Positions 1 to 64,000 of a DNA stretch of 64,000 bases are shown piece by piece. The position numbers and the translations under genes are program-made. A model generated the notes under the pieces. The model did not search any database, had not been told where the DNA came from, and saw nothing but the letters and a program-made list of their open reading frames with translations. This stretch comes from an uncultured virus (IMG/VR IMGVR_UViG_3300005683_000076) (taxonomy: Duplodnaviria > Heunggongvirae > Uroviricota > Caudoviricetes). Numbering within the stretch: position 1 is the stretch's first letter; every line of letters starts with the position of its first letter. The DNA lies in the IMG/VR virus record IMGVR_UViG_3300005683_000076; one strand, given 5' to 3'.

Positions 1-623
1 CGGATCATCTGCAGCTGGTTAGCATACAACTGTCCGTACGTCATGATCAGAGCTTGGGGCACTCCTATCTTGTTTAAGCGAGGTATGGTGCCGGCTACAA
101 GTGCGGCATCAAATTGGTTATCGACCTGTAAAGCTGGGGTGCTGTAGTTGGGAGTATACGTACAGATCTTTACGTTAGCTGCGTTGCCGGTGAATACGAT
201 CGTCTCGTTGGTGATGTTGTAATAACCTGCTAACGCTGATCCATTCGCATTGTGGGCTACCGTATCAAAGATGTTTGCGGTGTTGGCTCTCCAGAGTCGG
301 ATGTTCTCTCTTGATGTGCTCTCCCCGGGTATCTTTGTACCGCCTGCGTAAGGTTCGATCCTGACAGCCTCGACTTGGCCTATATGTACAGGCAGTGTAT
401 CCCCGTTAGTTAGATCATTCGACCACGCTAAGAACTGTGACCTCATTGGGTGGTAGGACTCACACAAGGTACGAATCAGCTCACTCTCAGTCTCTACGAG
501 GGCACGTTGTATCTCTTCTAAGATAAAACGATCATCTAAGACCGTAGTATCAAACGCAGAGCCCCTGGCACCTATAAGCCAAGTAACTCGGGCTGTAAGT
601 TTTGAGATGTCTGCTGCTGGCAT
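1..623 (-). CDS. Virion structural protein, probable head-tail adaptor (partial, runs off the window)
   Basis: Not in the ORF track. ATG at 623 overlaps the upstream stop; open frame MPAADISKLTARVTWLIG...QLQMI reaches position 1; lies downstream of the capsid cluster. Confidence 0.6.
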   Translation of the reverse strand, partial: MPAADISKLTARVTWLIGARGSAFDTTVLDDRFILEEIQRALVETESELIRTLCESYHPMRSQFLAWSNDLTNGDTLPVHIGQVEAVRIEPYAGGTKIPGESTSRENIRLWRANTANIFDTVAHNANGSALAGYYNITNETIVFTGNAANVKICTYTPNYSTPALQVDNQFDAALVAGTIPRLNKIGVPQALIMTYGQLYANQLQMI

Positions 624-1180
624 TATCTAAGGTCGACGAGTTTTTCCTGAGTAGCGAGCTTGGCTAGGAACAAGATAAAGTCACCTACAAGCTCACTAGG
701 TATGTCGGTAGCTGTTGAGGGGAGTGTGGCTGCGTTGAATCTGATGTTGCCGGTATAAGAAGTCAGGCTTCCATCAGTGTTTCTTATACGTAGATTGTTG
801 CCGTCTAAAAATAAAGCAGGTACGTGGCTTGGGTATCTTCCGTACATCAGCTGACTCTTGGAGCTTACCCAAGTACCGGCCGGGCCGCCCGTGATACCCT
901 CCATATAGATCTGCTGTGCTCGCAGGTCCGAAGGTGAGACTTTTGCCGTAGTACCATCAAAGTAAGCAGCCAGGTTAACTACGCCACTTGCAGCTGCTAC
1001 GGTTTGCTCTTTCTCAAGGGCAGATCTCTTTTCGGGATCTGTTATGGCATCCCTGGCCCACACCTCCAAGGCCGTCGGAATAAGAGCCTGAATGTGGGGG
1101 ATCGTTACATTCGTCGCAGCCGGCGAACGCTCAGAGATCAGATTCCTGACTCGAGTTGCTATTTCTAAAGCAGTTGCCAT
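623..1180 (-). CDS. Putative head completion/adaptor protein
   Basis: 185-aa ORF, translationally coupled (TAATG) within the structural operon. Confidence 0.55.
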   Translation of the reverse strand: MATALEIATRVRNLISERSPAATNVTIPHIQALIPTALEVWARDAITDPEKRSALEKEQTVAAASGVVNLAAYFDGTTAKVSPSDLRAQQIYMEGITGGPAGTWVSSKSQLMYGRYPSHVPALFLDGNNLRIRNTDGSLTSYTGNIRFNAATLPSTATDIPSELVGDFILFLAKLATQEKLVDLR

Positions 1181-1941
1181 TAACCTTCGTAATCTAGCGG
1201 GGAATTCCTGGAGACGTTATTCCAGTCACGGGCACGAAGCTCGTCCTGGGTACGGCGTAAGTGAGGCTGTGAGTTTAGGTCTAGGTTGCGGAACTTCTGG
1301 ATCTCCCGCTCCCAGTCCATGACCTGCCCGCCGATGGACATTTCAAATGCAGACAGTGCGTTAGCGATGTCCCCTTTCTGCATCGTGTATTCGGAGGGAT
1401 TGATTAATGCGAGCTTTACCTTAGCAATACGTACAACATTAAGAGCAGTCTTTTTGATAAGGAAAGGCCAGAAGCCATTTGGAAAGGTAAGATCTGAGCT
1501 GAGCCCGTACGAGGTAATGTCCTCTACTGGATCGTAGTAGAGCGTCATGTCCCCTTCTTCCCAGGCATCCCACGAGATCCGGTACCGCATCGGGGTTCCG
1601 TAGAAAGCAATAGCACGTGCTCCTTCATAAGAAGGTATGGCATCTACCGGGACGATCTCGACTTTAGACCTCTCTTCCCCGTACATCTCTCGGGGCCTGA
1701 TCTCCACGAATGCTGGGATCATGTCTATACCATTAGTAGGTATGAGTAGTTGGTCCCGAGTTGTCGGGTGAAGTTGCTGCTTGACTACGGTTATATCCGT
1801 AGACGATACGCCTATCTTTTGCAGCTCAAGAGCACGGACATTTATAAACTCGCGTTCAGCATCTTCAAAAGATACCAGCGAGTCAGGCATAGCTCCGCCA
1901 AACTCCTGCAGGACCTGGTTAGCACAAGTGGATAACAGCAT
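1180..1941 (-). CDS. Putative head-tail connector protein
   Basis: 253-aa ORF coupled to its neighbours; function inferred from synteny only. Confidence 0.5.
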   Translation of the reverse strand: MLLSTCANQVLQEFGGAMPDSLVSFEDAEREFINVRALELQKIGVSSTDITVVKQQLHPTTRDQLLIPTNGIDMIPAFVEIRPREMYGEERSKVEIVPVDAIPSYEGARAIAFYGTPMRYRISWDAWEEGDMTLYYDPVEDITSYGLSSDLTFPNGFWPFLIKKTALNVVRIAKVKLALINPSEYTMQKGDIANALSAFEMSIGGQVMDWEREIQKFRNLDLNSQPHLRRTQDELRARDWNNVSRNSPLDYEG

Positions 1942-1944
1942 TAA

Positions 1945-2823
1945 TTATTTCTTCTTGGTCTTAGGTTCCTCTACTTCTGCTCCCGGGACAAGAGATGGAG
2001 CTGGATTTTTCATCCGGTCCAGCTCTTCCTTGAGTGCAGCCGTCTCTGCTGCTACGGCCTCTGCGATAAGTTTTGCAAGGTCCATTTGCGGTGCTTCGTC
2101 CTTCTTAACCAGGTCGCGGATAGCACCGGCGATCTGAGCACCGACGTCAGCGTTGCTGGTAGTCGTCTTGTACTGCGGGCGATCGGCATGAATGTTGAAT
2201 ACGTTCTTGTAGTCGTGATCAAAGAACATACTCTTTCCAGATTTAGGATCGTCGATGTCCCGAATGGCTACGTCCACCTGCCGGCGTGCCTCTTCAATTG
2301 CTTCAGTCAGCCCAGCCAGGAGCTTGTTTACACACTCCTTGGCAACTTTCTTAAGTTCTTTGTCTTCCGCAAATTCGCTTGCAATGACATCATTGACTTG
2401 CGTACGCAGGTACTTGGACCAGCACATTGCACAGTCGGTACCAACTTCGACCGGATACTTCTCACACTCGAAAGGATTGGCGAGAATGTCTGCCACGCGT
2501 TGTGCCCGGGCCTCATCCTCCAGCCCAGCAAGCGGTGTCAGCTCTATGAAGAACTTCGAGATCGTGTACATGTCATTTACCTGGTCGGCCGGCATCCTCT
2601 CTACGCGGTAAAGCTCTTTGCCGTAGACATCGTATCCAACCTCCCCGGTAAACGGGCGAAAAGGAAACACTGCATTAGCTGGGATCTCCCACACATAAAA
2701 GTCACGTGAGGAAGTAGGTATTGACCAGATAGGTACGACTCCGTACCGGGTAGCTCTTGGATTGATGCTTTTCTTATCCGCTTTGGGTAAAGTATCCACC
2801 GCGGCAAATGCTGATTTACTCAT
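1945..2823 (-). CDS. Hypothetical protein (late operon)
   Basis: 292-aa ORF overlapping the upstream ORF. Confidence 0.7.
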   Translation of the reverse strand: MSKSAFAAVDTLPKADKKSINPRATRYGVVPIWSIPTSSRDFYVWEIPANAVFPFRPFTGEVGYDVYGKELYRVERMPADQVNDMYTISKFFIELTPLAGLEDEARAQRVADILANPFECEKYPVEVGTDCAMCWSKYLRTQVNDVIASEFAEDKELKKVAKECVNKLLAGLTEAIEEARRQVDVAIRDIDDPKSGKSMFFDHDYKNVFNIHADRPQYKTTTSNADVGAQIAGAIRDLVKKDEAPQMDLAKLIAEAVAAETAALKEELDRMKNPAPSLVPGAEVEEPKTKKK

Positions 2824-3595
2824 ATACTTTTGAAATTGGCTTGCTGACCTCTCCGTGGTGCCATCTTCGTGCAGAAATTCCTGCGAACTGGTACACGTTA
2901 TCAGCTATCCTCTTGACCTCTTTTTCTGCAAACTTTGCTTCAGCTTCTTCGTAGTCCTTAATGTTCTGTTCAAGCGTCGAGGTGTCGTTACTTACGATCC
3001 TCCACCGGCGTTTACATTCATCCAGTGTTTCCTGGTTTGGGGAAATGGCTCGGCCGTCGCTATCCAACACTGAAAAGCAGTACACGTACATTCCTTCTCG
3101 GGGAAACTCTCCGAGTACGTCTACCTTCCTGGCTACTCCGTGCTTCTCCAAATGGGCATATCTACTGGCTTCCCAGTTATCGTAGCCAAGCTCCTCCGGA
3201 GCAACGTAAACTTCTATGATCCAACACGCCTTACCTACCGCCCTGGTAGATACCTTGTTGGCCACGTCAATATCCTTACTTAAGGATTCTTCGGAATCGG
3301 CCCTGGCCGCAGCCAGGCTGCTGTAAAATTTATACTCCCCGGTTGCTTCATTCTTTCGACGGAAAGTCTGAGTTACCACGGGGACAAAAGCTGGAATGTT
3401 CTGATGCTGAAGCAGGTGCTTCACATCCATTTTCTCGTTCCGGAATTTCAATTCTCGCTGGCCGTCGACTATCTTAAAAACCGGCTTCCCGTTTCTTGTA
3501 GCCACTTGAGACAACTCCCGCTCAAACCACGAAGGTATAGGCGGGAGGTCTACAAGCAGAGTCTCCGGCTTAACAGCTAATACGCTATTAGGCAT
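2816..3595 (-). CDS. Hypothetical protein (late operon)
   Basis: 259-aa ORF overlapping its neighbours. Confidence 0.7.
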   Translation of the reverse strand: MPNSVLAVKPETLLVDLPPIPSWFERELSQVATRNGKPVFKIVDGQRELKFRNEKMDVKHLLQHQNIPAFVPVVTQTFRRKNEATGEYKFYSSLAAARADSEESLSKDIDVANKVSTRAVGKACWIIEVYVAPEELGYDNWEASRYAHLEKHGVARKVDVLGEFPREGMYVYCFSVLDSDGRAISPNQETLDECKRRWRIVSNDTSTLEQNIKDYEEAEAKFAEKEVKRIADNVYQFAGISARRWHHGEVSKPISKVYE

Positions 3596-3926
3596 AAGAT
3601 CTTCCCTGGATTGTGAGGATCGCCCTCGTCCAGTTACCCAGCCCTGACAGGGCTATTGTGTCGTCGTCCGTGTGGGTAAAGGTCACGGTTGTTTGTGAAA
3701 GGGTTGCTTGAGCTGCACCGGCATTGTCATTTAAGACAACCAGCGTGACTGCATAGGGCCTACGAACTGCTGAAAGATCTACAGAACCAGAGGTATCTCC
3801 GGTCAGTTTGGATACGACCATCTCCTCTGTCTGCAAACCATTAAGCTCCTTGCCCTGCGTCTGCGGCGTACTAGTGACAGTGCCGTAGTTAGCTCGAGTA
3901 ATTGAAAATACTTTTGCAAGTGCCAT
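3588..3926 (-). CDS. Small structural protein, possible capsid decoration
   Basis: 112 aa, Thr/Gly-rich and beta-type, directly after the major capsid gene. Confidence 0.5.
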   Translation of the reverse strand: MALAKVFSITRANYGTVTSTPQTQGKELNGLQTEEMVVSKLTGDTSGSVDLSAVRRPYAVTLVVLNDNAGAAQATLSQTTVTFTHTDDDTIALSGLGNWTRAILTIQGRSYA

Positions 3927-3944
3927 AGTGTTTTATCAAAGTTA

Positions 3945-3971
3945 GGAGGAGCCACACTGAGCAGCTCCCCC
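3945..3971 (-). terminator. GC-rich hairpin after the capsid gene (terminator or stabiliser)
   Basis: Minus strand GGGAGCTGC-TCAGT-GTGGCTCCT; weak U tract. Confidence 0.4.
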
Positions 3972-3983
3972 ATGTCAAGGAGA

Positions 3984-5279
3984 TTAGACGTTGCCGGTAG
4001 CAAGACCAGAGGTCGGGAGGTTGTAGATGGCAGCCTGGTTGCGGACATTGCGGCAAGCAATGTTCACATAGCCACTCATCACGAACCCGAGACCACCAGA
4101 GATGCGTCCCTGCGAGTCGTTCAGGTTGTAGAATTCGTTACCGTGGATAGCCTGCGAAGAGAACGGATTCTTTCCACCACGCGATATGCGGTACCAGTCA
4201 TTCATCTTCAGAGCGTGGATCTTCATGTTGTCGTGATCCTTCGACACGGTGAAGCTGTAGCCGTTGATCGTTTCCTTGTGAGCATAGCCGGTGTCGATCT
4301 TTTCAGATCCAAGCATCGTTATACCAAGGCCGATCGCCTGCTTACGGTAGGCTTCACGCTGGGTCGGTGACCAGAAGAACTCGTGCATTCCCTCACCATT
4401 GATCGAGAGAGCAACGTCCTCTTCAATGTAGTGAGCAAGCTGCGAGAACAGCGACTCTACGGCGAGCATCAGCGAACCTGCGGAACCATCAACCATTACT
4501 GAGTTGAGGCCCGGCTGCGATGCCCTAGTTACCGAGAAGAGTGAGCCAGAGTTGGCCACCCAATACCCAATGCCGTTTACGCCTCGCTGGGAAGACCGTT
4601 CCGGAACAACAATGTCGGTGTTAACACCATCGTTCGGGGCAGTTGAAGTGAAGGTGATAACACCAGTCGACTTAACTACAGACTGAACTGTCATGATCGC
4701 TTCACCACCAACACCACCGTTTCGAAGGGTGGCACCGGTCGAGTTGTAGATCTGGACCTTCTTGCCGGGTTTTACGAACTGAGCACCTTTATTACCAAAA
4801 GTAGTATTCGGTGCGGCAGTAGCAGTAGAACCAGAAGTAGCTGCCGAGAGAATAGCTATCGTGCCCAAGCCGTCGCCCATAAGGCAAGCACGGTTGAGCT
4901 TCTTAAATCCGGTACGCATCGTCGACGCTAACTCTTCAACTACCGGATGGTACTGAGAGCCTGCGGCCGAGTCATCATTATCGATCGCTTCCTGATCGAT
5001 AAGAACCTGCTCCGATACCGTACGGTACGGAACAAAGAACGTGGTGAATGTCGAGTTACCACCCTGGGCATATCCCGAGGCGGATCCAAATGCGGCCCAC
5101 GACTCTGATTCGTTGTAGCCGGTGCGAACTTTTACCTTGCGGCCAAGGACGTTGGCATCTGCCTCAGGGAGAGACTGGATGCGATTCCAAAAGGCCGCAC
5201 TATGCTCGTCGGTCTCCTGGATCTGATCCTCGAAGATCGTCTGCACGAGCTGCTGTGTTTGGGTTGTATCAAAAGCCAT
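3984..5279 (-). CDS. Major capsid protein
   Basis: 431 aa, strong SD (AAGGA), follows the scaffold gene, typical HK97-fold composition and C-terminus (NIACRNVRNQAAIYNL). Confidence 0.8.
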   Translation of the reverse strand: MAFDTTQTQQLVQTIFEDQIQETDEHSAAFWNRIQSLPEADANVLGRKVKVRTGYNESESWAAFGSASGYAQGGNSTFTTFFVPYRTVSEQVLIDQEAIDNDDSAAGSQYHPVVEELASTMRTGFKKLNRACLMGDGLGTIAILSAATSGSTATAAPNTTFGNKGAQFVKPGKKVQIYNSTGATLRNGGVGGEAIMTVQSVVKSTGVITFTSTAPNDGVNTDIVVPERSSQRGVNGIGYWVANSGSLFSVTRASQPGLNSVMVDGSAGSLMLAVESLFSQLAHYIEEDVALSINGEGMHEFFWSPTQREAYRKQAIGLGITMLGSEKIDTGYAHKETINGYSFTVSKDHDNMKIHALKMNDWYRISRGGKNPFSSQAIHGNEFYNLNDSQGRISGGLGFVMSGYVNIACRNVRNQAAIYNLPTSGLATGNV

Positions 5280-5469
5280 AGTTTTTCCTTATCTTTGTGT
5301 TGAGTTTTGTTGTGGGTGTGTCGGTTAGCTCCAGTACAAAGACCGGGAAGAGGGGGTCTGCTCCGTACACGCAAGCAGCCTCTGGGTAGGACTAAACTAT
5401 CCTTAGTTAGTTGGTGGCTTTAATACAACGCCCAGCCATAAGCCGTAAAGATGCGTGGGCGAGAACTTA

Positions 5470-6846
5470 TTATCCTCCGAACCGTGGGGTCTTTTGCCGT
5501 AACTGGTTCGAGAGCTGGGTCAGTCTGGCGTGTCTGCGTTCAGCAGCACTCATTCCAGCTAACTCCTCTTCGGAGTACTCCGTAAGTACCTCTGTCTGTT
5601 TAGGAGCTCCAACTACTTCCCGTGCGTTCTGGCCCTTGGTATTCTCAAGTGACCATCCGGCCATCAAGAGCTTGTACCTGTACGCTTCTGCAGCTATGGT
5701 CTTTTCCACGGTCTGCATGAGCTCGGACAATCCGCGGCTCACGGCGGTCTGGTAGGGGAAGGAGTTTACGTAGTTGTTGATCTCAGCTTGAATAGAGTCG
5801 GCCCTCTGGCCTGACGGTTTGCCCAGGAGATCCAACGCCTTAAAGACGTCTACCAGGCTAGGATTCTGACTGCTTGCTGCATTGATCTCTGCGGCAAGTT
5901 TGTTGCGAACTTCTTGCTTGAATTCTTTCGCAACCTTCGGATCGTTATCCGTGAAATTAAGTTGAAACTTATTGAATAGGGCTTCGACCTGCGGCTGGAA
6001 CTGGGACTGAATACCGGTCAATACATTCTGGAGCATGGCCTGTCGGGTAGCCCGTTCCTGGTATTCTGCATTGTCCTTGGCTAACTGCCTTTGAAGCTCA
6101 ACCTCTGAGTCGACTTCTCGGGCACGCTGATAAGCCTGGTACTCTTCATCAGAAGCAAACTCGTGAAAATTCTCTGGCGTTACTGTTCCCCGCTTTATCG
6201 CTTGAATAGCATTAAGTACATCCTTAGCTGCTACGCGGGTGTCGCCCTCTTTATACCCTGAAAATCTATCAATGATTACTTGGAGATTCTCAAGATCAGG
6301 CTGGCCGTCGGCTTTTTCTAGGAAGTCCCACGTCAGGTGGCTCTTGAGTTCAGCAAGTTTATTAGGGCTAACTACTTCCTGTATCGAACTGAGGACCTCT
6401 TCCACGGGAGCCGTATAGCTGGAGAGCTTGTAAAACTTCTCTTCTGCTACGCGCAGCCGTTCAAGGTCAGTCTGAGGAAGAGCTTCCTTACCTTCGTACT
6501 GAGACTTGTAAGTCTCGAGCTGTTCCTGGAGTGCAGTCTTCTCTGCTTTGAGTTTTCCGGAGTACCCAGACACCTGCTTAAGCTTGTCCCTGAACCACTT
6601 CGGAGCATTCGGGCTATCTGCAAGCTTTTGAAGTTCTTCTTCACTAAGCTCATCAGATTCCACTGGATCCAATTTGGCCGGCTCTTCTGCAACCGGGTCT
6701 GCCGGCACTGCTTCAACAGGAGCTACCGGATCTGTAACTGGAGTTGTATCCTCTGTTTGTACGCTATCGATCACGCCTGTGTCGGCGGCAGGAGCTTCCC
6801 CAGTAGCGTCACTGGAGCCTCCCAAGAAGCTTGTATCTAAATCCAT
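5470..6846 (-). CDS. Capsid scaffolding protein
   Basis: Acidic Pro/Ala-rich N-terminus and coiled coils; sits between portal and capsid genes. Confidence 0.65.
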   Translation of the reverse strand: MDLDTSFLGGSSDATGEAPAADTGVIDSVQTEDTTPVTDPVAPVEAVPADPVAEEPAKLDPVESDELSEEELQKLADSPNAPKWFRDKLKQVSGYSGKLKAEKTALQEQLETYKSQYEGKEALPQTDLERLRVAEEKFYKLSSYTAPVEEVLSSIQEVVSPNKLAELKSHLTWDFLEKADGQPDLENLQVIIDRFSGYKEGDTRVAAKDVLNAIQAIKRGTVTPENFHEFASDEEYQAYQRAREVDSEVELQRQLAKDNAEYQERATRQAMLQNVLTGIQSQFQPQVEALFNKFQLNFTDNDPKVAKEFKQEVRNKLAAEINAASSQNPSLVDVFKALDLLGKPSGQRADSIQAEINNYVNSFPYQTAVSRGLSELMQTVEKTIAAEAYRYKLLMAGWSLENTKGQNAREVVGAPKQTEVLTEYSEEELAGMSAAERRHARLTQLSNQLRQKTPRFGG

Positions 6847-6952
6847 GTTTTATTTGGCCTTTAATTTACTGTGCTGTCCCGCATAAGGACCTAAAAGAAT
6901 GAACTGCACGAAGCACTGACTGTGCTGAAAGGTGTGAAAAGTCTATATTAAC

Positions 6953-6982
6953 AGAGTAGCATATCCGTCTAGACGTTGTCAA
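6953..6982 (-). promoter_or_regulatory. sigma70 promoter for scaffold/capsid genes
   Basis: TTGACA-acgtctagacggatatgc(18)-TACTCT with TGn extended -10. Confidence 0.75.
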
Positions 6983-9270
6983 GACTTATTTTCAGATTTT
7001 TTGGGCTCTTCTGGTGGGGCCATTGCGTTCGACATCATAGCCATACCAGCCTGTGCCGGCATCTGCGATAGCATCGAGATCGACTGGGCCTTGGTCATCT
7101 CGCTGAAGAATGCAGCTTTATGCTTGCTAATCATGGCGTCACACACCGCAACTATCACTCGCGGCTGCTCGATACCGGAAGCCATGAATTCCCGGCACTT
7201 GCGTGCCCAGAAATCCGCCTGCTGCTCATGATTCTCCGCCTGTGCGTTGATCTGCAGCTGTGGCAGTGAAAGTACCTGCATGACCACGGGGTTGGGTATG
7301 GGTGCCCCCATGGCATCTACTGCCCGCTGTCCTGTCTTGGGGTCCACCACTGCCGCTTCCATTTGCTGGTACAGTGCCTCAGCCTGTGGGTCAGACAGCT
7401 GCTCCTTTACGAAGTTCAGCCGCTTCTCAGCTAGTTTGCAATTAGATTCGTAGTTGTTTATATCAATGCCGTCGTAGCCTGACTGCTGTGCAAGCTTTGT
7501 CTGCAACTCCGGAGTCATCGGAATAAACCCGGCCGCAATGTCATTACGCAGTTTGGCCTGCTTGTCAGCTCTGGATTCAGGCATCTCTGAGCCTTCGACT
7601 AGGTCAATGACAATGGCATCACGGAGGTTGGCCTGGAAGAACGCCATTACTTCGTCATCCATCCACTCCTCGTCATACCTCGCACCAAACTGCATCAAGG
7701 CCTCAGGAGAGTAGTACTTCTGGATAAGATCAAGCTGATCCCACAGCCAGCCAACTTTCATCTGCCCCTCACTGACTTTTGCCGGGATCATCAAGCCGGA
7801 AGCCCTTTGGGCTACAAGCTGCTGTCCGGTTGCCGTCTGGATGTTGGCATCCCCTTCTCCAAGCGTGACGTCTGGAATCCCCATCACACGCTGCATGGTG
7901 TCTACCTGAGTACCGAGAAACTGCAGAGACGCAGCAGAAAGTCCTGATACTTCTATCGGCATCAGGAAGTTCTTCATAGGCTGGCCGCCGGTAGAAAAGT
8001 CTGGCCGGAGGGGGATATTAGTGTTTGCTCCCTCGAGGTTGGCACCGTCGATCGCTTCAGGCAAGTACACGACCGAGCCCTTCATGCTCCTAGCCTCACC
8101 TTCCATGGCCATGTTGTCGAGCTGGTTGATCTTCTTCTGTATAGGCAGTCCGGCACGTGCACCAAGTCCGTAGAAACTGGTAGGATCTATTAGCCACACG
8201 CAAGACTTGATCCTCTTGTTCTTGTCTTCGGAATCTATGAACGCTATCTCATTGTTGACCACGCCCATTACCAGGCCGTCAGGACAGAGATCGGTGAGCT
8301 TCTGCCCTTCCTGTATAACGAACTTACCTATCTGTACGGTAGTTGGGCTTACGTAGTCTTCATACTCCGTCCGGTCCAGCCAGGTCTGTTTGACCTCGTA
8401 CTGTGTCTTCTCGAGAGATGTTCGCGGCATGGCCTCGCCAGACTGGTACTTTTTAAGTGCTACCTTTAGTCTAGTGTTGTACGACCATTCCGGTTTTCCT
8501 TTCAGTTTCAAATGCGGGTAGAGCTTCTGCAGCTCACCTTTCTGAGCAAAGTACCTCCACTGTGCCCACGAACTTTTTGTTATATCAGCAGCTTCACCAT
8601 GCCGATCGTCGACCGAAACATCTATTGCGTCTGATATGATCAGCTCGGTCTTTCCCGCGTCTACGGAGTTATATCCATCAACTACGTAATCGTTTATCTG
8701 GACAGGCTCCTGCACGTAGGACACTGGAGATCCGCATGCTGGGCAGTCCTGTGTTCCGGACAATCCTTCCCCGGAAGCAGAGCACTCTGGGCACACCCAC
8801 ACCCCTCCCTGCTCATACGAGACCGGTGAGAAGTTGGGGACATTCAGCTTCGGGCCGCCGACTTTATTAAATCTTGAGATCGCAAAAGCATTGAGCTTGA
8901 GCATTGCTGCATGGAATATGGCCTGCTCTTTGCCTTCCCACTGCGACTTGTTTAGTACCTCATATATAGACCTGGCGATCTTCTCTATTGACCGGTTCTG
9001 AAAATTGTTAGCTTTAGCTGATACATCTAGAGACACGGTAGCTTGCATGTATCCGGCCTCTGCTCCGTGAACAAGTGCCTGGAATACATTAGTACCGTGC
9101 AGTGCTGAGAACTTCGGAGAGTCTGCCCACACTCCGTTACTCCAGAAGCCGAATAGATCGCTGGGTGTAGCACCACGATACCGACGGCACATCTGGATGA
9201 TCGCCTGTGCCCTGACCTTGGCTTCAGTGGTCTCAGTCTCCTCTTTGATAAGTCGATCTACGTTAAGTAG
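6979..9270 (-). CDS. Portal protein (true start lies in or near the N gap at 9271-9338)
   Basis: About 760 aa between terminase and scaffold; P22-like portal motifs (QKKINQLDN, QTATGQQL); contains a CxxC...CxxC insert. Confidence 0.75.
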   Translation of the reverse strand, partial: LLNVDRLIKEETETTEAKVRAQAIIQMCRRYRGATPSDLFGFWSNGVWADSPKFSALHGTNVFQALVHGAEAGYMQATVSLDVSAKANNFQNRSIEKIARSIYEVLNKSQWEGKEQAIFHAAMLKLNAFAISRFNKVGGPKLNVPNFSPVSYEQGGVWVCPECSASGEGLSGTQDCPACGSPVSYVQEPVQINDYVVDGYNSVDAGKTELIISDAIDVSVDDRHGEAADITKSSWAQWRYFAQKGELQKLYPHLKLKGKPEWSYNTRLKVALKKYQSGEAMPRTSLEKTQYEVKQTWLDRTEYEDYVSPTTVQIGKFVIQEGQKLTDLCPDGLVMGVVNNEIAFIDSEDKNKRIKSCVWLIDPTSFYGLGARAGLPIQKKINQLDNMAMEGEARSMKGSVVYLPEAIDGANLEGANTNIPLRPDFSTGGQPMKNFLMPIEVSGLSAASLQFLGTQVDTMQRVMGIPDVTLGEGDANIQTATGQQLVAQRASGLMIPAKVSEGQMKVGWLWDQLDLIQKYYSPEALMQFGARYDEEWMDDEVMAFFQANLRDAIVIDLVEGSEMPESRADKQAKLRNDIAAGFIPMTPELQTKLAQQSGYDGIDINNYESNCKLAEKRLNFVKEQLSDPQAEALYQQMEAAVVDPKTGQRAVDAMGAPIPNPVVMQVLSLPQLQINAQAENHEQQADFWARKCREFMASGIEQPRVIVAVCDAMISKHKAAFFSEMTKAQSISMLSQMPAQAGMAMMSNAMAPPEEPKKSENKS

Positions 9271-9592
9271 NNNNNNNNNNNNNNNNNNNNNNNNNNNNNN
9301 NNNNNNNNNNNNNNNNNNNNNNNNNNNNNNNNNNNNNNCGGCTGGCTTCAGCAGCCATACGCTCTGCGTCTTCAATGGCCTGCGAGTACGCGTCACTTGG
9401 GTATGAGGAAACCATCTGGGACGTACTTGCACCTGTAGAAGTTCCAGGCCTGTCTGCCTGCAGTCGTTGCGGTATCCGGTTGTGAACAAACTTGTCAAGC
9501 AGTTCTGCCACTACCTGATCCTTTCTTCGTATTTCCCTTCGCAGTCTTGCGTTTTCTCGTAGTAGCAGCTTTATCGGTAACTTGTTGAACAT
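9263..9592 (-). CDS. Small hypothetical coiled-coil protein (3' end in N gap)
   Basis: ORF MFNKLPIKLLLRENARLRREIRRK runs into the gap. Confidence 0.45.
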   Translation of the reverse strand: MFNKLPIKLLLRENARLRREIRRKDQVVAELLDKFVHNRIPQRLQADRPGTSTGASTSQMVSSYPSDAYSQAIEDAERMAAEASXXXXXXXXXXXXXXXXXXXXXXXXT

Positions 9593-9731
9593 CTTGTATA
9601 AAACCTATCCGGCGTTTACGTTTTGGCTTGTCATTCTTTGGGATCTCCGTGAACCCTGTATAGGAGCCGACCCCGAGAATAAAATCCAGTGAGTCGTCTT
9701 CTTCGTGCGATGTCGGTTTTTTCTTAGCCAA
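9495..9731 (-). CDS. Small basic hypothetical protein
   Basis: 78 aa, overlaps the terL stop. Confidence 0.4.
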   Translation of the reverse strand: MAKKKPTSHEEDDSLDFILGVGSYTGFTEIPKNDKPKRKRRIGFIQDVQQVTDKAATTRKRKTAKGNTKKGSGSGRTA

Positions 9732-12495
9732 TGTTTACCCAGTCAGCCAGGAGTTGGTCTGTCTCTTGTAGTTTCTTGCGGGCCTCCTCTGCCAGGATCA
9801 CTCTCTGACTCCAGATATGTGCTTTGTAGCTGGGATCTTCTATAGAATCTAAGTAGTTCTTAGGTTGTATCTCTTCCACCTTGTCTAGTACCTTTTCATT
9901 GAGCGACTTCTCCGTCGCATACGGCCAGTAGTCAAAAGCAGCAGCCCTCATGGTGTCCACCGCGTCATTGAACAATGCGTATGGAACTAGTCGGGTAGTA
10001 GGTTCCCCTGACTTCAGTTGGGCCCAGTGGTAGGCCAGTATCTCCTCTCTCCACCTGGCCAGGCCTTTATCGCTCTCGGCCCGGACAAGTTCCCGATCAT
10101 CCACGACCAGGAATAGTTGAGGACATCCCTTGAGCTCCGGCTTGAACGGATTAGGCTTATCGGTGTTGGTGAGAGCGAAAGCATTCTTGAGCTGTTCAAT
10201 ACCTCGAGTACGGCCGGTCTTCCACGGGACAAACGGCAGGCCCTGTTTGTTGAACTCGATTCGCTCAGAACTGGCTTCGTGAGACATCTGCCAGGTTACA
10301 CACTGGCTCTTCTCGTGTCTCATGAAGTCGGAAATTATTGCAGCCATCTCTCTGGCACTTGTCTGGGTAGTCGTGTGGCCGCGGTACAGAAAAACCTTGC
10401 CAGCCAGCGGAACCCCGTCTACGGTTGGGGAGTTATTTGCAGCTGTAGCAAACCAGGAGGTTACGTTGGGGTGACCTTCAGTGGTACCAGCGTCAAGATA
10501 AACGGCCGTCTTCCAGTGCGTTGGTATCTTCCGCTGTCCAAATATCCTCTCGAACTGGCTCCAAGAGATGACGGTGTGGGCTTCGCTGTATGTGTAGAGA
10601 ATGTCTCCGCGGGTCTGGATCTGCCAGTCTCCTGACAAGTACTGTTGCCTGGTGATCTCATCCAGCTGCATCAGGGACTGCAGGTATGCTTCCCGATCGA
10701 GCGACGGGTTGTCATCTAGCATTGACGGAACGAATGCCGTGATGTGTGGAGGATCTCCCGGGACCACGGACTCGTGCTCTTTGTACCAGATGTCTCTCTC
10801 ACGTGCGTTGGCCGGAGAGAAGTCGTTCGGTATGAATCTTTCAAATACCCACTTACCGCCTATGTTGCCTGGGTTGGTATTACCTGAGATCCATACAGAT
10901 CCTTCCTGCCGTAAAACAAAGTTGTGATTATCTTCAACTTCAATGCAGTAGATCTTCCCACTATACTCAACTTCTCGTATCTTACGCTTATCTACTACGG
11001 TGGTATTTGAGTTAACAGTCAGGTACACAGTGTACCTGTCGTTGTGTCGATCATTTTCTAAAACCTTATGACTGACTTTAGTTTTATACCCCAGACGCAG
11101 CCCAAGTTCAGAAATGTCATCCGCAAGCTGTTTACTACAAGTCACATATTGGATAGATCCGTTGTTTCTAACGTGTCCATCTCCAAACACTGCCCACTCA
11201 AAGACTTTACGTAACTGCCCCTCAGTAGCACTTTCTAGTACGTCACGTGGAATGTGCTTTTCATGTGACTTACCTAAAACCTTGAAGTAGTTCCACGCTG
11301 CAAGATCTGTAGTCTCAGAGTCACCATTTGCACAATGACAGTGCTTGACCGGTACTCTGTCCAAAAGTTCTAACACTGCTGGGCGTTTCTCTAGGTTACA
11401 CTGTGTGACCACAGTTCGGTGTCTTTTTGGATTTACACTAGTACAGCCTTCTGCAATAAATAATCCTAAATAAGAGAAGAATACCTCATCGTCCCACCCA
11501 AGAGGATTTACATACCCGTTTCCAAATTCCGCCGACTCTGGGCACCGTACGACTGCAGCTGTTTTTGCATCATACTGATTCCAGGGCAAAGTCACGTACT
11601 TGGCCCTTTTTTGATTCCTGGAGTTTCGTGTACGGATCGTGACCCGGTGGTCCTCTGTCATGGACATTGTTAGTCCCTTACCGTCAAACCTTAAAAATTT
11701 CTTATCATTATCATACTCATGAAACTTCAGTACTTTGCGAAGCTGCAAACGGCCCTCAGTATTTAAGCTGTATACCTCTGCCCCTTCTTTAACTTCTTTA
11801 ATATCCACCCAGCCGTGTTTAGTAAGGACCTCTCCGCGGTCCACACACGCTCCCATTACCCGGAGAGGAACTGGAATGTCGGCACGCTTGCGTACGCGGG
11901 AGAATAGAAACTTGTAGACCGACTCGTGGTGCTGTGTAAGCTCGTCCCATCCGATGAATTGATACTCACCACCTAGGTACTTGAACTTGTCTGATTCTGT
12001 ATCCAGGAAGCCAAACCGGAGCGTAGCTCCCGACGGGAAAGTCCAGATCTTCTGCTGTTCATTCCATCTAGCCGAGGTGTTCATCAGCCACTCTTTGCTG
12101 AGCGACATCAGACCGCCCTCTTGTGCTAGGTCCGGGAAACTCTTACGGAGAAGCAGTGCTGAGTAGCCAGGAACGTGAACATACTTGAGAGCTGCAGCAA
12201 GGAGCGTCCAGGTCTTTCCTCCGCCCACGGATCCACCAAACAGTACCTCGATGATCTTCTGGTCGCCTAGATACGGATCGTGTTCTGCGTCAAGGAACAG
12301 TTTCTGCTTGGGGTGAGGCGTCCCTTTTACCCACGTCTCGTCACCTACTGCCCCTTTAGCTATCTGGTCAGTAAGCCACTGCCGGCTAAGTACGAACAGG
12401 TCCTCGTCCGATACTGGCTGAGACTTTCGCGGCTTAGTGGAATTGAACTTTGCTGTAGTCCCCTTCGCCCGGGAAGGGTGTGGAGTTGAGGCCAT
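9724..12495 (-). CDS. terL: Terminase large subunit, intein-containing
   Basis: Walker A GGSVGGGKT, Walker B FIGWDE, motif III GA|TNPG split by an intein, C-terminal nuclease NDAVDTMR. Confidence 0.92.
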   Translation of the reverse strand: MASTPHPSRAKGTTAKFNSTKPRKSQPVSDEDLFVLSRQWLTDQIAKGAVGDETWVKGTPHPKQKLFLDAEHDPYLGDQKIIEVLFGGSVGGGKTWTLLAAALKYVHVPGYSALLLRKSFPDLAQEGGLMSLSKEWLMNTSARWNEQQKIWTFPSGATLRFGFLDTESDKFKYLGGEYQFIGWDELTQHHESVYKFLFSRVRKRADIPVPLRVMGACVDRGEVLTKHGWVDIKEVKEGAEVYSLNTEGRLQLRKVLKFHEYDNDKKFLRFDGKGLTMSMTEDHRVTIRTRNSRNQKRAKYVTLPWNQYDAKTAAVVRCPESAEFGNGYVNPLGWDDEVFFSYLGLFIAEGCTSVNPKRHRTVVTQCNLEKRPAVLELLDRVPVKHCHCANGDSETTDLAAWNYFKVLGKSHEKHIPRDVLESATEGQLRKVFEWAVFGDGHVRNNGSIQYVTCSKQLADDISELGLRLGYKTKVSHKVLENDRHNDRYTVYLTVNSNTTVVDKRKIREVEYSGKIYCIEVEDNHNFVLRQEGSVWISGNTNPGNIGGKWVFERFIPNDFSPANARERDIWYKEHESVVPGDPPHITAFVPSMLDDNPSLDREAYLQSLMQLDEITRQQYLSGDWQIQTRGDILYTYSEAHTVISWSQFERIFGQRKIPTHWKTAVYLDAGTTEGHPNVTSWFATAANNSPTVDGVPLAGKVFLYRGHTTTQTSAREMAAIISDFMRHEKSQCVTWQMSHEASSERIEFNKQGLPFVPWKTGRTRGIEQLKNAFALTNTDKPNPFKPELKGCPQLFLVVDDRELVRAESDKGLARWREEILAYHWAQLKSGEPTTRLVPYALFNDAVDTMRAAAFDYWPYATEKSLNEKVLDKVEEIQPKNYLDSIEDPSYKAHIWSQRVILAEEARKKLQETDQLLADWVNIG
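10879..11847 (-). mobile_element. Intein with LAGLIDADG-type endonuclease in TerL (323 aa)
   Basis: Starts CVDRGEVLT; block B TEDHR; LGLFIAEG and AVFGDG motifs; ends YCIEV...WISGN followed by Thr. Confidence 0.9.
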
Positions 12496-12788
12496 CAGAT
12501 AAATACGGAATCAGTAACAGCAAACTGCCCTTCGACGGCAGCCTTCCCTGTTCCTGTTGAGAAAAACCGCCAAGAGTACAAGCCTTCGGTATCCGCTGCT
12601 ATGTCAACGTGATAGTTACCGGTGCTGTCTTTTACCAGCTGCACATCAGTCGGATAGACATAAGTAGTCACTGCTCCCGCAGGTGTCTTAAAAGAGAAAG
12701 ACACTGTCGTTGGATCGATCGCGGCACCAGCCAAGTTGGTAAAAGTGGTGCTGCATCTAATTACGTTGCCTACTGTATATTCATTCAT
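12495..12788 (-). CDS. Small Ig-like/BppU-like virion protein
   Basis: 97 aa, beta-rich (DPTTVSFSFKTP, DSTGNYHVD, YSWRF). Confidence 0.55.
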   Translation of the reverse strand: MNEYTVGNVIRCSTTFTNLAGAAIDPTTVSFSFKTPAGAVTTYVYPTDVQLVKDSTGNYHVDIAADTEGLYSWRFFSTGTGKAAVEGQFAVTDSVFI

Positions 12789-14277
12789 TGCTGCTGTCTG
12801 ATCCGAAAGTAACCGTTACTGGTGTTGTAGTTGGTGTAGTAAGTGTGGCTAGTACTTGTACTCCCCTGTTGGGGGCTAACTCAGTAAACCCCGCACTTGG
12901 CGTAGCAGTTTGTATAACTCTGGAGGTATTGGTTAGGAGACTTTCCGTGCTGGATAGAAAACCTTGAGTAAATACTTGTACTTGATAGTAATTAAGCGTA
13001 ATTGTCTGGCCAGCCAGGGTAAGTGACGCGGGTACAGCTAGTACTCGTAATCCTCTATTTAATGCAATTGCCTGTCCTGAAAGACTAAGTACTGCCGGAG
13101 TTACTGATAATTTTCTACCAGCACTCAACCCTACCGATTGGCCGGCCAGGGTCAAGACTCCGGGATCTACTACCAGTGTGTAAGACGCCGCATCAGGTGA
13201 ATATGTGAGAGTTACATTTTGTCCATTAAAATGTATGTCTCCCGGAATTACCAAAACAGCCCTACCTGCCCTTAAAGCTATCGACTGGCCTGCTAATAAT
13301 ATAGAAGCCGGGACTGTTGTTATCTTTCTACCTGCGACTAAAGTTACAGCCTGTCCTGTAAAAGACAAACTTGCAGGTGCTACAACAAGGCGAAACCCTC
13401 TTTTTAGCGCAACTGCCTGTGCTGTAAAAGACAGGGCAGCCGGATCACAGACAAGTTTAAGTGCTCTTTTAAGGAGAACACTCTGCCCAGTGAAAGGCAA
13501 AGAGCCTGCTGTTACCGGCAATTTCAAAGAACGCTTTAACGCGACACTTTGGCCGGTGACGGCCATCGACGCAGGCGTAACCGAAAGCCTTAATCCGCGT
13601 TTCAGGGCGATGTCCTGTCCCGTGACCGCCGCACTCGCTGGAGTGACGGCGACCTTTAACGCTCGTTTCAGAGCGACAGATTGACCGGTGACGGTTATCG
13701 AGGCTGCCGTAACGGTGATCGACGTGCCCGTCGAATAATCTATCGTCAGGCGTGGAACTACGCCTGATGCGTGGTTCAACGCGTATCCGAGCGATCGCCA
13801 ACTAACCGGCGTGATGCCCCACTGGTTGCTGGCGCCGAGCGTGAACACCATCGCGTCGCTCCCGCCGTTATAGGAATAGACGCTGACCAGATCCTGTACG
13901 ATGCTGGTCACATCTACATTTTGCGTGTTGCCGTTGTTCGGGAAGGTGTGCTCGACGTACGCCGAACGGTGTGAGCGTGAATACGGCCGATTGCCGCTTG
14001 AGAAGGTTGCCGGAGTCTGTGATGCCTCAGCCCGGCAACGTAAGACGCCGTTTGACCCGCTGTTATCATTTTCGCGGGCAAGTGTGAGTGTGGCCGAATT
14101 GATCGTGGGCGAGCCGCCTAAGTCAATTCCGTGAAACCGAAACGAACAGGAATACCACCCGCCGCTGCCGTCATTATCGTCGACGTACAGAACGTCAAAG
14201 AAGCCCTCCTGATACCCGTTCGCATCGGACATCGCGGTATCAGATTGTGCGTCGATGTCATAGTTAACTGTCGCCAT
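12781..14277 (-). CDS. Fibre/spike-like virion protein with ~25-aa repeats
   Basis: N-terminal globular domain followed by about 10 repeats of VxPAS(L/I)xxxGQxVxLxxGxxL. Confidence 0.65.
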   Translation of the reverse strand: MATVNYDIDAQSDTAMSDANGYQEGFFDVLYVDDNDGSGGWYSCSFRFHGIDLGGSPTINSATLTLARENDNSGSNGVLRCRAEASQTPATFSSGNRPYSRSHRSAYVEHTFPNNGNTQNVDVTSIVQDLVSVYSYNGGSDAMVFTLGASNQWGITPVSWRSLGYALNHASGVVPRLTIDYSTGTSITVTAASITVTGQSVALKRALKVAVTPASAAVTGQDIALKRGLRLSVTPASMAVTGQSVALKRSLKLPVTAGSLPFTGQSVLLKRALKLVCDPAALSFTAQAVALKRGFRLVVAPASLSFTGQAVTLVAGRKITTVPASILLAGQSIALRAGRAVLVIPGDIHFNGQNVTLTYSPDAASYTLVVDPGVLTLAGQSVGLSAGRKLSVTPAVLSLSGQAIALNRGLRVLAVPASLTLAGQTITLNYYQVQVFTQGFLSSTESLLTNTSRVIQTATPSAGFTELAPNRGVQVLATLTTPTTTPVTVTFGSDSSNE

Positions 14278-14282
14278 TTAAT

Positions 14283-14390
14283 TCAGCAGGGCACACCATA
14301 CCGGTCGTGCGTGCTCATGCCGGTATCCGTGAACGTCGAGCCGACGTTCGTCGCGTTCCAGTTAAATTCGTTCGGGCTTGTATACAGCAT
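14283..14390 (-). CDS. 35-codon ORF, possible gene remnant
   Basis: ATG overlaps the upstream TAA (TAATG); MLYTSPNEFNWNATNVGSTFTDTGMSTHDRYGVPC. Confidence 0.35.
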   Translation of the reverse strand: MLYTSPNEFNWNATNVGSTFTDTGMSTHDRYGVPC

Positions 14391-14824
14391 TATCCAGAGA
14401 TTGTGAAGAGCCCGTTTGCTCCGAAATCAAGTGTAAGTGACTCACCGTCAGCAAGTGTAAGATCAGATCCATAGTCTAAATATCCAATCAAGGGATCTGT
14501 AGGTGAGGTTGGATCGTCGTCATACACCACGATGTATCGGAAAGCTGCCACAGCCCCGCCAGATGCACTAAGTACTAGATCAGTTGCAGTCACAGGAGTT
14601 GTACCAGATGTATGCTCGCTAGTAACACCGGTAATAACACGCGAGGAAAGATTGGTATACGCGATCTGCGTAATGTCAGCGAGGACTGCATCAGCTGAAA
14701 CTGATACACCGTTGGCGTTATTAACCAGTGCACAAGTTAACGTACACGTAGCATCAGAAGTGAAATTGTGGACACCTTTGCCCATGTTTTCCTTAAACTG
14801 TTGAAAGAAGGTGAAAGTTGCCAT
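14390..14824 (-). CDS. Conserved phage tail/fibre-associated structural protein
   Basis: Recognisable family pattern MATFTFFQQFKENMGKGVHNF...FRYIVVYDD...PLIGYLDYGS...LADGE. Confidence 0.7.
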   Translation of the reverse strand: MATFTFFQQFKENMGKGVHNFTSDATCTLTCALVNNANGVSVSADAVLADITQIAYTNLSSRVITGVTSEHTSGTTPVTATDLVLSASGGAVAAFRYIVVYDDDPTSPTDPLIGYLDYGSDLTLADGESLTLDFGANGLFTISG

Positions 14825-14833
14825 TATTGTTTC

Positions 14834-15616
14834 CTAGTTGTCTGTAAGGGGGATCTTGGACCTAGGGCCTTGATAGTAGGCTTTACAGTCAAGGCACTGG
14901 TACCGCTGGGCTCGCATAAGATTGGTGTAAGCGTAACCACGCTTGTGAGCTTTCGGGTGCCCGCAAACCGGGCAGCCCTTCAGCCCGCGCATCGTACTCA
15001 CATCAGGATGTCCTTTAGCCCATGGACGGAGTGAAAGGTAGACTCGTTCTAGTAGGGCAACATCCTGCTGGTTGTACAGACACATTGTTTTCCAAGCTTT
15101 TGAATCTCCGCTGAGGCACCCTCTCCAAGTAGCAAACCCGCCGGTCTGTGCCTTGCGGCCGATACCTAAGAAGTTTCCGAGATCGTCGAGCTTGTTAGAG
15201 TTGAACTTGAATACCTTCTTGGCGATCTTCAATGTGTCGATAGATCTGAAATCTGAATAAGGAGGAAGGCCGTTGTACACGAATCTCGTGTTAGCTTTCT
15301 TGATGTCGAAGGCATCACCGTTGTGGGCAATGACAATGCTGGCCTCGTCAAACAACTTCCACAGGTCCTTGCAGAGCTCGCGGTCACACTCTTTCTCTGG
15401 CTTGTATCCCTTGTAGTCCGGAAGGGCCTTGACGTAAACCTTGTCTTCCCCGAGCCACTTGTATGCCACGGAAAGGATGTAACTCTCTTGCACGTGCTCT
15501 ATGACGTTCTGATCATAGTGCCCCCAGACATATGCTAGGTTTGGTGCTGTTTCGAGATCGAAGAGGAGGATACGTGGGCTTGTGCTAGTTTCTTGGGCTG
15601 TCGTCTTTAATCCCAT
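14834..15616 (-). CDS. RNase H-like/DnaQ-type 3'-5' exonuclease with C-terminal Zn ribbon
   Basis: FDLET, AHNGDAFD, DTL, SNKLD and YNQQDV motifs; CPVC...CLDC. Start placed at ATG 15616. Confidence 0.85.
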   Translation of the reverse strand: MGLKTTAQETSTSPRILLFDLETAPNLAYVWGHYDQNVIEHVQESYILSVAYKWLGEDKVYVKALPDYKGYKPEKECDRELCKDLWKLFDEASIVIAHNGDAFDIKKANTRFVYNGLPPYSDFRSIDTLKIAKKVFKFNSNKLDDLGNFLGIGRKAQTGGFATWRGCLSGDSKAWKTMCLYNQQDVALLERVYLSLRPWAKGHPDVSTMRGLKGCPVCGHPKAHKRGYAYTNLMRAQRYQCLDCKAYYQGPRSKIPLTDN

Positions 15617-15848
15617 TAAGTCGTTTTTTCTCTGCCCGTCGGTCGAGATATACCCTGACGGCGATGTCAATACCCTTACCTAAGAAGAAGAAAACAAACG
15701 GAAGTACCACTGCTAAGAGACCGCTAGCTGGAGACTGATCTATAACAGCTGATATGTAGGCAGGGAGGCTGCTAAAAAAAGCTACGACGGCGTTGCTCAT
15801 GTTCGATACGGGAGAGTCTAGGGTCGATTGGTACATGGTGTGAGACAT
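15585..15848 (-). CDS. Small membrane protein, holin candidate
   Basis: Hydrophobic GLLAVVLPFVFFFLG followed by a basic C-terminus; start uncertain. Confidence 0.45.
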   Translation of the reverse strand: MSHTMYQSTLDSPVSNMSNAVVAFFSSLPAYISAVIDQSPASGLLAVVLPFVFFFLGKGIDIAVRVYLDRRAEKKRLNGIKDDSPRN

Positions 15849-15909
15849 TGGGCAACCGGCCGAGACAGGCAGAGGTGAACCTGAAACGCCAGACGTTGCC
15901 CAAACTTGT

Positions 15910-16293
15910 TTAAGATGGGATGCCAAATTTCTTCTGACAAACTAGATCTAACGCGATCCAGATAGCTGTGTTCTTTGGAACTTTTTCTGATGCTGTGGGC
16001 TCTATCGCCCGTACGCCAATGCTTCTGCGATTCCGGAAGTACTCTTCTCCAGTAATACTGATCTCCATTTCTCCGCAGTTCCCGAGAAAGGACGTGATGG
16101 CAATATCTCCATCCCGATACATGATCGCCCCCTTAAATGCAACCTTAGAGTACGTACCTTTAGCATCCTTGTAGTTGACAAAGTACATAGCTTCGTCGGT
16201 AGTGCCTATGTTGACAAAATTCTCGTAGTTGTCTTTTTGCTGGGCCAGGATAGGTACAACAAACAGCACGATCGCTAAGGCTATAGATTTCAT
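15910..16293 (-). CDS. Secreted/periplasmic protein
   Basis: Signal peptide MKSIALAIVLFVVPILA; two Cys. Confidence 0.6.
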   Translation of the reverse strand: MKSIALAIVLFVVPILAQQKDNYENFVNIGTTDEAMYFVNYKDAKGTYSKVAFKGAIMYRDGDIAITSFLGNCGEMEISITGEEYFRNRRSIGVRAIEPTASEKVPKNTAIWIALDLVCQKKFGIPS

Positions 16294-16295
16294 AT

Positions 16296-16481
16296 TTACT
16301 GCGTGTCCGGAGGAGGATCTTTCTTTTGTAGCCAGTTCTTGGCCGGTGAGGAGAATGTCATAAAGCAGGCAACAAGGGAGTACTCGAACATCTTGCCAAA
16401 CAGAGGATCGCGGGTAACTGCATATGCTGCAGCCATCGCTATCATTGTGGATACTGCTAAGAATCTGTCGTCGACTGTCAT
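16296..16481 (-). CDS. Small two-TM membrane protein
   Basis: 61 aa with two hydrophobic segments. Confidence 0.5.
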   Translation of the reverse strand: MTVDDRFLAVSTMIAMAAAYAVTRDPLFGKMFEYSLVACFMTFSSPAKNWLQKKDPPPDTQ

Positions 16482-16491
16482 TAATAAAGAA

Positions 16492-16615
16492 GTGCTGGAA
16501 ACATTAAGGATCCTTCGACCCGACCCACCGTTGGCAGCTTATGGTAGTTTCCGTGGGGGATGAGTCTCAGGGGGGGACACTCCCCGGCTGCATCTTCACC
16601 TCGCTAGAGAGCACC
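16492..16615 (-). ncRNA. Candidate structured RNA downstream of the tRNA
   Basis: GC-rich and ORF-free; stems GTGCT/AGCAC, GCAGC/GCTGC, CCCAC/GTGGG, GGGGA/TCCCC and GGGTC-GAAG-GATCC. Confidence 0.4.
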
Positions 16616-16620
16616 AAAAT

Positions 16621-16697
16621 TGGTAGCAGGAGTCGGAGTTGAACCGACCGATTTCCGGATTATGAGCCCGACGAGACACGCTTTCTCCATTCCTGCG
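16621..16697 (-). tRNA. tRNA-Met(CAT), initiator (fMet) type
   Basis: CGCAGGA.../TCCTGCT-A-CCA with a C1:U72 mismatch; anticodon arm TCGGG-CTCATAA-TCCGG; T-loop GTTCAACTC; encoded CCA. Confidence 0.9.
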
Positions 16698-16703
16698 AAC
16701 TTA

Positions 16704-17042
16704 TTACTTACACCGCTTCTTACTGAAGATGAACAGGAAGGTCCACTTGTCGCACGTAAGCTTCCTGTACGCAGCTATCTGTTCATCCTTGACCTTGATC
16801 TCTCGCGAGAGGCTCTCGTTAAGAGCCTTCTCCGAAGTAATCAACTTCTGCTGCAGAACACTCTGCTCCTCCAACGCCTGGATAGCTTTCTGCTGAGCAG
16901 CTAACGCTGTACGGAGAAGTACTACCTCTTCAAACGACCGACCGGCACTGTTAAGGAACTCTTGAGACACTTGAACTGTTTGCCCGCTTACCAGTACCCC
17001 AGTCCCAAGTATCAAAAGTGCTGTTACAAAAAGCTTCTTCAT
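16704..17042 (-). CDS. Secreted coiled-coil protein, spanin-like candidate
   Basis: Signal peptide MKKLFVTALLILG, coiled coil, two C-terminal Cys. Confidence 0.5.
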   Translation of the reverse strand: MKKLFVTALLILGTGVLVSGQTVQVSQEFLNSAGRSFEEVVLLRTALAAQQKAIQALEEQSVLQQKLITSEKALNESLSREIKVKDEQIAAYRKLTCDKWTFLFIFSKKRCK

Positions 17043-17144
17043 CCCAAATTCCAACCTTAAACTTGTTTGCTTTACTTCTGTTTGCCGCCTTAGGTAGGTA
17101 CTGCAGATTTACTAAAACGTGCAGCACCACACTGCAAACAAACC

Positions 17145-17402
17145 TTACTCTCCAAAGTAATCAACTCCTTTCTCTTCTCTGTAAGCTACTGGACATTCTA
17201 CGCAAATGCCGTCAACCTCCAGCCTAGTTACAAGCTTGGAACTGTCCATACGCTCTCCGATTGAGCGAAGAGTACGCCGGTACTCAGCAGCATTACGAGC
17301 ACGCTGTTTCTGAAAAGCTTTATTGTTCTTCCTACTTTCATTGATAAGTCCAACCGCAAACTCAAACCGACCTTTCCCTTTCGGAACTTCCTTTATGATC
17401 AT
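17145..17402 (-). CDS. Hypothetical protein
   Basis: 85 aa, coupled to the upstream stop. Confidence 0.55.
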   Translation of the reverse strand: MIIKEVPKGKGRFEFAVGLINESRKNNKAFQKQRARNAAEYRRTLRSIGERMDSSKLVTRLEVDGICVECPVAYREEKGVDYFGE

Positions 17403-17806
17403 TAATTACCTCTCTTACATTCGGAGTCCTCAGGATACGCAGTGCACCTGGCCTTGTTGGCCTGCTCGTACGTAACATCCTCCGGCTTCCTTGCCCTATG
17501 CTCCTCTACGGCTTTCACCGCCTTATTAGCTACCTCCTTGGTAGCTCTTACTTCTTTCTTACCTGTCTCGACGTCCTTCTCTGCCTGCTTGACTTCCTGA
17601 ACGGCCACGTTAGTTTCTGCTGTCTGTTGAATGGCCTCATCGGTCTTGTTTTTCAGATCGATCTCATTCTTGGATGGAGAGTTTCCGCAGCTGTAGAACA
17701 GGATCACGGCCAACACCAGTACCGTGGCCAGGATCACCAGCCGCAGGTACGGCAGGCTACCGGACAGTTCCCACAGTCTTTTTAGAGTTGCCTTTACTTT
17801 TTCCAT
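17402..17806 (-). CDS. Membrane-anchored coiled-coil protein, i-spanin-like
   Basis: TM LVILATVLVLAVILFYSCG then coiled coil and a Cys pair; near the endolysin. Confidence 0.55.
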   Translation of the reverse strand: MEKVKATLKRLWELSGSLPYLRLVILATVLVLAVILFYSCGNSPSKNEIDLKNKTDEAIQQTAETNVAVQEVKQAEKDVETGKKEVRATKEVANKAVKAVEEHRARKPEDVTYEQANKARCTAYPEDSECKRGN

Positions 17807-18125
17807 TGTTGATCTTGATCGGTTTGAAGTCAGACTTAGCTGCTTCCACCTCAACAGCGTCTAAGAAGTTATTAATTACTTTACGAAGTATCTGAGCTTT
17901 GAAAAGAATTTCCTTCTTTTCCTCAGGCGTGCTTATGTTAAAGTCCAGCTCAATGTTCCTAATGCAGTCACCTATCTGCAGGCGTGCAGACATCTCCGGA
18001 TATGCCTCAGTTCTGCCCTTCCAAATGCGTGTTGATTCTGAATCCGCGATCACAAAGGCTCTTTTTGTTTTATCCTTATTGAGCCAGACCCTCTTTCTAT
18101 ATCTAACTTTGGATTTCGTAGCCAT
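17757..18125 (-). CDS. Hypothetical protein
   Basis: 122-aa ORF in a coupled series. Confidence 0.6.
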   Translation of the reverse strand: MATKSKVRYRKRVWLNKDKTKRAFVIADSESTRIWKGRTEAYPEMSARLQIGDCIRNIELDFNISTPEEKKEILFKAQILRKVINNFLDAVEVEAAKSDFKPIKINNGKSKGNSKKTVGTVR

Positions 18126-18339
18126 CTGTTTTCTGGCGAGTTACGAGGATGATCTTCTTAGTGGCAAGAATCTTTGCCATCTCTTCCTCACTCACCGGTT
18201 CCTCATCCTCTATCTTTCCGGTAAGCTCACCTTCTAGCTTTCGTGCCAGCTCTTCTGCCTCTTCCCAGCTCCTCGCACAGACCGTATCCTCGTAGGTCTG
18301 GCCGTCGATCGTTCTCTGTACTGTGTAGAGCTCTACCAT
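18103..18339 (-). CDS. Hypothetical acidic protein
   Basis: 78-aa ORF. Confidence 0.55.
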   Translation of the reverse strand: MVELYTVQRTIDGQTYEDTVCARSWEEAEELARKLEGELTGKIEDEEPVSEEEMAKILATKKIILVTRQKTDGYEIQS

Positions 18340-18469
18340 CTTTTTCTTTTAGGTACTCAGCCAGTGCTTGTATGCCCACTGCCAGCCCCATTCCGATCGC
18401 ACCTCCCCAAAGGATCAATCCGACTGCTACGATCAGGGCAGCTAGGACCAGGCATATCGTGAACAACAT
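18227..18469 (-). CDS. Small membrane protein
   Basis: Long hydrophobic N-terminus. Confidence 0.45.
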   Translation of the reverse strand: MLFTICLVLAALIVAVGLILWGGAIGMGLAVGIQALAEYLKEKDGRALHSTENDRRPDLRGYGLCEELGRGRRAGTKARR

Positions 18470-18472
18470 TGG

Positions 18473-18811
18473 CTAAATCACTGTCTCCAACCTCTCCATC
18501 TCTACGACCCACCGGCCGTATACTTCATCAGCGTTGACCATACTGGACCGCCAGTGAAATTCGTTTACCTTTCTGTGTTGATCAGCAGCATCTACTAGTG
18601 TCCGGAGGCGGACATAGATGTCTCTCTCTTTCACTTTTGGATCTGACAAGAGAGTCTGTGACCCCTCGTCCCATTCCCCCGGACATATGCAATGCGAGTA
18701 CTCTGACATCGCACAAACTTGGCACGGATTAGCCGTCTTCGGCTGCCTCTTTCCTACGCCTCTCTTCCCGCTCTTCTTTTTTCGTTTTATAAATGTCGTC
18801 AAACTCTTCAA
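18473..18811 (-). CDS. Hypothetical Cys-containing protein
   Basis: 112 aa; start uncertain. Confidence 0.45.
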   Translation of the reverse strand: MKSLTTFIKRKKKSGKRGVGKRQPKTANPCQVCAMSEYSHCICPGEWDEGSQTLLSDPKVKERDIYVRLRTLVDAADQHRKVNEFHWRSSMVNADEVYGRWVVEMERLETVI

Positions 18812-19124
18812 GGACCAGGTTCACGCTCCACCCACAGCTGAGAGCTTTATGTTCGTAGTGGCACCGTCCAGTGCTGTCCGGCCGTATTTCCTTGCTCAGG
18901 CCACAGATGCAGCGGATCGTGAATGTTCGATCTGACCATACCCAGTAGCACGGGGTTGGATCGTTGCTGCTGGCAAATCCCCTAGGAAGGTCGACCGTCT
19001 CCACCGCCGGCATTAATAATTTCATCGTCCAGGGGGTTGTGTGGTTCGCAGGCTTGGCAGGGTTCTGGATTGACCGCAATAACGATCTGCCCGCCCACAC
19101 GTCCAACAGCCCTCGCAACTTCAT
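18729..19124 (-). CDS. Hypothetical Zn-binding protein
   Basis: CICG...CH...CGW pattern. Confidence 0.5.
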   Translation of the reverse strand: MKLRGLLDVWAGRSLLRSIQNPAKPANHTTPWTMKLLMPAVETVDLPRGFASSNDPTPCYWVWSDRTFTIRCICGLSKEIRPDSTGRCHYEHKALSCGWSVNLVLEEFDDIYKTKKEEREERRRKEAAEDG

Positions 19125-19151
19125 CGATCAACAGAAGCAAGACGTCTTTCA

Positions 19152-19523
19152 TTAGTAACTGATCCCACCATCATTCGGATGGGCCTTTCTGTACCTGATA
19201 GCTTTAGCTGACACCAGGCTGTAGGCGTAGTGCATTATCCCGAAGCTGATAAGAGTCAAAGCAAACGCACCAAACCCGGCATACTTCCACTGATCTGGAT
19301 TCTTGAAGATTTCGGTGAGGAAGTAAGCGGCTATGGCCACACCGTACTCAATACCAAAGCACAGAAAGATCGCCTTCTTGACATCCATGTTTCCGCCCTT
19401 CCCGCGGAACATCCAGTTCTTTTCCGGAATGCCTATGGCGTTGGCTTCTTTGGTTTTCGTAAAGTCCCTGAACCAGCCGTACACTTGTGCGGCTATACCT
19501 GCGATAGCAATCAAAATTCCCAT
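19152..19523 (-). CDS. Three-TM membrane protein, holin candidate
   Basis: 123 aa, three hydrophobic segments, directly downstream of the endolysin. Confidence 0.55.
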   Translation of the reverse strand: MGILIAIAGIAAQVYGWFRDFTKTKEANAIGIPEKNWMFRGKGGNMDVKKAIFLCFGIEYGVAIAAYFLTEIFKNPDQWKYAGFGAFALTLISFGIMHYAYSLVSAKAIRYRKAHPNDGGISY

Positions 19524-19540
19524 AATTTTAGTGACCGAGC

Positions 19541-20503
19541 TTACTCAGTCGAAGATCCGCCGGCCCGTCGGGGCCTGACGACAAATAGGTACCACGCAGC
19601 GATCGCGGTAAGCAGAAGGACAACCAGGAAGATCTCCCAGTTGGAAGTAAGAAATGTAATGACTAGCGGAGTAGAAGTAGCTATGAACCGCCCTGCCCTG
19701 GACAAGAACGAGGCCCGGGCAACACCTTCCTGGATATTACCGGCCTTGTTAAGCCAGGTAGTGGCAGCATCGGCCACAGCCGAAGCCGTATCACCAATAC
19801 TGCCGTCCGGTTCCTTGTCGGTGGAAACTGAAGGAGGTGCCTGAACTGGAGCGGCGGAGTCCGTAGCACCTCCTGAGACCGGCTCAGGCTTAGCTCCCGG
19901 ACCAAAGTCCGCAGCTGAGTCAGCGACCGGTTGGGGTACTTCCTTCGATTTACGAAGAATGTCTTCAAAGCTCTGGGCGTAAGATCCTATCTGTCCGGCC
20001 TTGTCCGTGCCGTTGATGATCTGTCTGGCCCCTTTGTAATCTTTGCGGGTGTCGTTTATGAAATCGGAAAGCTTCTTGCCACTGAACCAGCCCTTGTGCA
20101 TCCCTACGGTCAAGATCTTGTAGGCATACCCTGGAGCTAGGGCAAGGTTGGGCATGTCGACCAGGTTGGCACCTAAGTATGCCCCGGCCTTTTCGTAATT
20201 CTTTTTCCAGGTAAGTTGGACGTAACCCCGGCCGTAGTACGGATAATACCGGAGCCCCTTCTGGAAGGTCTTGACCTTTCGAAGATCGCCAAGGTAATAG
20301 CCCTCCTCGACCGGCTGATATGACCAGGCTGTCTCATGAGCTGTGGTAGCCAGGGCGTAGGCTATATGCCTGATGTCTCTCCAGGTACTGTCATTCTCGA
20401 TCTGGTCCAGCAGGAACTCGAGGCCGGCCTTAGACCTCCGGCTAAGAGCCCTACCGAATGCCTGATCGTACAGATCAAAGAATTTCTTCCTGTTAAAAGT
20501 CAC
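19541..20503 (-). CDS. Endolysin, glycoside hydrolase family 19, with C-terminal TM anchor
   Basis: LATTAHET, YYGRGYVQLTW..NY and ARQIING motifs; Pro/Ala linker; C-terminal IFLVVLLLTAIAAWYLFVV. Confidence 0.88.
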   Translation of the reverse strand: MTFNRKKFFDLYDQAFGRALSRRSKAGLEFLLDQIENDSTWRDIRHIAYALATTAHETAWSYQPVEEGYYLGDLRKVKTFQKGLRYYPYYGRGYVQLTWKKNYEKAGAYLGANLVDMPNLALAPGYAYKILTVGMHKGWFSGKKLSDFINDTRKDYKGARQIINGTDKAGQIGSYAQSFEDILRKSKEVPQPVADSAADFGPGAKPEPVSGGATDSAAPVQAPPSVSTDKEPDGSIGDTASAVADAATTWLNKAGNIQEGVARASFLSRAGRFIATSTPLVITFLTSNWEIFLVVLLLTAIAAWYLFVVRPRRAGGSSTE

Positions 20504-20510
20504 TACAATT

Positions 20511-20540
20511 AGAGTACCATCATCGTCTATACGTTGTCAA
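20511..20540 (-). promoter_or_regulatory. sigma70 promoter for the endolysin operon (probably leaderless)
   Basis: TTGACA-acgtatagacgatgatgg(18)-TACTCT; GTG start 7 nt downstream. Confidence 0.75.
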
Positions 20541-20582
20541 GACCTTTTAGGTAAAAAAGTAAAAATATTTTTACGAAAAGTA

Positions 20583-20612
20583 TTGACATTGGCTAGACCG
20601 ACATGCTATTCT
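20583..20612 (+). promoter_or_regulatory. Divergent sigma70 promoter driving a non-coding transcript
   Basis: TTGACA-ttggctagaccgacatgc(18)-TATTCT; AT palindrome GTAAAAATATTTTTAC (20559-20574) between the two promoters. Confidence 0.75.
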
Positions 20613-20966
20613 AATTGTGAAGATTCGGACAAGAAACTCTTCCGGTGTTGTTGGGAGCCCTGTAGATGGGTGTTAGAGCATGACATCGATAACAAACCGC
20701 CCGATCGTCTCCGAAGCGATTTATCCGGTTCCTCTAACTGGTTCTACAGTACGGCATAAGTTGTAAGCCAGGTACTACGAGATTGGGATTCAGCCATTAC
20801 GTCTGTCTCCGGTGGGGGAGAACTCCACTTACTTATAAGAACTACTTACTGTAAAATACTGGTATCTAAATCTCATTGGTTCGGAGCTACGCTCCTCACC
20901 GGATAAGAAATTTAGTTTATACTTTCTAGCTTACACAGTGTTAGTTAGTACTTTGGTTGGATCTAA

Positions 20967-21065
20967 CCGGTAAGTATAGTACCTACAAGTACAGAACCCC
21001 GGTAAGTATAGTACCTACAAGTACAGAACCCCGGTAAGTATAGTACCTACAAGTACAGAACCCCG
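20967..21065. repeat. Three perfect 32-bp tandem repeats
   Basis: Unit CCGGTAAGTATAGTACCTACAAGTACAGAACC at 20967, 20999 and 21031. Confidence 0.95.
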
Positions 21066-21129
21066 CCAATAAAGGACAAGATGTACTAAAATTTGGGCGA
21101 ACAAGTTCAGAAAACGGCACTCAAGCCGC

Positions 21130-21165
21130 GGCCTGCCAGTGAAAACCACTCGGCGGGCTATTTTT
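21130..21165 (+). terminator. Rho-independent terminator
   Basis: GGCCTGCC-AGTG-AAAAC-CACT-C-GGCGGGCT followed by ATTTTT. Confidence 0.6.
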
Positions 21166-21287
21166 ATGCCCAAAACCTGCTGTGGACGCAACAATTTAGA
21201 CGCAAAAATGGGTACCGAACCCGCTTGGACCGATACCCTATCTAAAATGACGTTAATTTTACCCCACCTGTAGGCCGTTTACCAAGA

Positions 21288-21869
21288 TCACGGCCCGAGC
21301 AGCTTCAATTCCCCGCTCTCGATCCGCGAGATTATCTCCGATTTCCGTATTTCCGGGACCAGAGGCTCTAAATTGGCCCTCTTGAAGGCGTCGATCGCCG
21401 CGATCTGGTCCATTTTGGTCATCATGAACCTGATAAACTCGAGTGCGTGGGTCTCTGATCCAATAGATTGCGAGATTTGGGTAGGATCCCCACGCTCTAA
21501 CCTGTGGACCGTGTCGGCAAAGCGTCCCATTTGTGCAATACCGGCCAGTGCTTTCGGGTCCGAGGCCTGATTTATGAGGATTTCTCCCTTTTCCAGGGCC
21601 GCGAGCGTGACGTCGAGTGCTTTGCTGGCCAGCTTTTCCTTCTTTTTCTCGTATAGATCTAGGACCGTGTCGTCCACGTTATGCAGCTGCGTGTGATCTA
21701 CAGTCCAGGTAGATACTTTCAGCTTTTTTGCTATGTCTTTGTTCGTTATGTCGTGGTCTCGGCGTAGATCTTTTTGTACCAGGATCTCTGCACGGAGATT
21801 GGCGGAGATGTTCCGGCCGCGTTTCTTCGGCTTATTTGACTTTTTGGATATACCGGTTGGGTTAGCCAT
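21288..21869 (-). CDS. HTH protein, probable terminase small subunit
   Basis: Basic N-terminus, HTH (NKDIAKKLKVSTWTV), helical core, RLERGDPTQI; first gene of the late arm. Confidence 0.55.
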   Translation of the reverse strand: MANPTGISKKSNKPKKRGRNISANLRAEILVQKDLRRDHDITNKDIAKKLKVSTWTVDHTQLHNVDDTVLDLYEKKKEKLASKALDVTLAALEKGEILINQASDPKALAGIAQMGRFADTVHRLERGDPTQISQSIGSETHALEFIRFMMTKMDQIAAIDAFKRANLEPLVPEIRKSEIISRIESGELKLLGP

Positions 21870-21877
21870 ATACTAGT

Positions 21878-21907
21878 AGTGTAGCACAGTCGTCTAGCTG
21901 TTGTCAA
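21878..21907 (-). promoter_or_regulatory. sigma70 promoter for the terS-like gene (near-leaderless)
   Basis: TTGACA-acagctagacgactgtgc(18)-TACACT; ATG 8 nt downstream. Confidence 0.75.
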
Positions 21908-22100
21908 TACTACTCTTACAGGTTCCCGGATCCCGGCCGGGACTCCTTAGGTACTTATTTTGGCGGGTGGAGGGGGGCGGTTCCGGACTGGTGAGTAACT
22001 TTAATGTGTCTCTATATATACGTGTCTAAACCCAAAACGTCCCTAGGTACTTAATCCCTGACATACCCCGTACCCACTAACATTCCTGATCTCTCCCGTG

Positions 22101-22205
22101 CGTGCGGTTCCTTGCGTTGCTCGCAGGTCTCACACACACGCGTGCGGTTCCTTGCGTTGCTCACGGCGGGTGCGTGCGTGTCACGCGCGGTTCCTTGTGT
22201 TGTTC
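22101..22205. repeat. Three spaced 22-bp direct repeats
   Basis: CGTGCGGTTCCTTGCGTTGCTC at 22101 and 22141 (identical); degenerate copy at 22184. Confidence 0.9.
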
Positions 22206-22214
22206 TCGACCTGC

Positions 22215-22368
22215 TGTACGATTTTAGTACGTCCGGTTTTCATACACTCTGCACTATTGTCATACACTTTCTGTCCGATTTCAATACAGGTTTTTGGTCT
22301 GTCCGTTTGGCACTGTTTGGCTAACTGTTGCAAGTGCAGGACTTAGCAGGTATGGCACGGCAGGTGCA
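22215..22368 (+). promoter_or_regulatory. sigma54 (-24/-12) promoter with upstream enhancer-like and IHF-like sites
   Basis: TGGCACGGCAGGTGCA (GG-N10-GC) at 22353-22368; four related 17-bp boxes at 22215-22288; IHF-like TAACTGTTGCAA at ~22322. Confidence 0.65.
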
Positions 22369-22685
22369 GTATAGACGGTGGCTAGACACAGTATGTGTTT
22401 AGCAGGCTATTTGACAGTCTAGATAGGCTCTGCCTGTGATGTGCTTGTAGTGTGTTCTACGAACCCGAAGCATATCTTTCACGGTAGAAGTGCGTCTAGA
22501 CAATTGGGCGAAAACGGATAGCACCCGCTATTGTAAAGTGCCATCGCGTGTCGTAGTGTGCCCCAAGGGCGTGATGAACGGTTTTGGAAAGCAACTAAGG
22601 CTAAGCGGCTGAGACACCATTGTGTGTCTAGTACCGAACGGGGGACGAAAGGCATCCGAAGTGTGAGCCGAAATACACACAGCGA

Positions 22686-23397
22686 GTTTTGGATTAGCTT
22701 TGTGCGATACGGGACGTTTCTAAACTATCAAAAGTGAGGTACGTACCCAATGAAAAATAAAGCTAATTTCACTCTGGACTCATTGTCCGGTTATTCGCCG
22801 ACATTTGCATCATCCGGTGTCGCAAATGAGGACGCCGACGATGTTCTGAATAGGATCATCTCGGAGCCCTGCGGTACTGATGCTGTAACATTCAGCGAGA
22901 AAAGCTCAAACACGCGAGCACTGTCATTCGCGGCCGCTGGACGTGGCATCGTGTCGGCAATCGTGAACGAAGAGAACAAACGCCGAAAGGTCGAAGCGTT
23001 CTATCAGCGATTTCCGAAAGATGCCGGACTCATCGGCTATGACGACGAAGTGGACGCCCGTTTCAAGGAGTTCAAAAATTTTGTCCGCACGAACGACGTT
23101 CACGAAACGGTCTTGATTTTGAACTGCGAGAAAGGGATTCCACTCGAAGTCCGAAACAAGGCAGCGAAACAGGTTGCTATCATCGGCAACTATACCGGAC
23201 TCTTGACTGACGACGTAGCTGAAAAGTTCGCGAAAGCGTCTTTCAACTACTTTCTTCTCAAGAATCCACTCTTTCAGGCAGCGGTCTTGGCGAAGGTTTT
23301 AGGGCCGAAAACGAAGCAAAAAGCTGACCAACATCCGACGGAAGCTGACAACTAGTTTCCATTCCTTGTCCCGTACCGTACAAACCTAATCCAAAAC
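22686..23397. repeat. 30-bp inverted repeat pair enclosing the first early gene
   Basis: 22686-22715 versus reverse complement of 23368-23397: 27 of 30 identical. Confidence 0.9.
22750..23355 (+). CDS. Hypothetical protein, first early gene
   Basis: 201 aa, SD GAGGT. Confidence 0.8.
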   Translation: MKNKANFTLDSLSGYSPTFASSGVANEDADDVLNRIISEPCGTDAVTFSEKSSNTRALSFAAAGRGIVSAIVNEENKRRKVEAFYQRFPKDAGLIGYDDEVDARFKEFKNFVRTNDVHETVLILNCEKGIPLEVRNKAAKQVAIIGNYTGLLTDDVAEKFAKASFNYFLLKNPLFQAAVLAKVLGPKTKQKADQHPTEADN

Positions 23398-23414
23398 AAG
23401 TAAGGAGAAATACT

Positions 23415-23972
23415 ATGCCAATCAAGACTTCTCTAAATCCGACGAAGTGGAAACGGGCGATGATTAACGGCAGGGATCCTATTTGTGATTCTAAACCTGT
23501 AATCTACTCTGAACCACACAAGCGGAAAATGGTAAGGCATTTTGATATGTCCATGCCTAGAGGAATGGTAGAGAATGTTGACGACAACCTAGTTGATGCG
23601 TTGACACCTGTACCTGCCCTGAATGAGACGGAATGTAGAACGGTGTGTGCGTTGTATAACCACAAGCACTTGAGACGCAATCAGTCCCCACTGATACAGG
23701 CAGATTTAGCATATCGCCTATCATTAGGGAACTTTAGACTTTGTGGAAATTGTGAAAAACCGATTAACACAAAGGTGTCGAAAATCAATAGCGGTGTAGA
23801 ACTCGACAAACTCACCCCGAAAACCGTAGAGTATGCCGATGTTCCTGCACACTATCGTGTTGTAAAAGACGAAAAGAACTCTAAAAAAGTTCGATACATC
23901 CTAATCCCCAAAACTCGCGTATTCAATCAGAAATGTATGTGTGGTTCTGGTATGCGAGACCTGCTGAAGTAA
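23415..23972 (+). CDS. Hypothetical Cys-containing protein
   Basis: 185 aa, SD AAGGAG, CxxC motif. Confidence 0.75.
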   Translation: MPIKTSLNPTKWKRAMINGRDPICDSKPVIYSEPHKRKMVRHFDMSMPRGMVENVDDNLVDALTPVPALNETECRTVCALYNHKHLRRNQSPLIQADLAYRLSLGNFRLCGNCEKPINTKVSKINSGVELDKLTPKTVEYADVPAHYRVVKDEKNSKKVRYILIPKTRVFNQKCMCGSGMRDLLK

Positions 23973-23988
23973 TTGAACCAAAACGAAA

Positions 23989-24029
23989 GAGTCCTGACCT
24001 GCCCAATACGGGCCGGTGAGGGCTTTTTT
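23989..24029 (+). terminator. Rho-independent terminator
   Basis: AGTCCTGACCTGCCC-AATAC-GGGCCGGTGAGGGCT followed by a T tract. Confidence 0.7.
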
Positions 24030-24074
24030 GTTTTTGCTCAAACTTTATTCAACTAAACGGAGGTAAAAGACAGT

Positions 24075-24224
24075 ATGACACGATTAGAAAAGAAACAATT
24101 AGATGCGGACAGGAAGTTCCGCCAACAAACTCGGGAACAGTCAATAAAATTCCGCGATCGAATAGCCGTCGTGAAAGCGGACGGACGCAAGATAGAACTC
24201 CCTCCTCGCCACCTACACGTATAA
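24075..24224 (+). CDS. Small basic protein (49 aa)
   Basis: SD GGAGGT; MTRLEKKQLDADRKFRQQTREQ...; below the ORF-track cutoff. Confidence 0.55.
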   Translation: MTRLEKKQLDADRKFRQQTREQSIKFRDRIAVVKADGRKIELPPRHLHV

Positions 24225-24377
24225 CCTACCTGAACACGAACCTGTGTTTTTGTTCAAGAGGAGAAAACGAGATGAAGTGGACTCCTGTTTTCAGGATGAT
24301 AGGTAACAGGCGTGCAAGTAACCAATCTTGCCCGATGCCGCCCTTGAGAGATTAATATACGAACTTGTAAAGTGACC

Positions 24378-24599
24378 ATGCCAAAAACCGTGTATGCAGT
24401 ACTGGTTATCGATACTGAACGTTGGGACGATGGTGATCTGTGCGTGGAGATATCACCTTCAATAACCGAAAAACCTCACATTTGGCTGGAGGAGGGGTAC
24501 CCGGAGCCAAAGTTGAACAGCATTTTACTTGTGCGTAAAACGGGAAAGCAGGTCCAAGGGTGTATGGGTGGGATTTGCTACTACGAGGTCGTGAGCTGA
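24378..24599 (+). CDS. Small paralog-family protein
   Basis: YAVLVI...NSILLVRKTGKQVQG...YYEVV. Confidence 0.65.
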   Translation: MPKTVYAVLVIDTERWDDGDLCVEISPSITEKPHIWLEEGYPEPKLNSILLVRKTGKQVQGCMGGICYYEVVS

Positions 24600-24601
24600 T
24601 C

Positions 24602-24835
24602 ATGAGACACACGATTAAGATAGGAACCCGGCGAGCTTTTCTTATTACTGAAGTGGGCCAGATTGCACACGGTCCTTCGGGCACGTGGAAAGGTTTTAGG
24701 GCCGAAAACGAAGCAAGGTGGCTTTACGCTCTAGGAGATTCTGTTCGCAAGAAGATTAAACCTGGTACGATCCACATCTTTGAATTCACAGAAAACCATC
24801 CCCACTCCCTCCCACTGTGGGTACTAATTGATTGA
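24602..24835 (+). CDS. Small paralog-family protein
   Basis: IGTRRAFLI...KPGTIHIFE...LWVLI. Confidence 0.65.
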   Translation: MRHTIKIGTRRAFLITEVGQIAHGPSGTWKGFRAENEARWLYALGDSVRKKIKPGTIHIFEFTENHPHSLPLWVLID

Positions 24836-24839
24836 TCAC

Positions 24840-24992
24840 ATGAAAACACCAAAACGAGCAATTCTAACACCTAATTGGATGCAAAGGTGGTGGGGAACCC
24901 TTGTTCCCATCTCTTTGTTGATCGCCGGCGTGACCTTTGTGTGGGGACTCTCCAAAGGAATTAAGGAGAATAGAAATGCCAAGGAAAGGTAA
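24840..24992 (+). CDS. Single-TM peptide (50 aa)
   Basis: MKTPKRAILTPNWMQRWWGTLVPISLLIAGVTFVWGLSKG... Confidence 0.55.
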   Translation: MKTPKRAILTPNWMQRWWGTLVPISLLIAGVTFVWGLSKGIKENRNAKER

Positions 24993-25329
24993 GCGTTTAA
25001 AAGTTGGAGACACGGTCGCTGCTTATTTAGTTGCGGTCGATCCTGGTCAGACTTTACCTCGAAGCTGGAGCGAAAAGACAGACTTGCCAGCATATGTACA
25101 ATTAAATCACATCGAATCACCTTCATTTAACCCGATTACAGAAGTTGAACACTATATCGTCGACCCTCAACGGCGAACTAGCCGCTTTATGAATAGACCT
25201 AACCACACGTTTGCCGAGAAAGGCACTGTTGTGTTGTTGAAGTGTGTAGGATTACACATAGAGACACATCGCCTTAAACCTTATTATTACTATTTTTTCG
25301 ACATAGTAAAGGAGAGCACACATGAATAA
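24976..25329 (+). CDS. Small paralog-family protein
   Basis: LKVGDTVAAYLV...KGTVVLLK...FFDIVKE; SD AAGGAG. Confidence 0.65.
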   Translation: MPRKGKRLKVGDTVAAYLVAVDPGQTLPRSWSEKTDLPAYVQLNHIESPSFNPITEVEHYIVDPQRRTSRFMNRPNHTFAEKGTVVLLKCVGLHIETHRLKPYYYYFFDIVKESTHE

Positions 25330-25612
25330 AACAGTTGGAAGAAAACCGAATTTCAAAACAGTTACGTACTCATCTGAAGAAATGGGACTGATCACCAAGG
25401 CCTGGAGACGAGGCTCTCTAGCGAAGGTCCCGGCCAATCCTAAACTGATCACTTACCAACAGTCCGGCAACTTTACCAAATGCGTGATCGCAGGCATGGA
25501 CCGTCTGCTGTTTGGTGTGGCTAAGCGTAATCCTGAGGATCGCAACAATGAGCAGGTGGCAAAGTCGATAGCGTTTTATCGGGCAATCACCAGCGAACCG
25601 GTTCTACTGTGA
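25322..25612 (+). CDS. Hypothetical protein
   Basis: GVAKRNPEDRNNEQVAKSIAFYRA resembles a common small phage family (G.A.C.P.D.F....G..IA..RA). Confidence 0.65.
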   Translation: MNKTVGRKPNFKTVTYSSEEMGLITKAWRRGSLAKVPANPKLITYQQSGNFTKCVIAGMDRLLFGVAKRNPEDRNNEQVAKSIAFYRAITSEPVLL

Positions 25613-25845
25613 ATAGAAAAGCAGTTTTAGTAGCACGCTTTGAAGACCACAGGTCTAAGCACGACTACTACAATGTGATATATGACGTTGAGTATACGCC
25701 ATATTACATTCACCCAGACTGTGACAACATCATTCTCCACTCCGGCAACGTGGTAGTTATCGAAGAATGCCCAGGTATGGAGCCTACAAGGTGGGATGTG
25801 TCCGATGGTGTAACAATCTCTTTTTGGAAAATCATCAAGGAGTGA
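25609..25845 (+). CDS. Small paralog-family protein
   Basis: RKAVLV...SGNVVVIEE...FWKIIKE. Confidence 0.7.
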   Translation: MNRKAVLVARFEDHRSKHDYYNVIYDVEYTPYYIHPDCDNIILHSGNVVVIEECPGMEPTRWDVSDGVTISFWKIIKE

Positions 25846-25848
25846 TCT

Positions 25849-26229
25849 ATGGGCTATGAAACGTGTTTTGACCTGACCTGGAGGTTATGTGACTTGAACA
25901 CGGGTGAGCTGACAACTCTCCCTCGGATCTTCATTGAGCCGCTCAGTGCCAGGCTGTGTGAGTTATCTGGATACCTGAAAACTGATAACTGGTGGGGGGA
26001 ATTTACTGAAGAGGGAACGTACATAGATGATGTCAGTTGGTGCGATTTTAACGAAGACCTTCTCCAGTTGTCTTCGGAATATCCCAACATCTATTTTGAA
26101 GTGACGGGAGTGGGGGAAGACCGTGACGATCATTGGGTGTCGTATTACGTGAATAGCAAACAATCTGGAGGACAGGCAAGAGTTGTCTACCCTGCTTTCG
26201 ACTTTCAGGAGCACATGGGTAATGAGTAA
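25849..26229 (+). CDS. Hypothetical phage protein (MGYxT...G.GE...D.W type)
   Basis: MGYETCF...LSSEYPNIYFEVTGVGEDRDDHW; SD AAGGAG. Confidence 0.7.
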   Translation: MGYETCFDLTWRLCDLNTGELTTLPRIFIEPLSARLCELSGYLKTDNWWGEFTEEGTYIDDVSWCDFNEDLLQLSSEYPNIYFEVTGVGEDRDDHWVSYYVNSKQSGGQARVVYPAFDFQEHMGNE

Positions 26230-26503
26230 ATTAGGAAGTAAACGGGTGTTTCTTTGTCCAGACTGTCCGAACATGTGGCGATTTGTTATTTTCACGGGTA
26301 GAACTTCTTTCAAACTATTGAAAGGAGTTACATTAAAATCCTGTGAAGTGCTACCTTGGGACTGCTCCTACAACAGTACAGATTTTATTATTGTCGACCC
26401 TAACCTCACTCCTAATCTTCCGGTTGTGTGCAAAAAAGTAGCCACACTAACTCGCGAAAATATCAGCATTTGGCTTCCCATAGATGTCAAACAAAAGTCC
26501 TAA
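26222..26503 (+). CDS. Small protein, possible paralog-family member
   Basis: LGSKRVFL...PVVCKKV...IWLPI. Confidence 0.5.
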   Translation: MSKLGSKRVFLCPDCPNMWRFVIFTGRTSFKLLKGVTLKSCEVLPWDCSYNSTDFIIVDPNLTPNLPVVCKKVATLTRENISIWLPIDVKQKS

Positions 26504-26645
26504 GAAAGAGTACGTGAAGGTGTACTCATGCCAGAACTGCCCTCACACGTCGCAGCACGTCAAACGAACAGACGACACTTCATCTTTGGAGTGTAATAAG
26601 TGCGGATCAAAATCGGTGGAGGTACGAGAAATTGAAAAAAAATAA
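26484..26645 (+). CDS. Zn-ribbon peptide (53 aa)
   Basis: YSCQNC...LECNKCGS. Confidence 0.55.
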   Translation: MSNKSPKKEYVKVYSCQNCPHTSQHVKRTDDTSSLECNKCGSKSVEVREIEKK

Positions 26646-26958
26646 GTGCCCGAAAGAGATAGCCGTATTTGTGGAGTTTATAGACTTCTTTACAGATATT
26701 CCAAACTGCCACGACATTCTGATCACAGGAGATCAGAAATTCTTACTACTGGAAAAAGGCTCGCCGGCACCAAGAGTGTACTCTACTGTAATTTTGGAAA
26801 ACGTAGGTTTAGAAAAGTGCGTATGGGATCGAGAAAGTCAGGATTGGGAAACGTTCCTACGAGTGTGTGAGTCGGATTTTAGAGGATATTCACTGGATGA
26901 CACGATCAACACTGCAACTATTTGGAGAGTGAAAGGAGGACAGGCATATGAAGATTGA
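26632..26958 (+). CDS. Small paralog-family protein
   Basis: EIAVFV...YSTVILEN...IWRVK. Confidence 0.6.
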   Translation: MKKNKCPKEIAVFVEFIDFFTDIPNCHDILITGDQKFLLLEKGSPAPRVYSTVILENVGLEKCVWDRESQDWETFLRVCESDFRGYSLDDTINTATIWRVKGGQAYED

Positions 26959-27163
26959 CGGATTTGTAAAGCAGCTGCTCCCGGCCCCGGCCGAAACACC
27001 AACTGCCAGTACAACAACTGCAACAAACAGGAAGGACGAGATCGAAAAAGCTATAGACACGATCGAATCGTTCTTGATTTTCAATATCCTTACCGTCGGA
27101 CACATCTTTTCTTCCGGAAAGACTCTTCTTGTCCACGTCAATCGGAGGGCAGTAGCACATTGA
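26948..27163 (+). CDS. Hypothetical protein
   Basis: 71 aa, SD AGGAGG. Confidence 0.6.
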   Translation: MKIDGFVKQLLPAPAETPTASTTTATNRKDEIEKAIDTIESFLIFNILTVGHIFSSGKTLLVHVNRRAVAH

Positions 27164-27164
27164 G

Positions 27165-27437
27165 ATGAAAGAAGTGGAAAACCGGAAAGTTATTTTGGTT
27201 ACACATGTAGTTTATATTAGTGCCTTTAATAACACCATCTTCACGTCGAACGAACCTATATATTACCCCCACAGACGCCACTATGTTCGCGGAAATCTGA
27301 CTGAAAGATACGGTGTAGGTTCTATTTTAGCCCTGGAAGAAACTCAAGATGCGGTTCCGCAGTGCGGCAGTGTACCGCATAACTACTGGACCATCCTTAC
27401 TAACAAAAATGAAGCACCAACTACTGACAACATGTAA
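27165..27437 (+). CDS. Small paralog-family protein
   Basis: RKVILV...VGSILALEETQDAVP...YWTIL. Confidence 0.65.
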   Translation: MKEVENRKVILVTHVVYISAFNNTIFTSNEPIYYPHRRHYVRGNLTERYGVGSILALEETQDAVPQCGSVPHNYWTILTNKNEAPTTDNM

Positions 27438-27463
27438 GTCCAGCATCAGTGTGCTGGGTCTAT

Positions 27464-28183
27464 ATGGGACTTAGCTATCAAGAAATCGTAGACGTTTACA
27501 AAGCACAAGAGCTTGTACGCAAGTATCCAGGCTACTGGATTGAACAGAAAAATAAGCGGACGTACCGTCTTGAACCTGTTACTTACTCTCCCCAGGAGAT
27601 CTGTATCGATGCAAGACCTACTATCCGCAACGAATGGTACAACTTGCACCATCTACCTGCGGGAATTCACAGGCATGCATTTCCTAAACCCCACAAAGAG
27701 TACATATCTTTTGAGGACGACCAGAAAATAACCAGATTTTACCTGGTCCCTCCGGAAGGGCTAAGGTTACGAAAGAAAGGAAACAAGTACACTGTACTAA
27801 ATCCTATACAGGATTACTCGATCAGCGTCGATCGCAGTGCTGCGAAACGGGCTCGAGAGGATGCGGCAGACTTAATACATTACATTGAAACGATTTGGAA
27901 GGTTGTCAGCCCTCCGCCTTACAACGAGAGGCCGTATGGACAGGCAGACTTCAACCATCTACCTAGTCAGGACAAAAAAGATTCCTGGTTTGAGTTGCTT
28001 CTACGTGCTAAATACCCGCGTAACGGCTATGGACTGTCGCTGTCGTCCGTGATCCAAAAGATTAGAGATTCATGTACAAGAAGTGCACTTGCTTACAAAG
28101 CGGTGCCGGTACCTAACACCAGGATGGACCACACTGCACACTGGGGAGTACTAGAAGAACTTAAGAAAGCAGGAAAGATATAA
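27464..28183 (+). CDS. Hypothetical protein
   Basis: About 240-aa ORF; start placed at ATG 27464. Confidence 0.7.
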   Translation: MGLSYQEIVDVYKAQELVRKYPGYWIEQKNKRTYRLEPVTYSPQEICIDARPTIRNEWYNLHHLPAGIHRHAFPKPHKEYISFEDDQKITRFYLVPPEGLRLRKKGNKYTVLNPIQDYSISVDRSAAKRAREDAADLIHYIETIWKVVSPPPYNERPYGQADFNHLPSQDKKDSWFELLLRAKYPRNGYGLSLSSVIQKIRDSCTRSALAYKAVPVPNTRMDHTAHWGVLEELKKAGKI

Positions 28184-28243
28184 GGAGACTCAAAAGAAAA
28201 AATACGGGATAAAAAACTGACCCCGTTCACAAGTTTTTGTAGT

Positions 28244-28272
28244 GAGGCTGTCTGAGAGGGCGGCCTCTTTTT
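28244..28272 (+). terminator. Rho-independent terminator
   Basis: GAGGCTGTC-TGAGAG-GGCGGCCTC-TTTTT. Confidence 0.75.
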
Positions 28273-28309
28273 GTTAGATCACACCAACCAATAGGAGACA
28301 GATAAAATT

Positions 28310-29413
28310 ATGGCAGTAGCTAAAACAGCAAAGAAGATCCTTTACGGGTCCATCAAACGTGCGTCGGTAGTCAAAGTAATAATATCGAACGCAAAACAAG
28401 GTATCACTACTGTGATCCGATCGCACAACGGCAACTCAAAGAGTTCAATCATCAGGGACTTAATGAAAGAGTTCCCGAAACACCGTCCTGTCCTGATGAA
28501 CTTCTCTGTTATGCAAGCCGGCGACGTAGTCATGCCGAAGTTTGCAAACATTGACGGTGTCGACGTGGTTACTGCAGTTCCTCACGAACACATGGGACTT
28601 CACTTTGAAGAGCCTGTCATTCTTTTTATGGACGAGATCTTCAAGGCACCTAAAGCCTTGCAGGTCCAGGTCGCTGAGTTGATGTACGAGTGGTCACTCG
28701 CCGGTAAGAAACTCCCGGAAGGGTCGATCGTGTTTGGTGCTTCCAACTTGGAAGATGAAGGCTTCGGTGACCAGTCACTCGGCTTTGTGTACAACCGCAT
28801 CGCCGTAGTTGAGATGGCCAAGGTTACAGGAGAAGAGTGGGTGGAAAATTATGCCTTTGATAACGGCATCCATCCTACCATCATCCAGTCAGCGAAGGAG
28901 TTCCCGACAATGTTCCATGACTACAGGGACTACTCAACTGCTGGAGAGAATCAGTACATCTTCGATCCGAGAATGCCGCAGACGGCGTTCGTCACACTTC
29001 GTTCCCTCGAGAGAGCTTCCAAAATGTTGAAGGGGTTCGAGGAGGTCGGTTTGGCAACTGAGGATATCACCCACTGCCTCACCAACGTGGTCGGTCCGCG
29101 GGCGGCACAGGACATTATGTCTGTGCACATCTTGCATGAGGAGCTTCCTTCTTGGGAAGAGATCGTTAAGAAAGGTGCCGACGCTAAGGTTCCTAAGTCG
29201 GCAGGAGCTCGGTGCTTGCTGATCTACACGGCTATCTCTTCTATAGATGAAAAGTCGATCAAGCCGTGGATGGAGTACGCGTCCAAGAACCTGAAGAAAG
29301 AAGAGCAGGCTTTGTTTGCATGTACGATCTTGAAGGTGATAAGCAAGGCCGGCCTGGTGTCTACGCATCCGCAGTTCTTGAAGTGGGTTACGAACAACAG
29401 TTACCTGTACTAA
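28310..29413 (+). CDS. MoxR-like AAA+ ATPase with atypical Walker A
   Basis: SHNGNSKS (P-loop), ILFMDE (Walker B), GASN, NR, TLRSLE; next to a vWA gene. Confidence 0.8.
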   Translation: MAVAKTAKKILYGSIKRASVVKVIISNAKQGITTVIRSHNGNSKSSIIRDLMKEFPKHRPVLMNFSVMQAGDVVMPKFANIDGVDVVTAVPHEHMGLHFEEPVILFMDEIFKAPKALQVQVAELMYEWSLAGKKLPEGSIVFGASNLEDEGFGDQSLGFVYNRIAVVEMAKVTGEEWVENYAFDNGIHPTIIQSAKEFPTMFHDYRDYSTAGENQYIFDPRMPQTAFVTLRSLERASKMLKGFEEVGLATEDITHCLTNVVGPRAAQDIMSVHILHEELPSWEEIVKKGADAKVPKSAGARCLLIYTAISSIDEKSIKPWMEYASKNLKKEEQALFACTILKVISKAGLVSTHPQFLKWVTNNSYLY

Positions 29414-29434
29414 GAGGTCACAACTTGACAGTCG

Positions 29435-29464
29435 AGGAAGCTGCCTGACGGTGGCTTCCTTTTT
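29435..29464 (+). terminator. Rho-independent terminator
   Basis: AGGAAGCTGCC-TGAC-GGTGGCTTCCT-TTTT. Confidence 0.75.
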
Positions 29465-29470
29465 ATCTCT

Positions 29471-29773
29471 ATGGCCAGAATAAAAACATATTCACCAATG
29501 TATCAGGTCCCGGTAGTGGAGGTGACAGATCGTACTATACGGTTAAAACGTCAATGGAAGCTAAAATTTGGAAAGTACTGGACATTAAAAGAAGTCCATC
29601 CAGTGTACCGCACAACACTATATTGGGTACTTAAGGGCAGCGATTTACGGCTAATAAATCGTAGTCGGGCAGGGCATGGAAACGAGCGCTACATGTTGGC
29701 GACACGTGATGCTGAATCACACATACCCGATCTTTATGCAGCCATAATTCTTGGCCTCAATTTCAAACAATAA
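29471..29773 (+). CDS. Hypothetical protein
   Basis: 100-aa ORF. Confidence 0.55.
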   Translation: MARIKTYSPMYQVPVVEVTDRTIRLKRQWKLKFGKYWTLKEVHPVYRTTLYWVLKGSDLRLINRSRAGHGNERYMLATRDAESHIPDLYAAIILGLNFKQ

Positions 29774-29786
29774 ACCAGGAGAATTT

Positions 29787-30977
29787 ATGAACAAACTAAC
29801 ACCCCAGCAGAGGCTGGAGAGGGCCGTAGTGCGTTTGATCTCAGCACCAGCATTTGTTGCTTACTCAGCAGTGATGATGGTAGGAGAGACACGTATCGAA
29901 ACAGATCCAGCGAAGTGCCCAACTGCATATACGGATGGGTATAACGTTACCTACGGTGAGTCTTTCATAGAGAAGCTCCCTGAGGAGGAGCTCTGCGGTC
30001 TCATCCTTCACGAAACTTTGCACAAGATGTACAGACATACAGTCGTCTGGCAGCATCTTTTCCACAAGAGTCCTCCTCTTGCCAATATAGCTGCAGACTA
30101 CGTTGTCAACGGAATAATAATGGAGGCTATAAACAACGGTGCAAACTTTGTCAAGCTCCCTTCCGGAGGGCTGTACGATCCTAAGTACTCGAACAACATG
30201 AGCGTCGGAGAAGTGTTTCGGGAGCTATGTAAGCAGTACCCGCAGCTGGCTCACCCGCAGGCTGTCTTATGCGGCGAGCTGCCGGAAGGGTTTGATGAGC
30301 ATGACTGGAAGGCAGCTGAGGGATGGTCACAGCAAGAGCTGGATCAGATCCAACAGCAGATAGACTCTGCTATTAGGCAAGGAAATGTACTGGCCGGCAA
30401 GGTTGGTGGAAATGAGGCTCGAAATATTGGTGACCTCATGAAGGTAACAATCGATCCGTGGGCACTGTTGCGACAGTTCCTGAAGGATACCTGCCAGGGA
30501 GAGGGAGAGCTGTCCTACTCTCGGCCGAATCGACGCTTCTTACAGTACGACATGATCATGCCTACCGAGATTTGTGAAACTCTTCCGCATATTGTCTTTG
30601 GAATAGATACCTCCGGGTCCATCCACGGAGACGCTCTTACCTACCTTCTTAGTAACGTGGCCCATGTTTTCAAAACCGTAAACCCGGAGAAGGTCACGCT
30701 GCTGTACTGGGATACAAAGGTCGCCGGCATTGAAGTGTACGAGCGGGGGGAAACTGACAAGATGATCAGCTCAACCCAGCCGGCAGGAGGTGGCGGTACT
30801 TCTCCGCAGTGTGTCAGCAACTACTTGAAGGACAACAAGATCGAGCCGACGGTGTTGGTCATGTTGACTGACGGTTATGTGGATTCGTGGCCAACGGATC
30901 CGGGAGTTCCTGTGCTGTGGCTCATTTACGAGAACGAGTCAGCCCGGCCGCCGTATGGCACCGTAGCTCACGTTTAA
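29787..30977 (+). CDS. Metallopeptidase-vWA protein (DUF2201-like)
   Basis: TAYTDG, HETLH, NIAADYVVN, MIDAS DTSGS, GGGGT, LTDG; SD AGGAG. Confidence 0.88.
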   Translation: MNKLTPQQRLERAVVRLISAPAFVAYSAVMMVGETRIETDPAKCPTAYTDGYNVTYGESFIEKLPEEELCGLILHETLHKMYRHTVVWQHLFHKSPPLANIAADYVVNGIIMEAINNGANFVKLPSGGLYDPKYSNNMSVGEVFRELCKQYPQLAHPQAVLCGELPEGFDEHDWKAAEGWSQQELDQIQQQIDSAIRQGNVLAGKVGGNEARNIGDLMKVTIDPWALLRQFLKDTCQGEGELSYSRPNRRFLQYDMIMPTEICETLPHIVFGIDTSGSIHGDALTYLLSNVAHVFKTVNPEKVTLLYWDTKVAGIEVYERGETDKMISSTQPAGGGGTSPQCVSNYLKDNKIEPTVLVMLTDGYVDSWPTDPGVPVLWLIYENESARPPYGTVAHV

Positions 30978-31153
30978 GCACATGCGACCGCAAAGAAAAA
31001 GATATGGTGATCACTTAGGGATGATCACAAAGCCCTTCCACCGAGACATGATTCGAGGACGCATATTGAAATTTTATAAGGAGTGTTTCCTTACCGATAA
31101 AAAGGTGCCCCTTGGTACTCGCTGTTATCGACATCACATTCTCAAATAAAACA

Positions 31154-31507
31154 ATGAAAAAAGACACCTATGAAATCCGCCTGAGAAGCGGAGAACTAGT
31201 GCTGATAAGTGCCTGGAAGTTTGAGATCTTCGGGTTAGGTACTTTTATTGTTCACCGCGATGTTGAATATCCAAATCGGTGGACAGTTTCTGAGCCCATG
31301 ACAGGTTGTGTTGCTGTCAGGATGAGGGATACTAGAAAGGCTGCCATTGAAGCAGCATACGCAGATTTCCACCTAAAGCCTTCTCACTCTAAGGAAGACT
31401 ACTACTCGCTGGTCCAGCTTACCCTCGAGAAATATAAAGACAGCCCGACAAAATATTGGAAGGAGATGCAAGATGCCGATAGATGTAATGAAACTGAAGC
31501 TGGGTGA
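31154..31507 (+). CDS. Hypothetical protein
   Basis: FIVHR...WTVSEPMTG...TRKAAIEAA, a common phage pattern. Confidence 0.6.
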   Translation: MKKDTYEIRLRSGELVLISAWKFEIFGLGTFIVHRDVEYPNRWTVSEPMTGCVAVRMRDTRKAAIEAAYADFHLKPSHSKEDYYSLVQLTLEKYKDSPTKYWKEMQDADRCNETEAG

Positions 31508-31757
31508 CCGTTTTGTTGGAGTAGTTGAGAGTAAGTACGCAAACAACCATACAACTAAAGTCTTCAGCTTTTCCAATTACGTTAACGTCCTTCTTGCAGC
31601 TGACGTAGTCGAATCGTATGTGGTACTTCCTGCAGGTACTTCAATAGAGGTCGGACAAATTGGACTGTTTGAATTTGTTGAATTATGTGTCTGTGGCTGT
31701 AAAAAAAGTATTAAGTGCATTTTAGTAGGAGATACGCATACGTGGGAGACATCATAA
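31473..31757 (+). CDS. Small paralog-family protein
   Basis: LKLGDRFVGVV...EVGQIGLFE. Confidence 0.55.
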   Translation: MPIDVMKLKLGDRFVGVVESKYANNHTTKVFSFSNYVNVLLAADVVESYVVLPAGTSIEVGQIGLFEFVELCVCGCKKSIKCILVGDTHTWETS

Positions 31758-31945
31758 CCATCTACAACCTCCGGCAAAATCCCAAGATCTACAAGAAGTG
31801 GAATGGAATGAGCATAGAAGGCAAAAGATTCATGCTGGACGGCCTTCTAGGTGAAGAGATCACCGAGCAAGCGTGGGCAAGCAGGCTTAAGCAGTGGAGG
31901 AAGAAACAGCGTGAGAACCAAAAAGCTAAAACCGGGAACTCGTAA
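31742..31945 (+). CDS. Hypothetical protein
   Basis: GTG start preceded by SD AGGAG. Confidence 0.5.
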   Translation: MGDIITIYNLRQNPKIYKKWNGMSIEGKRFMLDGLLGEEITEQAWASRLKQWRKKQRENQKAKTGNS

Positions 31946-32228
31946 AGCGTTCTGTCCTAGCATAATAGATACGAGACATTATGTGCCTAGTGTATGGGTA
32001 AGAACCGGACACTTAAAATGCGTAGAGGAAGATGAACATATAATTTTCTTCGGGAATGAGCCATACAATTACTTTACACCAGATAGTGAAATAAATTACT
32101 TAATTGATCGTTACGTTCCCCGCCTTCCTGCAGCTAATACGGTTCTTCTACTGGAACTCGTTGAGTCCCATACAACGAAACTGTTTAGAAACGTAACAAT
32201 TCATTTATGGAAACCGGTCCTGCCATGA
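31911..32228 (+). CDS. Small paralog-family protein
   Basis: LKPGTRKAF...NTVLLLE...LWKPV. Confidence 0.6.
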   Translation: MRTKKLKPGTRKAFCPSIIDTRHYVPSVWVRTGHLKCVEEDEHIIFFGNEPYNYFTPDSEINYLIDRYVPRLPAANTVLLLELVESHTTKLFRNVTIHLWKPVLP

Positions 32229-32488
32229 AAGAATCTCCAATAAAAGTTGTTACTAGTCAGCCGTACGCAGTACTGATCTTGCAGGTACTGTGGGCAAATG
32301 CTAGTCAAAGTTGTATTAAGACTTCTCCAGAGCTAGATCACGATATTTCCGAACGTTCTGGTGATCGTGTAATGGTGGACGGCAACTGGAAAGGCAGGGA
32401 GAACACAGTGGCAATTATAGAGAGGTACCAGGCAGGAACAGTTATCTCCACAATGTGGAGAGAAGTAAAAAAGAGTAGGAGGTCTTGA
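32225..32488 (+). CDS. Small paralog-family protein
   Basis: YAVLI...ENTVAIIER...MWREVK. Confidence 0.6.
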   Translation: MKESPIKVVTSQPYAVLILQVLWANASQSCIKTSPELDHDISERSGDRVMVDGNWKGRENTVAIIERYQAGTVISTMWREVKKSRRS

Positions 32489-32513
32489 CAGCGCACAGAC
32501 ACCGTGCTATTGT
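32485..32513 (+). promoter_or_regulatory. sigma70 promoter for the replication genes
   Basis: TTGACA-gcgcacagacaccgtgc(17)-TATTGT. Confidence 0.65.
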
Positions 32514-32635
32514 ATTAATACGCACTCAATAATGATTCTTAACCATTACCAAGACCAATCTATGCAGGAGAACACGCCAACGCTGACGCGGTTTAATTTC
32601 AAGTAAGAGAAAAATAGGAGCGAATTATAAATATT

Positions 32636-33310
32636 ATGGGCTTAAACGAAAGAACTGAAAGCAACAAGAAGATCGTAATGATCAAACACAACGGACTCTG
32701 CGTCGAGTCAAAGGAACCAATGGCGGGCTACGTCGAAAAGGAAGTTGACATTCCTGGCACTGATGATGGTACCGGCAAGCCGGAGACGATGATCAAGTAC
32801 ATCAAAAAGTTCCGGTCACTTAGCGGCTTTGTCACGAAACTTGAGTGGTACGACACAGGTGATACGCACAAGACCCAGTACCTGGGGGTCAAGATCCACA
32901 TGAAGGACGGCGACGAGGAGTTCATCCTGGACATTCCCTACAATCGGCGGTACTTCAATGTCTTTTGTAAGATGGCTGAGAACATCGATTTCACTAAAGA
33001 GGTTGAGTTCTGGGCAGATAAGGATAAGTCCTCCGATCACACCGCATTTGGAGCAGAACAGGACGGCCAACCAGTAAAGCACCGGTACACTAAGGCCAAC
33101 CCAGGCCCGTGCCCTCCTGGCAAACAGAACGCTCGAACCAAGAAGTGGGACTTTACTGACCAGAACGAGTGGCTCTTGAATCACATGCTCGACGTAATCA
33201 TCCCTACTGTAAATGCTCAGCTCGGGGCTGATGAAAAGGCTAGTGCTGCTGTAGCCGGAGGAGACGTTGATCGGTGGGCCGACGTTGAAGATCCGATTCA
33301 CACAGACTAA
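32636..33310 (+). CDS. Probable single-stranded DNA-binding protein
   Basis: 224 aa, aromatic beta core and acidic tail; heads the replication module. Confidence 0.55.
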   Translation: MGLNERTESNKKIVMIKHNGLCVESKEPMAGYVEKEVDIPGTDDGTGKPETMIKYIKKFRSLSGFVTKLEWYDTGDTHKTQYLGVKIHMKDGDEEFILDIPYNRRYFNVFCKMAENIDFTKEVEFWADKDKSSDHTAFGAEQDGQPVKHRYTKANPGPCPPGKQNARTKKWDFTDQNEWLLNHMLDVIIPTVNAQLGADEKASAAVAGGDVDRWADVEDPIHTD

Positions 33311-33367
33311 ACCGACTAACTCTGTTGTCAAAGAACTGAACTACCAACAATAGGTATACACGAGGAG

Positions 33368-33850
33368 GTGCGTGTAGTCAAGGACTTTTTGCACGTACCT
33401 TCTATGGCGTCTATAATCTATAACCAGCAAGTAGTGATAGACTACTACAACGAAGTTGGAATTACTCTGGTTCCTGAATACAAATTCTCTGAAGAACACG
33501 GGTATCGATTCGACTTTTTACACGAACCTTCTAAGGTTGCGATCGAAGTTCAAGGTGGGATTTGGTTAGCTAGGGGCGGACATACCACTGGCAAGGGATA
33601 CACAAGAGATATGGAAAAAAACAATTTGGCCCTTTCTCTTGGGTACAGGGTATTTAAGTGCACGCCGGCAGAGGTCTGCATGGACGATACTAGACGCTTA
33701 TTTGCAAAGATCGTGGAGGTAGCAAATGGACGAACAAGAGTTGCACGCAGTACTGACACTCAAAGAAGCAGTGTTTCTGTCCGGCGGAATCCTACTAATG
33801 CTAATGAAGAATCAAAAACAAATTCAACTCAGAGAAGATCTAGAGTCTGA
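33368..33850 (+). CDS. PD-(D/E)XK endonuclease (Vsr/DUF559-like)
   Basis: EYKF...YRFDF...VAIEVQGG...GGH...DMEKNNLA...GYRV. Confidence 0.82.
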   Translation: MRVVKDFLHVPSMASIIYNQQVVIDYYNEVGITLVPEYKFSEEHGYRFDFLHEPSKVAIEVQGGIWLARGGHTTGKGYTRDMEKNNLALSLGYRVFKCTPAEVCMDDTRRLFAKIVEVANGRTRVARSTDTQRSSVSVRRNPTNANEESKTNSTQRRSRV

Positions 33851-34025
33851 ACGACTGGCGATGAATTGTTTGAGTAAGTTGTGTGATGCCGCTGACAGAT
33901 TACCAGAGTGTGAGTGTACTCAGGCATTCTCGTTTACAAAAGAACATGTGAACAAATTGCTGGGAGGTGAGCGAAATGAATATATGGATGGCGTCAAAGA
34001 GGCGTCTCCGTCGCAAATCATGTGA
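33726..34025 (+). CDS. Hypothetical protein
   Basis: 99 aa, SD GGAGGT. Confidence 0.55.
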   Translation: MDEQELHAVLTLKEAVFLSGGILLMLMKNQKQIQLREDLESERLAMNCLSKLCDAADRLPECECTQAFSFTKEHVNKLLGGERNEYMDGVKEASPSQIM

Positions 34026-34215
34026 AGGAAAGATACATCATAAGAGTGAGGACGACGCCCGTGTAGCTATTAAAGAGTCTATGCGGGCTGGTTTTTCTGG
34101 GAAGCTAAGGTATTACAAATGCCAATGCGGGAGAGGCTTTCCAATAGGACACCTTAAACATTGGAGGGAGCGGCGTGCAAATGGAGACTTCAACAAACGA
34201 GAATTTCAAATTTGA
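33976..34215 (+). CDS. Small Zn-binding protein
   Basis: CEGKIHH...A...YYKCQCG...GH. Confidence 0.6.
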   Translation: MNIWMASKRRLRRKSCEGKIHHKSEDDARVAIKESMRAGFSGKLRYYKCQCGRGFPIGHLKHWRERRANGDFNKREFQI

Positions 34216-34453
34216 AGTAGGAGAAGAGAGGGCCTTTATTGTTCCCGAATACATTGAGTACAACTCTACGTTTGAGGACGTAGCGTTTAAGATCTATGGA
34301 ACACATGAATGGATCTATATTAAAAAATTTAGGTCAAAGCTTATTCCTCATCAGATTGTAGTTCTCAGACAAACCGATGAACCAGTCCCAGCTGACTCGG
34401 GCGGAGAAATTGAATATATAGACGATTGTTACTATTGGGAAATCGTGAAATGA
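34181..34453 (+). CDS. Small paralog-family protein (tandem 1)
   Basis: VGEERAFIVP...HQIVVLRQT...YYWEIVK. Confidence 0.75.
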   Translation: METSTNENFKFEVGEERAFIVPEYIEYNSTFEDVAFKIYGTHEWIYIKKFRSKLIPHQIVVLRQTDEPVPADSGGEIEYIDDCYYWEIVK

Positions 34454-34692
34454 AAATACCTACAAAACGTTCAGCACTGCTTGTCCCTGATAATATTAAC
34501 GACTGGGAGTTTAACGAAATGCTGGAAGATTATATATTTTTCTGCGACTATAACCAGTTTTTGTACATAGATGCTAAAGCAGGAGAACTATATCCTGGCT
34601 GTATAGTTGTGATCAGGCCAACCAATCGACCAGTTAGGGGGTTTATAAACAATGATGAGCCTATACCTAAGTACTGGGAGATCGAGAAATGA
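34450..34692 (+). CDS. Small paralog-family protein (tandem 2)
   Basis: KRSALLVPD...LYIDAKAGELYPGCIVVI...YWEIEK. Confidence 0.8.
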   Translation: MKIPTKRSALLVPDNINDWEFNEMLEDYIFFCDYNQFLYIDAKAGELYPGCIVVIRPTNRPVRGFINNDEPIPKYWEIEK

Positions 34693-34928
34693 AACTACCT
34701 AAAAAGCGTACAGCACTACTTGTACCTGATGATGCCAGCTGGGAGTACAACTACCGCATGAAAGACTACGAGTTTTGTTTAGAACATGAAGAAACACTGT
34801 ACATAGATGCTGAGAAAGGAGAGCTGTACCCAGGTTGTATAGTCATAATCAAACCAACTACGCGGAAAGTTAGAGGGTTTGAAAATAACGATCTACGTTT
34901 CCCTAACTATTGGGAGATCGAGAAATGA
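34689..34928 (+). CDS. Small paralog-family protein (tandem 3)
   Basis: KRTALLVPD...LYIDAEKGELYPGCIVII...YWEIEK. Confidence 0.8.
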   Translation: MKLPKKRTALLVPDDASWEYNYRMKDYEFCLEHEETLYIDAEKGELYPGCIVIIKPTTRKVRGFENNDLRFPNYWEIEK

Positions 34929-35173
34929 CGACCCGACGTGCGATTTTAATTCCCCCAGACATCCGCCGTGATGTGAATTATCATGACTACCCAGTAGTAA
35001 TTCCAGACGATGAGGGCAATCCTATAACAATTTACATCTATGCTGAAGAGGGTGAATTATACCCCGGCAAAGTCGTCGTAATTGAGAAAACAGACAGGAG
35101 GGTGGCCGGCTACAATAAACCTAACTCTCTTAATATAAAGTACTGGGAAATCGTAAAAAATGGCAGCGAATAG
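34925..35173 (+). CDS. Small paralog-family protein (tandem 4)
   Basis: RRAILIPPD...IYIYAEEGELYPGKVVVI...YWEIVK. Confidence 0.8.
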   Translation: MTTRRAILIPPDIRRDVNYHDYPVVIPDDEGNPITIYIYAEEGELYPGKVVVIEKTDRRVAGYNKPNSLNIKYWEIVKNGSE

Positions 35174-35813
35174 AACACTCAAAACAAATTTCTGGGACGA
35201 TCGATATATCACCTCATTACCCACAGACTATCGATACCTGTACTTATACTTAAAACTTAACAAGCACATTCAGACCTCCGGTTGTTGCCAACTTAAAGTT
35301 CTTCAGATGGCTGTCGAGACTGGCCTCAGCGTAGACGTTATACGCGACGGACTGCAGAAGCTCCAGCAAGATGGAAAGATCCGATACGAAGATGACTGGC
35401 TAGCTGTTGCTGGTGAGATGCAAAACAAGGGAGTGAAACTCCAGGCCGCCACGGACCTACAGTTGGCACAAGCTCCTGAATGGGTAGGTGAGTTCCTAGT
35501 TGGTGAAGGTGGTAAAGATTCCCGGGCCTCCCATCCGGCCATCCAGTTGATCCGTGACCTGACTGAAAGATACCCGCCGCGTTCTCAGTGGGACGTGATC
35601 ATTGAGCTGTTAGGCGATGACTTGGATGAGGAGTATTTCAGGGAGTGTCACGCTGAGTGGGCTCGACGAGCCTACAACCCCCGAGGAACAGCGTGGTACA
35701 CGGAATGGTACGTGAACAGATCTAAACCAGGCAGTAAGAAAGAATATGTCAAACAAACTAATGCGGACACGCTCCGAGAGTATTACGAAGTCTTCTCCGC
35801 GAAAGATCAGTGA
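35160..35813 (+). CDS. Phage replication initiator / replisome organizer (wHTH)
   Basis: RTLKTNFWDD...YLYLYL..N...SG......MAVETGLS...L..L, the N-terminal pattern of phage O/DnaD-like initiators. Confidence 0.7.
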   Translation: MAANRTLKTNFWDDRYITSLPTDYRYLYLYLKLNKHIQTSGCCQLKVLQMAVETGLSVDVIRDGLQKLQQDGKIRYEDDWLAVAGEMQNKGVKLQAATDLQLAQAPEWVGEFLVGEGGKDSRASHPAIQLIRDLTERYPPRSQWDVIIELLGDDLDEEYFRECHAEWARRAYNPRGTAWYTEWYVNRSKPGSKKEYVKQTNADTLREYYEVFSAKDQ

Positions 35814-36294
35814 CCAGGATACTCAGCTGGTTGAGGCCCTCGTAAGAACGAGACTTGTTCAAGGGTGGAACCTGCAGAAAGCAGAAGACGCCAAGCTCAC
35901 CGCATCGATATGGAAACAAGAGCTAGACCGGCATAAGATCAACCCCAAGATCTACTCTATTCTAGTTGATATGGCAGTAGATCGGCGGACGTACGAGATC
36001 GTAAATAGTAAGCCACCAACTCCGCTCACCGTAGAACTATTGATAGCCTGCTATCACAACTACAGAGACCTTAAGCTGTCGGAGTACAGCAAGTTGCGTA
36101 CCTCGTATGAGCACTATCGTGACCTCTTACACCAGTACAAGACCAACCAGATCTCTTTGGAGGATGCTGTTGATCAGGCCAGGTTTCACAAAGAAACAGA
36201 TAAGGAAAACTTTATGTCCACGTGTGCACAGATCATCAAGGATCTGGAAGAAAAGATGGAAACTTTTCTAGATGATTATGGAATCAACGTATAG
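35746..36294 (+). CDS. Putative helicase loader/inhibitor
   Basis: Directly follows the initiator; helical; function inferred from synteny. Confidence 0.4.
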   Translation: MSNKLMRTRSESITKSSPRKISDQDTQLVEALVRTRLVQGWNLQKAEDAKLTASIWKQELDRHKINPKIYSILVDMAVDRRTYEIVNSKPPTPLTVELLIACYHNYRDLKLSEYSKLRTSYEHYRDLLHQYKTNQISLEDAVDQARFHKETDKENFMSTCAQIIKDLEEKMETFLDDYGINV

Positions 36295-36529
36295 AAGGGC
36301 CGCGGTAGTTATTGACAGTCCGGCGTGGAATCGAGGACGACGAGTGAATAACACGTGGTTTGTGACCTACATCATTCAAGGTGAGAACATTGACAGCTCT
36401 ACAGTGTACGACGTAGGCACAACTAAGCAAAGGTATCAACAATCTTCAATAGTTGTGGTAGAGAAGAAGCCGTGGCCAGGCCTGCCGAGCATTTTGTGCT
36501 GGCAGATAGTTAACAATGAAAATAGCTAA
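36278..36529 (+). CDS. Small paralog-family protein
   Basis: RRAAVVI...SSIVVVEK...CWQIV. Confidence 0.7.
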   Translation: MESTYRRAAVVIDSPAWNRGRRVNNTWFVTYIIQGENIDSSTVYDVGTTKQRYQQSSIVVVEKKPWPGLPSILCWQIVNNENS

Positions 36530-36797
36530 ACCAGGAGTACGAGCTGCAGCTGTAATAACAAGGATAACTGAAAGCTACACTTATTGGATATTTTCAAGCC
36601 CGTCATTTGACGGGTGGGTACAAAATACAGCCCCCTCTATTACGAAGGTTGGGTACGCTAGGTATAAAGAATTTCCAAACGTGAACTTCTATCCCGGTCA
36701 AGTAGTTGTTTTTGAGTGGCGTCTGTGGCCGATACAGCCCTTACGTTATTTTTGGCAACCAGTAATAACAAATAAAGAACTTGAAACTAACAGATAA
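36516..36797 (+). CDS. Small paralog-family protein
   Basis: KPGVRAAAVI...FYPGQVVVFE...FWQPV. Confidence 0.7.
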   Translation: MKIAKPGVRAAAVITRITESYTYWIFSSPSFDGWVQNTAPSITKVGYARYKEFPNVNFYPGQVVVFEWRLWPIQPLRYFWQPVITNKELETNR

Positions 36798-39558
36798 GAG
36801 CAACAAACCACGGTCTATCCGGCCAAACTTCAACAACATACCAGCAGAACTGAAGGAACTAAAGCAGTTCCTACTGTGGAAGTACGTCTGGCGAGATGGC
36901 GATTCCTGTTGGGCCAAGATCCCGTTAATGCCAAACAAGAAAGCTGCATCCGTCAAGGACCCAGCTACCTGGTCCTCCTTTGAAGAGTGCAGGTCAGTCC
37001 TAGAAGAAGATCCACACTTTGACGGTTTGGGGTATGTATTTACTAGCGATGATCCTTACGTTGGAGTAGATGTAGACAACTGTATAAAGGATTCTAAGCT
37101 GAGTGACACGGTTCAAAAGCTGAAGGAACGTCTCGGCAGCTACGCAGAGTACAGTCCGAGTAGATCCGGTATACATATCATCTGTAAAGGCTCCATTCCC
37201 AAGGCCGGTCGCGGCAAGTGGAAGGACGAGGACCTCGAGATCTACTCGACCGGAAGATACTTCACGCTTACAGGTCAGCCTGTGGGTGAGATACTCCCCG
37301 TCGTGGACAAGACTATGCTGCTTCGTCGTACGATCGACGAGATACAAAAAGAAAAGAGTGCAACAGCAGTAGAAGTCACGACAGATCGCCGGCTGAAGTC
37401 GGCACTAGAGAAGCCGTACATTAAAAAACTCTTTGAGGGTGATATATCTAAATACCCTAGCCAGTCCGAGGCAGACATGGCGTTGTGTGCCAAGCTGGTC
37501 CCGTATGTTGGTGGCAGCCGGGAGCTGCTCGATCAAATGTTCCGCAAGTCTAAACTGTTCCGGGATAAGTGGGACGAGCAGAGAGGAGCAGAGACATACG
37601 GCCAAAGTATTTTATCTAAAGTATTAAGCTCCGATTCCCCAGCCCTAACCGTCAGCCTGCCATCAGGGGAATCTACCAGAGAGAGTCGACGAGCGGGAAG
37701 ATTTACTGTCGATTCTCTCTGGGACCGAGTCATGAACTTTAGACAGAACGGTGACGCACGGGGATACAGTCCTGGCTGGAAAGAACTAGAAAGGTATTAT
37801 CGTCCCACGTTGGGATCACTCAGCGTATTACTTGGAGAACCGTCGGCCGGTAAGTCCACCTTCATGGATGCATTGTCAGTCAATATGTGCAAGAACCACA
37901 ACTGGAGGATAACTATGGCCTCGTTTGAGTCCTTGCCAATTGAGAGACACATCAACAACCTGTGTCAGATCTACCTGCAAAAACCTACATATACCTTTCT
38001 ATCGGGGTGTGCTTCAGATAAAGAAATGGATGAAGCCCGAGAAGAGCTGAATGAGTGGTTCAATTTCATTTCCCCAACCGACGACGACCTGTCACTGGAG
38101 ACAATGCTTAAGTATGTAGAGGATGACATTGAGGAGTTCGGCGTCAATGGATTTGTACTAGATCCGTGGACAGAGGTAGATATTCGGACCGGTAAGAGTA
38201 GCGAGGTAGATTCTATCAAGAATGAATTGAAACGGCTGCAGCAATTTACCAGAGTACGTGACATTCATACTTGGTTACTGGTCCACCCAACAAAATCCAA
38301 CAAAGACAACTACAAGCAAGAGACGCGAGGCATGAGGCCCACACTGTATTCAGCCTCAGGTGCCGCACATTTTAGAAACAAAGCTCTGGCACTAGACACT
38401 AAGATACCCACCCCAGACGGCTGGACCACAATGAAGGACGTCAAAGTGGGAAGTGTCTTATTCGACAACTACGGCAACCCATGCACGGTGACCAATGTCA
38501 CTGAGGTATTTGAAAACGCTCAATGCTATCGCATGAAGTTTAAGAATGGGGCTGAAGTAATTGCCGATGCCGGCCACCAGTGGATAACTAATGATTTACC
38601 TGCTAGGCACAGTAACAGTAAATCACTGAAGTACGGGTACAAGGCCAAACCTTACTCTGCAGTTAGAACTACAGAGGAAATTGCTGCGACTGTACTAACG
38701 AAAGATGGTAATGCGAATCACAGAGTACCTGTAACTAAGCCTCTCAATCTTCCGGAGAAAGATCTCTTAATCCCGCCGTACACCTTGGGTGCGTGGTTAG
38801 GGGACGGTAGAAAGTATGACGGGCAGTTTACATCTATTGACATAGAAGTCATCGATCGTATTAGACAGGACGGATACACCGTCAACCAGCACACCTCGCA
38901 GAAGTCCTGGGGTATTAAATCATTGAAGACCCAGCTAAGAGAACTCGGCCTAATACGTAATAAACATATTCCTGTTCAGTATTTACGAGGGTCATACGAG
39001 CAGAGACTGGACTTAGTTAAAGGCTTAATGGACACCGACGGATGTGCCGAAAAAAATAGTGGGTGGTGCATTTTCGTTAACACTAATAAATCCATAGCCG
39101 TTGGCTTACTGGAGTTGCTTGGAACTTTGGGCATTAAGGCCAGTATCAAAGAAGGCAGGTCTTCCATCGGCAACAAAGACTACGGAGTTAAGTACGAGGT
39201 GAAATTTACAACCGAGACTGAGGTTTTCAATCTTCAGTACAAGCTGGAGAACCAGAGAAAAGCGGTAAATAAAACCACACAGTGGAGCAGTGTTGTATCA
39301 GTTGAACCTGTGGAGTCCGTACCCGTGAAGTGTATAGAAGTAGACTCACCGGAACACATGTTTCTTGTGACGGATCACTTTATCCCCACACACAACTGTG
39401 ACTTCGGTCTGGTCATACACAGGTGGGATGACGACACGGTGAGTCTGTACATAGACAAAGTTAGAAACTCTGAATCTTCCGGTGCTAGAGGCTCAGTAGA
39501 TTTTAAGTTTGATACGCAGAGGAGAGAGTATGTCGAAGAAGAAGTGGACCGCTGGTGA
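36781..39558 (+). CDS. Primase-polymerase (NrS-1-like AEP) fused to a T7 gp4/Twinkle-type SF4 helicase, intein-containing
   Basis: VGVDVD, EYSPSRSGIHI, EIYSTGRYFT, SQSEADMALC; helicase GEPSAGKST, FVLDPW, LLVHPTK, GAAHFRNK|CDFG. Confidence 0.88.
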   Translation: MKLTDKSNKPRSIRPNFNNIPAELKELKQFLLWKYVWRDGDSCWAKIPLMPNKKAASVKDPATWSSFEECRSVLEEDPHFDGLGYVFTSDDPYVGVDVDNCIKDSKLSDTVQKLKERLGSYAEYSPSRSGIHIICKGSIPKAGRGKWKDEDLEIYSTGRYFTLTGQPVGEILPVVDKTMLLRRTIDEIQKEKSATAVEVTTDRRLKSALEKPYIKKLFEGDISKYPSQSEADMALCAKLVPYVGGSRELLDQMFRKSKLFRDKWDEQRGAETYGQSILSKVLSSDSPALTVSLPSGESTRESRRAGRFTVDSLWDRVMNFRQNGDARGYSPGWKELERYYRPTLGSLSVLLGEPSAGKSTFMDALSVNMCKNHNWRITMASFESLPIERHINNLCQIYLQKPTYTFLSGCASDKEMDEAREELNEWFNFISPTDDDLSLETMLKYVEDDIEEFGVNGFVLDPWTEVDIRTGKSSEVDSIKNELKRLQQFTRVRDIHTWLLVHPTKSNKDNYKQETRGMRPTLYSASGAAHFRNKALALDTKIPTPDGWTTMKDVKVGSVLFDNYGNPCTVTNVTEVFENAQCYRMKFKNGAEVIADAGHQWITNDLPARHSNSKSLKYGYKAKPYSAVRTTEEIAATVLTKDGNANHRVPVTKPLNLPEKDLLIPPYTLGAWLGDGRKYDGQFTSIDIEVIDRIRQDGYTVNQHTSQKSWGIKSLKTQLRELGLIRNKHIPVQYLRGSYEQRLDLVKGLMDTDGCAEKNSGWCIFVNTNKSIAVGLLELLGTLGIKASIKEGRSSIGNKDYGVKYEVKFTTETEVFNLQYKLENQRKAVNKTTQWSSVVSVEPVESVPVKCIEVDSPEHMFLVTDHFIPTHNCDFGLVIHRWDDDTVSLYIDKVRNSESSGARGSVDFKFDTQRREYVEEEVDRW
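38383..39396 (+). mobile_element. Class 3 (Ala1, WCT) intein with LAGLIDADG endonuclease (338 aa)
   Basis: ALALDTKIPTPDGW; HQW (W), VKCIEV (C), PTHN/C (T); LGAWLGDG and GLMDTDG. Confidence 0.9.
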
Positions 39559-39781
39559 TCGAATAGCTGTACTTGTTCAAAAAATAGATCCTAGCTTTGC
39601 TTGCCCTGGTCAGGTGCATTTGACCATATCGGGAGATGACTCAAACTATTATTACATCTCAGAAGATCAGCGATCTCTTGTGCGACTAGACAGTATCTGT
39701 GTTTTAGAAAGAGTACGAAAAAAGAATTTCCTAGAACCAGAATGGAGAGTAGTGACACATGAGCTACAAAAAAGGGATTAA
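39530..39781 (+). CDS. Small paralog-family protein
   Basis: AGDRIAVLV...LDSICVLER...EWRVV. Confidence 0.7.
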   Translation: MSKKKWTAGDRIAVLVQKIDPSFACPGQVHLTISGDDSNYYYISEDQRSLVRLDSICVLERVRKKNFLEPEWRVVTHELQKRD

Positions 39782-40010
39782 GAAGGCTGTGCAGATAGAA
39801 CAGTTCTATACCTGGAGTCCTAACTTCTGTAGTCCCGGCAAGTGGAGTTATGGAGGTATCAAAGGAACAGATAAACACTGGTACGTTATTCGATTTCCAG
39901 TAAATGACAAACTTCGTGTAGGTGCGATGGTTATATTAAAGGTTATCAACACAAGAACTCATGTCACACAGTGGGAACTGCAGACAGATGTACAAGAAAA
40001 AAGTTCATGA
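39759..40010 (+). CDS. Small paralog-family protein
   Basis: KGIKKAVQI...LRVGAMVILK...QWEL. Confidence 0.65.
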   Translation: MSYKKGIKKAVQIEQFYTWSPNFCSPGKWSYGGIKGTDKHWYVIRFPVNDKLRVGAMVILKVINTRTHVTQWELQTDVQEKSS

Positions 40011-40224
40011 ACAATTTGGGGAGTGTCCCGACCACGGCAAGTCCTTAGAGTGTAAGGAGTCCCGGGTTTTGAAACATTACAAGCGGAGAAGATTTCATTG
40101 TATGAAACCTCTTTGTAAGTATCGGGAGACTACGGTTGAGGTATTTGTGCCGGCCATTGTTACTCGTGACCGGCGTAGCGGTATTGACAGATTCGTAAGG
40201 AGGATGATTTCGCAGTATGAATGA
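39988..40224 (+). CDS. Zn-ribbon protein (NrdR/Ogr-like)
   Basis: CPDHG...ESR...RRRFHC...CKYRETTVE. Confidence 0.6.
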   Translation: MYKKKVHEQFGECPDHGKSLECKESRVLKHYKRRRFHCMKPLCKYRETTVEVFVPAIVTRDRRSGIDRFVRRMISQYE

Positions 40225-40981
40225 GATTGAAGGCGGCCACTGGTATAAACCCGATGGCAGTCCTTTCTACACAGTAATCAGCAAGTCCGGAAATGAACGA
40301 TCAGTAACCCTCAGAGACGCTAAGAAGATCAATGCAGTACCTTCAGTAACTACGGTATTAAACATCCTCTCAAAGCCAGCACTAGAAAACTGGAAGATCA
40401 AACAAGGCATACTAGCAGCCCTCACTCTTACAAGAGATCCAGAGGAATCAGACGATGAGTTCCTGGCTAGGGTACTAAAGGATTCTAAACGCCAGGCCGA
40501 GGATGCTGCAGCAGAGGGTACCAGGATCCATGATGCGATCGAGTGCTACTTCAAGGGGGGCAATGTTCCTCCTCAGTACTTCCCGCATGTCCGGTCTGTT
40601 CGAGATGAAATAACTAATCTGTATCCTGACATCAACGACTGGAGAGCTGAGGACAGTTTCGCACACGTGTCAGGGTTCGGGGGGAAAGTAGATCTTCACT
40701 CGCCTTCTACAGGGATAGTGATCGACTTCAAGACAAAGGATGGAACCGCAGACACCTGGAACAAACTGGCGTATGACCAGTACATTCAGCTGGCTGCCTA
40801 CAACTACGGCCTAGAGCTGCCGCAGGCAGAGTGCGTGAATATCTTTGTCTCTCGTAGCACCGAGGGTGGATGTAAAAGTCACACGTGGTCCATAGAGGAG
40901 ATCAACAAAGGCAAGGAGATCTTCATCACCTCGCTTCAACTGTGGCAGACGATCAAAGGATACCGGCCGGTATGGGGGTAG
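40217..40981 (+). CDS. Cas4-like/RecB-family PD-(D/E)XK exonuclease
   Basis: PSVTTVL, GTRIHDAIE, GGKVDL, IDFKT, QLAAY. Confidence 0.85.
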   Translation: MNEIEGGHWYKPDGSPFYTVISKSGNERSVTLRDAKKINAVPSVTTVLNILSKPALENWKIKQGILAALTLTRDPEESDDEFLARVLKDSKRQAEDAAAEGTRIHDAIECYFKGGNVPPQYFPHVRSVRDEITNLYPDINDWRAEDSFAHVSGFGGKVDLHSPSTGIVIDFKTKDGTADTWNKLAYDQYIQLAAYNYGLELPQAECVNIFVSRSTEGGCKSHTWSIEEINKGKEIFITSLQLWQTIKGYRPVWG

Positions 40982-40983
40982 AC

Positions 40984-41223
40984 ATGAAGAAAACAAACAA
41001 TATAAGGCACGCCATATTTGTTAAGAAGTATCAGATTACACCTAATCGTACTTTTCTGATTTTTCCTGAGGGTGGGCTTGATCTTGATGAAGACGGAACA
41101 GATCATTTTATCCTAGAGGACCCTGAGCCAGATAACAGAAGCTACAAACTTCCTCAGTTAATAATAGTTGAATTAGTCAAGAAGTGGCGATCTTATGGAA
41201 TATGGAGGGTGGTAAATGAATAA
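40984..41223 (+). CDS. Small paralog-family protein
   Basis: IRHAIFV...PQLIIVE...IWRVV. Confidence 0.65.
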   Translation: MKKTNNIRHAIFVKKYQITPNRTFLIFPEGGLDLDEDGTDHFILEDPEPDNRSYKLPQLIIVELVKKWRSYGIWRVVNE

Positions 41224-41698
41224 ATCGCCAGACACAAATTACTTAGACCAGTTCCCGCCTGAGTATCGCCAATTCATTAAAGACAAATTTTATACAGCTT
41301 ATGTATTTACCGAAGACAGTTACGAGTTCGGACAGGAGGATACTATTCAACTAGCGAAAGGCCCGAAAGAAATGAAGGCACGAGTCAAGGCCAACATGGA
41401 AAAGCTACTTACACTCGGGCCGACGGCAGAACAGGTGGCCGTAATTGAGGCGGTGCTTCCTACGATCGACGGGGCTGGGGAGTTCCTGATCCAGGTGAAG
41501 AAGGAGATCGATGCTATCTGGGCCAGGTCCCGAGACTACCAGGTCCTCCACCCAAAGAAAGAAACTAAGCCCGCATACCCAGCAACGGACAAGCAGATCA
41601 AATTCTTAGAGTCTCTGGGCTGTCCCGATATTCCCAAATCAAAGGCAGAAGCTACCCGTCTAATAGATATATGGAAGAACAAACGGATCAACAATTAA
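41216..41698 (+). CDS. Hypothetical protein with C-terminal PATxKQ motif
   Basis: PATDKQIKFLESLG...SKAEATRLID. Confidence 0.7.
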   Translation: MNKSPDTNYLDQFPPEYRQFIKDKFYTAYVFTEDSYEFGQEDTIQLAKGPKEMKARVKANMEKLLTLGPTAEQVAVIEAVLPTIDGAGEFLIQVKKEIDAIWARSRDYQVLHPKKETKPAYPATDKQIKFLESLGCPDIPKSKAEATRLIDIWKNKRINN

Positions 41699-42078
41699 GT
41701 GCTGCGGACGTTAGACACATGTGGTTTGACAAGCTTATTACTAGCGAGAATAGGAATGGCACGATCGACCACAACTACCTGACCAGGGCAGCAGTTGACA
41801 TGTATTGGCAGATCTACCCCAAGGGATGCGACAACAGCGTTCTGTCTATTCATGCGTTAAACATTAATGAGTGGCTGGAGCGGGTTCTCCACCTGCATGC
41901 TGTCACTTGTGTGGAGTGTCGGGCAGTGTGGACTTCGGGCTTTTCCGGAAGAGAGGCGGAGTCTCAAGATGAAGCTAGAGTAGGTGCTCATGCTAATGGG
42001 TGGCAGGTCACCGGAGACAACATACTGTGTCATAAGTGTAAGGAAGGAGAACAAGATGAGCAAACCATACGGAGGTAA
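41671..42078 (+). CDS. Hypothetical Zn-binding protein
   Basis: CVEC...GW...LCHKC. Confidence 0.6.
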   Translation: MEEQTDQQLSAADVRHMWFDKLITSENRNGTIDHNYLTRAAVDMYWQIYPKGCDNSVLSIHALNINEWLERVLHLHAVTCVECRAVWTSGFSGREAESQDEARVGAHANGWQVTGDNILCHKCKEGEQDEQTIRR

Positions 42079-42081
42079 ATA

Positions 42082-42645
42082 ATGCAAACAGCAAAATGTA
42101 AATGCGGAGAGAAGCAGTCGTGGGGCGACCTGCCACCTTGTAGCATCTGTGAGAAATGCGGAACGGCTCCGGGTTATGCCAATGCCGAGACTGTGCAGTC
42201 TCACAGGTTTTCAAAAAAGTTTGACCAAAATACGGGCAAACCGTTCAATTTTTGTATGGTCTGTGGACGTAAGGAAGAGGTGCTTTTCGAACCTAAATGT
42301 TCGGGATGTGGACACTCCGAACATAAATTCCTTTGCCTACATACGACAGAACTGTCAAATGGTGAACACGATGTATGCGACTGCCAATCATTCTCACCCG
42401 CCGAACCCGACGCAACGGAACGGGCGAACATACTGAGTTCTCCGGTCACGGCAGATGTCACCGTAAACGCCATACTCAAACGCAAGCTAGAAATAGCTAT
42501 GCGGGGGTTGGATGAGTACGGGGATGAGGACAGGTGGGATGATCTTGACGGCAAATATCGCTATTGTCGTATCTTTCGCGGAGAGGCTGCTCACGGCTAC
42601 GAACTCGCCCAACGCATCAAGGCAGAGATAGAGGAGGTCAAGTAG
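42082..42645 (+). CDS. Cys-rich hypothetical protein
   Basis: Multiple CxxC motifs; SD GGAGGT. Confidence 0.65.
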   Translation: MQTAKCKCGEKQSWGDLPPCSICEKCGTAPGYANAETVQSHRFSKKFDQNTGKPFNFCMVCGRKEEVLFEPKCSGCGHSEHKFLCLHTTELSNGEHDVCDCQSFSPAEPDATERANILSSPVTADVTVNAILKRKLEIAMRGLDEYGDEDRWDDLDGKYRYCRIFRGEAAHGYELAQRIKAEIEEVK

Positions 42646-43017
42646 ATGGACGCTGAACAGATCAACAAGCGGATTCACGAGTTTGTAACAGGGGCAAACT
42701 GTGACCATAACGAAATTAGCCGTAAGGCGGACGGTTCAGAGCCTTGGCAGTGCCAACAATGTGGGCGTGTCTTTCTGGACGAGGAGAATTGGTTTCCCAA
42801 ACCTTACACCACCGATCTAAACGCAGTAAGAGAAGCGGAATTGAAGTGCATCGAGGAGTTTGGGGAGTTTGAATACGGCACAGCCCTTTTAGAATATCTG
42901 GATGAAGGCGGACTTCATTACAACCCGAATCTTGATAATAAACACGCGGCTAGGCTTGCCCTGCTTCCTGCTGAAATCCGGGCACAGGCGGTGTATGACG
43001 TACTGGAGAAATTGTGA
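42646..43017 (+). CDS. NinX/ABA-sandwich-like protein
   Basis: INKRIHE...PYTTDLNAVREAE. Confidence 0.55.
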   Translation: MDAEQINKRIHEFVTGANCDHNEISRKADGSEPWQCQQCGRVFLDEENWFPKPYTTDLNAVREAELKCIEEFGEFEYGTALLEYLDEGGLHYNPNLDNKHAARLALLPAEIRAQAVYDVLEKL

Positions 43018-45704
43018 ATTTCAAATTAATAGAAAAACCTAATGAGATAACTGAGGCCTGTCAACATCTGTCAGCTTCTCCAGTGATCGGGTACGACGTA
43101 GAAACAACGGATCTTGATCCTATGCTGGGACGGCTCCGGCTGGTCCAGCTGAGCGATGGAAAGACTACATACATATTAGACTTAGATCCTTTCAACAAGA
43201 AAGGATCTACCCGTACAGCACCTGAGCTGCAGCCCCTGCGTGATCTATTGACAGGACCAATTACTAAAGTTATCCACAATGCTAAGTTTGACTGCAAGTG
43301 GACAAGCTACTGTCTCGGGGTGGAGATAACTAACCTGTTCTGCACAATGCTGAACAGTCAGATCCTTGCCTGCGGGAAAAGTGATCGAGCACATAACCTG
43401 GCTGCAGCGGCTTACCATTTTCTAGGCATAGTCGTTGATAAGACTGAACAGACCAGCGACTGGTCAGCGGCCCGCCTTGAGCGATCACAGCTTGAGTATG
43501 CTGCAAAAGACGTGCTGATTCTTCCTGCTCTCTATGATGCACAGGTTGGGCGGCTGACAGAGCTGGACTTGTTGGAAGTTTCTCGTCTGGAAAATGACGC
43601 AGTGCCGGCCGTCGTGGACATGGAGCTAACAGGTATTTACCTCAATGATCAGGTATGGAGAGACTACTTAGTCACCGTAGAAGCCGAGCATAAAAGACTA
43701 GCTGACGTACTCCAGCGGGAACTTGTTGATCCTAATGGACCGCTGCATTTATTTGACAGGGCTGATATTAATCTTGGATCTACACAACAAGTACATAATG
43801 CTTTGACCAGCATGGGCATACCGGTACCGGACTCTACGGAGGCATGGAGATTGGAACCTCTGGTAGCTGAATACCCAGTAATCGGCACGCTATTAGAGTA
43901 CCGGGGGGTAGATAAAATTCTTACAAGTTTCGGGGAGAGCATCTTGAAGATGGTCCACCCAGTTACCGGCCGGCTTCATCCGGACTTTCGCCAACTGGGT
44001 GCCCTCACTACCGGCCGGTTCTCAGCAAGTAATCCAAATTGTTTTCCTCCAGATGTTGAAATTCTGACGGAGGATAGCGGGTGGGTGAGATTTGACGAAC
44101 TGAAGAAGGCATCGAAAGTAGCAGCATTTGATCAGGATAGTAGGCAGATTCAATTTGAGGCCCCTCAATCGTGGATACAGCAACGCTTCAGCGGGAACTT
44201 ATACCATGTTAAAGGAAAAGAGCAAGTGAACTTCATTGCGACCCCGGACCATGATGTCCTTCTAGAGACTAGAAGGTCAGGGACATGGAAGAAGTTCCCC
44301 GCCGAGGCAGTTCCCCCAGACCATAAAATCTTTCAGGCTGCAACTGTGAAAAAATCAGGCAAATCTCTAAATGAGTGGGAAGTTTCTCTTTACTGTGCAG
44401 TGCAGGCAGATGCTAGTGTTTCGTCAGGGGGAGCAGTAGATATAAAGTTCTCAAGGCCTAGAAAAATTGAAAGGTTTAGAAAAACTCTACAGAAGCTCGG
44501 CATTCCTTACACTGAAACTGTAAAGAAGTATCCATCTGCAAAGCACAAGGACCAAACCAGATTCTATATTGCAGCAAGAGACCTGCCACCTTACCTGGAA
44601 AAAGAGTTTTCCTGGTCTTTACTGGACTACGACAGTGCGACTTTAGAGAGATTTGCTAAAGAGGTATTTCTCTGGGATGGGGAATCTGCCCGAAGCTCCG
44701 CATACACATCGAGGCTCAAACAAAATTGTGATGTAGTGCAGGCAGCCCTGACTCTCACAGGACGCAGAGCCAACGTACGTAGCAGGCAAGTTGGAGGCAG
44801 GCAGTACTGGGACGTGTACGCATCTAACAGGGCCCACTCTATGACAACAAACCTGAGCACCACTCCTGTGCCCTATGTTGGTGACGTGTACTGCGTGTCG
44901 GTACCATCAGGAAACATTGTAACTAGGTACCAAGGTGTCGTAACCATAATTGGAAATTGCCAACAGTGGCCGGCGTTTGCTGAAGCCCGTGCGGCTATAC
45001 AGGCTGCCCCGGGCAAACGTTTGGTGATTGCTGACTACTCCCAGATAGAGCTTAGAATACTGGCCGATCGGTGCCAGGATCCGACGTTTGTTGAGGCATT
45101 TAGGACTGGCCGAGACTTCCACTTACAGACAGCAGCTCAGGTAAACAACATTCCCATGGAAGAGGTTACAGATGAGCAGCGATCCTTCGCCAAGAGACTT
45201 AACTTTGGAATCGTCTACGGAGTGACCCCTTACAAGTTCTCGATCATGACTGGTACTACTAAAGAAGAAGCTGAGGACACAATGGCTAAATACTTTGATC
45301 AGCTGCCTGGTCTTGGAAGGTATGTACGTGATAGCGGGAGGGTCTCTGTGTGCAAGAGGGAGTGTAGGACTGCCTCGGGCAGGGTACTACATCTACACTT
45401 TGATGAGAAGCGGCAGGGCTCCGTCAATTCTGCTATGAGGAATGGCGTGAACATGCCGATCCAGGGAACGTCAGCGGATATCCTCAAGAGAGCTTTGAAA
45501 CTGATACATGATTCCAATAAAGGAACATCTGCACACCTTGTCAACATAGTTCATGATGAGGTCCTGCTGGAGTGTGACGAACATGAAGCAGAACAGACAG
45601 CAAGGAGACTGGAGGATATGATGATCGCGGCCGGGAAAGAGTACGTCAAAACGATAGATATTAAAGTCGACGCCGTGGTCGCCAAGGAGTGGAGGAAGAA
45701 GTGA
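43014..45704 (+). CDS. polA: Family A DNA polymerase with 3'-5' exonuclease (no 5'-3' exo), intein-containing
   Basis: DVET, HNAKFD, YAAKD; TGRFSASNPN|CQQ; ADYSQIELR, AKRLNFGIVYG, NMPIQGTSAD, VHDE. Confidence 0.95.
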   Translation: MNFKLIEKPNEITEACQHLSASPVIGYDVETTDLDPMLGRLRLVQLSDGKTTYILDLDPFNKKGSTRTAPELQPLRDLLTGPITKVIHNAKFDCKWTSYCLGVEITNLFCTMLNSQILACGKSDRAHNLAAAAYHFLGIVVDKTEQTSDWSAARLERSQLEYAAKDVLILPALYDAQVGRLTELDLLEVSRLENDAVPAVVDMELTGIYLNDQVWRDYLVTVEAEHKRLADVLQRELVDPNGPLHLFDRADINLGSTQQVHNALTSMGIPVPDSTEAWRLEPLVAEYPVIGTLLEYRGVDKILTSFGESILKMVHPVTGRLHPDFRQLGALTTGRFSASNPNCFPPDVEILTEDSGWVRFDELKKASKVAAFDQDSRQIQFEAPQSWIQQRFSGNLYHVKGKEQVNFIATPDHDVLLETRRSGTWKKFPAEAVPPDHKIFQAATVKKSGKSLNEWEVSLYCAVQADASVSSGGAVDIKFSRPRKIERFRKTLQKLGIPYTETVKKYPSAKHKDQTRFYIAARDLPPYLEKEFSWSLLDYDSATLERFAKEVFLWDGESARSSAYTSRLKQNCDVVQAALTLTGRRANVRSRQVGGRQYWDVYASNRAHSMTTNLSTTPVPYVGDVYCVSVPSGNIVTRYQGVVTIIGNCQQWPAFAEARAAIQAAPGKRLVIADYSQIELRILADRCQDPTFVEAFRTGRDFHLQTAAQVNNIPMEEVTDEQRSFAKRLNFGIVYGVTPYKFSIMTGTTKEEAEDTMAKYFDQLPGLGRYVRDSGRVSVCKRECRTASGRVLHLHFDEKRQGSVNSAMRNGVNMPIQGTSADILKRALKLIHDSNKGTSAHLVNIVHDEVLLECDEHEAEQTARRLEDMMIAAGKEYVKTIDIKVDAVVAKEWRKK
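44040..44957 (+). mobile_element. Intein in PolA (306 aa) with degenerate LAGLIDADG motifs
   Basis: CFPPDVEILT; TPDH; AVQADA and FLWDG; VYCVSVPSG...IIGN/C. Confidence 0.9.
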
Positions 45705-45725
45705 GGTTACCTACGGAGATCTTTA

Positions 45726-46100
45726 ATGAATAAATTACAGCAACAAGTACGAGAATTTCACGAGACGTTTGACCTTGAGTATTCTGATGAGCCAAAGGCT
45801 ATTGACCTGATAGCGGCACAACGGCGTGTAGCTCTGATCAGAGAAGAACTTGATGAGCTGTGTGATGCTTTTACTTCCTTCAATATTCCTGACATTGCCG
45901 ACGCACTCGGAGATCTTTTGTACGTGGTCTACGGCACAGCCGTGGAATGCGGTATAGATATGGATCCAATCACGGATGAGATCCACCGCAGCAACATGAC
46001 CAAAATAGGCGGGCACAAGAATCACTACGGTAAGTGGATAAAGCCGGACACCTACGAGCCTCCAAGCCTAGAGCCTCTCATTGAGAAAATGTACATATGA
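45726..46100 (+). CDS. MazG-like nucleotide pyrophosphohydrolase
   Basis: VREFH, LIREELDE, IADALGDLLYVVYG, EIHRSNMTK. Confidence 0.88.
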   Translation: MNKLQQQVREFHETFDLEYSDEPKAIDLIAAQRRVALIREELDELCDAFTSFNIPDIADALGDLLYVVYGTAVECGIDMDPITDEIHRSNMTKIGGHKNHYGKWIKPDTYEPPSLEPLIEKMYI

Positions 46101-46279
46101 TCTACGAAGGATGGCAAGCGAAAGAAGCTATTAAAGATTTGCGACCCGGCGACAGCACAAGGGTTAAGACACCGAGCAGAAAGATACTGTACTACGCGTG
46201 TCATGGGATTTTAGGACCTGGAAATTATACTTGTACAGAGATTGAAGAAGACTTGTTTCTGGTGACGAGGCTGAAGTGA
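46097..46279 (+). CDS. Hypothetical protein
   Basis: 60 aa, ATGA-coupled. Confidence 0.55.
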   Translation: MIYEGWQAKEAIKDLRPGDSTRVKTPSRKILYYACHGILGPGNYTCTEIEEDLFLVTRLK

Positions 46280-46395
46280 GAAAGAAAAAACTACCAAGCG
46301 TGAGAAAGCCAACGGCCCCTCCAACCCAGAAACATAAGACTAGGAGGGGGGAGCCGGACAGGAAGCGGAAACACAAAGGAGAGGAGAATCAGTAA
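46276..46395 (+). CDS. 39-aa basic peptide
   Basis: GTGA-coupled; MRKKKLPSVRKPTAPPTQKHKTRRGEPDRKRKHKGEENQ. Confidence 0.55.
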   Translation: MRKKKLPSVRKPTAPPTQKHKTRRGEPDRKRKHKGEENQ

Positions 46396-46456
46396 TGCGA
46401 ATGTTGCTTTGTAAATTGACTTCATGCTAGAATTCTAGCACGGTTGTCAACTACTT

Positions 46457-46579
46457 ATGAGGAAAGCCTTCTGGAAATTCGTACACTTTCTTCACTTCAT
46501 ATGGGTAGTGGTCTTAGTTAGCTTCTTTCTTTATGTAGCTAACCAGCTCACGTTGACTGTCAAGGGGTTCTTCCGGTAA
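46457..46579 (+). CDS. 40-aa single-TM peptide
   Basis: MRKAFWKFVHFLHFIWVVVLVSFFLYVANQLTLTVKGFFR; stop abuts the convergent giant gene. Confidence 0.5.
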   Translation: MRKAFWKFVHFLHFIWVVVLVSFFLYVANQLTLTVKGFFR

Positions 46580-49500
46580 CTACCGGAGGCCTCTTGCCTT
46601 TTTATTTGCCTCTCTCTGGGCGTCAGCCTGCTCCTTCCTTCTTTCAGCCTCAACCATTCGATCAATATCTTCCTGACCCTTACCAGGAAAAGTCATCTGT
46701 AACAGCTCTTCCACGGTTGTGTCTTTTGCTGGTGTAGCTCCAGGCCCGCTCTTGAACTTCTCGTCGTAGTACCCGATCGCCACCTTCAGCTGGTCCCTCT
46801 CATCAGGGGTCAACTGCTTGATGAACTCCGGCCAGTCAGACTTAGCCAACTGTCCTAGCGGGTGTGTACGGTCGAGGCTCTGCTGAAGTCCTTTGTCGGT
46901 CCCACCGAATTCTTCCTTGTACTGTCTTAGGTACCTTTCCGCAGCTTCCTGATTTCCCCACCTAATGGCCTGCTTGTAGTAAAAGAGGGTGTTGCTCTTT
47001 TCCGTTGGATCGGTCCCGCCCGTAGACTTACCCATTTTCTTTTTGTAATCAGATACGCGTCCCCGGATGTTCCAGAAGATGGACTCTTCCGGGTCTACCC
47101 GCATGGTCAGAAACCAGTCAGACAGTTGACCTATCGGCCCACTAGCTGGAGGAGTAGGTCTGCCCATTACGCGTTGGTAGATACCTTTCATCGCAAACGC
47201 CTGTGCCAGGTACTCAGCACGATCGCGGATCGGCCTACTCTTTAGAGCAAAGGATGTCTTTTTCTCAAAGATGTCTGGGTAAGTAGACTCACCGAAGACA
47301 AACTCCCCAGCGGTTTTGATCGGACCAAGAGCCTGTACTACTCGGTTGACTGGAGCTTTCACGCCTTCAGCTATCTTATCTATTACCGTAGCCCTGCCGT
47401 CTCTCACTTCACTAATATCTGAAACTATATCTCCCGCATCAAACCAGTCCATCGCATCCCGCAAAGCCGTATCCGCCTGAAACACCCTAGCCGTCCCATC
47501 CGGATTAGTGCCCACGATCAGGTGTGGACGCTTGCCTACGTCTGTCTTCATTAGCTGGTCTTCAAGATCAGGGAATACCAAGTGATTCCACGCATTGATC
47601 GCAGCTGTAATGGCCATTAATTGGGCAGCACGTTTAGTTCCTACCAGTGCTACCTTACCAGCCACCTTCGTGCCTGCCATTCCAGCAAGACGCGACTTAC
47701 CACCTGCTTCATTCGGTATGTTAGCTATCATACGTACGTACCTGGGAGCGTTGATCTCACAGTTTCCTGTAATCATTACCTTTCCGTCCTGCCGCATGAT
47801 CCACGTACTGTTGGCTGTCTTAGGGCACCACACCTGTCCGGTGTACTGCTCTTCAGTTCTCTGCCACTTGTGTACGGAAATCTTATCCCTCCCTTTAACA
47901 TACAACGCTGCGTGACCGGTTCCGCCCCTCTTATCGCGGATGTGGCCAGCCTTACCTAGCATGTAGCACAGGATCTGGAACCCGTCCAGAACTGGTCCGC
48001 GGTTTTGCGGAAACTGTGTGGCTCCATTAGCTGAAGATCCTTCTGCCCGCATCATTGCGTCGTACATCGCCCGACACTCAGCCTGCCCCAATCTAGTGAT
48101 GACTGACGGGAGATCTTCCTTTGTCTGGAAGACACTTCTGATTTTAGATATCTTCGGAGCAGACAACCTGAAACAAATTACCCCTGTCTGCGGGTGTACT
48201 GACTCAGAACTAATGTAGTCCTTAAATGTGTCGCGGATCCACTGAACCTCACCAGGCTTTTTCTGGTACAGCACTGCCTCGAACGAGTTAGGTGATTCTT
48301 TTCTAGTTCGAAAGTACCCGTCTGTAACTAAGAATCCTAGCAATGCCGCCTCAGTTTCATTGAGCACACTGCCGGTTGAGAACTCGTGCGGAGCTACAAC
48401 AGGTAATTTGTGATGAGATTTGAGATCTTTGGCCAGAACAACTTTTCTCTTGTCCTTATATTGTTCGATGACCACGCAGCGGTGATCGGGAGTAAACTGG
48501 TACTTATGGCCAAAAGAATTATTCAGCGTTACCAGCGGCCCATCATAATCTAGCACGGCTTTATCTTGTACCGGCTGCCATTCCGTTGTCCGGGTCTCGA
48601 TGTTGTAAGTTAACACTTCCTCTCCAAGAGCCAGCTCATCGTGGGCCTTCCACCCATCCCTAGTCAGGATCTCCGTGGTCGTAGGAACACACCACGAGTA
48701 GAAGGGCATCATATGTTTACGTATAGCTCTACCCGCCTCAGATATACCGCCGTAGTCGCCTACCAGTTCTCTAGCTATCTTTGCAGCCTGCCTTCCTGGA
48801 TTACCAGCAAGAGCATCCACCTGTCCGCGATTTGACGCACCATAGATAACATCCCCGTTAGCCAACCGTTGCTTGATGTGCCTGTAAGCGGCCAGCCGGA
48901 TCCAGTTCTCTCTGGCATTAGAGCTGTTCTTCATGGCATCCCACACCTTGTTCAGTCCTCGACTGAGAACATTGGTGTCTGAATCCGCAAAGATCTTAAA
49001 CACACCGAGCTTACTGATGTCCGGGATCTCAGCAAATGTCTGGCCGGAATCCATCACGCCGTCCTTGATCGCCTGCTCGATCTCTGCAGCGGCCGCATGG
49101 TTCTTATCCCTACTGTACTTGTAGATGTCTTTAATAGCGGCCGGCAGCTCCTTTATAATTCCCGGGTACGCCATTGCAGCATCAAGGTCAGAGATGAAGT
49201 TTCTGATATTGTAAGACAGGTAGTTCTTCGGGTTGATCAGTGCCCACTGCTTCCACGAGGCCATAGCACTAGCCGTGGTCTGCTTGATAGCATTCTCGTG
49301 AGGCTGTACCTCGAAGTTGTCCATCAACTTAGCGACACCACTAGGAAGTACCCACTCAGGTTTCTTCTGCCCGCGTGCCAACGCTTCCCTCAACTCAGCC
49401 TCAGCTGTACTGAGAGTGTGCTTTCCGGAAAAGATGTCAGTCAGAAGTTCATCCGGAGCAGACATCACCTTATAGAAATAACTACCTTCCTGTGGCTGCC

Positions 49501-52500
49501 AGATCCTGTGAGTGCTCTTATCGACCAGCGTGTGCCAGTCGACGCCTTGTATCTTAGCCTGCAGCTTTAGATCGTCAGATATATCTACTGCACGTTTGAT
49601 CTCTTGCAACAACTCGTACTTGCGTATCTGGGCGTGTGCCTGGGAGAGCCACTCCACCTCAGCTTCTACGTAGTTGGTGTTATAATCATCCCCATCACCG
49701 GTACGCTTCTTTTCAAATCCTTTCTTTCGTACACGCAGGTCACGATTGCCCATGCTCAGGAATAGGTTGTTCTCTCCTCCCTGCGGCACTTGTCGGTGGA
49801 AGTAGCTGTCGTTATTAAGGGCCTGCTCTCCGAGCATGTCGATCTTCACCAGATCACCGACCGTCTTTCTACGCAACGCCTCCCTGTCCGCAAGAGCTTT
49901 AGAGATGGCCGGGTCTGCTTTAGCTGCATCCTCGTATTCCTTCAAAGACTTCTCTACGTCAGCAAGATCAATGTACCCGTGACCGGGCTTCATTCCCTGC
50001 TCCACGGCCTTCTTCTTGTCCCGCAAGATAAGCACATTCTCGAACACGTCGTACTGTTCCCGGCTTAGAGGTTTGATAATTCGAGCTACGTCATTGGTAG
50101 CTTGGGTCTTAGCCCAGCTGTTCAAGCTTGAGAGCAGCCGGAAAGAGTCCGCGGTTCTGGCCATCTGCACACTCTCGTTCGGATCGATCTCCTTGAACTG
50201 CCGCTTGAACTCTCGATAGATGTTGACTATCCGGTCCGCGATCTTCTGAGGGCTGGTCTCCACGTCCATGCCTCTGGCCTTTGCCATCCTCTCGGCAGCC
50301 ACAGGGTTGGGGTTGGTGGCTAGAGGAGTACCAGTAGATTTCCGCGGCTTCCAGAATGCAGCCAGCTGCGGGAAGTTCTCATCGGTAAATGCCGACACTT
50401 CGTCCACGGCCTTCTTATCGAAGACTCTCTTGTCCTTCAGGGCCTGGGCGAACTGGATGCGACTGACGTCGATGTCCTCACCCTTGAAGATCACGTGGTT
50501 GTGGGTTTGTTTCTTAGGGTATTTGACTGTGAAGTCGGCAGTATTCAGGGCCTGAAGTTCCGTGAGTTTTTGCTTGTCCCACTCACCAGTAAGGGTCTTG
50601 TACGCCCAGTTAATAGCTTCTGTTTTTGCAGCTTCAATATCTACAGGCTTACCATTATTTATCTGGTTCTCTATGTTTGCAGCTACCCACGCAATAGCAG
50701 ATTCTTTTGGAGTTACCTGGCCGCTGAACCTGGTAGGCTTTCCTGAGTACAAAACCTCTGGAGGTTTCCTACTGTTCTGGTCCAGGAACTTCAGACCCTT
50801 AATGCCTTTATCCTTCAGAAACTCACTGGCCAGTACATCTCCTCCACCTTTCTTCGACAGGAGTCCAAGCTGAGTGGTGCGGTCAAACTCTCGAGACATT
50901 CTCTTGTAGAGTTGTTCTCCGGTCCTGCTAACAGGATCATTCACACTGGGGTTGTCAGCGTCGTAGAAGTCATAGCCTCGACTATTATCAAACTCTCTGG
51001 CAATGTCTTGAATGTGCTCACCCTGGTCCTTGATTTGCCTGTCCAGGTGCAACAGGTCTTCATCCTTTACGTTTGTCTTGATGTGGTAGAGGTAGCCTGG
51101 GTGTGGCTCCGGCATCTCGATATCAAACTTGTCTGGATCTAATTGTTGGTAAGCCTCCACTACTTTTCTGTAGTATTGCAATTTCAGCTTTGTGATCGCC
51201 ATCCCGGGAGTAAGCTGGCCGGCCTTGTCTGCTTCTTCAAACCTGGCAATCTCCGTCTCGTACCAGTCGATCTGATTTTGTATTGCCTCCTTAGCGTCTA
51301 CCCGATTGTTATCCATCGCGGTAAACGTGCCCATTATGGCACCATTACGTAGGCTATCTGCGTCTGACGCTCCGGAAGCTTTGGCGTTATAGTCGAACTC
51401 CTTGCCGTCGTAGAGGAATCTTGGATTTGCATTGTCATGTATCCCAGCCTGCCTGTAAGTGCTAGCAACTCCGTGTGTCTCCGCAGCGTAATGCCCGTAT
51501 CCGCGGAACTGTGAACCCTCACCTGTGTTGATCTTATCGTCACGGATGCGGCCGAGTGGGTACTTCTCGATCACCTTGTAACCTTCTGGGATCTGTGGGA
51601 GCCAGGAGTCTACGGAATGGAGCTCGCGCCCTGCCCTCTTAGAAGGGATTGCAAAGTCCTCAGGCTTTAAAGACTTGATAAACTCCACTGCACGGTTTTG
51701 GCTTATGTAATCATGTAGTGGAGCGTGAGTATTATTGTCTCTCCAGTGTTCCGCTGTTTTGAGTTGCTGAGACAGGGAGTCAGCAATAGATTTTGGTCGT
51801 TTAGGGTGTGTGACTTGCTGTTCGATAGCCTGTAGAATTTTCTGCTCTCCAATGGAGATCTCTTGGTCGGAATCATACAACCCCTTGCCACGGAATTTCA
51901 TACCCTTTTCAGGTTTAGTCCGGACAATAATGTTCTCCCCTCTTCTGGACACACGCGTACCCACAGGGAACTTCTTCTGTTCTCCTTCAATGTACTTCCT
52001 CTCACCGTTAGGGCCTTCAACTAAGACTTCAGGTTTGAATAAGTGACGAGATCCGTGCTTGAGTTGGGCGAACTGAGGATCAATACTTCCGCCACTAGCT
52101 CTCCGCTTATTGAACTCAAGGATCGGACCGTACTTGTTACGCAGAGCTTCGATCTTCTTCTGGAACAGGGCCGAGCCAGAGCTCTGCATGTTAATTGCAT
52201 CCTGTTCGTACCGCTTAAGTACTCCCTCCACGGCTTTGAACTGATCGCCGCCGGCATCTTTGTAAGCCTGACGTACGTCCCTGTCCACTATTTCGTCGAC
52301 AGTCTTGTCGGCAGCGGGGCGTGTATCAGACAGTTCGGCAAGCCTTTGTCGTTGTTTCCAGGCTTCGATGTTCGGATCAGGTTTAGCAGGAGGTTGCCAC
52401 TCTTTGATACCCAGCTTTTTATTGATAGCCTGAACATTCTTCAGATGTGCCTCTCTGGACTGTACGCTCCAGGGATCTTCCTTGGCGACAGGAGTGCTAG

Positions 52501-55500
52501 GTTCTTTTGCTTTAGGAGTGGACTCTTTAGGTGCTTTGGTCTTGACCTGTTTAGCAACCTGGTGAGTATTGTAGGCCGTGTTCGCTTCAGCAATATCCTG
52601 AAGGTACATGCCATTATCCAGGAGGACAGACTCGTAGTCTCTAATAGCTGCGTCAACGTCAGTGCCAAACCGATGGTCCTCGCCTATGACGGAGTCAAGC
52701 TGTTCTCTGGTGACTTGGCCGCTTCTTTTTAATTGGTCTAGCTCCTTAAGCTTCTCGGTAATGAGGGCATTGTTGTGCTCGGCCATGGCCCTGACCACAG
52801 CTACACTTTCATCTGTTGGAAATACCTGCTGGCCCTGTACCCAAATCTTACCGTCCTCAAGCACACTTCCACGCTCGACAGCATTCGGATTCGGGACATA
52901 CTTGCCGGTCTTCTTCGGAGCGGCAGGAGCAGCCGTGACCTCTTCAAAGATCTCCTGGTTGCGTGCTTCGGCCCCGGCCTTGACCGCGGTCTCCGGGACA
53001 TCTACCCAGGCACGCTTGTCACCTAACGGTAACTCAGCTCCTGTCTCCAGGGCATCCTTCAGATCGAAGATGGCTCCACGTGGACTACGCCCATAGGAGT
53101 GCTCAGGGTTCCCTAGGATCTCCCCGATCTGCTCCCTAGTAGGAGCGCCCTTAGCCTGGAGCTCTTCTAGTTCCTGGATTGCCCGAGCAGCACGCCTTTC
53201 AAGTTCGGTCCGGTCGGTGACTTGGGAGAACCTTGGCTCGATAGGGCCTTCTCCACCTGGTCCAGTACCTGATCCTCGTTCAGCTGTCCCTCTGGTATCA
53301 GGCGAACTATGTCGTATGCCAGGTCCAGCCCCTCTTCCCCGAACTCCTGGTGTATTGCTCCCAGCAGCAGAAACCTCCGATGGCTTTCCTCCCGCCACTG
53401 GCTGTTGTTGTTTTCTTCTTGCATATAGGTTAAGTAAGTGCCCACGTCTGGCAAACTTAGTGGCAGCAGGGCTTACATCCTTGAGAGATGATGCGTACTG
53501 TAGGGTGTTCTCGTTATTCTCAGCCAGAACACGGAACACGTCTTTCAATGTTTGTTTGATTTCGTCGGTGGTCAGGCCTAGGTGCTCTTCTGCTTTCGGG
53601 CGGAAGGTCTGGGCGATCACCTCGTCCATTGCGTACGTGTCCTTTCTATTAGGATCACGGCCTTTGATTATATCAAATACTTTCTGGACACTAGGCTTTT
53701 CAAGAAGCTTTGGCGTCTGTGCAGTAACACCGAAGCGTTCGTTCCGGATGTGGACACGCTCCTCAGCCTTAGTACCCTGCGTGATGTCGTCAAGGCCTTC
53801 GTACTTAGTGTAGAGTCCTGCCTCTCCAGCTGTCCGCTTCGTGACGTCGTTGATCTTGGCGATGAGATTCGAGATCTCCACCATCGAGGACGCGTCCTTT
53901 GCGAGCTGGGCCTGGTCGAGCATATTCTCCAGCTGCTTGATGAAAGCTCCGGAGTAGTTCGCGTATAGCGGCAACCCGTGGAAATCTCGGTAGCTGCCTG
54001 CATTTCCCTGCTCCTCTGCTATGTTTTTAAGCAGGTGGTTCAGGACAGCAGTGGCTTGCGGGTTAGCAGCAATAGCATCAGGACCGTCCACGGTGAGGTC
54101 TGCTTCTCTAATGAGTTCAGACATGGGACGGTTCATCTCTTCGATGATCTTGTTGGAAGCGGCTAACTCCTGCTTGTTGTACGGAGAAAGGATCTCAACG
54201 TCAGCTACTTCCCCTTTAGGTACTTGTACTTCTTTGGCATTACCCTGCGGGTCTATCTGAAAAGCAACTTCATTGCCGGCAGGGTCTTTCGCTCGTACAG
54301 TTCTCCCGGCTAGCACTGAAACAGCATCCCCGAGACTAAAGATCGTATTGAAGATAGTTTCCTTGAGGGCCGTCTTAGGGTCCGCACCGGATGCCCGGCT
54401 TACCGGATAAGTAGCTGCACCCGTGAACGCCAAGGTTGCTGCCCCACCGCCGAGCTTGCTAGCTGCAGAACTGAAGCCTGCCTCCTCCAGCCCAGCCATC
54501 CACTTCTCGCCAACCGGTCCAGCATACTTAGCGATACTTCCGAATATGGCACCCTTAAAAGCCTCACTTGCGACTTTGTCAAAGTGCTCACCTCGGCCGG
54601 CTGATTGGGCAGCCATGTCAGCAGACATACCTGTGATCATTCCACCAGGCAGCTTAGACAGCAGCATGATCCTCGAGAGGTCTCCAGGCAGAGCACCTGC
54701 CATCTGGAAGATCTCGGCACGAGTCCCGCCGTACTTAGCCAACTTCTCAGCCGGAGCCTCAGAGGTCGCAGCGATCGAAGACATGTACTTGTAGATGTCG
54801 TCTCCCTGGTACGCCTTGATGTCTTCAAACTTGGAAGGATTGATCAGCCGGTGACCTTCCCCAAAGGGCCTGTGCCACAGGTCATCGGCAGCCCGGTAGA
54901 GACCAGCCAGATCCCGCCAAGCACTGCCACCTGTACGCAGGGCACCAGCAATAATGTTCTGCTCATCTTCCATGCCGATCCACGGAGTTTCTAGTGCCTC
55001 AGTAGGTGTGATCGTGGAAGCCTTCAACGCATTGATTACTTCAGGAGTCAGGAGATTCTCAGGCGGGATCTGTTCAATACCCACGCGAGACTGTGCCTGC
55101 CTCATCCGTTCGTCGGTCTGAGCTGCATCCTTGCCCTTGATATTCTCAAGGTCCTTAAGCGTGATCCAGATAGTACCTTCAGTAGTATCATCATCAATTC
55201 TACCTTTCACCTTATACTGCCTACCAAGTTTAATGCCTTGCTCGATCTGGTCTGGGGTAAGGTCAAACTTGGTAGCAACAGATTCATAGGCCTTTCGGAT
55301 GGAGTAGTCTAGCTTTTCCGCAGTGGGAACTCCCTGAACATTGACGGTAACTTTTGCGGCAATGCCGTTGCTGTCGGTAGCCTTACCTGCCTGACGCGGA
55401 AGATCCACTTGTACACCGGTATCAACAAACTGGCCGGCGGACGTGTCGATCGGAGTCAGGTTCCCGACGTCCACGGTGACAGTTCCTTCACCTACCGGAG

Positions 55501-56212
55501 CTTTAGGTTTAGCTTTGATCGGAGCCGCAACCTTATTTTTCCTAGGTTGGAGTGTCGGTCTGTTGGACGGTATAGACGAATTATCTAGTGTGTTTGTATT
55601 TACAGGGGCATACCCTGGAGCGGGATTGGTAGGTGTGGTAGCGGTACCAGTTATTAAGGTCTCGATCTTCTGCTTGAAGTTGTCATCAACCTCCGGAGAT
55701 GCAGGAGAGATCAAGCTCTCGAGGTGGGCCCTAAACTCGTCATCGCTGACAGTGGTAGGAGCAGCAGGAGCACTGGCCTTGACCTGTCCCGGCAAGATAC
55801 CTTGAGCCGCCAGCCTCCTCTTGGAATTTAACCAGGCGTCAAAGCCCTGCTTCTTGTAAACATCGAGGGCAGCCTTTGCATTGTAAACAGGATCAGTAGC
55901 CAGCTTCTGCGGATCGTATTGCGGGTTGGCAAGAGTGTTGATTTGCCACAGTCCGTAGGAAGACTCTGGAAGTTTCTGTCCTTCACCTGCCCTGCGTACA
56001 CGTGTGGCCCCCGGGTCGCCAGAGCTTTCCTTCAATGCCATTTCTGTCATGTAAGGGACGTGCTCTTCCGGCCACCCAGCCTGTCGAAGAATGTTCTCGA
56101 GATCCGGACGTGTATAAATGGAAGGAGCCGGCCTTGTGGGGGTCGGCTTTGGTTCCAGTTTCTTGAGCCCGCCCAGCAGGCTCTTCAAGAAGTCGTCGTC
56201 GTTGTTTACCAT
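46580..56212 (-). CDS. Giant polyvalent internal virion protein (lytic transglycosylase, zincin-like, ART-like and LPD38-like domains, plus intein)
   Basis: ESSG...SYGLWQIN (SLT); EERVH...DEVIA; HGS...TGEGSQFRGYGHY (ART-PolyVal-like); MPFYSW|C. Confidence 0.8.
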   Translation of the reverse strand: MVNNDDDFLKSLLGGLKKLEPKPTPTRPAPSIYTRPDLENILRQAGWPEEHVPYMTEMALKESSGDPGATRVRRAGEGQKLPESSYGLWQINTLANPQYDPQKLATDPVYNAKAALDVYKKQGFDAWLNSKRRLAAQGILPGQVKASAPAAPTTVSDDEFRAHLESLISPASPEVDDNFKQKIETLITGTATTPTNPAPGYAPVNTNTLDNSSIPSNRPTLQPRKNKVAAPIKAKPKAPVGEGTVTVDVGNLTPIDTSAGQFVDTGVQVDLPRQAGKATDSNGIAAKVTVNVQGVPTAEKLDYSIRKAYESVATKFDLTPDQIEQGIKLGRQYKVKGRIDDDTTEGTIWITLKDLENIKGKDAAQTDERMRQAQSRVGIEQIPPENLLTPEVINALKASTITPTEALETPWIGMEDEQNIIAGALRTGGSAWRDLAGLYRAADDLWHRPFGEGHRLINPSKFEDIKAYQGDDIYKYMSSIAATSEAPAEKLAKYGGTRAEIFQMAGALPGDLSRIMLLSKLPGGMITGMSADMAAQSAGRGEHFDKVASEAFKGAIFGSIAKYAGPVGEKWMAGLEEAGFSSAASKLGGGAATLAFTGAATYPVSRASGADPKTALKETIFNTIFSLGDAVSVLAGRTVRAKDPAGNEVAFQIDPQGNAKEVQVPKGEVADVEILSPYNKQELAASNKIIEEMNRPMSELIREADLTVDGPDAIAANPQATAVLNHLLKNIAEEQGNAGSYRDFHGLPLYANYSGAFIKQLENMLDQAQLAKDASSMVEISNLIAKINDVTKRTAGEAGLYTKYEGLDDITQGTKAEERVHIRNERFGVTAQTPKLLEKPSVQKVFDIIKGRDPNRKDTYAMDEVIAQTFRPKAEEHLGLTTDEIKQTLKDVFRVLAENNENTLQYASSLKDVSPAATKFARRGHLLNLYARRKQQQPVAGGKPSEVSAAGSNTPGVRGRGAGPGIRHSSPDTRGTAERGSGTGPGGEGPIEPRFSQVTDRTELERRAARAIQELEELQAKGAPTREQIGEILGNPEHSYGRSPRGAIFDLKDALETGAELPLGDKRAWVDVPETAVKAGAEARNQEIFEEVTAAPAAPKKTGKYVPNPNAVERGSVLEDGKIWVQGQQVFPTDESVAVVRAMAEHNNALITEKLKELDQLKRSGQVTREQLDSVIGEDHRFGTDVDAAIRDYESVLLDNGMYLQDIAEANTAYNTHQVAKQVKTKAPKESTPKAKEPSTPVAKEDPWSVQSREAHLKNVQAINKKLGIKEWQPPAKPDPNIEAWKQRQRLAELSDTRPAADKTVDEIVDRDVRQAYKDAGGDQFKAVEGVLKRYEQDAINMQSSGSALFQKKIEALRNKYGPILEFNKRRASGGSIDPQFAQLKHGSRHLFKPEVLVEGPNGERKYIEGEQKKFPVGTRVSRRGENIIVRTKPEKGMKFRGKGLYDSDQEISIGEQKILQAIEQQVTHPKRPKSIADSLSQQLKTAEHWRDNNTHAPLHDYISQNRAVEFIKSLKPEDFAIPSKRAGRELHSVDSWLPQIPEGYKVIEKYPLGRIRDDKINTGEGSQFRGYGHYAAETHGVASTYRQAGIHDNANPRFLYDGKEFDYNAKASGASDADSLRNGAIMGTFTAMDNNRVDAKEAIQNQIDWYETEIARFEEADKAGQLTPGMAITKLKLQYYRKVVEAYQQLDPDKFDIEMPEPHPGYLYHIKTNVKDEDLLHLDRQIKDQGEHIQDIAREFDNSRGYDFYDADNPSVNDPVSRTGEQLYKRMSREFDRTTQLGLLSKKGGGDVLASEFLKDKGIKGLKFLDQNSRKPPEVLYSGKPTRFSGQVTPKESAIAWVAANIENQINNGKPVDIEAAKTEAINWAYKTLTGEWDKQKLTELQALNTADFTVKYPKKQTHNHVIFKGEDIDVSRIQFAQALKDKRVFDKKAVDEVSAFTDENFPQLAAFWKPRKSTGTPLATNPNPVAAERMAKARGMDVETSPQKIADRIVNIYREFKRQFKEIDPNESVQMARTADSFRLLSSLNSWAKTQATNDVARIIKPLSREQYDVFENVLILRDKKKAVEQGMKPGHGYIDLADVEKSLKEYEDAAKADPAISKALADREALRRKTVGDLVKIDMLGEQALNNDSYFHRQVPQGGENNLFLSMGNRDLRVRKKGFEKKRTGDGDDYNTNYVEAEVEWLSQAHAQIRKYELLQEIKRAVDISDDLKLQAKIQGVDWHTLVDKSTHRIWQPQEGSYFYKVMSAPDELLTDIFSGKHTLSTAEAELREALARGQKKPEWVLPSGVAKLMDNFEVQPHENAIKQTTASAMASWKQWALINPKNYLSYNIRNFISDLDAAMAYPGIIKELPAAIKDIYKYSRDKNHAAAAEIEQAIKDGVMDSGQTFAEIPDISKLGVFKIFADSDTNVLSRGLNKVWDAMKNSSNARENWIRLAAYRHIKQRLANGDVIYGASNRGQVDALAGNPGRQAAKIARELVGDYGGISEAGRAIRKHMMPFYSWCVPTTTEILTRDGWKAHDELALGEEVLTYNIETRTTEWQPVQDKAVLDYDGPLVTLNNSFGHKYQFTPDHRCVVIEQYKDKRKVVLAKDLKSHHKLPVVAPHEFSTGSVLNETEAALLGFLVTDGYFRTRKESPNSFEAVLYQKKPGEVQWIRDTFKDYISSESVHPQTGVICFRLSAPKISKIRSVFQTKEDLPSVITRLGQAECRAMYDAMMRAEGSSANGATQFPQNRGPVLDGFQILCYMLGKAGHIRDKRGGTGHAALYVKGRDKISVHKWQRTEEQYTGQVWCPKTANSTWIMRQDGKVMITGNCEINAPRYVRMIANIPNEAGGKSRLAGMAGTKVAGKVALVGTKRAAQLMAITAAINAWNHLVFPDLEDQLMKTDVGKRPHLIVGTNPDGTARVFQADTALRDAMDWFDAGDIVSDISEVRDGRATVIDKIAEGVKAPVNRVVQALGPIKTAGEFVFGESTYPDIFEKKTSFALKSRPIRDRAEYLAQAFAMKGIYQRVMGRPTPPASGPIGQLSDWFLTMRVDPEESIFWNIRGRVSDYKKKMGKSTGGTDPTEKSNTLFYYKQAIRWGNQEAAERYLRQYKEEFGGTDKGLQQSLDRTHPLGQLAKSDWPEFIKQLTPDERDQLKVAIGYYDEKFKSGPGATPAKDTTVEELLQMTFPGKGQEDIDRMVEAERRKEQADAQREANKKARGLR
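47762..48691 (-). mobile_element. Intein with LAGLIDADG endonuclease in the giant virion protein (310 aa)
   Basis: CVPTTTEILTRDGW; TPDHR; LGFLVTDG and MMRAEG; VWCP...MITGN/C. Confidence 0.9.
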
Positions 56213-56215
56213 TTA

Positions 56216-57454
56216 CTACTGTAGTCGATTAGTCACTATCCCTGCCTGGTTAGCTATGAGTTCTCGGAGTACACCCTTTTGTCCTTCGTTCAGGTCATAG
56301 CTTTCCTCGAGAGATGTTAGAGCGTTGGTCAGCTGCTGGATGATCTTCTGTGCGTCTTCGATCTTTCCTTCCTTGCGAAGCTGCTCAGCGATTTGCATCT
56401 GTTCCTGGTACTTGGACTTAGTGAAGTCGAACTGTTGAGCACTCAAGGCGAGTCTGGCATTAGCTATACGCTCATTAGATGCAATACGTTCTGCACCCAT
56501 CTGCTGCATGGTTGAGTTATACGCAGCATTACTTGCCGGTATGCTCACCGTTCTACCGTCTGGGAGTTTCCAATCTACAAGATCTTTACGTGTTCCGGCC
56601 ACGGTCCATTTACCGGTAGACCGGTCTAGTTGGAGAATGTCATTGCCAAGCTTCAGCGTCTTCGGGTCCCGATCGTCAAAGGCCACCATCTGCGAAGGAT
56701 TTAGCCCGGCAGTTATGGCATCCTGTACGTGGAGAGGATTCTTCGGATCCCAGTATCTGTTCTTAGCTAGGCGAGCTCTGGCCTGTGACTGTCGTACTTG
56801 GTTGATCTGGTACATTTTGATCTCGTTGTCGATCGGAATGTCTGCGATCTTGGCATCCATAAGCCTGCGGCCCTGCTCATCTTGTAGCTGTCCACCAAGC
56901 TCCTGCTCCCGCATCTGCGACCTACGAATGTCGTACAACCGCTGACGCTCCTCGTCGATGGTCGGCTTGAATGCTCCGCCAAGTCCTCCGGCAATGCCCC
57001 CGCCTAACGCTGCTATAAGTCTCTGCTCGGGATCACCTTGGGCGTTTCCGTAAGCTTGTCCGGCATTGATCACAAACTCCCGGCCGATGCTGCCAAGCCT
57101 TCTCCAGAATCCTTTATCGTTATCCACGATCGGGTTGTTTCTGGTGTCTTGTAGCCAGTTGGTCTGCTGCTGCTGTCGCTGCAGAAGCGTCTCGGTGTCC
57201 GGCGTGTATGTACCTATCTGGTCCGGAGTAGCTTGAAAAGAACCAGCCGGTCGGTCATAGTCTGAGATCCTGGGCAGCAGCTGTGGTCGTTGTACCTCTG
57301 TCCCGACTTCCGTCGGTGCCATGACGATGGGCTGTTGAGCTCCTACCCTGCGGGTAATTGCCATCAACCTACGCCTTTTTTCATCCTCCGTTTCTTCTGG
57401 AGGAGGAGCTGACATAGCTATTGCCTTGTTTGTGAAGTAATCAAATAGTCCCAT
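56216..57454 (-). CDS. Internal virion/ejection protein
   Basis: Gln-rich and helical, with Gly-rich hydrophobic segment LIAALGGGIAGGLGG. Confidence 0.6.
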   Translation of the reverse strand: MGLFDYFTNKAIAMSAPPPEETEDEKRRRLMAITRRVGAQQPIVMAPTEVGTEVQRPQLLPRISDYDRPAGSFQATPDQIGTYTPDTETLLQRQQQQTNWLQDTRNNPIVDNDKGFWRRLGSIGREFVINAGQAYGNAQGDPEQRLIAALGGGIAGGLGGAFKPTIDEERQRLYDIRRSQMREQELGGQLQDEQGRRLMDAKIADIPIDNEIKMYQINQVRQSQARARLAKNRYWDPKNPLHVQDAITAGLNPSQMVAFDDRDPKTLKLGNDILQLDRSTGKWTVAGTRKDLVDWKLPDGRTVSIPASNAAYNSTMQQMGAERIASNERIANARLALSAQQFDFTKSKYQEQMQIAEQLRKEGKIEDAQKIIQQLTNALTSLEESYDLNEGQKGVLRELIANQAGIVTNRLQ

Positions 57455-57459
57455 CTCTT

Positions 57460-58020
57460 TTATTTCAACCAGTCTTCGAAGGTCGTACAGACCAGGTCTA
57501 CGCTCTCATCGTCCCACCCAATAACCTTTTGAAATCTCTTAGCCCCCTTGATCCAGGTCCGCATAGGTTTACGCTGACACCCTATGTATGCACACCCGTC
57601 AGTGCTCTCAGTAACTATCACTCCTGTAGCCACACTGTCGTTGATCTCAAATCTCCTCGGCACCCGGGTCCAATTCCCGACACCGATCCTCATATCCTCC
57701 GTAATGGTCAGGCCGTTCAGCACGGCGTTGCCAACGACTACGTCGGCATCAATGTTGCAATTAAAGAAGATCCCGCCACGAGAGGTTACGCCCTTTAAGG
57801 TGGACTCAAACACTGATCCCTCGTAGATCTTGCTTGTGCTGATGTCGCCTCGTACCACGGAGGTCATTACCAGGTTGGAGTACTCCACCCACGAGTCCTC
57901 AAGGTATGAGCAGTAGATGTCTGTTTCAGTCCCAACCTTGGAGTTCTTTAAGTACGAGTTGGGGCAGACCTCAGAGTTCAGGTCCAGGACCATCCCGCGT
58001 GTGTGCCTGTGTTTGATCAT
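57460..58020 (-). CDS. Hypothetical protein with short beta-repeats
   Basis: Start at ATG 58020, coupled to the upstream TAA; repeated S/N-x-hydrophobic pentads. Confidence 0.6.
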   Translation of the reverse strand: MIKHRHTRGMVLDLNSEVCPNSYLKNSKVGTETDIYCSYLEDSWVEYSNLVMTSVVRGDISTSKIYEGSVFESTLKGVTSRGGIFFNCNIDADVVVGNAVLNGLTITEDMRIGVGNWTRVPRRFEINDSVATGVIVTESTDGCAYIGCQRKPMRTWIKGAKRFQKVIGWDDESVDLVCTTFEDWLK

Positions 58021-58646
58021 TAACGCCTGTTGAATGCACCGCCTGCTCCAAATCCAGGAGCCAGTATCGACGCACCAGCCTGGAGACCGGCACCGATCAG
58101 TCCTCCCCACGTCTGCATAAAACTTGGAGGAAGCGTCTGCCGCTGCTGATCAAAAAAGAACTGAGCACTGGACGTGGCATTACCTAACAGGCTCTGCCGG
58201 TTAGCCAGATCTTGTCCAGACCAGGCCAGTCCCTGCCCTTTGTAGTAGGCGTCCTGCTGCTTGATCGCATTCTCGTAAGCATTAGCGTGGTCCTGAGCGG
58301 CCAGGTTGGCATTACGTTCCCGCTGTTGGGCCACGGCGATCGACTGATCCCCGGTACCTGACATGGCGGCTGCACCTACTCCGGTAAGACCTGCCATACG
58401 TTCACGGATGGAGTTCTGTTGAGACGGCGACCACAGGTCAAAATTGAGGATAGAATCTGGAGGTGGTGCCCCGTAGTTTCTTCCCCGAATAAAGGTGTCC
58501 CATGCGGCCGAGTCCCTACGGAACTTCTGTTGCTCAGGCGTGCCCTGCTTTGCCCAGTCAAACATCTCACGCTGGAGCTGGTACTGGCTTTGGGCATTGG
58601 CAGCCATCTGTCGGTTGTACTCTTTTTGAGCTTTACTTTGTCCCAT
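58020..58646 (-). CDS. DNA pilot/ejection-like protein
   Basis: Gln/Ala-rich; C-terminal GGLIGAGLQAGA. Confidence 0.6.
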   Translation of the reverse strand: MGQSKAQKEYNRQMAANAQSQYQLQREMFDWAKQGTPEQQKFRRDSAAWDTFIRGRNYGAPPPDSILNFDLWSPSQQNSIRERMAGLTGVGAAAMSGTGDQSIAVAQQRERNANLAAQDHANAYENAIKQQDAYYKGQGLAWSGQDLANRQSLLGNATSSAQFFFDQQRQTLPPSFMQTWGGLIGAGLQAGASILAPGFGAGGAFNRR

Positions 58647-58924
58647 TAGTCTATGTGCGGATAGTAAGCAACTGGAATGCTGGCTGTACCGCTAGCCACT
58701 GATACACGCTGGCCATTGACTGGTATCACGGCATTCCCCTTGGGCCCAATAAGAACGCCCGCCAAGGTACCCGTAGACGCTGCGTCTGCATCAACGTTGA
58801 CGTATATATCTACTGTTCCTGAAAGATTGTTAATCACCACCACGCCATACAGATTGTTGTCTGCGATCATGTTGGTCGGAGTGTTGATCACTGCTGAAGT
58901 TACGAAGTTATTTATTACTGGCAT
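58646..58924 (-). CDS. Small beta-rich virion protein
   Basis: VVINN.SGTVDIYV...GVLIGP, jelly-roll-like pattern. Confidence 0.6.
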   Translation of the reverse strand: MPVINNFVTSAVINTPTNMIADNNLYGVVVINNLSGTVDIYVNVDADAASTGTLAGVLIGPKGNAVIPVNGQRVSVASGTASIPVAYYPHID

Positions 58925-58928
58925 GGTG

Positions 58929-60851
58929 TTAATCCTCGGGCAGCTTATAGTTATGAACGCCTATGTCGTTCTGCCAAAAGCCTTTCTCGGTTCCTTTTAG
59001 TGAGATTTTTACGGTGTGTCGTTTTGCGAAATGTTTGATTACAGCGTCTACTTTAACTATACCATTTCTAGTTAATATAGTATCATATTCTGTCAAGCGG
59101 TGCAAGGGCGTACCTACAAAGTCTATATCACTTGTGAATACCGGGTGTGACTTAGAAGCGGTCAGCTTATAGTTCCCGGCTATTAAAGTATAGACGTCCT
59201 GCGGAGGTATTACCTGCGTCTCATAATCCACTGGAAAACCGTTCCTGTTTATGATCTTGTACCGGTGCTGGCTATCTACCAGATCTACAGCCTTGATAGG
59301 TCCGTGGTCCGTTTCGATCAGATCATCAAATACCGGGCAATATCCGCCACCACCCGGGGGTACGTTTCCACCACCTCCACCTGAAGTACCTTGGTCTCCG
59401 CTGGTAGGAGCAATAGATACTCCACGCTTAGCCTCAAAATCTAACGGGCACCTGGTGAACAAACCGAACTTGTCATCTAAAGACACAAGATCCACTAACA
59501 GTGCGTGATCAGATCCGCTGCCACTGAACCCAGTGTCCATTCCCATGACTAACCACTGCTTGTCCGAGGTGTTACCTAGGTTGTAGTCACTGGGAACTAC
59601 GATATTCATGCGGCCAACTCTCCATTCGAGAGCAGATGCCGGCCTGAAGTTTGCAGCAGTTACCTGGGTCTTAGCGATGTGCCTTAGCCTGGTCGGAGTA
59701 GGAAAGCCTCCTACGGTGTTGTTAGCCGTGCCGTAGTCGTAATAGGTATTGGCCGGGTAGGGGAACTTTAATCTTTCATACGTAGCACCGGTCTTCCTGT
59801 AAACTTCAGTTCGGACTACTCCAGGTTCCTGCGGCCACGACAGCTCCACGTAATTGGTAGTACTGAGCGTGGCATTAGTGTTTGCTATTGTCAGGGTAGT
59901 TGTACTGATCGTTGACCCGTCGGCCATGTACATCAGGACCATATAGTCTCTCGATGTCGCACCGGTAGTACCCTGCTGTGATCCTGTAAGGGCAGGCCTT
60001 TGTCCTTCGAGAAACTTCCTCTGGCCGGCGGAGTTGTCCCAAAGCCCACCAAAGAAATCTACGAACACCTCGTCCTCTCCACCTACCTGCCCGCTAAGCT
60101 TATAAATAAACGTCAGAATGTATTGCTTTGACGGGACTATCGTGTTGTATGCCAGTGGAAATGTCAGCGTATTCGACGCGTCACTCCACCTGGCCCAGCC
60201 GTTGGTCTTGTCATAATCCGGATTACTTACTGTAGTAGCATACCGGGTATGAGTCGTGGTCTTTAGAGCTGTGTTAGTAGCAAGATTCGCATCTGCATTA
60301 ACGTCGGTAGAGTCTTCTTTTAACTGTAAAAGCCTGAAGCGTACACGCCCGTTAGTTACCGTAGTAGAAGCCGCGACTGCTAAAGTACAAGTAGTAGATG
60401 ATCCTGGAGCACCGTTGATCGTAGTGACCAGGTCCGCACCAGCCACTCCGGCACCATAAACAACTATCTCCTTGCCTGCGTCACCAGCCACAAAATCAGC
60501 AGTATCGATAGTAAGAGCAGTAGATGCAGCCGTGACTGATCCAGTGGTGTCAATGCAAGTATCTTTCGGGTGAGCGTAGACATGAGCTGCTTCAAGAGAT
60601 ACGTTACCGTCCTCCCCCGTACCTCCAGCAAAATCAGTAGTATAGAGATACCTATTACGGTCGAAGTGAAAGTCTCCATTTCTAATGTGATTCTGGTGCC
60701 CGTACTCCGTAGCAGAATTTGCATTCTCTATCACGGTTTGCAGAGCACCCCCCTGCTCCTGCTGGATAGTAGAGAGTGCCTTGATCTGTCGCTCCAGGGA
60801 CTGTACACGCCCGAGGAATTCAACTGTATTTAGATCTGTCGGAGTCGGCAT
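58929..60851 (-). CDS. Tail protein with C-terminal Hint domain
   Basis: 640 aa; NHIRNGDF; poly-Gly linker followed by a Hint domain. Confidence 0.75.
   Translation of the reverse strand: MPTPTDLNTVEFLGRVQSLERQIKALSTIQQEQGGALQTVIENANSATEYGHQNHIRNGDFHFDRNRYLYTTDFAGGTGEDGNVSLEAAHVYAHPKDTCIDTTGSVTAASTALTIDTADFVAGDAGKEIVVYGAGVAGADLVTTINGAPGSSTTCTLAVAASTTVTNGRVRFRLLQLKEDSTDVNADANLATNTALKTTTHTRYATTVSNPDYDKTNGWARWSDASNTLTFPLAYNTIVPSKQYILTFIYKLSGQVGGEDEVFVDFFGGLWDNSAGQRKFLEGQRPALTGSQQGTTGATSRDYMVLMYMADGSTISTTTLTIANTNATLSTTNYVELSWPQEPGVVRTEVYRKTGATYERLKFPYPANTYYDYGTANNTVGGFPTPTRLRHIAKTQVTAANFRPASALEWRVGRMNIVVPSDYNLGNTSDKQWLVMGMDTGFSGSGSDHALLVDLVSLDDKFGLFTRCPLDFEAKRGVSIAPTSGDQGTSGGGGGNVPPGGGGYCPVFDDLIETDHGPIKAVDLVDSQHRYKIINRNGFPVDYETQVIPPQDVYTLIAGNYKLTASKSHPVFTSDIDFVGTPLHRLTEYDTILTRNGIVKVDAVIKHFAKRHTVKISLKGTEKGFWQNDIGVHNYKLPED
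58950..59339 (-). other. Hint (intein-like/BIL) domain, 130 aa, no endonuclease
   Basis: GGGY|CPVFDDLIET; TASKSHPVF (block B); GVHN followed by YKLPED-stop. Confidence 0.8.
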
Positions 60852-62629
60852 TAAAGAGTCGTCGAGTTTTCTACAGTCCCGTACACGATGATGTGTGACA
60901 GGAAGCTGTCATTCGAGAAGTTGGTCTGTGTCCCGTCGAACTGAACAGAGAAGGAGTTCTTTCTAGGCAGGTACCACCTGGACCGCTGAGTGGTATTCAT
61001 CCCAACAGCTGCAGTATGTGCGAGAGTCTTATCTACTGTATTGGAGTAGTCAGTCCGGATCTTGAAGTTGTGAGTAGTGGCTGCAGCCCCGCAATACACT
61101 CCACGCAGGCCAAGAATATTTATCCTGCCCTCTGGGAATGGCTCGAGATCAGCACTTCTTATGATGAAGTTCGTCGAGGAAGATCCGTTATCGAATTCAT
61201 ACATCGTGAACGTGCTGCCGTTCTTCAACGTAATATAAGGAATACGATTGTGGACTACGGCTGAGACCACGTTACCGGCAAAGAAGTCATTCAACGCTGC
61301 CGGTGAAGACCACTTCAGTGTCTGTAGATTGAACAGGTAAGTCTCACCTTGATAGGAGTAGGCTACAGAATTCAGGTGGGGGACACGGTGTACAACAACA
61401 TTGTCCACGACCCAGTTACGCATGGCCTTAGCTACGGGCTGAGCAAACCTGTTATCCGGAAGGCCGTTGTCACCCATAGTCACTGCTCCGGTCTTGGAAG
61501 TGAAAGCAAACAGCACGCCGCTGACCGTGCACCAGTTGTGCGGATTAGCAACCCCGACATCCGACCACAAGGTCTGGATCATTAGGGGGTTGTCTGTTCC
61601 CGGGATCACTGACACGGCATGTACGCTGGAGTTGGTCGACACATACACGTAGGTTCCCTGCGGATCTTGTAAGATAGCTGTGGGAGATTTGGGGAGAAAT
61701 GCCAGGTGCTCAGGGTTGAAGCTCTCCGGGAAGTTCCTGACGCTGGCTTGGATCGCATTAGTATACGCTCCGAAAGTAATGACGTAGTTCTCGAGCCTCG
61801 CTGCAAACAGTGCCGCCTGCGGGGGGTAGTCATCCGTGTACGCAGTGACAGGGAGAAGATCGGAGTCGTTGTACTCAAGAACGTATGACCTGGCTATAGA
61901 GTCCACGGTTGAGAGGTCGCTCTCGTTGATCTCCTTGATCAGGTAGTGCACACCTACTCCTCCGAATCCAGCCTTGGTACCAAAGATGGCCCACCGGTCC
62001 TGCCCGTTAGACGCAGCAGCCGGAAACACCAGGTGTACTGTCTGGGACGTCAGCGTGATCACGGCTGATGTGGGAGACGCTATTGATCTGGCACCTGTAG
62101 TACTCCTGACCGCGGCGATCTTAAAGGAGAACGTGCCAGTGTTAAGTCCGGTAAACGGAGATACCGGGTTTCTAGCATAGACCTGTGGTGCGGTCGGCTG
62201 AGAAAATCCAGCCGTGTACCATTCCGGATAGGTATATGATCCTACCTTCGGTGCCAGCTGGAGTGTGCTGGTGGCCGTGACGTTTGCCGGCGATGGGGTG
62301 CTGTCTACAAGAACACTTCCATTGTAGAAGACCTCCCCGGCCCCGATCGCAAATAAAGACTCGTTGATGAAGTTAAAGATGGAACCTACTCCCTGAGTAG
62401 CTCCAACGTCGTTAAGAGAAGCATAGCCTCCGGCCACGTTGAACATGGTTCGTCCACCGGTACCGTTGGCAGTAAGTCCGCGGAATACCCGCTGCGAGTT
62501 GTTGTCTACAATAAAGACATTCTTCGACCCTGGTGCCATGGCATCCATTGGATAGGTCAAGGTGTCCGTATTGAAGTACCCGCCGCCGAGATTTACTCCG
62601 GCAAGAACTTCATTCTCTATATCACTCAT
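60851..62629 (-). CDS. Tail tubular/stabilisation (nozzle-like) protein
   Basis: 592 aa, beta-propeller-like, positioned before the ejection genes. Confidence 0.6.
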   Translation of the reverse strand: MSDIENEVLAGVNLGGGYFNTDTLTYPMDAMAPGSKNVFIVDNNSQRVFRGLTANGTGGRTMFNVAGGYASLNDVGATQGVGSIFNFINESLFAIGAGEVFYNGSVLVDSTPSPANVTATSTLQLAPKVGSYTYPEWYTAGFSQPTAPQVYARNPVSPFTGLNTGTFSFKIAAVRSTTGARSIASPTSAVITLTSQTVHLVFPAAASNGQDRWAIFGTKAGFGGVGVHYLIKEINESDLSTVDSIARSYVLEYNDSDLLPVTAYTDDYPPQAALFAARLENYVITFGAYTNAIQASVRNFPESFNPEHLAFLPKSPTAILQDPQGTYVYVSTNSSVHAVSVIPGTDNPLMIQTLWSDVGVANPHNWCTVSGVLFAFTSKTGAVTMGDNGLPDNRFAQPVAKAMRNWVVDNVVVHRVPHLNSVAYSYQGETYLFNLQTLKWSSPAALNDFFAGNVVSAVVHNRIPYITLKNGSTFTMYEFDNGSSSTNFIIRSADLEPFPEGRINILGLRGVYCGAAATTHNFKIRTDYSNTVDKTLAHTAAVGMNTTQRSRWYLPRKNSFSVQFDGTQTNFSNDSFLSHIIVYGTVENSTTL

Positions 62630-62860
62630 TTAGCTTACGTCTGGGTCTTGTACTCTGGTAGCTTGTGCTGCAAGGTCTAGTTTTACGCGGTATGCCTTGA
62701 CTACATCCTTGGAGAACTGTCTGATGATGAAATCCCTGAACTGTCCCTTTGTTGCACCTCGAGGATCCTCAGGTCCGGTCCACCCGTAAGTGTCGGCAAA
62801 AGCATCTCGCATCTCTGGATTCAAGGCGTCGTTTTGAAAATTAACTGATAGTGTCCACAT
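62630..62860 (-). CDS. Small hypothetical protein, possible fibre chaperone
   Basis: Follows the tail-fibre gene; start placed at ATG 62860. Confidence 0.5.
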   Translation of the reverse strand: MWTLSVNFQNDALNPEMRDAFADTYGWTGPEDPRGATKGQFRDFIIRQFSKDVVKAYRVKLDLAAQATRVQDPDVS

Positions 62861-62865
62861 AAATA

Positions 62866-64000
62866 TTACGGTAAGAGGCTGACACGCCATCTAGAAGTCG
62901 TGCCGTCATACATGGCGATCGCACACTTGCCGGCCGCCAAGGCCAGGTCTGCTCCTGTTGTAGTAAAGAATTGGTTAGCTGCGGTTGAAGTAACTTGGTG
63001 CTTCAGTGTGATCGTATTTGTCGTACCTACGTTCCAGATGAACAACTCCTGGCCGTCCACGCCTGCTACTATTCCGGTAAGGTTTACTGCAGATGAAGCA
63101 CTGAGGCGTAGATGGCGAGCCGTTCCCGGATTGTAATTATCTGTGTTAGCAGCAAGTGCGGTAGGGGAGAGAGGTACTGAACTGAGCGTTGCATTGCCGG
63201 TGGACCCATCAGTCAATTTGATAACCTTGGCAGCGGCTCTGGCCAGGCCAGTGTCTGCTGCTCCAGTTACGGCATCCGCTGTGGAGCTCCAATTGAATGC
63301 TCCAGCACTGCGAACTGTCCAACCACTACTACCTATGAACGCACCGTAACGTGCCCCGCCGTAATAGAAAGAGATCGCACCATTTGTGGCTCCATCAAGC
63401 TGTATACCCAACGGGAAGGCGGCGTTGCTTGTATCGATAAAATGAATGTTTGCGGCCGAGGTGCTGTTAGACGCAGGAACTACTACCTGCCCGTTAGACT
63501 TGATCCTGAATAGATCTCCGCTAGAGCCTGCACTGGAGTCAATCTCTAATAGATTTCCGGATTGCGAAGCTGCAGCCTTGATGTTGAAAGGAACGTCAGC
63601 GGCCGCTCCCGATGTAATCTTGAGCTGGCTCGATGCCGCACCGTAAGTCAAGTTAGCTGATGCTGAGAGGGCCTGAGATCCGTTCTCATAAAGAACCCGA
63701 TTCACGCCGCCGCCTGTTACTGTATTACCTACGGTCAGTCCGCCGATAGTTTCTATCTTGTCGTAAACGTCGTTCTTTGTAGGAACTTCGTTAGATCCAT
63801 TCCAGGAGACACCGTACGCCTCACCCGGAACAGTAATATCCCCGGTAGAACTTACTGAAGGACTTGACAGTTCGATCGGACCGGATGCCTGTATCAACAT
63901 CCCGGCAAGGCTACTGCCAGCCAGAACATATCCTTTGTCCTGGTATCCGTCCCCAGTAGCAGTACCTCCTACTCCAAGAGCCATGCGGGCATTGCCGTCT
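62866..64000 (-). CDS. Tail fibre protein (5'-partial)
   Basis: Gly/Ser/Thr/Ala-rich fibre motifs; frame stays open upstream of ATG 63984 to the window end. Confidence 0.7.
   Translation of the reverse strand, partial: DGNARMALGVGGTATGDGYQDKGYVLAGSSLAGMLIQASGPIELSSPSVSSTGDITVPGEAYGVSWNGSNEVPTKNDVYDKIETIGGLTVGNTVTGGGVNRVLYENGSQALSASANLTYGAASSQLKITSGAAADVPFNIKAAASQSGNLLEIDSSAGSSGDLFRIKSNGQVVVPASNSTSAANIHFIDTSNAAFPLGIQLDGATNGAISFYYGGARYGAFIGSSGWTVRSAGAFNWSSTADAVTGAADTGLARAAAKVIKLTDGSTGNATLSSVPLSPTALAANTDNYNPGTARHLRLSASSAVNLTGIVAGVDGQELFIWNVGTTNTITLKHQVTSTAANQFFTTTGADLALAAGKCAIAMYDGTTSRWRVSLLP

Follow-up and report, generated by a model that had tools for sequence, protein, structure and literature searches.

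A 30-base inverted repeat enclosing the first gene of a phage replication-side block may act as an RNA switch gated by completion of the message

Why should a single phage gene lie exactly between the two arms of a long inverted repeat? We examined this question in an uncultured virus, using as our window the first 64,000 bases of the 67,276-base record IMGVR_UViG_3300005683_000076, which is rated complete. The genome encodes a large terminase, a primase, a family A DNA polymerase, exonucleases and a glycoside-hydrolase-19 endolysin. Its DNA polymerase is less than 30% identical to those of the 15 listed cultured or deposited phages. Among public runs, the top holders of the phage are sludge and wastewater DNA metagenomes; runs with small phage shares were left out as evidence for expression level or habitat. 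Genes are read from the minus strand up to 21869; plus-strand genes begin at 22750 and continue to about 46100. The enclosed gene, gene 1, is the first long plus-strand open reading frame (ORF) of a block with primase, exonuclease and DNA polymerase. Gene 1 appears to open this replication-side block, and its position suggests that it is an early gene. The features of the locus are these:

22545..22685, plus strand: structured 5' leader, comprising a long hairpin (22545-22607), a second hairpin (22608-22632) and a third (22657-22684)
22686..22715, plus strand: 5' arm, predicted partner of the 3' arm once the message is full length; in the unfinished message, 20 of the 30 bases are predicted to pair with the gene 1 start region
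22704..22710, plus strand: predicted toehold for the 3' arm, seven 5'-arm bases unpaired in the blocking hairpin; putative role
22716..22726, plus strand: inner strand of the blocking hairpin, pairing with the Shine-Dalgarno site and spacer
22733..22774, plus strand: region where gene 1 initiates, with Shine-Dalgarno site (22733-22740), spacer, ATG (22750) and codons 2-9; competes with the 3' arm for the 5' arm
22750..23355, plus strand: gene 1, 201 amino acids here and 192 in close strains, predicted all-helical and with no known family or fold
23293..23319, plus strand: strain-specific in-frame insertion of 27 bases, identical to 24690-24716, 1.4 kb downstream; nine extra residues
23340..23360, plus strand: 8-pair hairpin spanning the gene 1 stop codon
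23368..23397, plus strand: 3' arm, predicted to act as the trigger by displacing the 5' arm from the start region
23415..23972, plus strand: gene 2, 185 amino acids, with invariant Cys and His residues; Shine-Dalgarno site 23402-23407
23967..24045, plus strand: hairpin of 32 pairs following gene 2; no other local hairpin in the window is as stable

The repeat described in the first-pass annotation was confirmed. The two arms are complementary at 27 of 30 positions and form the best inverted self-match in the 67,276-base genome (blastn E 0.002). Across 15 dinucleotide shuffles of the window, the best inverted 30-mer match within 3 kb reached only 21-23 positions in every case. The arm helix consists of blocks of 12, 8 and 8 pairs split by two single mismatches, and no other ungapped stem of 22 pairs passed the threshold within 3 kb on either strand. 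A 12-mer from the arm occurs elsewhere in the genome at chance level, with no further copies of the arms, and among 16 early genes examined gene 1 alone has a continuous enclosing helix. As had been claimed, the arms bracket the ORF together with its ribosome-binding site, and the 3' arm ends just before the next Shine-Dalgarno site: read directly from the letters, 34 bases separate the 5' arm from the ATG, 12 the stop codon from the 3' arm, 4 the 3' arm from the next Shine-Dalgarno site and 17 the 3' arm from the gene 2 start codon.

Inverted arms that exactly bracket one gene could be DNA recombination sites or the ends of a mobile cassette, with gene 1 inverting or moving between them, and the region downstream does gain and lose segments between strains (joints at 24242-24470). 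Strain contigs from seven of 21 listed public runs were compared, six of the runs giving cover of the region. Single contigs of X3 and X4 cross both arms in the orientation of the window, and in the six runs with cover we found no joint at either arm among contigs, from which rare forms drop out. The complete-rated record (G000) contains no match to tyrosine or serine recombinases (PF00589, PF00239), although a host enzyme could act in their place. The flanks of the arms differ, so that there is no target-site duplication, and neither X3 nor X4 has an empty site. In a relative at 73-82% identity, the homologues of gene 1, gene 2 and the small terminase candidate are each on a contig of 3328 in length, which suggests that their order has been kept. 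The proposal of inversion or mobility made in the first-pass annotation thus finds no support, and we consider it very improbable.

RNA anti-CRISPRs act as CRISPR repeat mimics, and the arms were also searched as candidates of this kind. Matches were at chance level: each of the 63 exact hits of 18 bases in genome_contigs stood alone, outside any array, and the best whole-arm match was 24 of 30, in a search that would miss a diverged mimic.

Several observations argue instead for pairing as RNA. When the segment 22561-23420 was folded, 28 of the 30 arm positions were paired with probabilities of 0.90-1.0. A G-U wobble noted earlier does exist on the plus strand, but it carries no strand evidence since the minus strand gains one too, and the duplex energies of the two strands are equal (-45.0 and -45.4 kcal/mol). 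The 5' leader is more informative about strand. X3 and X16 share a divergent leader and were counted once, as one lineage. Their changes touch seven pairs of the hairpin at 22545-22607, six of which are kept when read by hand against the pair table: double changes keep 22554/22597 and 22564/22586, single changes keep four further pairs, and 22591 is broken. X3 also turns a mismatch at 22598 into a pair, and in the hairpin at 22608-22632 two single changes (22609 and 22632) keep pairing. Each of the six single leader changes makes or removes a plus-strand G-U; in minus-strand RNA the same positions would be A-C mismatches. Because the changes keep pairs as G-U on the plus strand only, the leader behaves as a structured plus-strand RNA. 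It may constitute a separate RNA element; a search of Rfam families, hammerhead included, gave no match to the leader.

The arms themselves are conserved between close strains. X4, about 4% diverged, has one contig across both arms at depth 20, with at least 39 changes in 22560-23500 (44 differing letters counted). Among the changes listed, none lies in either arm and none in 22672-22799, and three lie within 4 bases of the 3' arm. The significance of this is weak for the two arms alone (P 0.065) and likewise for an empty run of 128 bases anywhere (P 0.098); a value of P 0.003 holds only for the change-free region picked afterwards. The X3 contig also spans both arms and has no change in the 5' arm and one at 22748, among the 40 of its 192 differences that were listed. 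With its pairing probabilities, and with a leader that covaries as plus-strand RNA, the long-range RNA stem suggested in the first-pass annotation is supported, and the arm helix very likely forms as an RNA stem. The related suggestion that the ORF is looped out from a larger RNA structure stands on the 5' side, where the leader is structured, but not on the 3' side, where the arm lies so close to the next start codon.

What the earlier account lacked is a second partner of the 5' arm, the start region of gene 1 itself, a match that can be read from the sequence. In folds, the two form a blocking hairpin (22684-22774) of 30 pairs and -28.7 kcal/mol, in which 22684-87 pairs with 22771-74, 22691-22703 with 22757-69 (codons 3-7), 22711-17 with 22741-48, and 22719-26 with 22733-39 in the Shine-Dalgarno site. 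The mismatches between the arms fit this second pairing: C22698, unpaired against the 3' arm, finds a partner in G22762 within the blocking hairpin, to which it contributes about 4 kcal/mol, and the other mismatch falls in the unpaired stretch of the hairpin.

We folded transcripts of increasing length. Those ending before the 3' arm formed the blocking hairpin, whole or mostly, each time. Opening 22733-22764 cost 13.1-18.1 kcal/mol in all 24 folds ending at 22770-23375, from three 5' starts, and 6.8 kcal/mol in all nine folds ending at or past 23397; with the 5' arm removed the cost was 5.9-9.0 kcal/mol. It also dropped on completion of the 3' arm at each of 20, 30 and 37 C and with all four other footprints, and the drop persisted with the insertion or with base 22748 held unpaired. 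The change at 22748 in X3 and X16 makes the block lose about 3 kcal/mol. The models therefore predict a start that is shut before the 3' arm is made and open afterwards, with a residual 8-pair helix kept over the Shine-Dalgarno site in the open state.

The strength of the block depends on the particular 5' arm. When the arm was replaced, in controls designed only after the hairpin had been seen, a block at least as strong as the real one (21.0 in a 100-base context) arose with none of 1000 mononucleotide-shuffled arms, two of 1000 dinucleotide-shuffled arms and none of 1000 natural 30-mers. Other comparisons set bounds on how special the arrangement is. Among mechanically called starts, some of them internal, that of gene 1 ranks second of 30 on the plus strand and fifth of 54 overall for closure, and four other such starts are equally closed. 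As a target of the 5' arm, the start region (-13 to -17 kcal/mol) is weaker than the best chance windows genome-wide (-25 to -30 kcal/mol). When codons 2-10 were recoded synonymously, 48 of 500 variants blocked as strongly as the real sequence, so codon choice is not clearly tuned. The block is just 8.8 kcal/mol before codon 4 emerges, so a closely coupled ribosome could load first. A findpath estimate of the refolding barrier gave an upper bound of 23 kcal/mol, which we do not trust since it ignores pseudoknotted toehold steps. A second switch, over the Shine-Dalgarno site of gene 2, was predicted at -5.9 kcal/mol and rejected, as X4 changes at 23366 and 23400 break the fold.

From these observations we propose that the arms form an RNA switch that would keep gene 1 untranslated until its whole message has been transcribed, perhaps with later trimming by RNase III. 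In the nascent message, the 5' arm is predicted to fold back over the spacer and first codons, in a hairpin that buries the Shine-Dalgarno site. The 3' arm, made about 650 bases later, would land on the seven unpaired bases of the 5' arm at 22704-22710. The 30-pair helix would then strip the 5' arm away and open the start region; the open end state is predicted by folding, and the pathway and speed of the transition are our surmise. Ribosomes translating gene 1 would leave the arm helix intact, since no part of it is within the reading frame. Cutting of the helix by host RNase III may follow and leave a one-gene message with clamped ends. The purpose might be a delay, or a check that restricts the protein to complete messages. 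This completion-gated switch is the best-supported mechanism, resting on folding models and on close-strain conservation, and we give it an even chance of being correct. We would go further only tentatively, to the proposal that this is a natural one-molecule toehold switch, in which a phage 3' untranslated region (UTR) activates translation of its own message by strand displacement. Such a switch would act on completed messages only and have a built-in delay, and perhaps serve phage-wide in the timing of early proteins or in withholding them from transcripts shortened by the host.

Leader-trailer stems flank 16S and 23S rRNA, and the arm helix could likewise be a plain processing stem, through which RNase III frees a stable one-gene message or destroys an unstable one, the start hairpin being a by-product. 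At 30 pairs it exceeds the idealised RNase III substrate of 22 pairs given in the accessible text of one report, which also describes cutting of T7 early RNA at five sites (PMC3867540). According to the available part of another report, RNase III acts on long-range targets in B. subtilis mRNAs whose cuts lie as far as 505 bases apart (10.1101/2023.03.12.532304). A processing stem leaves unexplained, however, why the 5' arm should fit the start region better than 998-1000 of 1000 controls do. Moreover, RNA-library contigs X16 and X18 cross the 5' arm and X16 crosses the 3' arm, molecules that may be precursor or DNA, and the phage's own genome contains no match to RNase III. We regard processing by itself as a possible but less probable account. 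RNase III cutting of the arm helix is nonetheless plausible, and the two mechanisms can coexist: in simulated cuts the inner half of the arm helix kept the start open at 6.8 kcal/mol, so that processing is compatible with the open state. As between the two, we favor the switch.

The helix might also remain uncut and serve as a clamp, which shields the message or holds stop and start close so that ribosomes reload on gene 1 in a closed loop. The geometry would allow this, as the stop codon lies 12 bases and the start codon 34 bases from the helix and both ribosome footprints fall outside it, and pairing between 5' and 3' ends guards hbs mRNA from RNase Y, as far as the accessible text of that report goes (PMC5737220). 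Base-paired closed-loop translation is cited for eukaryotic RNA viruses only in the part of the source available to us (PMC3868564), and we think a clamp improbable.

A further proposal of the first-pass annotation was circularisation, in which the message would be cut and its ends ligated. Circular RNAs usually require that the ends be paired first, and the arms do pair the ends of the message. Even so, the RNA-library contigs X16, X18 and X19 contained no backward joint, at low depth and with X19 stopping short of the arms. The stem has single mismatches only and no bulge-helix-bulge, and no RtcB match was found in the phage genome. Circularisation is thus unsupported, and we consider it the least probable of these readings.

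How does the proposed switch compare with known systems? The closest are the type I toxin mRNAs aapA3 and hok, in which, according to the accessible text, a nascent hairpin hides the Shine-Dalgarno site and a long-distance 5'-3' interaction replaces that hairpin at full length (PMC6733600). The gene 1 message is alike in both steps, here as computed. In aapA3 and hok, however, the long-distance pairing keeps the site hidden and 3' trimming activates the message, whereas here 5'-3' pairing is predicted to free the site: the full-length message is inert in those systems, and for gene 1 the opening cost at full length falls to 6.8 kcal/mol. The gene 1 protein, at 192-201 amino acids, is also no small toxin. 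On the folding models, the gene 1 switch would resemble the aapA/hok fold-back except that its last step has the opposite sign, and it is outside that family. In the 5' UTR of the MS2 maturation gene, the order in which two mutually exclusive folds form during synthesis sets translation, in the account available to us (PMC4615214). The two cases share mutually exclusive folds in phage RNA, ordered by synthesis, but MS2 is an RNA phage, its switch is local to the 5' UTR and its polarity is opposite, briefly open and then shut.

Direct pairing of one bacterial mRNA's 5' UTR with its 3' UTR is described for icaR, hbs and RNAIII (PMC3868564, PMC5737220, PMC7821165), and the icaR duplex is cut by RNase III (PMC3868564). 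In the accessible portions of these papers such pairings repress or delay translation or shield the message from nuclease, and none activates; the pairing lengths given are 14 bases for hbs and 7 for RNAIII, against 30 here. In length and span the arm helix resembles the B. subtilis RNase III targets, which the available text describes as duplexes of 10-36 pairs closed over hundreds of bases (10.1101/2023.03.12.532304). It also recalls the processing of early transcripts in T7 (PMC3867540), where the R1.1 site is a local stem of 49 bases in the part of the source at hand (PMC8708148), and where cutting is established and not, as here, surmised. In living B. subtilis, pairing across hundreds of bases acts on ribosome-binding sites, as repression in the accessible account (PMC12697547). 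Among titles of the open-access literature, outside which most subscription journals lie, we found none on a stem of this kind around a phage gene, or on a message activated through strand displacement by its own 3' UTR.

Homologues of the gene 1 protein, which the switch would control, fall into six clusters at 51-93% identity plus one distant fragment, with N-termini that differ, and the protein matched only 2 of 1.84 billion representatives at E <1e-10. At the DNA level, gene 1 had no match in viral_contigs or genome_contigs, and metagenome_contigs gave only L001, which is identical to the phage over the 861 bases compared. Searches of viral_contigs gave no match for the small terminase candidate, its alignment, the ATPase or the arm pattern. 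Three weak matches from an alignment search with gene 2 lay inside a resolvase-like gene and were judged unrelated, and cultured phages gave only chance matches of 30-32 bases. Gene 1 had no Pfam match, and its best PHROG match was at E 0.074; five of seven members weakly matched a restriction-enzyme model (E 0.0012 over 62 residues). The predicted structure, modelled from seven sequences, is all-helical with a mean pLDDT of 74.7. A structure search, which the first-pass annotation had called for, returned no Foldseek match at E 0.001 and a best VIA-align Z of 4.4; the missing match does not show that the fold is new.

The length of 201 amino acids given earlier for gene 1 holds in the present strain, but 11 of the 12 members of its 90% cluster have 192. 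The difference is the 27-base insertion, which is present in the window strain and in X2, from the same study, and absent from X3, X4, X16 and those 11 of 12 cluster members. The donor-like copy at 24690-24716 sits in another gene and another frame, and X4 keeps it while lacking the insertion. The insertion junctions share at most 2 bases. The insertion is likely a templated copy made during replication or repair, and it leaves the arms untouched; the genome contains no match to reverse transcriptase.

Downstream, the invariant Cys and His residues of gene 2 suggest possible metal binding. The hairpin at 23967-24045 is likely a terminator and possibly an RNase III site as well. We considered an RNase III box shared between this hairpin and the arm stem and rejected it: CCAAAAC occurs in both, in non-equivalent orientation. 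The motif or its complement is found 11 times in the window, seven of them within 21170-24855. Separately, 24242-24470 is a hot spot of strain differences, where contigs of X3, X4 and X16 have from 44 to more than 400 extra bases, near short hairpins that precede ribosome-binding sites.

Other features of the genome bear on its organization. A search of the plus strand from 21875 to 22750 gave no consensus promoter. Elsewhere, four related sites resemble promoters, having TTGACA, a spacing of 18 bases and a core like (C/A)TAGAC; they lie at 6933-6990, 20491-20548, 20576-20618 and 21858-21915, one pair of them back to back, and are likely phage-specific late promoters. Tandem repeats at 20967-21065 (three copies, 32-base period) and 22100-22205 (three copies of a 23-base unit) flank the small terminase candidate. 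This region may be near a genome end or an origin, as L001 starts within the first repeat. The large terminase (9724-12495, 923 amino acids) matches its families in two stretches, and the second half of the primase (36781-39558) matches families labelled as terminase; both proteins may carry inteins. An ORF of 3210 amino acids on the minus strand (46580-56212) has no PHROG match and is possibly a virion ejection protein or virion RNA polymerase. A tRNA with a CAT anticodon lies at 16621-16697 on the minus strand. The product of 35746-36294 weakly matches a PHROG family labelled leukocidin yet filed under DNA metabolism; it adjoins a DnaD-like gene and is probably a replication protein, the label being misleading. 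Two pairs of duplicated segments with 70-73% identity, at 34433-34928 and at genome positions 63673-64263, correspond to paralogous small genes.

If the proposed mechanism is true, an activating pairing between 5' and 3' UTRs would reverse the usual logic of such pairings in bacteria, which in the accessible literature repress, delay or protect. The phage would uncouple translation from transcription for a chosen gene, and the switch would be a natural template for expression parts that work at full length only. Stems that enclose genes would also gain a cheap and sharp test: does the 5' arm also hide its own start site?
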